Of a DNA stretch of 20,353 bases, positions 1 through 20,353 are shown piece after piece. Made by a program: the position numbers and the translations under genes. Origin of the DNA: an uncultured virus (IMG/VR IMGVR_UViG_3300006149_000734) (lineage: Duplodnaviria; Heunggongvirae; Uroviricota; Caudoviricetes); the IMG/VR virus record IMGVR_UViG_3300006149_000734; one strand, 5' to 3'. How positions within the stretch are numbered: the stretch's first letter is position 1; each line of letters starts with the position of its first letter. The notes under the pieces are model-generated. The model did no database searches and had not been told where the DNA came from. It worked only from the letters and a program-made list of their open reading frames with translations.

Positions 1-43
1 CATCGAATGCCCTTTGTCCTGCTTCGTTGTATGGGATCGTCAT
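1..43 (-). CDS. 5' end of a hypothetical early gene running off the left edge (MTIPYNEAGQRAFD...)
   Basis: ATG at 43 overlaps the TGA of the XRE gene (ATGA coupling); GGAGGGAG RBS upstream. Confidence 0.6.
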   Translation of the reverse strand, partial: MTIPYNEAGQRAFD

Positions 44-495
44 TCTACTCCCTCCGCGTAAACGATGACCGACAGCAGTTTGCTGTTGATTTGTCGGACA
101 AACTCCATCGCTTTTTTGAAATCCGGCTTTTCGTGTTCCTCGACCTTGCCGTTCTCCATGATCCGCTGGATGTCATCGACCACCTGTCTCAGCCGCCACT
201 CTGCGATGGAAAGCTGGGCGATCATGTCTCCGTGCGTCTGCGGCATTACCACGTCCGGGAGGTATTTTCCCAGGACGCTGGTGTTCCTCAAATGCCACCA
301 CGCCAGCAGCGGTGACTTGTAGTGATTGCTCATTGCGTCCACGATGTCATCCGGCACTTTTGCTCGGTCGTTTTCGTAGTCCGAGAGCGTCCGCGGGGAA
401 ATCGCCAGCAGTTCTGCCGCCGCTTCCTGCGTAAATCCTGCGGATGTTCTGCACAATTTGTAGAGATTCTCGCATCCTTCGCTCGTGGTACTCAC
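40..495 (-). CDS. XRE-family helix-turn-helix transcriptional regulator (phage early region)
   Basis: N-terminal HTH pattern RTSAGFTQEAAAELLAISPRTLSDYEND; helical C-terminal domain; GTG start. Confidence 0.85.
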   Translation of the reverse strand: MSTTSEGCENLYKLCRTSAGFTQEAAAELLAISPRTLSDYENDRAKVPDDIVDAMSNHYKSPLLAWWHLRNTSVLGKYLPDVVMPQTHGDMIAQLSIAEWRLRQVVDDIQRIMENGKVEEHEKPDFKKAMEFVRQINSKLLSVIVYAEGVE

Positions 496-709
496 CTCTC
501 TTTCGGTTTATAATCTTGTTCAAGGGCAGTAAGCAGTTCCTCTGTCATGGCTTCCAGGATGGCATCAAGCCGTTTTTCCCCGGATGGGTGTTTGTCCCCG
601 GATGCCCGTTTAGCCGCCGTGGTCGGCGGTTTCTGGTGAGTAGTGCCGCCCCCCCCGCCGCTTTTTTGGAAGTTGTGGGGGATTTCGGGTTAGTCGGTTT
701 CTTTGCCAC
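492..709 (-). pseudogene. Small basic hypothetical gene, apparently frameshifted at a G8 tract (C8 at 649-656 on + strand)
   Basis: GGAGG RBS and GTG at 709 give MAKKPTNPKSPTTSKKAAGG, which stops at 545. A one-base shift at G8 gives a 72-aa product ending ...EKRLDAILEAMTEELLTALEQDYKPKER, whose TGA (494-492) overlaps the next GTG start. Confidence 0.5.
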
Positions 710-911
710 GCTGAATCCCTCCGTCCTCCGGGATGTAGGCTTCTCCTTGCTCTGCTGCGATTGCCTTGGAAAGCAGGGTAGAACAAGCCATTGCCAGCGA
801 CATCCGATGCTCCCACGCCCAATCGTTCAAGGTGTTATAAATGTCCGCCTTGAGCCGGGATGAGAAGCACTGGTATCCGGCTCCACGCTCCTGCCGCTGC
901 TGTACCGCCAT
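690..911 (-). CDS. Small DNA-binding protein, probable ribbon-helix-helix, in the Cro position
   Basis: AAGGAGGTG RBS, ATG at 911; FSSRLKADIYNTLNDWAWEHRMSLAMACSTLLSKAI fits a beta-alpha-alpha Arc/CopG pattern; first gene divergent from the repressor. Confidence 0.65.
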   Translation of the reverse strand: MAVQQRQERGAGYQCFSSRLKADIYNTLNDWAWEHRMSLAMACSTLLSKAIAAEQGEAYIPEDGGIQRGKETD

Positions 912-946
912 TAGTTTCACCTCCTTAAAAAATCACGGTTTTCCTC

Positions 947-975
947 TTTCATTTGTTGCGCATTTGTGCTATACT
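947..975 (+). promoter_or_regulatory. Putative rightward (repressor/lysogeny) promoter with extended -10
   Basis: TGcTATACT at 967-975; only a weak -35 near 947-952. Confidence 0.55.
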
Positions 976-1051
976 GCTGTTGCGGTGCGTTTACAAAGTT
1001 TTTTGTCTCCTTTGTTCATCGCTATTGCAAGTATATCACTGCATTTGCGGT
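973..1051. promoter_or_regulatory. Two quasi-palindromic operator candidates ACTGCnnTTGCGGT (973-986 and 1038-1051)
   Basis: ACTGCTGTTGCGGT and ACTGCATTTGCGGT are 12/14 identical. One overlaps the -10/+1 of the rightward promoter, the other lies in the spacer of the leftward promoter. Confidence 0.65.
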
Positions 1052-1058
1052 TTGTCAA
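1030..1058 (-). promoter_or_regulatory. Strong leftward sigma-A promoter (early lytic)
   Basis: On the minus strand TTGACA (1058-1053), 17 bp, TATACT (1035-1030), with a TG extension. Confidence 0.85.
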
Positions 1059-1138
1059 CGGAGTTTTACACTTTTTCAGAGCTTTTTTTGTATGTTCTGA
1101 AAATTTGCACCATAAAAACAAAAAGGGAGGTGGTGGTC

Positions 1139-1555
1139 GTGACCATCAATGCACGGCTTTTTACGCTCTTGGCTGACACCCATAGGACGCAGAAAGACTT
1201 GGCTGATTTCATTGGAATAAATGAGCGAAATGTCGCTTCTTGGAAGCAGCGTGGCTCTGATCCTCCTGCGAAGCTGATTCCAAAAATCTCCGAATTCTTC
1301 AGTGTGTCTATGGAATGGCTTTTAACCGGAGAGGAACGCCCCCGTGATTCCTTCGTGAATAACGGCTCTGTCGCTGGGAATCTGGGGCCGCACACGGGGA
1401 CTATCATCGTCCGAAACGGCGGGGAAACATTTCTTTCCGAGGAATGCGCCGAGTTGGTGCGGGTGTATGAATCGCTGGATGTCCGTCAGCGCATCCAGCT
1501 GTTGAAGTCTGCCTTTGAGATTGCTGACGGCTCTAAATCTGAACAATCCGAGTAG
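1139..1555 (+). CDS. CI-like XRE-family phage repressor
   Basis: GGAGGTGG RBS, GTG at 1139; HTH TQKDLADFIGINERNVASWKQRGSDPPAKLIPKISEFFSVSMEWLLTG; same orientation as the integrase; no S24 peptidase domain seen. Confidence 0.85.
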   Translation: MTINARLFTLLADTHRTQKDLADFIGINERNVASWKQRGSDPPAKLIPKISEFFSVSMEWLLTGEERPRDSFVNNGSVAGNLGPHTGTIIVRNGGETFLSEECAELVRVYESLDVRQRIQLLKSAFEIADGSKSEQSE

Positions 1556-1566
1556 GAGGTGTGCCT

Positions 1567-1833
1567 ATGTGTATTTCTGAATCTGTGTCGCGGTCTGTCC
1601 GGGTCCGCGGCTCCTGCGCCGAGTGGTTGCCGCTGGTGCGGGATTGCCTGTCCAGCCGGGGCTTTCGGAACATCGCCGTGGATGCCGGCCGCCGCTGTCT
1701 GACCGCTGATTATGGTGATCCGCCTGTGTGCAGCGGTATTTCCGTCACGCTTGCTCCGTCTGCCCTGTGCGGCGGGACGGATGTGTCTGTGGTGGTGTCT
1801 GCGTCTTTGGAAGGAGGGTGTTCTGCATGGTAG
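1567..1833 (+). CDS. Hypothetical protein (lysogeny operon)
   Basis: AGGAGGT RBS before ATG 1567; fills the gap between repressor and membrane protein and overlaps the next start. Confidence 0.6.
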   Translation: MCISESVSRSVRVRGSCAEWLPLVRDCLSSRGFRNIAVDAGRRCLTADYGDPPVCSGISVTLAPSALCGGTDVSVVVSASLEGGCSAW

Positions 1834-2735
1834 GTGTTTTCAGCTTCCTGCTGGTTGCGTCCGGCGTTGCCCTGGTGGTTGCCCTTGTCCTGCTGGTTGT
1901 AAGGGCGGTAAGGAAAAAGCCCAAAAAATCCGTTGCTCTCATGGCCGCTGCCTGTGTCGCTGTTTTTCTTGTTTCCTCTGTGGGCATTGGCATGACCTAC
2001 CATCCTACGCCGGAGCAAATCGCCGAACGGGAGCGGATCGCAGCGGAGAAGGCTGCGGCAAAGGAAGCTGAGGAAGCCGCCAGACGGGAAGCAGAAAAAG
2101 CGGCGCAGACGGAATCCCCTGCGTCCACTCCCTCTGAATCCAAGCCACCAGAGCCGTCTGCCAGCGTTCATGCGTCTGCGCCCTCCGAAGCCCCAGTGAA
2201 GCCGGAAACCTCCGCTCCTGCTGAATCCCAGAAACCTGTACAGTCCGAGCCGCCCACCGAGAACACGCCCTCTGCACCGTCCAATTCTGGGGACGGGGAC
2301 GCTGGTTCAGAGCCGGAGGGGGATTTCATTCTGGATTTCAATTCGCTAACTCCCGATGATTTCGGTACGCTGGATACTGGGAATCTTGAACTTGAATCCG
2401 GTGAACTTCTGGAAGTCAGATATGGCGGGGATGTATACGCCGGAAAAGGCGTGATTATCGTGAAAGCCAAAACATCGCCGAATTTGACAAACAAATTGAC
2501 CATCCGGCAAAATTACCACGATGTCTGCGAACTGATCACAAATCACGGTTTTGATTCGTGCCCGGAAATCCAATATTGGGCTGTTGCTGATATGACGGAC
2601 GGGGAAGAGGGAAAGGCCATCAGCTTCACTTTGGATTCGGATACAATTCTTGGCGTTGCAAATCAGACAATCCTTCCAATCAATTTGGACGATTACTTGC
2701 AAGACCTCTGGATTTTGCCGAGTTTGTTGGAATGA
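1827..2735 (+). CDS. Membrane-anchored protein: two N-terminal TM helices, Pro/Ser/Glu-rich linker, acidic C-terminal domain; possible superinfection-exclusion protein
   Basis: AAGGAGG RBS, ATG 1827; hydrophobic segments flank RKKPKK; lies between repressor and integrase. Confidence 0.7.
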   Translation: MVGVFSFLLVASGVALVVALVLLVVRAVRKKPKKSVALMAAACVAVFLVSSVGIGMTYHPTPEQIAERERIAAEKAAAKEAEEAARREAEKAAQTESPASTPSESKPPEPSASVHASAPSEAPVKPETSAPAESQKPVQSEPPTENTPSAPSNSGDGDAGSEPEGDFILDFNSLTPDDFGTLDTGNLELESGELLEVRYGGDVYAGKGVIIVKAKTSPNLTNKLTIRQNYHDVCELITNHGFDSCPEIQYWAVADMTDGEEGKAISFTLDSDTILGVANQTILPINLDDYLQDLWILPSLLE

Positions 2736-2748
2736 GGGGTGTTCTGGT

Positions 2749-4188
2749 ATGAAACGCGCGGCTCTGTATATCCGTGTCTCCACGCTGGAACAGGCGCAGG
2801 AGGGCTACTCCATCGGGGCGCAGAAGGAGCGGCTCATGGCGTACTGCAAGGCGCACGATTGGGCTGTGGCTGATTTCTACATTGACGGCGGTTATTCCGG
2901 CTCGAACCTCGACCGCCCCGGCATTCAGAAGCTGGTTGCCGAGGTGGATTCCTTCGACCTGGTTCTGGTTATGAAACTCGACCGCCTGTCCCGCTCCCAG
3001 CGGGACACCCTGCATCTCATTGAGGAAGTGTTTCTGCCGGCCGGCGTGGACTTCGTTTCGATGTCGGAATCCTTCGACACCTCCACGCCTTTCGGTCGGG
3101 CGATGATTGGTATCCTCTCCGTGTTCGCCCAGCTGGAACGGGAACAGATCAAAGAGCGCACCTTTATGGGGCGGCTGGAACGGGCGAAGGAGGGGCTTTA
3201 CCACGGGGGGATGTTCTTCCCCATCGGGTATGATTACGATTCCTCCGGGCGGCTGTCTGTGAACGAGTACGAAGCCGCACAGGTGCGCAAAATCTACGCA
3301 TGGTATCTGGAGGGGACTTCCCCGGAGAAAATTGCAGAGCGTCTGCGTGATCAGGGCTACTCGAACCGTTACGGTTCATGGAATGAAATCTCCGGGCGCG
3401 CCAGCGTCCTGCGGATTCTTTCCTCGGATGTCTATCTGGGGACGCTGCGCTTTGCTGGTGTCGTGGTCGAACACGCTCACGATGCTATCATCGACCAAGA
3501 GACCTTTGAAAAAGCCACAGCCCTGCGGATGAAGCGCAGGGAGGTGTTCGGGGATTCTCCCTATCAGTCAAAATATCTGCTTGTCGGTCTTTGCTGGTGC
3601 GCCCGGTGCGGGACGCGGTACGCCGTCAAGCATAACTATGGCGGGTATAAATATTATGTCTGCTACTCTCGTGCGAGGACGGTGAAAAGGATGATAAAAG
3701 CGGATCATTGCGATAACAAAAACTGGCCGCTGGATGAGTTGGATTCCATCGTGGAGCGTGAAGTCTCCCGGCTGCTCTTTGAACCGGGCTACTATGAATC
3801 CCTCTTGAAACGGAAAGCCGCCGAAGTCAGGGAACAGCCACGGGGGGACGGCGATGTGTTCCGGGATAAAATTGCGGGGCTGGAAAAGCAAATAAACCGC
3901 ATGATGGACTTGTATCAAGACGAAAAAATCCCGGTCGATGTGCTGTCTGCCCGTATTGACAAGCTGCATCGGGAGAAGATTGCGCTGGAGGAACAGTTGG
4001 CGGCGGTCGAGCCGCTGAAGCCGAAACGGGACTATAACGAGGATGCCTTTGCCGGGTTGCTGGCCGATTTTGCTACGGTCTGGCAGTCTGCGGGGCTGGA
4101 TGACAGGCGGCAGATCATCTCTACGCTCATCCGCAAAATTACCCTTGACGGGGAATCCGTGAACATTGAATGGGCGTTCCTGGACTAA
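2749..4188 (+). CDS. int: Large serine recombinase (phage integrase, A118/TP901-1 type)
   Basis: Catalytic YIRVST, DGGYSGSNLDRP, KLDRLSRS, GRAMIGILSVFAQLERE, recombinase domain, zinc ribbon (CARC...YYVC...C) and coiled coil; GAGGGG RBS before ATG 2749. Confidence 0.97.
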   Translation: MKRAALYIRVSTLEQAQEGYSIGAQKERLMAYCKAHDWAVADFYIDGGYSGSNLDRPGIQKLVAEVDSFDLVLVMKLDRLSRSQRDTLHLIEEVFLPAGVDFVSMSESFDTSTPFGRAMIGILSVFAQLEREQIKERTFMGRLERAKEGLYHGGMFFPIGYDYDSSGRLSVNEYEAAQVRKIYAWYLEGTSPEKIAERLRDQGYSNRYGSWNEISGRASVLRILSSDVYLGTLRFAGVVVEHAHDAIIDQETFEKATALRMKRREVFGDSPYQSKYLLVGLCWCARCGTRYAVKHNYGGYKYYVCYSRARTVKRMIKADHCDNKNWPLDELDSIVEREVSRLLFEPGYYESLLKRKAAEVREQPRGDGDVFRDKIAGLEKQINRMMDLYQDEKIPVDVLSARIDKLHREKIALEEQLAAVEPLKPKRDYNEDAFAGLLADFATVWQSAGLDDRRQIISTLIRKITLDGESVNIEWAFLD

Positions 4189-4223
4189 AACAAAGCCCCG
4201 CCGAAAAACGGCGGGGCTTTGTT
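4189..4223. terminator. Bidirectional rho-independent terminator
   Basis: Perfect 15-bp inverted repeat AACAAAGCCCCGCCG-AAAAA-CGGCGGGGCTTTGTT between convergent genes. Confidence 0.9.
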
Positions 4224-4240
4224 CTGCTTTCGGTGGAGTG

Positions 4241-4435
4241 TCAGCCTGTCTTGGTCTGCGCCCTGTTGCTTTCTGTCATCTGCGTGATTACCCGTTTCAG
4301 TGCGTGTCCGGCAATCACGCCGAATGTCTCAGCAGGGGCTTCCTCCACCGTTTGCTCTTTCTGATCCTTGCAGTCGCATCTCTCTCCTGGGTCGAGATTG
4401 CTTCCGCAATTTGGGCAAACTCTGTAATAAGGCAT
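4241..4435 (-). CDS. Small Cys-rich phage protein (YYRVCPNCGSNLDPGERCDC)
   Basis: AAGGGA RBS, ATG 4435; CxxC and CxC zinc-binding motif. Confidence 0.75.
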   Translation of the reverse strand: MPYYRVCPNCGSNLDPGERCDCKDQKEQTVEEAPAETFGVIAGHALKRVITQMTESNRAQTKTG

Positions 4436-4460
4436 TGCTCTATCCCTTCTTTCCTGCGCC

Positions 4461-4676
4461 CTACCGCTTGTAGGTCGCTCTCCGGGTCTCTTTCCCGTCC
4501 TTGACCTCCACCTCAATGGTCACGGGCATTCCTGTGTTGTCCTGCGTCACGGGGAGGAATCTTGCCCGGACGATGGTCAGCCCCTGCTTGTGCAGCCTTT
4601 CGCATTTCTCGCACAGGGCTTTGTCCTTGTACTCCGTCCCGCAAACCTCGCAGATGTAATGCTCTACTTTCCGCAT
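4461..4676 (-). CDS. Small zinc-finger hypothetical protein
   Basis: GGAGGT RBS, ATG 4676; CEVC...CEKCE..H motif. Confidence 0.75.
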   Translation of the reverse strand: MRKVEHYICEVCGTEYKDKALCEKCERLHKQGLTIVRARFLPVTQDNTGMPVTIEVEVKDGKETRRATYKR

Positions 4677-4864
4677 CCTGATACCTCCCATTCGTCTGAA
4701 ATCCTCTGTAGTGCGCTGGTGAATCTCGGTCTGTTGTCCCGCCACTTCCGCCAGTGCCAGAAGCATGGGAACATGGGCGGCTCTTGGGCAAGCCATTCCT
4801 CAAACCTGGAAATAAATTCTAACTTCTGGTTGTATCTGCGCTTGTGTTCTCTGCGTCCACTCAT
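4664..4864 (-). CDS. Small basic, Trp-rich hypothetical protein
   Basis: GGGGGAAAGG RBS, ATG 4864 (MSGRREHKRRYNQKLEF...); tiles the operon. Confidence 0.65.
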   Translation of the reverse strand: MSGRREHKRRYNQKLEFISRFEEWLAQEPPMFPCFWHWRKWRDNRPRFTSALQRISDEWEVSGCGK

Positions 4865-4875
4865 CGCCTTTCCCC

Positions 4876-5295
4876 CTATGCAATAACCTCTGCAGGCTCC
4901 GTGTACTCCCGTTCGTTTGGCGTACCCGTCCAGTGTTCCTCGCTGTACCAGAAAGCGCAGTTGACGGTTCCCGTGTGCCTGTCCGGGTATTTCTCTCTGA
5001 ATTTCTCCACGGCGGCTTTCTCGCTCTCTGCCAGTACGATGATGTAGGTGTTCTGGAATGGGAATCCGGGGTCGCTGCCGAAGGTGAAATAAAATCTGCT
5101 GTGCGGCTTCCCGGTCTGAAGTTCCATATACCGGGCGAGGATGTCGGTCTCGAACGCCCAGCTGCCGTCCGGGTGCGCCTGGCAGATGTCGAAGTACGGG
5201 CATCCGTTGTCTGCGTTGTGGTAAATGTCTACATAGCATTTCGGGTGCTTTTTGCACACGGCGTTGGTCTCCGGCACGATGTCCCTGTATGTCAT
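4876..5295 (-). CDS. Hypothetical protein
   Basis: GGAGGG RBS, ATGA overlap with upstream stop; Cys-containing N-terminal part and FYFTFGSD...VNCAFWY C-terminal part. Confidence 0.75.
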   Translation of the reverse strand: MTYRDIVPETNAVCKKHPKCYVDIYHNADNGCPYFDICQAHPDGSWAFETDILARYMELQTGKPHSRFYFTFGSDPGFPFQNTYIIVLAESEKAAVEKFREKYPDRHTGTVNCAFWYSEEHWTGTPNEREYTEPAEVIA

Positions 5296-5585
5296 TGTTT
5301 TGCCCTCCTGTCATATTCGTGAGGAAGGTTCAAAGCGTCCAGAAGGTGTCTGTCCTCTATGGTGAGTGTCCCTGTGTCAATCTTCTGCCGGATGGTTTCG
5401 ACCATCCCTTCCCAGCGGCGCATGAGTGTGTCGTGCCTGTCCTTCATGCCCTCATAATCTGCCAAGGCTTTCTTGCATTCCAGCCATGCCGCGGCGATGG
5501 GGAAGTGTTCATGGTCTACCATCTTGTTCTGCGGGGGTGGAATCACGCCGTCCAGCGTGTTCACGGCTTCCTTGAGCGTTATCAT
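5292..5585 (-). CDS. Hypothetical protein
   Basis: AAAGGA RBS; start and stop overlap neighbours on both sides. Confidence 0.7.
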   Translation of the reverse strand: MITLKEAVNTLDGVIPPPQNKMVDHEHFPIAAAWLECKKALADYEGMKDRHDTLMRRWEGMVETIRQKIDTGTLTIEDRHLLDALNLPHEYDRRAKQ

Positions 5586-5761
5586 GCTTTGTCCCGTCCT
5601 TTCCTGTTTTCCACCTTGATGGTAATATTCTCCGGGCGGATTCCGTTCTCTGCTGCCAGCAGTTCAGCGGTCGCTTGCATCTCTCCGGCAAATGTCCCCT
5701 GGAGGGTGTACCCTCCGAGAAACTTGCCGCCCGGTGCATAGAAGTTCAGCCATTGCTCCAC
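5582..5761 (-). CDS. 59-aa hypothetical protein not in the ORF track (MEQWLNFYAPGGKFLGGYTLQGTFAGEMQATAELLAAENGIRPENITIKVENRKGRDKA)
   Basis: GAGGG RBS, GTG at 5761; TGA overlaps the next ATG; fills the gap exactly. Confidence 0.65.
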   Translation of the reverse strand: MEQWLNFYAPGGKFLGGYTLQGTFAGEMQATAELLAAENGIRPENITIKVENRKGRDKA

Positions 5762-6057
5762 GCCGGTTCCCTCGCTTTCTTGCGCTGCTGGTAGGCTTCA
5801 ATTTCGCCATCGCAGTAAAGCCCACCGCATCCGTACAGCTTCAGCAGCGTGGTATCTGCGTCCTGCAGTGCCGCCTTGATGTTTTCATCGCCATTGACGA
5901 GTTGCAGGACGGCTTCCTGCGCCGTCCGTTCATCCATTATCCGGGGCAGCTTGTCGAGAATGTCGCAAGCGTCCCGCACCGCATCATGCTCCCTCTGCGT
6001 CAGTTTGCGCTCGTTCTGCATCTGGATCAATGTCTCCACGATTTCAACGATTTTCAT
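5746..6057 (-). CDS. Hypothetical protein, N-terminal paralog of 6399-6755
   Basis: GGAGAAAGGA RBS; MKIVEIVETLI...LTQREHDAVRDACDILDKLPRIMDE. Confidence 0.75.
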   Translation of the reverse strand: MKIVEIVETLIQMQNERKLTQREHDAVRDACDILDKLPRIMDERTAQEAVLQLVNGDENIKAALQDADTTLLKLYGCGGLYCDGEIEAYQQRKKAREPAWSNG

Positions 6058-6168
6058 GTGCGTTGTCCTTTCTCCCCGTTTTTCCGTTAGGTCAGCTATT
6101 CGCTTTCGGATGTTGTCTAAATTGTGCAGCCCTCTCTGCTCCCAGCGTCCAAGGCCATATTCCCTTGT

Positions 6169-6402
6169 TTATCCTGCGACTTCCTTCTCAATCTTGAAGA
6201 TGTGGTTTTCGGCGGTAAGCTGCTGCCCGTCCTTAAACTTCGCCAGAATCGCCATGTACTCGGACAGGGTTTCTTCCTGGTTCGGGAAGTTGATGGTGTT
6301 CGCCTTGATGATGGCGTGGACATACTCGTATGCTTGCGCGATGTTTTTGGCTATCGCCGTGAAGCCCATCCCGCCGACCTTGTAGGTGATTTTGAGCGTC
6401 AT
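6169..6402 (-). CDS. Hypothetical protein
   Basis: ATG 6402 in ATGA overlap with upstream stop (MTLKITYKVGG...). Confidence 0.7.
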   Translation of the reverse strand: MTLKITYKVGGMGFTAIAKNIAQAYEYVHAIIKANTINFPNQEETLSEYMAILAKFKDGQQLTAENHIFKIEKEVAG

Positions 6403-6755
6403 GCGTATTCCACCTGCCCTTTCAAAAGTTCCAGCACCCATTCGAGGATTTTCGCCGCTTGGTCGTACCTTGCAAAGATGACATCATCCTTGAAGATGCC
6501 GCTCCCGTACTCCCCGGCTTGCGTCCGCTGGAATTTGATTTCATGCTCGACCTTGGCGATGAGTTCCTGCCGGGTTATCAGCGCATCCTGCGCCGCTCCC
6601 TTGCGCACGGCTTCCTTTGCCGCATCCTCATCCATCATGTTGGGGAGCCGGTCGAGGATGTTGCAAGCGGCGCACACCGCCGCATCCTCCGTCCGGGTCA
6701 GGCTGTTCCCGTCCCGCACTCTAATAAGGGCTTCCACCAATTCTCCGATTCTCAT
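6399..6755 (-). CDS. Hypothetical protein, N-terminal paralog of 5746-6057
   Basis: GGAGAAAGGA RBS; MRIGELVEALI...LTRTEDAAVCAACNILDRLPNMMDE. Confidence 0.75.
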   Translation of the reverse strand: MRIGELVEALIRVRDGNSLTRTEDAAVCAACNILDRLPNMMDEDAAKEAVRKGAAQDALITRQELIAKVEHEIKFQRTQAGEYGSGIFKDDVIFARYDQAAKILEWVLELLKGQVEYA

Positions 6756-6813
6756 TGTGCCGTCCTTTCTCCCCGTCCCGCCGATGGGTCAGCGTTCGCT
6801 TTCGGTTGGTGTT

Positions 6814-7206
6814 CTATTTCCCCCGGTTTGCCATCATGCTCTGCACATAGGCTGCGACTGCTTCCTTTGTCCCGCAATCCGGGCAGATGGCTGTTTTGTT
6901 GTCCTTGCGGGACAGGGCGGGAGTGCCTGTGTAAATCCCGCCGCACTCTGGACACCGCCGCTTTTGCGCGGCTTCCTTGCCGAAGTAGGTTTCTTCGATG
7001 ATGTCCTGCAGGGCTTCCCGCACCATCGTGTCTGCGCTCTCGTACCGCTCCAGCGCATCCTCGTTACGGCTGGCGTTGATGATGCGGAGCATCGTTACCT
7101 TGTCATCCCGGCTGTAGTTGCTTGCGTGAATCGCCTGTGAAACATCGTAGCAAGCGTAGCCCCTTGCGATGCGGAGGTTCTTTTCCTGCGTCTCTTGCGT
7201 TCTCAT
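6814..7206 (-). CDS. Hypothetical protein with C-terminal zinc ribbon
   Basis: AAAGGAG RBS, ATG 7206; CPECGG...PALSRKDN..ICPDCG. Confidence 0.75.
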   Translation of the reverse strand: MRTQETQEKNLRIARGYACYDVSQAIHASNYSRDDKVTMLRIINASRNEDALERYESADTMVREALQDIIEETYFGKEAAQKRRCPECGGIYTGTPALSRKDNKTAICPDCGTKEAVAAYVQSMMANRGK

Positions 7207-7260
7207 GCTTTGCTCTCCTTTCGGTTGCCCTCGTAACCTCCGGGGCGGGTCGTTGTTCAA

Positions 7261-7746
7261 TTACCACTTTTTGAGGATGAACGCTATCTTCATGCCGCAC
7301 CGGACTGTCTCCGTCCGAGTGCCGTGACTATCAATTAACCGCAGGGTACTGATGATTTTCTCGAAGTGATTTTCATCATCCTCGTACCGTTTGCCGCTGC
7401 TCAGGAAGAAGCGGTAATCCTTGCGGAAATCAGCATAGCTGGTGTAGGTTCTCGTCTCTCCGCTTTTTGTGGCTGTTACCTCGACCGTGATGTCAGCCCC
7501 CTGTGTCTCGCCGACCTGTTCAACAATCCAGATGTTGATGGTGCGGTTTCCGTCTTTGAGGTTGATCTCCAGTCGATTGCTGAGGTCGCAGATGTAGTTG
7601 TAATATTCGACCGTGCTGCGGTAGACGGGGTATCCTGCCCGTTCGCTGCTCATGGTGTCCTTTTGGAAGTCTCCGGGAAAGATGGTGTTTGCCATCGTCC
7701 ACGCCGCCAGTGCGCTTGAAACCTCGATCCTGCTTCCCGTGGTCAT
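7261..7746 (-). CDS. Hypothetical protein
   Basis: AAGGAGGTG RBS, ATG 7746 directly after the upstream stop. Confidence 0.75.
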   Translation of the reverse strand: MTTGSRIEVSSALAAWTMANTIFPGDFQKDTMSSERAGYPVYRSTVEYYNYICDLSNRLEINLKDGNRTINIWIVEQVGETQGADITVEVTATKSGETRTYTSYADFRKDYRFFLSSGKRYEDDENHFEKIISTLRLIDSHGTRTETVRCGMKIAFILKKW

Positions 7747-7747
7747 C

Positions 7748-7972
7748 TCAGGCCACCTCCTTTGCGCTCTCCACCCACATTGTGGTGTTCGCGTGTCCGA
7801 GGTAGAGGATGTACTCTCGTTCGTCCTCATCTTGGGTGTCAACCACCGCGGCGTACTCGTAGTTGATGGCGGTTACCTCGTAGTCCAGTTCTTCCAGTTC
7901 CTCGACCATCTCGTTCTGCCGCGTCCAGAATTTGCCCTCCACGTTCATCATGACCTTTTCGATTGCTGTCAT
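7748..7972 (-). CDS. Small highly acidic protein, first gene of the leftward accessory operon
   Basis: GAGGA RBS; 74 aa with 18 D/E versus 5 K/R by manual count. Confidence 0.8.
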   Translation of the reverse strand: MTAIEKVMMNVEGKFWTRQNEMVEELEELDYEVTAINYEYAAVVDTQDEDEREYILYLGHANTTMWVESAKEVA

Positions 7973-7991
7973 TTCTGCTTCCTCGCTTTCG

Positions 7992-8045
7992 GTTTTTTAG
8001 ACAACTTGTAATGTCGGTTAAGGTGGCTACACTGGCCTGTGGATA
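7992..8045. mobile_element. Putative hybrid attachment site (attP-derived arm + core + attB-derived arm inside phage pol)
   Basis: Non-coding GTTTTTTAGACAACTTGTAATGTCGGTT abuts the polymerase codons AAG GTG GCT...; TTTAG (7996-8000) is 19 bp from an AA dinucleotide (8020-8021) at the point where polymerase similarity begins. Confidence 0.6.
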
Positions 8046-8643
8046 TCAGGGGAGCGTTGGCGCACTGGTTCAGATGGGCGCCCTGGAATCGGGCATCCCC
8101 GAGGATGAACTGCCAGGAATCGTGAAGATGTGGCGCAAGGCCAATACGAATATCGTCCGCTTCTGGTATGACGTGGAGGATGCAGCGATCAGCGCGGTCC
8201 AAGGCAATCCAACCGCGCTTGACCATGGTATCCGGTTTGAGTGCGAGGCGGACTATCTATTTATCACGCTCCCTTCCGGGCGGCGATTGGCCTACTACCA
8301 ACCAGAGCTTCAGCCGGAACCGAAGTTTGACAAGATGGGCCTTACCTACAAGGGCATGGGCCAGAACAAACAGTATATCCGGCAAAAAACCTATGGCGGG
8401 AAGCTGGTGGAGAATATCACCCAAGCCACCGCCCGGGACTGTCTGCGGGATGCTATGACCGCTCTGGATGCCGCCGGATACCGCATTGTTTTCCATGTCC
8501 ATGATGAAGTCATAGCGGATATGCCTACGGGTACCGGCTCTCTGGCGGAAATGCAGGAGATTATGGGACGCCCGTTGTCTTGGGCTCCAAGTCTGCCCCT
8601 TCGGGCGGCCGGCTTCGAGGCGGATTTCTACATGAAGGATTAA
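8020..8643 (+). pseudogene. C-terminal fragment of a phage family A DNA polymerase, truncated inside motif B
   Basis: Begins at KVATLACGYQG (K...Y of motif B, upstream R missing), contains TYGGKLVENITQATARD and motif C VFHVHDEV, ends with FYMKD. No motif A, exonuclease domain or RBS upstream. Confidence 0.92.
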
Positions 8644-8655
8644 GGGGGGCATGGA

Positions 8656-8964
8656 ATGAGAAAAGCGATTGCAATCGATTTTGATGGTTGTCTATGCGAG
8701 GACGCGTACCCTCAGATTGGTGACCCGCATTGGGATGTCATTTCTTTAGCGATTCAAGAGCAACGGTCGGGAGCGGGGTTAATCCTATGGACCTGTCGGG
8801 AAGGTCGGCTTCTCCAAGAGGCGGTAGCTGCCTGCGCCCGGTGGGGGTTGAATTTTGACGCTGTAAATGAAAGTTTACCAGAATGGATTGCCGCTTTTGG
8901 AACGCGGCCCCGGAAGGTTGGAGCTACCGAGTATTGGGATGATCGAGCGATACGCGTTCAGTAG
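8656..8964 (+). CDS. Minimal (capless) HAD-superfamily hydrolase
   Basis: Motif I IAIDFDGC, motif II LWTCR, K and YWDDRA motif IV. Confidence 0.85.
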   Translation: MRKAIAIDFDGCLCEDAYPQIGDPHWDVISLAIQEQRSGAGLILWTCREGRLLQEAVAACARWGLNFDAVNESLPEWIAAFGTRPRKVGATEYWDDRAIRVQ

Positions 8965-8973
8965 GAGGAAACT

Positions 8974-11385
8974 ATGCCAAATTTGAAATATGATGGGGAG
9001 ATTCATATTGCCGTCTACCCCTCCAGGCAGACGAAAGTCGGCCAGAACAAAAAGCTCCAGTGGTCCGCGTTCCTTGACCAGCTTCTCAGCACGACCCGGA
9101 CGAAGGAAACCATACGGGACTACTTCAAGATGGGGCGCAAGGAACAGGACACCATCAAGGACGTTGGCGGATTCGTCGGGGGCTGGCTGAAAGGCGGCCG
9201 CCGCAAGACGGGTTGTGTGGAACACCGCACGCTGCTCACCCTGGACGCTGATCTTGCCCAGGCGGATTTGCTGGATATGTTCGATCTGTCCTACGGCTGT
9301 GCGGCGGCGGTCTACTCTACCCACAAGCACACCCCGGAAAAGCCCCGGCTTCGGTTTATCGCTCCCCTCAACCACCCCGTGACCGCCGAGGAATACGAGG
9401 CCATTGGCCGGCGCGTGGCCTATGATCTAGGCATAGACCAATTCGACGACACCAGCTACCAGCCCACGCGCCTGATGTTCTACGCCAGTACCGCGGCGGA
9501 CGGGGAATTTTTCAAAGACTTCCGGGATGGCCCCTGGCTGGACCCGGATGCGGTACTGGGGCAATACCACGATTGGCGCGACACGTCCTATTGGCCCACG
9601 TCCTCCAGGATGGCGGATGTCCGAAAGCGGGAGGCCAAGAAGCAAGGGGACCCCTTGGAGAAGCCCGGCATCGTGGGGGCGTTCTGCCGGTGCTATGACA
9701 TCGATGCAGCGCTTGAGAAATTCCTGCCGGGTGTTTACACTCCTTGCGCAATAGCTGACCGCTACACCTACGCCAAGGGCTCCACATCGGCGGGGCTGGT
9801 CCTCTACGACAACGGCCTGTTCGCCTACTCCAACCACGCCACTGATCCCGCCTCCGGAAAGCTGTGCAACGCCTTTGATCTGGTCCGTATCCATCTATAC
9901 GGGGAACAGGACGAGGACACTTCCCCCGACACGCCTATGAGCCGCCGGCCGTCGTTCCTGTCTATGCAGGACTTGGCGGCGGGGGATACGGAGGTAAAAC
10001 GCCTGCTGAATCGGGAGCGCCTGGATCGGGCCAAGGCCGACTTTGAAAGCCCAATTACAGACATGGACGATGAAAGCTGGGCTGAAGAACTGGAAGTGGA
10101 CCGCAAAGGCAAGGTGCTTTCTACTATTGACAACGTGTATATCATCCTGCTCCACGACCCGCTATTGAAAGGTGCGGTGTGCTACAACGATCTAAAAGTG
10201 CGTCCTGTGGCCCTGCGGTCCCTGCCTTGGAGGAAGGTGGCCGACACGGTGAACGGAAGTACCTGGACCGACGCTGATGACAGCGCCCTCCGGCGGTATC
10301 TGGAGAAAATCTATAAGCTGACAGGAAAGGAGAAAATTATGGATGGCATGATAAATGCGGCCAAGGACCATTCTATTCACCCTATCAAAGACTATCTGGA
10401 AAGCCTCTCATGGGATGGTGTGCCCCGCCTGGACACCCTCTTAGTAGATTACCTTGGTGCGGAGGATACACCGTACATACGGGCGGTCACGCGCAAAACA
10501 TTCACGGCAGCGGTAGCCCGTATCTTTAACCCCGGCTGCAAATTCGATTTTGTGTTGGTACTGGCGGGCCCCCAGGGGCGCGGCAAGAGTACGCTGGTGG
10601 CGAAGATGTCCAAGGGCTGGTACACGGATAGCCTATCGGGGATCGGGACCAAGGAGGCCTTTGAGGGCATTCAGGGGTATTGGCTGGTGGAGCTGGGAGA
10701 GCTGGCTGCTATGCGCAAGCTGGAAATCGAGACCATTAAGAACTTTATCAGTAAGCAGGTGGACAGCTACCGGGCCGCTTATGGACGCCGGGTAGAGGAT
10801 CACCCCCGCCAGTGCATCTTCATAGGCACCACCAATTCTACCAGCTTTCTCCGGGACGATACCGGTAACCGCCGGTTCTGGCCGGTAAGGCTGGGAGATC
10901 GGCCTCCAGCGAAAACCGTATGGTACGACCTGACGGCACCGGTCATTGACCAGCTATGGGCCGAGGCGGCAGCGCTGTATAACAGCGGCGAAACCCTGTT
11001 CCTGCCCCCTGAGCTGGATGCGCAGGCGCAGGAACAGCAGGCGAGATTTACCGAGGATGACCCCCGGCGCGGGCTGGTGGAGGATTTTCTGGCTGTCCAG
11101 CTCCCGGCAGATTGGAAAACCCGAAGCAAGGGCGAACGGCAGAGCTGGTTCATGGAGAGCGCGTCCATCAGGACGGTTGGAGAACACCTCCGGGAGTACA
11201 TCAGCGCTGTGGAGGTTTGGTCCGAGTGTTTTGGGAACAATCCGAGCCGCTTTCCCCGGCAGGACCGGGGGGAAGTCAACACCATTCTGCGGCAGCTTCC
11301 AGGCTGGGAAGAGGAAACCGGGCGGCAGCGGTGCGGGCCGTATGGGCTTCAAATCCGTTTCCGGCGCGTATCCGCAGAGCTGTAA
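8974..11385 (+). CDS. Phage primase/helicase with virulence-associated E (VirE/VapE) ATPase domain
   Basis: N-terminal primase-like motifs (GGFVGG, LTLDAD, YSTHKH..PRLR), Walker A GPQGRGKST, Walker B-like VELGEL, GTTN...DDTGNRRFWP; AGGAGG RBS. Confidence 0.93.
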   Translation: MPNLKYDGEIHIAVYPSRQTKVGQNKKLQWSAFLDQLLSTTRTKETIRDYFKMGRKEQDTIKDVGGFVGGWLKGGRRKTGCVEHRTLLTLDADLAQADLLDMFDLSYGCAAAVYSTHKHTPEKPRLRFIAPLNHPVTAEEYEAIGRRVAYDLGIDQFDDTSYQPTRLMFYASTAADGEFFKDFRDGPWLDPDAVLGQYHDWRDTSYWPTSSRMADVRKREAKKQGDPLEKPGIVGAFCRCYDIDAALEKFLPGVYTPCAIADRYTYAKGSTSAGLVLYDNGLFAYSNHATDPASGKLCNAFDLVRIHLYGEQDEDTSPDTPMSRRPSFLSMQDLAAGDTEVKRLLNRERLDRAKADFESPITDMDDESWAEELEVDRKGKVLSTIDNVYIILLHDPLLKGAVCYNDLKVRPVALRSLPWRKVADTVNGSTWTDADDSALRRYLEKIYKLTGKEKIMDGMINAAKDHSIHPIKDYLESLSWDGVPRLDTLLVDYLGAEDTPYIRAVTRKTFTAAVARIFNPGCKFDFVLVLAGPQGRGKSTLVAKMSKGWYTDSLSGIGTKEAFEGIQGYWLVELGELAAMRKLEIETIKNFISKQVDSYRAAYGRRVEDHPRQCIFIGTTNSTSFLRDDTGNRRFWPVRLGDRPPAKTVWYDLTAPVIDQLWAEAAALYNSGETLFLPPELDAQAQEQQARFTEDDPRRGLVEDFLAVQLPADWKTRSKGERQSWFMESASIRTVGEHLREYISAVEVWSECFGNNPSRFPRQDRGEVNTILRQLPGWEEETGRQRCGPYGLQIRFRRVSAEL

Positions 11386-11600
11386 GGACTGATACGAGGG
11401 TTACAAGCAGTGTATCAAAAATCTCTGTCGTATCCGTAGTCCGGATACGGCTCAACGCCAGTGATTTCAAGGCATAAGGCCCTCTGTATCCCAAGTATCA
11501 GTTTCTATTATGAAATATATAAATTAAAGAGAAATTACACGCTTAGCGCGCTTAATGCGCGTATGTGTATACGCGCGCGTGCGCGAGAAACAGAGACACA
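11368..11600. other. Probable phage replication origin region
   Basis: Seven GTATC/GATAC copies (11368, 11391, 11412, 11430, 11444, 11486, 11495), palindrome CGTATCCG-N5-CGGATACG (11429-11449), AT-rich tract near 11500-11540, and a purine-pyrimidine alternation at 11555-11585. Confidence 0.6.
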
Positions 11601-11637
11601 CCGAAAACTCCAACGGGTTATAAATTGGGAGGCACCT

Positions 11638-11925
11638 ATGGAAAAAGCAGTAGAGACGTACCTGCGGGAGCAGGTGCGCAAGGCCGGCGGACTGGCATTG
11701 AAACTGGTTTGCCCCGGCTGGACTGGTGTGCCGGACCGCCTCATTCTTTTACCGGGCGGACGGATATTCTTCGCGGAAACCAAAGACCTAGGGAAAACAC
11801 CGAAGCGGCGGCAGAAATATGTGCATAGCCGGCTCCGAGAGCTGGGCTTCACCGTGTTTGTCCCGGACAGTAAAGAAGCCGTAGACCAGATGATGGTTTA
11901 CATAACAAGTGAGGTGGGGAATTGA
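11638..11925 (+). CDS. VRR-NUC domain nuclease (Holliday junction resolvase-like)
   Basis: GGAGG RBS, ATG 11638; GVPDRLILLPGGRIFFAETK, a PD-(D/E)xK motif. Confidence 0.92.
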   Translation: MEKAVETYLREQVRKAGGLALKLVCPGWTGVPDRLILLPGGRIFFAETKDLGKTPKRRQKYVHSRLRELGFTVFVPDSKEAVDQMMVYITSEVGN

Positions 11926-12140
11926 TGGAGAATGAAGGTAAAATGGCATATAAGAATTGCTGGGACCATCCGTTTTCTGATCGAGTGTGGCACGAGTGTG
12001 GAGCTTGCAGGGGTATAGTATCAAAAAAGGCAAAGGTCTGTCGGCATCATGGTGCAACCTTTATCGGGGCATATTTTGGATATTCCAGACCCCGGAAAGA
12101 AGAGCTTGCTGAACGGAAGGTGAGGGATTGTGAAATATAG
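11925..12140 (+). CDS. Small Cys/His-containing hypothetical protein
   Basis: GAGGTG RBS; overlaps VRR-NUC stop and helicase start. Confidence 0.55.
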   Translation: MENEGKMAYKNCWDHPFSDRVWHECGACRGIVSKKAKVCRHHGATFIGAYFGYSRPRKEELAERKVRDCEI

Positions 12141-13494
12141 ACCACACCCCTATCAGACATTTTGTATTGACTATGCCTTGGGTCACTCCGCCGCCGGCCT
12201 ATTCCTAAAGCCTGGCATGGGGAAAACGTCTATCGCATTGACGGCGGCGGACCGGCTTCTATATGATAGCTTCGAGGTATCTAAGGTCCTGGTGATTGCC
12301 CCTTTGCGGGTAGCGGAGGATACCTGGAGCCGGGAGAGCGAGAAGTGGGACCACCTGAAGCACCTGCGTGTGAGCCGGGTGTTGGGAAGTGCACGGGAGC
12401 GTCGGGCGGCACTGGCGAGAAAAGCGGACGTATATTGCATTAACCGTGAGAACGTCCCATGGCTGGTGAAAGCGTATGGACTTGGCTGGCCTTTCGACAT
12501 AGTGATTGTCGATGAGCTGTCCAGCTTCCGCAATCCCAGTGCCCAGCGATTTAAGGCGCTGCGGAAGGTTCGGCCATTGATAAAGCACCTGTGGGGCTTG
12601 ACGGGGACTCCCCGTCCCCGGAGCCTGCTGGACCTGTGGGCACAGGTATACTTACTGGACCAAGGGATACGGCTGGGCAAGACCTTCACCGAGTATAAAA
12701 ACCGGTTCTTCATCCCGGGGCGCCGGAATGGGTATGTCATTTACGACTGGATCCCCAGACCGGGAGCGGCAGACGAGATTTACAGCCTGATTTCCGATAT
12801 TTGTATTAGTTTGGAAATCAAGGGTAATGTGAAGATGCCGGAACTGATGGAAACGGTGCGGACTGTAGTGTTGTCTCCGGCGGCCCGGACACAGTATGAC
12901 AGCATGGAGCGTGACGCAATCCTGGCCCTGGAAGGGACCGTCATTGACGCGGGGAGCGCGGCGGCAGTCAATGGGAAGCTGATGCAGATTGCCGGAGGCG
13001 CGGTTTACGATGAGGATCGTCGTGTCCATGAGCTGAACACTGAGAAGCTGGACACCTTGGAGGATATTATCGCGGAGGCTGCCGGGGAGCCGGTGCTGGT
13101 TGCCTATCGGTATCAACACGAGCGGGACAGGATTCTGGCGCGTTTCCCTCAAGCGGTGCAGCTAAAGGACAGCAGTACCATAGCTGCCTGGAACCGGGGC
13201 GAGATTCCCCTTCTGCTGGCGCATCCCGCTGGAGCTGGGCATGGGCTGAATCTTCAGGACGGCGGGCATATCATCGTATGGTTTGGCCCGACCTATGACT
13301 TGGAGCTGGACGAGCAATTCACAGACCGGCTATACCGGCAGGGGCAAAGGTCTACTACCAGCGTAATTTATCTGGTAGCCGAGGGGACCGTGGAACAGGA
13401 TGCGATGGCCGCCCTGCGGGAAAAAGCTGACGGGCAAAATGCTATGATGTCCGCGATTAGGGCCAGAATTAAGAAATACACCGGGGGGAGGTAA
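12130..13494 (+). CDS. SNF2-family (superfamily 2) phage helicase
   Basis: PGMGKT, VIVDELS, GLTGTP, AGHGLNLQ, RLYRQGQ motifs. Confidence 0.95.
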   Translation: MKYRPHPYQTFCIDYALGHSAAGLFLKPGMGKTSIALTAADRLLYDSFEVSKVLVIAPLRVAEDTWSRESEKWDHLKHLRVSRVLGSARERRAALARKADVYCINRENVPWLVKAYGLGWPFDIVIVDELSSFRNPSAQRFKALRKVRPLIKHLWGLTGTPRPRSLLDLWAQVYLLDQGIRLGKTFTEYKNRFFIPGRRNGYVIYDWIPRPGAADEIYSLISDICISLEIKGNVKMPELMETVRTVVLSPAARTQYDSMERDAILALEGTVIDAGSAAAVNGKLMQIAGGAVYDEDRRVHELNTEKLDTLEDIIAEAAGEPVLVAYRYQHERDRILARFPQAVQLKDSSTIAAWNRGEIPLLLAHPAGAGHGLNLQDGGHIIVWFGPTYDLELDEQFTDRLYRQGQRSTTSVIYLVAEGTVEQDAMAALREKADGQNAMMSAIRARIKKYTGGR

Positions 13495-13500
13495 CTGACT

Positions 13501-13701
13501 ATGACAAGAAATAAATATCCTGGGTGCTGCTGCCGCTGCGGGCAGTGGGTCGAAATTGGCTATGGGTATTTCGAGAAAGTCCACAGTCCGGCACATGGAA
13601 AACCGAAGTGGCGTATCAAGTGCGTTAGGTGCGCCAGCGGCAGAGAGCTGACCGATAAGGGCCGGGGCATGATCCGGGCGAAAAAGGCAGCGCAGAAGTA
13701 A
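13501..13701 (+). CDS. Small zinc-finger hypothetical protein
   Basis: GGAGGT RBS; CCRC and CVRC pairs. Confidence 0.7.
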   Translation: MTRNKYPGCCCRCGQWVEIGYGYFEKVHSPAHGKPKWRIKCVRCASGRELTDKGRGMIRAKKAAQK

Positions 13702-13727
13702 AAAATCAAGAAAAGCGGGGTGGGGCA

Positions 13728-14162
13728 ATGACTTTGGCAGAGCTATCCAAGTATTTCAAACTGCGGAGCAGGCAGAACCGGAATCGGATAATGCTTAGGG
13801 CTTTGCAGGATAGGGCTCACACCGGGGTACCTGGGGCGCAGGTTATTACCGGGATGCCCCATGCGCCGGGAGTGCGGGATGCGGTTGGGGACCTGATCGT
13901 GGAGATTGAGGACGTGAAAGGAGAAATCCAACGTCTGGAGATCGAAATGGGCCGGGTGAAGCGGGAAATTTCCGGCTATATTGAAACCATTCCCGATATT
14001 CAAACACGGTTGATTTTCCGTCTGCGCTTCCTGCGGTGTATGACATGGGATGAAGTCGCAGACACGATTGGCGGGCGGAATACGGTCAATGGGGTAAAGA
14101 AAACCTGCTATCGGTATTTAGATGCGGAGAAGGCCAAACGGAAAGCGGAGGCCGGAAATTGA
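13728..14162 (+). CDS. ArpU/RinA/DUF1492-like phage late transcriptional activator
   Basis: Coiled coil followed by sigma region-4-like HTH (IFRLRFLRCMTWDEVADTIG); last gene of the replication block. Confidence 0.8.
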   Translation: MTLAELSKYFKLRSRQNRNRIMLRALQDRAHTGVPGAQVITGMPHAPGVRDAVGDLIVEIEDVKGEIQRLEIEMGRVKREISGYIETIPDIQTRLIFRLRFLRCMTWDEVADTIGGRNTVNGVKKTCYRYLDAEKAKRKAEAGN

Positions 14163-14166
14163 AAGT

Positions 14167-14227
14167 TGTCCCGCGATGTCCCGCCATGGCACTTGACGGC
14201 CCGCAACCATATGTGGTATGGTAAGAT
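14167..14227 (+). promoter_or_regulatory. Late promoter with tandem activator boxes
   Basis: TGTCCCGC direct repeats at 14167 and 14177 (10-bp period), then TTGACG (14193-14198), 18 bp, TGgTATGGT (-10 at 14217-14222). Confidence 0.65.
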
Positions 14228-14249
14228 TGTAAAATCCTAAATCAGCCGG

Positions 14250-14287
14250 GCGGCCTTCTTGGAAAAGAGAAGGCCGCTATTCTTTTT
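14250..14287 (+). terminator. Terminator-like hairpin in the late leader
   Basis: GCGGCCTTCT/AGAAGGCCGC 10-bp stem followed by TATTCTTTTT. Confidence 0.6.
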
Positions 14288-14402
14288 GGGAAGGAGGGCA
14301 CCTGCCGCCGCGTTTCTCCTTTGCGCGGTGGTGAAGTCCGGATCGGGTGCTGGTCGCCAACAGCGCCTGGGAAGGGCAGATTACAGAAGGAGGAATTTTT
14401 CA

Positions 14403-15779
14403 ATGTATGGTTTTATTGTGCTTGCAGTGTATACCGCCTTGATGCTGGTGGTTACAGTCTGTCTCTCGAGAAAGGCAAAAACAGCTGGAAGCTTCCACGT
14501 TGCTGATCGGAGGATTGGAATGGTGCAAAGCGCTATGAGTATTGCGGCCACCTGGATATGGGCGCCGGCGCTTTTCACGTCGGCAGAAAAAGCCTATCTC
14601 AACGGCTGGTCGGGGCTGTTTTGGTTTCTGGTTCCCAACGTGATATGTTTGTTGATCTTTGTACCCTTCGGGAAGAAAATGCGAAAGCAAGCCCCGGAGG
14701 GTATTACTCTGTCCGGTTATATGCGGGGACGGTATCATTCCAAGTCGGTACATGGCGTATATCTCTTTGAGCTGGCAGCGCTGTCTGTCCTTTCAACGGC
14801 GGTGCAGCTGCTGGCCGGAGCAAAGATTCTGGCGTCGGTGACGGGCTGGCCGTTCTGGTTGCTGACGATGGTGCTGGCGGCAATCGCCTTTTCCTATTCG
14901 CAGTATTCGGGGATTCGGGCGTCAGTGCTGACTGATATGATCCAGATGTTGTTCATGCTGGCCTGCTGTGTGCTGCTGGTTCCCTGGGCGCTTTCTGCGG
15001 ATACCGGCGTGGTGGATATGCTTCATGGACTTTCTGGCGCATCGGGGCAGTACGCCAGCCTTTTTAATGCGAACGGCCGGGAAGTATTTCTGTCGTTCGG
15101 TCTACCGACAGCTATAGGCCTGATTGCCGCACCCTTCGGGGATCAATGCTTCTGGCAGAGGGCCTTTTCAATTCGAGAGGATAAGATGGACGGTGCGTTC
15201 CGGCTGGGGGCGCTGCTGTTCGCGGTGGTACCACTGTCTATGGGTATCCTTGGATTGGTCGCCGCCGGTTCGGGCTATGTGGCACACGAGAGTGGTATGG
15301 TTAACTTTGAGCTGGTGGCTAGCCTGTTCCCGGCTTGGGTCATGCTGCCTTTCCTGTTCATGGTAATCTCCGGGCTGTTGTCTACTGCGGACAGCAACCT
15401 GTGTGCGGCCGCGTCCCTGACCAGTGACTTCGGCGGGAGTATGCGAACGGCAAAGGCGGCTATGTTGATGCAGCTGGCTTTGGCTATCGCGATCGCCAAT
15501 GTCCCGGGTTTGACCGTGACGGACCTGTTTTTGATTTACGGCACCCTTCGGGCCACGACAATGCTTCCCACGGTTTTGACGCTGAACGGAAACGCCCTGT
15601 CCCCGGGGGGGATTACGGTGGGCGTTGCAGCGTCGCTGGCGGTCGGGATGACGGTTTTCATTCTGGGGACCGTCTGCGGCAACGCGGTATTGAAAACCGC
15701 GGGCAGCTTGCTGGCGGTTTCGCTTTCCGGCTGTATCAGTCTGGCAGCCGCCCCCAGAAGTGAGGGGGTGCGAGCATGA
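14403..15779 (+). CDS. Sodium:solute symporter (SSS/SLC5-like) membrane transporter
   Basis: AAGGAGG RBS, ATG 14403; about 13 hydrophobic segments; SIAATWIWA, YSGIRASVLTDMIQ, DQCFWQRAFS, SGLLSTADS motifs. Confidence 0.9.
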   Translation: MYGFIVLAVYTALMLVVTVCLSRKAKTAGSFHVADRRIGMVQSAMSIAATWIWAPALFTSAEKAYLNGWSGLFWFLVPNVICLLIFVPFGKKMRKQAPEGITLSGYMRGRYHSKSVHGVYLFELAALSVLSTAVQLLAGAKILASVTGWPFWLLTMVLAAIAFSYSQYSGIRASVLTDMIQMLFMLACCVLLVPWALSADTGVVDMLHGLSGASGQYASLFNANGREVFLSFGLPTAIGLIAAPFGDQCFWQRAFSIREDKMDGAFRLGALLFAVVPLSMGILGLVAAGSGYVAHESGMVNFELVASLFPAWVMLPFLFMVISGLLSTADSNLCAAASLTSDFGGSMRTAKAAMLMQLALAIAIANVPGLTVTDLFLIYGTLRATTMLPTVLTLNGNALSPGGITVGVAASLAVGMTVFILGTVCGNAVLKTAGSLLAVSLSGCISLAAAPRSEGVRA

Positions 15780-16396
15780 AGGTCGTAAGGAAAAAGCTGG
15801 CCGAACTGCATAGGTCGGAGAGAAATGTCCGTATTCATTCCGACAAGCAGCTTGCCGAGTTCAGGCGATCCATTGAGATGTTTGGACAGATCCGGCCCAT
15901 CGTAATTGATGAGGGCGGGACGATCCTGGCGGGGAATGGACTGTATGAAGCCCTGCACATCATGGAACGGACCGAGGCGGATTGCTATGTTGCCGCCGGG
16001 CTGTCGGAGTCGCAGAAGAAAAAGCTGATGCTGGCGGACAACCGTATCTTCTCACTGGGCGTTGACGATCTCCAAGGCTTTGATGAAATCATTGCGGGGC
16101 TGGATGATCTGGATGTCCCCGGATATGACGAGGACCTTCTGAAAACCCTGACCGCAGATTTGAATGACGCGGACGAAATGCTGGCAGGCTATGGCATCAT
16201 CGGTGATGAAGCTAAGGCCGGGATGAAGAAGGCTGAGGACCGTTATGCGCAGAAGTCAGAGGAATTTACCCAGGGGGCGGAGGAAGTTAAACCGGCCCCA
16301 GCCCCGCCTGTGGAGGCCGCCGTGGAGGAACGTACTGCGGAGCTTGACCGCCGCTATATCATCTGCCCGAAGTGTGGTGAAAAGATATGGCTATAA
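15776..16396 (+). CDS. ParB/Srx N-terminal domain protein with C-terminal CPKC zinc knuckle
   Basis: N.R.H..Q...SI..FGQIRPIVID...ILAGNG...ADNR pattern; ATGA overlap with the transporter. Confidence 0.88.
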   Translation: MKVVRKKLAELHRSERNVRIHSDKQLAEFRRSIEMFGQIRPIVIDEGGTILAGNGLYEALHIMERTEADCYVAAGLSESQKKKLMLADNRIFSLGVDDLQGFDEIIAGLDDLDVPGYDEDLLKTLTADLNDADEMLAGYGIIGDEAKAGMKKAEDRYAQKSEEFTQGAEEVKPAPAPPVEAAVEERTAELDRRYIICPKCGEKIWL

Positions 16397-17544
16397 AGAC
16401 GATTGAGAGCCGCATGGATGTGGTCGAAGCGGCAAAACAGCGCGTTACCAACGTCTTTTCCAACGGCGTCCGGGTCTACATGTCCTTTTCTGCGGGGAAA
16501 GACAGCCTATGCATGTCCCACCTTGTCTATGAGAAAATCCTGAGTGGGGAGATAGACCCCAAACTGCTGACAGTGATTTTCATTGATGAGGAGGCTATTT
16601 ATGCCAGCATGGAGCAGATGGCCCTACGCTGGCACAAACGGTTTATTTCTGTGGGCGCGGAGTTTCGCTGGTATTGCCTGCCAGTGAAGCAGGTTTCGTG
16701 CCTGCATCAGCTTCAGAACGACGAAGCGTGGATCACTTGGGAGCCAGGGAAAACCTGGATTCGGGACGTGCCCCCATTTGCGATAACGCGCGACCCTCGC
16801 TTAAAGTACACCGGACAGATGAATTACCAGACCTTTTGCAAAACGATCACCAAAGATGGGATACAGATGGTTGGTGTGCGTGCTGCGGAGTCCGTCCATC
16901 GGCGGTTGTATCTGGCAAACGCTGATTTGAAAGCCGACGGGTTGAGCTGCGAGAACAAGGTCTTTCCGATCTACGACTGGAAGGATAGCGATGTCTGGTT
17001 GTATATCAAGGAACACAACCTGGATTATCCGGATGCCTATATCGACCTTTACCGGGCCGGGGCTACCAAGAACTATCTGCGGTTGAGTACCTTCTTCGGA
17101 GCAGAGAGCATTGCGGGCCTTCGGCATATCGCGGAAACGCAGCCGGAGCTGTGGGCGCGGATTGAGGAGCGGGAACCGAATGCCTATTTGACCCTGCTTT
17201 ATTGGGACAGCGAAATGTTCAAGCGCAGTACCCGAAAGCGGATGGAGATGGAAGGAGAGTCCAAGAAGGACTACAGGAAGCTTTGCCGGCAGATGCTTTT
17301 CGTGGAGCCGGAGAAGTATTTTACCAATGCCGGTACCCGCCGGGTGGCGGATCGCTACCGGCGGTTCTATGTCAAGAGCCACGATTTTATGCGGACCCGG
17401 GACTTCAAGCAGATGTACGAGGCAATGCTTGCTGGTGATCCGAAGCTGAGAACTCTGCGGGCCCTATACGTCACAGTATATTCCGCCTATGCAAAATACG
17501 CCGGGGAAAGTGCGGCGCGGCGGGAGGTGAACACAGATGCCTGA
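16387..17544 (+). CDS. PP-loop PAPS-reductase-like protein (YbdN/IbrA, DUF3440-like)
   Basis: PP-loop SFSAGKDS, FIDEE, WYCLP, VGVRAAES..R, FPIYDWKDSDVW. Confidence 0.9.
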   Translation: MAIKTIESRMDVVEAAKQRVTNVFSNGVRVYMSFSAGKDSLCMSHLVYEKILSGEIDPKLLTVIFIDEEAIYASMEQMALRWHKRFISVGAEFRWYCLPVKQVSCLHQLQNDEAWITWEPGKTWIRDVPPFAITRDPRLKYTGQMNYQTFCKTITKDGIQMVGVRAAESVHRRLYLANADLKADGLSCENKVFPIYDWKDSDVWLYIKEHNLDYPDAYIDLYRAGATKNYLRLSTFFGAESIAGLRHIAETQPELWARIEEREPNAYLTLLYWDSEMFKRSTRKRMEMEGESKKDYRKLCRQMLFVEPEKYFTNAGTRRVADRYRRFYVKSHDFMRTRDFKQMYEAMLAGDPKLRTLRALYVTVYSAYAKYAGESAARREVNTDA

Positions 17545-18064
17545 GGCAGTAAATGTATTCACCCCGTTGTCCACGCTGCAGTGGGTGGACCGCAATCTGC
17601 TGAAAGCCAATGACTACAACCCCAATAGGGTCAGTGAGGATAACCTGAAGCTGTTGATCCAATCCATCCTGACCAACGGCTGGACGCTGCCGATTGTGGT
17701 ACGTCCGGACTATACCATCATTGACGGCTTCCATCGGTGGACAGTATCAGGCCGGGAGCCGCTGCATACCAAGCTCCAAGGCAAGGTGCCTGTGGTAATC
17801 GTGGCCCACAACGATAGGAGCAATGATATTTACGGTACCATCACCCATAATAGAGCACGTGGTACACACCTGCTGGAACCTATGAAAGCCATTGTGAAGC
17901 AGCTGATTGATGACGGAAAGAGTATTCCTGAAATCGGGAAGCAGCTGGGCATGAAGCCGGAAGAGATATTCCGGCTGTCTGATTTCTCCCGTGATGATTT
18001 CCTGGAGATGATGACCAAGGGCATACAGGGGTATAGCAAGGCCGTTATCTACAAGAAGGTATGA
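17537..18064 (+). CDS. ParB/Srx domain protein (YbdM/IbrB-like)
   Basis: ANDYNPN, GWTLPIVV, IIDGFHRW, TITHNRARG.H and a C-terminal HTH; GGAGGTG RBS. Confidence 0.9.
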   Translation: MPEAVNVFTPLSTLQWVDRNLLKANDYNPNRVSEDNLKLLIQSILTNGWTLPIVVRPDYTIIDGFHRWTVSGREPLHTKLQGKVPVVIVAHNDRSNDIYGTITHNRARGTHLLEPMKAIVKQLIDDGKSIPEIGKQLGMKPEEIFRLSDFSRDDFLEMMTKGIQGYSKAVIYKKV

Positions 18065-18199
18065 ACGGCCAAGGGCGCGGGCCGACGCTGACGGCCCCGT
18101 GGAGCGTTAGGACCCGCGCCCCGGGGTTTACCCGTCCTGCCTGCTGTCTCGTCCCCCACGGGGCTGACAGGGCGCTGGGGAGGGCAGTCTGATGGCGTG

Positions 18200-18300
18200 G
18201 ACCAGAAAAGGTACTGTGACACCCCCACCCGGTAGGGTGCGGGCTCGCTGACCCCAAAAAACGGGTAGTTAGTCAAAAAATTTTTCGCCTGTTCCGTTCC
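18200..18300 (+). other. Candidate cos/packaging-initiation region
   Basis: Non-coding DNA directly upstream of terS with AAAAGGTACTGTGAC, GC-rich dyads and an A/T tract; position expected for GpA-type terminases. Cut site not determined. Confidence 0.4.
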
Positions 18301-18339
18301 GCATTTTGGATTTTGGTCTGGGAAGGAGGGAGCCCCGCT

Positions 18340-18897
18340 GTGGCAAACAAGATTACGACCGATACAGAGGTCAGCACGTCCGAGCTGGCCTGTGTCTTGG
18401 GCATAACCGCACGCTATGTCCGGCAGCTGACGGAGGACGGCCATCTGGAGAAAATCAAGCAGGGCCGATATGCGCTGTGCGCATCTGTCCAGAAGTATAT
18501 CGACTCCCGGGAGGCGGTGACGGAGGACGACGCGAAGCTGGAAAAGGCCAAGCGCGCCGCCGAGGTCACGTTGAAAACCTCCAAGGCCCACATTGCCAAG
18601 ATGGAAGCTGACGAGCTGAGGGGCAAAATGCACCGCTCCGAAGATGTGGAGGCCCTGACCGCAGACCTGATCTATAGCATTCGGGGGTCGCTCCTTGCGC
18701 TCCCCGGGCGGCTGGCGGTGGATGTGGCCGCCGTGAAAACCCCCGCCGAGGCTGCCGAGGTTATCCGCAAAGAGGTTGCCCTGCTCATGCAAGAGCTGTC
18801 GCAATATCAGTATGACCCGAAGAAATACGAGGAACGGGTCAGGAAGCGGATGGACTGGGACACGGATATAGGTTCGGGTGACAGCGAGGATGAATAG
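18340..18897 (+). CDS. Terminase small subunit (Nu1-like, N-terminal HTH)
   Basis: AAGGAGG RBS, GTG 18340; VSTSELACVLGITARYVRQL HTH plus coiled coil; overlaps terL start. Confidence 0.85.
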   Translation: MANKITTDTEVSTSELACVLGITARYVRQLTEDGHLEKIKQGRYALCASVQKYIDSREAVTEDDAKLEKAKRAAEVTLKTSKAHIAKMEADELRGKMHRSEDVEALTADLIYSIRGSLLALPGRLAVDVAAVKTPAEAAEVIRKEVALLMQELSQYQYDPKKYEERVRKRMDWDTDIGSGDSEDE

Positions 18898-20353
18898 CGG
18901 AAACGTACAGCGGTTAAACGCTGTCGTCGCCAAAGTCATGGCCGGCATGAAGCCCCCGGAGAATCTGACTGTTACCGAGTGGGCGGAGAAGCGGCGGCGC
19001 TTGTCCACGGAGAGCAGCGCGGAGCCGGGGCCGTGGCGGACCACCCGCACTCCCTACCTCCGGGAGCCGATGAACGCTTTTACAGATCCCCGCGTGCGGA
19101 GGATTGTCATGGTGGCGGCGTCCCAGGTGGGAAAATCCGAATTAGAAAATAATATTATCGGCTACATCATCGACGAGGACCCAGGCAGTATTCTCTACAT
19201 TCATCCCACTACCATTGACGCTAAAGAGTATTCCAAGCTCCGTATTGCGCCAATGATTCGGGATTGTCCCACGCTGCGCCGGAAAGTGGCCGCGCCCAAG
19301 AGCCGGGATAGCGGGAACACGGTGCTTCAAAAGACTTACCCCGGCGGTATCCTGACCATGTGCGGCTCTACCGAGGCCCACGCCCTGGCGTCGAAGCCTA
19401 TCCGGTATGTGCTGGGTGACGAGCGGGACCGTTGGGCCCCGTCCGCCGGAAACGAGGGCGACCCCTGGGGGCTGGCAATGGCCCGCCAGACCACGTTCTA
19501 CAACGCTAAGGCGGTGGAGGTCAGCACCCCCACTGTCAAGAATGTCAGCGCGATTGCGGACAGCTATGCCGAAGGGACGATGGAACGCTGGAAATCCAAG
19601 TGCCCGCACTGCGGAGAGTACCATGAAATCCAGTGGAAGGATATCCGGTATGAGTATGAAACCAAGGAGGTCAACCAAAAAAAGACCTACAAGGTAAAGT
19701 CGATCATGTATGTCTGCCCTGGGTGTGCCGCGGTATCCGATGAAGTCACCATGAAGCGCCAGCCCGCCCAGTGGGAGGCGGACAACCCGGACGCCTATGC
19801 TCAGGGCGTCCGTTCTTTTTGGCTGAATGCCTTTGTCAGTCAGTGGGCCAGCTGGGAATCCATCATCTTGAAATTCTTAAATGCTGTCGGGAACTCTCGG
19901 AAGCTCCAGGTGGTTTACAACACCTGTTTTGGAGAGTTGTGGGAGGACCGGGGCGAACTGGAGGACGAGGACAGTTTGATGGCCCGCCGGGAGGAATACT
20001 CCGCCGAACTGCCGGACGGTGTTCTGGTGCTAACGGCTGGGGTGGATACCCAGGACAACCGCATGGAATATGAGGTTGTCGGCCACGGCCATTTTGGGGA
20101 AACCTGGGGCATTGAGAAGGGTATCGTCATGGGGCGTCCGGACGATGAAAAGACCTGGGCCAAGCTGGACGAGGTTTTATTTGACCGGGTGTTTCGTTTC
20201 GCGGACGGATTGGGCCTGCGGCTGTCGATGACCTTTGTGGACGAGGGTGGGCATTTCACCCAGGACGTGCGCCTCCAATGCAGGGCGCGTATCGGCAGGA
20301 AGGTATTTTGCATCAAAGGGATGTCCGGCCCGGATAGGCCCTATACTGCTCCA
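18890..20353 (+). CDS. Terminase large subunit, lambda GpA family (partial, runs off the right edge)
   Basis: ATG 18890; PGPWRTTRTPYLREPM, Walker A-like AASQVGKSE, Walker B LGDERD, VSTPT, CPHC, nuclease LTAGVDTQD. Confidence 0.95.
   Translation, partial: MNSGNVQRLNAVVAKVMAGMKPPENLTVTEWAEKRRRLSTESSAEPGPWRTTRTPYLREPMNAFTDPRVRRIVMVAASQVGKSELENNIIGYIIDEDPGSILYIHPTTIDAKEYSKLRIAPMIRDCPTLRRKVAAPKSRDSGNTVLQKTYPGGILTMCGSTEAHALASKPIRYVLGDERDRWAPSAGNEGDPWGLAMARQTTFYNAKAVEVSTPTVKNVSAIADSYAEGTMERWKSKCPHCGEYHEIQWKDIRYEYETKEVNQKKTYKVKSIMYVCPGCAAVSDEVTMKRQPAQWEADNPDAYAQGVRSFWLNAFVSQWASWESIILKFLNAVGNSRKLQVVYNTCFGELWEDRGELEDEDSLMARREEYSAELPDGVLVLTAGVDTQDNRMEYEVVGHGHFGETWGIEKGIVMGRPDDEKTWAKLDEVLFDRVFRFADGLGLRLSMTFVDEGGHFTQDVRLQCRARIGRKVFCIKGMSGPDRPYTAP

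Follow-up and report, generated by a model that had tools for sequence, protein, structure and literature searches.

The DNA analysed here, a stretch of 20,353 nucleotides from an uncultured virus (IMG/VR record IMGVR_UViG_3300006149_000734) that we refer to as a whole as the window, raises the question of why a phage DNA polymerase gene begins in the middle of a conserved motif, with DNA of an oppositely oriented operon in place of its 5′ part. Below, phage A denotes the phage represented to the right of the break at position 8020 and phage B the one represented to its left. Read in frame, positions 7963–8643 encode ...RQLVMSV/KVATLACGYQG...FYMKD followed by a stop, the slash marking the break. 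PHROG families annotated as DNA polymerase covered this frame only from residue 18–20 on (phrog_10285, E 3.1e-69; phrog_17, E 2.9e-42) and, according to tblastn, matches of phage polymerases of Paenibacillus, Clostridium and SPO2 likewise started at residue 20. A virus record, G002, was 100% identical to the window from 8020 to 20000, the last base searched, and the match ended exactly at 8020. In G002, the frame extends upstream (...ADLRSKG/KVATL...) and the intact polymerase comprises 966 aa. The Pfam profile DNA_pol_A matched the intact protein above its cut-off (E 1.9e-15), with a best stretch, residues 684–775, that covers the 759/760 break; on the window fragment alone, the profile yielded E 0.017 over profile positions 300–357 only. 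The gene is broken at the AAG codon of K760, whose context, read directly from the sequence, is R-x3-K-x3-L-x3-Y-G, which we take to be the motif B pattern of family A. By these matches, the split gene is a family A DNA polymerase.

What the window retains of this gene is its 3′ part (8020–8643, plus strand): 207 codons (8020–8640) and a stop, encoding motifs B and C only, the latter as HVHDE, and lacking motif A. To the left of the break, the non-coding leader of a minus-strand gene, 7748–7972, occupies 7973–8019, and the sequence runs TTTAG (7996–8000), 19 nt ending in CGGTT, and AA (8020–8021). A first-pass annotation had described the locus in these terms: polymerase coding that starts abruptly at AAG 8020, motif A and the N-terminus replaced by non-coding DNA of an opposite operon, a TTTAG-N19-AA arrangement with a CGGTT end at the left, and intact genes downstream. 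This description held throughout, the abrupt start by the PHROG and tblastn matches and the exact divergence of G002 at 8020, the replacement by the leader of gene 7748–7972, the arrangement at the left by the sequence itself, and the downstream genes by their identity to G002.

Other truncated polymerases occur in the databases. Many proteins of 220–231 aa annotated as DNA polymerase (the P0014–P0110 set), some of them on contigs of 16–77 kb, begin at MFxVP; among those retrieved, this start was found in 12 of 19, 15–21 residues upstream of the motif B lysine. We considered these proteins as instances of the same break and rejected them, as their break point differs from K760. One short polymerase, P0023 (207 aa), starts directly after the motif B lysine, and the polymerase families in PHROGs also include short ones of 186 and 321 positions. 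Splits near motif B seem frequent among polymerases of this family. The G002 polymerase further carries, outside the window, a 305-aa insert (L008:4528-5442, minus strand) between ...YYGAGRTGRW and SGRQVQVQNLPQ. The insert is intein-like: its first residue is Cys, it ends in ...ITGN before a Ser, and it lies inside a conserved motif. It had no match in Pfam or NCBIfam, and a phmmer search of the C-terminal 252 aa of the polymerase against the PDB returned no match.

To the right of the polymerase remnant lies the replication and packaging module of phage A (8656–20353, plus strand), 100% identical to G002 up to 20000. According to Pfam and PHROG matches, it contains, besides a 102-aa gene, a VapE-type primase/helicase (8974–11385), an SNF2 helicase (12130–13494), ParB/PAPS-reductase genes and a gpA-type large terminase (from 18878), all on the plus strand. 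The identity of this part to G002 argues for a recent integration, as judged from sequence. The module also contains, between a sigma-like regulator and the ParB genes, a sodium:solute symporter-like gene of 506 aa (14259–15779, plus strand; Pfam SSF, E 1.7e-20; TIGR00813, E 1.8e-33, below cut-off; phrog_20720, E 3.3e-166); among phage cargo, a membrane transporter is unusual. In one sequencing run, X1, a contig of depth 176 omits 988 bases of the VapE-type gene (window 9878–10867), an observation that is weak because the shorter side of the joint spans only 20 letters. Phage A has a serine integrase of its own, of which a stretch (G002:C1:43962-44021, in L004) is 77% identical to window 2755–2814. 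Both phages of the nested pair are therefore temperate and have serine integrases.

The left side of the window belongs to phage B. Its features include an Xre-type HTH regulator (40–495, minus strand), which is probably the phage repressor judging by its G001 counterpart (L010:10595-11050; Pfam HTH_3, E 3.4e-8), a large serine integrase (2749–4188, plus strand) and an operon that in the ORF list comprises about 10 small genes of unknown function (4461–7972, minus strand). The operon, whose first gene is 7748–7972, reads away from the junction, its sole family matches are to zinc-ribbon proteins, and it is kept in G001 and in four viral contigs. Genome G001 matched window 1–7206 at 98.7% identity and provides the complete phage B element. 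The right end of this element consists of a homologous arm, TTTTTAGACTACTTGAAATGGCGGTC, after which come AA and unrelated DNA; at the left end, 60.6 kb away, the sequence reads ...GGGATG-AA-AATCATCTAATCTTGTTGTCTAAAAA. Taken together, the two G001 flanks correspond to a gene that G006 carries uninterrupted and that encodes 256 aa with an SMI1_KNR4 match just under cut-off (E 4.5e-5). An inverted repeat at G001 109710, with 7 mismatches, had been a candidate for the left end and was dropped, the junction at ~67675 having matched the intact G006 gene. The stretch between the ends contains genes for tail sheath, tape measure, baseplate, major head, portal and both terminase subunits, together with a DnaC-like loader, a replication initiator, an SbcCD-like nuclease, a methylase and a reverse transcriptase. 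This gene content between both ends therefore marks phage B as a complete temperate phage of ~60.6 kb with contractile-tail genes. G001 lacks the phage A polymerase: the whole G002 polymerase as a query gave only a weak, 26%-identical match on another contig.

Several further observations concern the phage B copies. The reverse transcriptase (L014:1833-2960 in G001; phrog_1423, E 4e-145) adjoins the tail/baseplate genes, which suggests a diversity-generating retroelement. Near the arm, window and G001 diverge: window 7207–7751 is unmatched, 7752–7989 is 88% identical, and 4 of the 26 arm positions are different. Despite this divergence over the last ~800 bp before the arm, the two integrases differ by a single residue, T289A, in the zinc ribbon. 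Window 6762–6810 has a further match, at 86%, close to the opposite (left) end of the G001 prophage; contigs of three of four runs break or diverge at 6763 and 6793–6795; and window 5909–6116 cross-matches 6607–6812 at 70–73%. Segments 6762–6812 and 5909–6116 look like a repeated, mosaic boundary within the small-gene operon. Window 6500–9500 had no match in the GenBank phage collection.

The junction itself has three parts, all read on the plus strand. The attP-derived arm (P half-site; 7994–8019) is a 26-nt sequence, TTTTTAGACAAC-N14, of which exact copies adjoin different flanks elsewhere. The crossover dinucleotide AA (8020–8021), shared at the joint by attP and targets, supplies bases 1 and 2 of the lysine codon in motif B. 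The target (B′) half-site in the polymerase (8022–8041), GGTGGCTACACTGG..., carries T3, Y9, C11, T12 and G13 of a degenerate consensus described below. At the other prophage end, in both L039 and G001, a mirror arm, GTTGTCTAAAAA, stands at the same 14-nt spacing from AA. Assembled from both arms, attP is ~54 bp long and reads TTTTTAGACAAC-N14-AA-N14-GTTGTCTAAAAA. In the combination of window and L039, the outer 12 nt of its arms form a perfect inverted repeat at a distance of 14 nt from AA on either side, and the same layout is found in G001.

The exact 26-nt arm was found in seven further records (four from viral_contigs, one from genome_contigs and two from metagenome_contigs), two of which are one contig, and a variant with four substitutions, of the G001 type, in two more. 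Within the family, it was present at up to 2 mismatches in 3 of 401 genomes (G001, G006 and, as a distant variant, G231). Scans with other parts of the site were less productive: the G001-type mirror arm had no match in viral_contigs, the L039-type mirror arm matched only L039's own contig, a 19-nt leader string matched eight loci without a new junction, and the unintegrated form of attP was found in none of the arm-bearing records.

Two of these junctions allowed an interrupted target to be rejoined. At the left prophage end contained in L039, an open frame of 506 residues ends in ...HPVLRWMMD and is followed by AA and AATAATCTATTCTTGTTGTCTAAAAA; the frame matches TerL_ATPase and TerL_nuclease, the latter at profile positions 5–244 of 286. 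The right junction of L031 starts with AA-C, continues in the same frame through TerL_nuclease profile positions 248–282 and leads into a portal gene. The two pieces abut in frame; the split of a terminase gene at AA therefore involved neither loss nor gain of sequence. The second case is the SMI1-like gene of G001. At these two targets, by comparison of the sequences, the exchange is conservative and without target duplication. The polymerase, terL and SMI1-like targets share with attP only AA at the joint, which fits the 2-bp staggered cut predicted for a serine recombinase. The recurrence of the arm, the mirror arm and the clean rejoining at two other targets bear out the first-pass claim that 8020 is a hybrid serine-integrase attachment junction with core AA.

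The 479-aa protein encoded at 2749–4188 has the domains of such an enzyme: Resolvase (E 3.7e-41), Recombinase (E 1.6e-14) and Zn_ribbon_recom (E 8.7e-12) according to Pfam, with membership of the integrase family phrog_95 (E 6e-133). Judged by this domain architecture, it is a large serine recombinase, that is, a phage serine integrase. The nearest solved structures are the TP901-1 catalytic domain (E 1.9e-36) and the A118 C-terminal domain (4kis; E 2.7e-18), and Pfam gave no DUF4368 match at E ≤ 0.01. The G001 copy is identical at 478 of 479 positions, and the integrases linked to the arm are 100%, 99.8%, 96%, 96% and 96% identical to that of the window (100/96/96/96% for the four viral contigs).

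The layout of the arms can be set against that of the LI and A118 sites. According to Rutherford 2013 (PMC3783163), the LI zinc-ribbon-domain motif is 5′-TTTAGTATC, at attP positions 16–24, and lies 5 bp further in on attB; the TTTAG motif named in the first-pass annotation is thus a real one, being this LI motif. For A118, a match of the central 2 bp is required, and these bases by themselves determine orientation (PMC3556126). The targets studied here have a conserved YTG at +11 to +13, 5 bp closer to the core than the TTG that both attP arms carry at +16 to +18. This 5-bp offset would fit the LI model of how the zinc-ribbon motif is placed on attB versus attP.

The same arm adjoins at least 10 different flanks, and no flank other than that of the window lies in a polymerase. 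Besides the phage A polymerase in the window, the flank in L029 (one contig with L036) comprises the 3′-terminal 27 codons of an N6_N4 methylase (E 0.0028) and, after them, a small terminase; in L030 it is, by a weak assignment, the start of an Xis/MerR-like HTH gene read from the opposite strand. L031 has the end of terL, with the portal gene next, and L032 an unknown ORF at 1.6 kb from another that, read by eye, is glycyl-tRNA synthetase-like. The flank is the SMI1-like gene in L033, with the sequence of the G001 junction, a transposase-type HTH_28 gene in L034 (E 3.8e-9) and, in L035, a piece with an ENV motif, C5 methylase-like by eye and without Pfam match. Run contigs supplied two more, from X2 and X6, and a third from X1, which departs from the window sequence at 8024. 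Compared with G002, no other flank came from phage A. Since integrases 96–100% identical to that of the window occur in more than three unrelated targets, the enzyme is, on sequence grounds, a multi-targeting large serine recombinase. The first-pass proposal that polymerase motif B is the attB, in the sense of a dedicated target, gave way to this result: 96–100% identical integrases and the same arm occur in at least 10 flanks, and none of the 10 others is a polymerase. Recurrence of related integrases at the same polymerase codon, which that annotation had suggested looking for, was accordingly seen in 0 of 10 other flanks, and in two other viral_contigs records (L037 and L038), located by the 20-nt polymerase sequence left of the break, the gene is intact.

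The targets nevertheless have bases in common. Across the 10 non-window flanks, C was preferred at +11 (9/10), T at +9 (8/10), G at +13 (8/10), T at +3 (7/10) and T at +12 (7/10); the preference for C at +11 had a binomial P of 1.3e-4, or 0.011 after 88 tests. The consensus is drawn from only 10–11 half-sites, two of which are 26-nt loose ends. The polymerase site carries T3, C9, C11, T12 and G13. With a weight matrix built from 11 half-sites without that of the polymerase (nine right halves and two left halves), the polymerase site ranked 9th of the 5117 AA dinucleotides of G002 on both halves and 32nd of 5117 on the right half alone. By these alignments, the targets are non-random and share only a short degenerate motif, which the polymerase site fits.

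The list of flanks also bears on whether phage B has evolved to enter conserved genes of rival phages and mobile elements, holding a resident prophage hostage until excision. Three of the eight annotatable flanks are clearly genes of other phages (the polymerase, terL with portal in L031, and the methylase 3′ end with small terminase in L029), and three more are mobile-element-like (HTH_28 in L034, the weak Xis/MerR-like HTH in L030 and the C5-methylase-like piece assigned by eye in L035). However, three of the phage or mobile-element flanks come from viral_contigs, a virus-selected collection; as the flanks are few and some stem from such a virus-enriched source, the excess of 6/8 may be bias. 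Two flanks, the SMI1-like gene in G001 and L032, are host-like. No target recurs, and the polymerase was used in one of 11 junctions and is otherwise intact, in both of the other viral records and in the four runs described below. The motif in common is short and degenerate; in G002 alone, eight AA sites outscore the polymerase site. Dedicated or preferred anti-phage targeting is, on this balance, improbable. The related proposal that phage B wields a relaxed-specificity integrase as a weapon, preferring conserved genes of co-resident phages and mobile elements, among them polymerase, terminase, methylases and HTH genes of excisionase and transposase type, and so achieving a reversible knock-out, we regard as rather doubtful.

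The joint of phage B to the polymerase was found in no other record or run contig and therefore rests on this one assembly, which brings up a misjoining, by the assembler, of coexisting phages A and B at 8020. At least half of the words of 7700–8340 were present in 20 of 24 listed runs (13 studies). In the four runs examined (X1, X2, X6 and X15), A and B co-occur: right-side contigs at 8020 all continue into ...GATCTGCGCTCAAAGGGC, the intact polymerase, the phage B ends continue into other DNA, and no contig bridges 8020. The best-matching runs contain 0.88–0.95 of the sampled words, not all. Contigs can lose rare variants, so the lack of a bridge among run contigs does not disprove the joint. 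Moreover, the sequence shared at the joint is only AA, or 8 nt (AAGGTGGC) with an L029-type flank, far too short for a k-mer join. The polymerase is broken exactly on the crossover dinucleotide of every other junction, and at a site within the top 0.2% of motif matches. An exact crossover base, an AA-only overlap and a high-ranking motif match together make a chimera unlikely, and we give this explanation very little weight. Least credible, to the point of being nearly dismissible, is a mosaic phage in which illegitimate or homologous recombination fused a lysogeny module to the replication module of phage A: phage genomes are mosaic and the relatives of the two sides differ, but the joint matches to the base the end of the complete 60.6-kb G001 prophage and the att junctions in nine other records, and the product would bear a dead polymerase gene.

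It is thus quite likely that 8020 is a hybrid site (arm P, AA, B′) that arose when the ~60-kb temperate phage B integrated into the polymerase gene of phage A, the phage of record G002, by means of its multi-targeting integrase. The first-pass suggestion of a temperate phage integrated in the polymerase of another phage is upheld by the complete prophage B in G001 on the left and the intact-polymerase phage A in G002 on the right. In the proposed mechanism, phage B would circularise, and dimers of the integrase would bind attP and the polymerase site. The enzyme would cut attP and target at the central AA, rotate the half-sites and reseal them, with no base gained or lost. The products would be the arm-AA-polymerase 3′ joint of the window and, beyond the window, a joint of the polymerase 5′ part, AA and the mirror arm, of the AATAATCTATTCTT-GTTGTCTAAAAA type. 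Target choice would depend on AA and a weak motif (T at +3, a pyrimidine at +9 and C-T-G at +11 to +13), which the stretch of motif B coding for K-V-A-T-L-A would happen to match.

The consequence for phage A would be a polymerase split into a 759-aa piece, encoded beyond the window, and a 207-aa piece without motif A. With exonuclease, motif A and fingers no longer on one chain, phage A could therefore not replicate by its own enzyme while phage B is in place. Excision by the integrase and a directionality factor would restore the polymerase exactly, as the terL and SMI1-like cases imply. The expectation, voiced in the first-pass annotation, that excision restores the polymerase should hold, given that two other targets rejoin cleanly at AA; excision of phage B as such is assumed. 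From sequence, we infer that this integrase catalyzed the event, that phage A would lose replication and that the loss would be reversible.

Serine-recombinase elements that split genes, which are restored by precise excision, include phage regulatory switches such as the comK prophages, SPbeta in spsM and skin in sigK; comK is the integration site of A118. As in those cases, a large-serine-recombinase element here splits a gene that precise excision would restore. The present case differs in that the split gene belongs to another phage rather than to the host, and in that neither a recurrent site nor regulated excision is in evidence.

Multi-targeting large serine recombinases are defined operationally, in Durrant 2022 (PMC10083194), as one 90%-identity cluster found in more than three unrelated target gene clusters; their clade includes TndX-like transposases and Cp36, and DUF4368 occurs in 63% of it. 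The phage B integrase resembles these enzymes in having more than three unrelated targets, a fixed core dinucleotide, a degenerate motif and conservative recombination. It differs in lacking a DUF4368 match (E ≤ 0.01), a domain common in the clade and not defining for it, in having a catalytic domain nearest that of TP901-1 and a C-terminal part nearest that of A118, and in being carried by a complete 60-kb tailed prophage. With the site-specific A118/LI and TP901-1 phage integrases (PMC3783163; PMC3556126), it shares the series of Resolvase, recombinase and zinc-ribbon domains, an attP of ~50 bp that is pseudo-palindromic, an outer motif starting with TTTAG and a 2-bp asymmetric core that alone sets orientation. 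A118 uses essentially one site, and its core is GG (PMC3556126), whereas the phage B integrase uses core AA and many targets. By count, and relative to the LI site, the TTTAG of phage B stands one base further from the core.

Nested prophages have been described in E. coli, where, according to Nakamura 2021 (PMC8112680), a prophage likewise enters via an integrase at an attB of a resident prophage. There, the attBs lie in effector-gene loci and seem to come from host chromosomes; in the cases reported here, the insertion lies within coding sequence, either that of an essential replication gene or that of a terminase, and the enzyme is a serine integrase of relaxed specificity. In a non-exhaustive literature search, the E. 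coli work (PMC8112680) was the only study of nested prophages returned. Such a search also returned no report of a phage polymerase or terminase as target of another phage's serine integrase.

The locus represents a natural case in which a temperate phage insertionally inactivates another at an essential gene, at base-pair resolution and with the uninterrupted target known. It indicates that target choice can be relaxed in a TP901-1/A118-like integrase borne by a full-size gut prophage, which matters for the reading of nested or 'broken' gut prophages, for the prediction of prophage boundaries and for the search for genome-engineering integrases. Should the excess of phage and mobile-element targets survive an unbiased survey, this would suggest that integration is a form of phage–phage interference. 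If the integrase were indeed used as a weapon, a resident prophage would revive only after phage B leaves, its replication or packaging being reversibly blocked until then.
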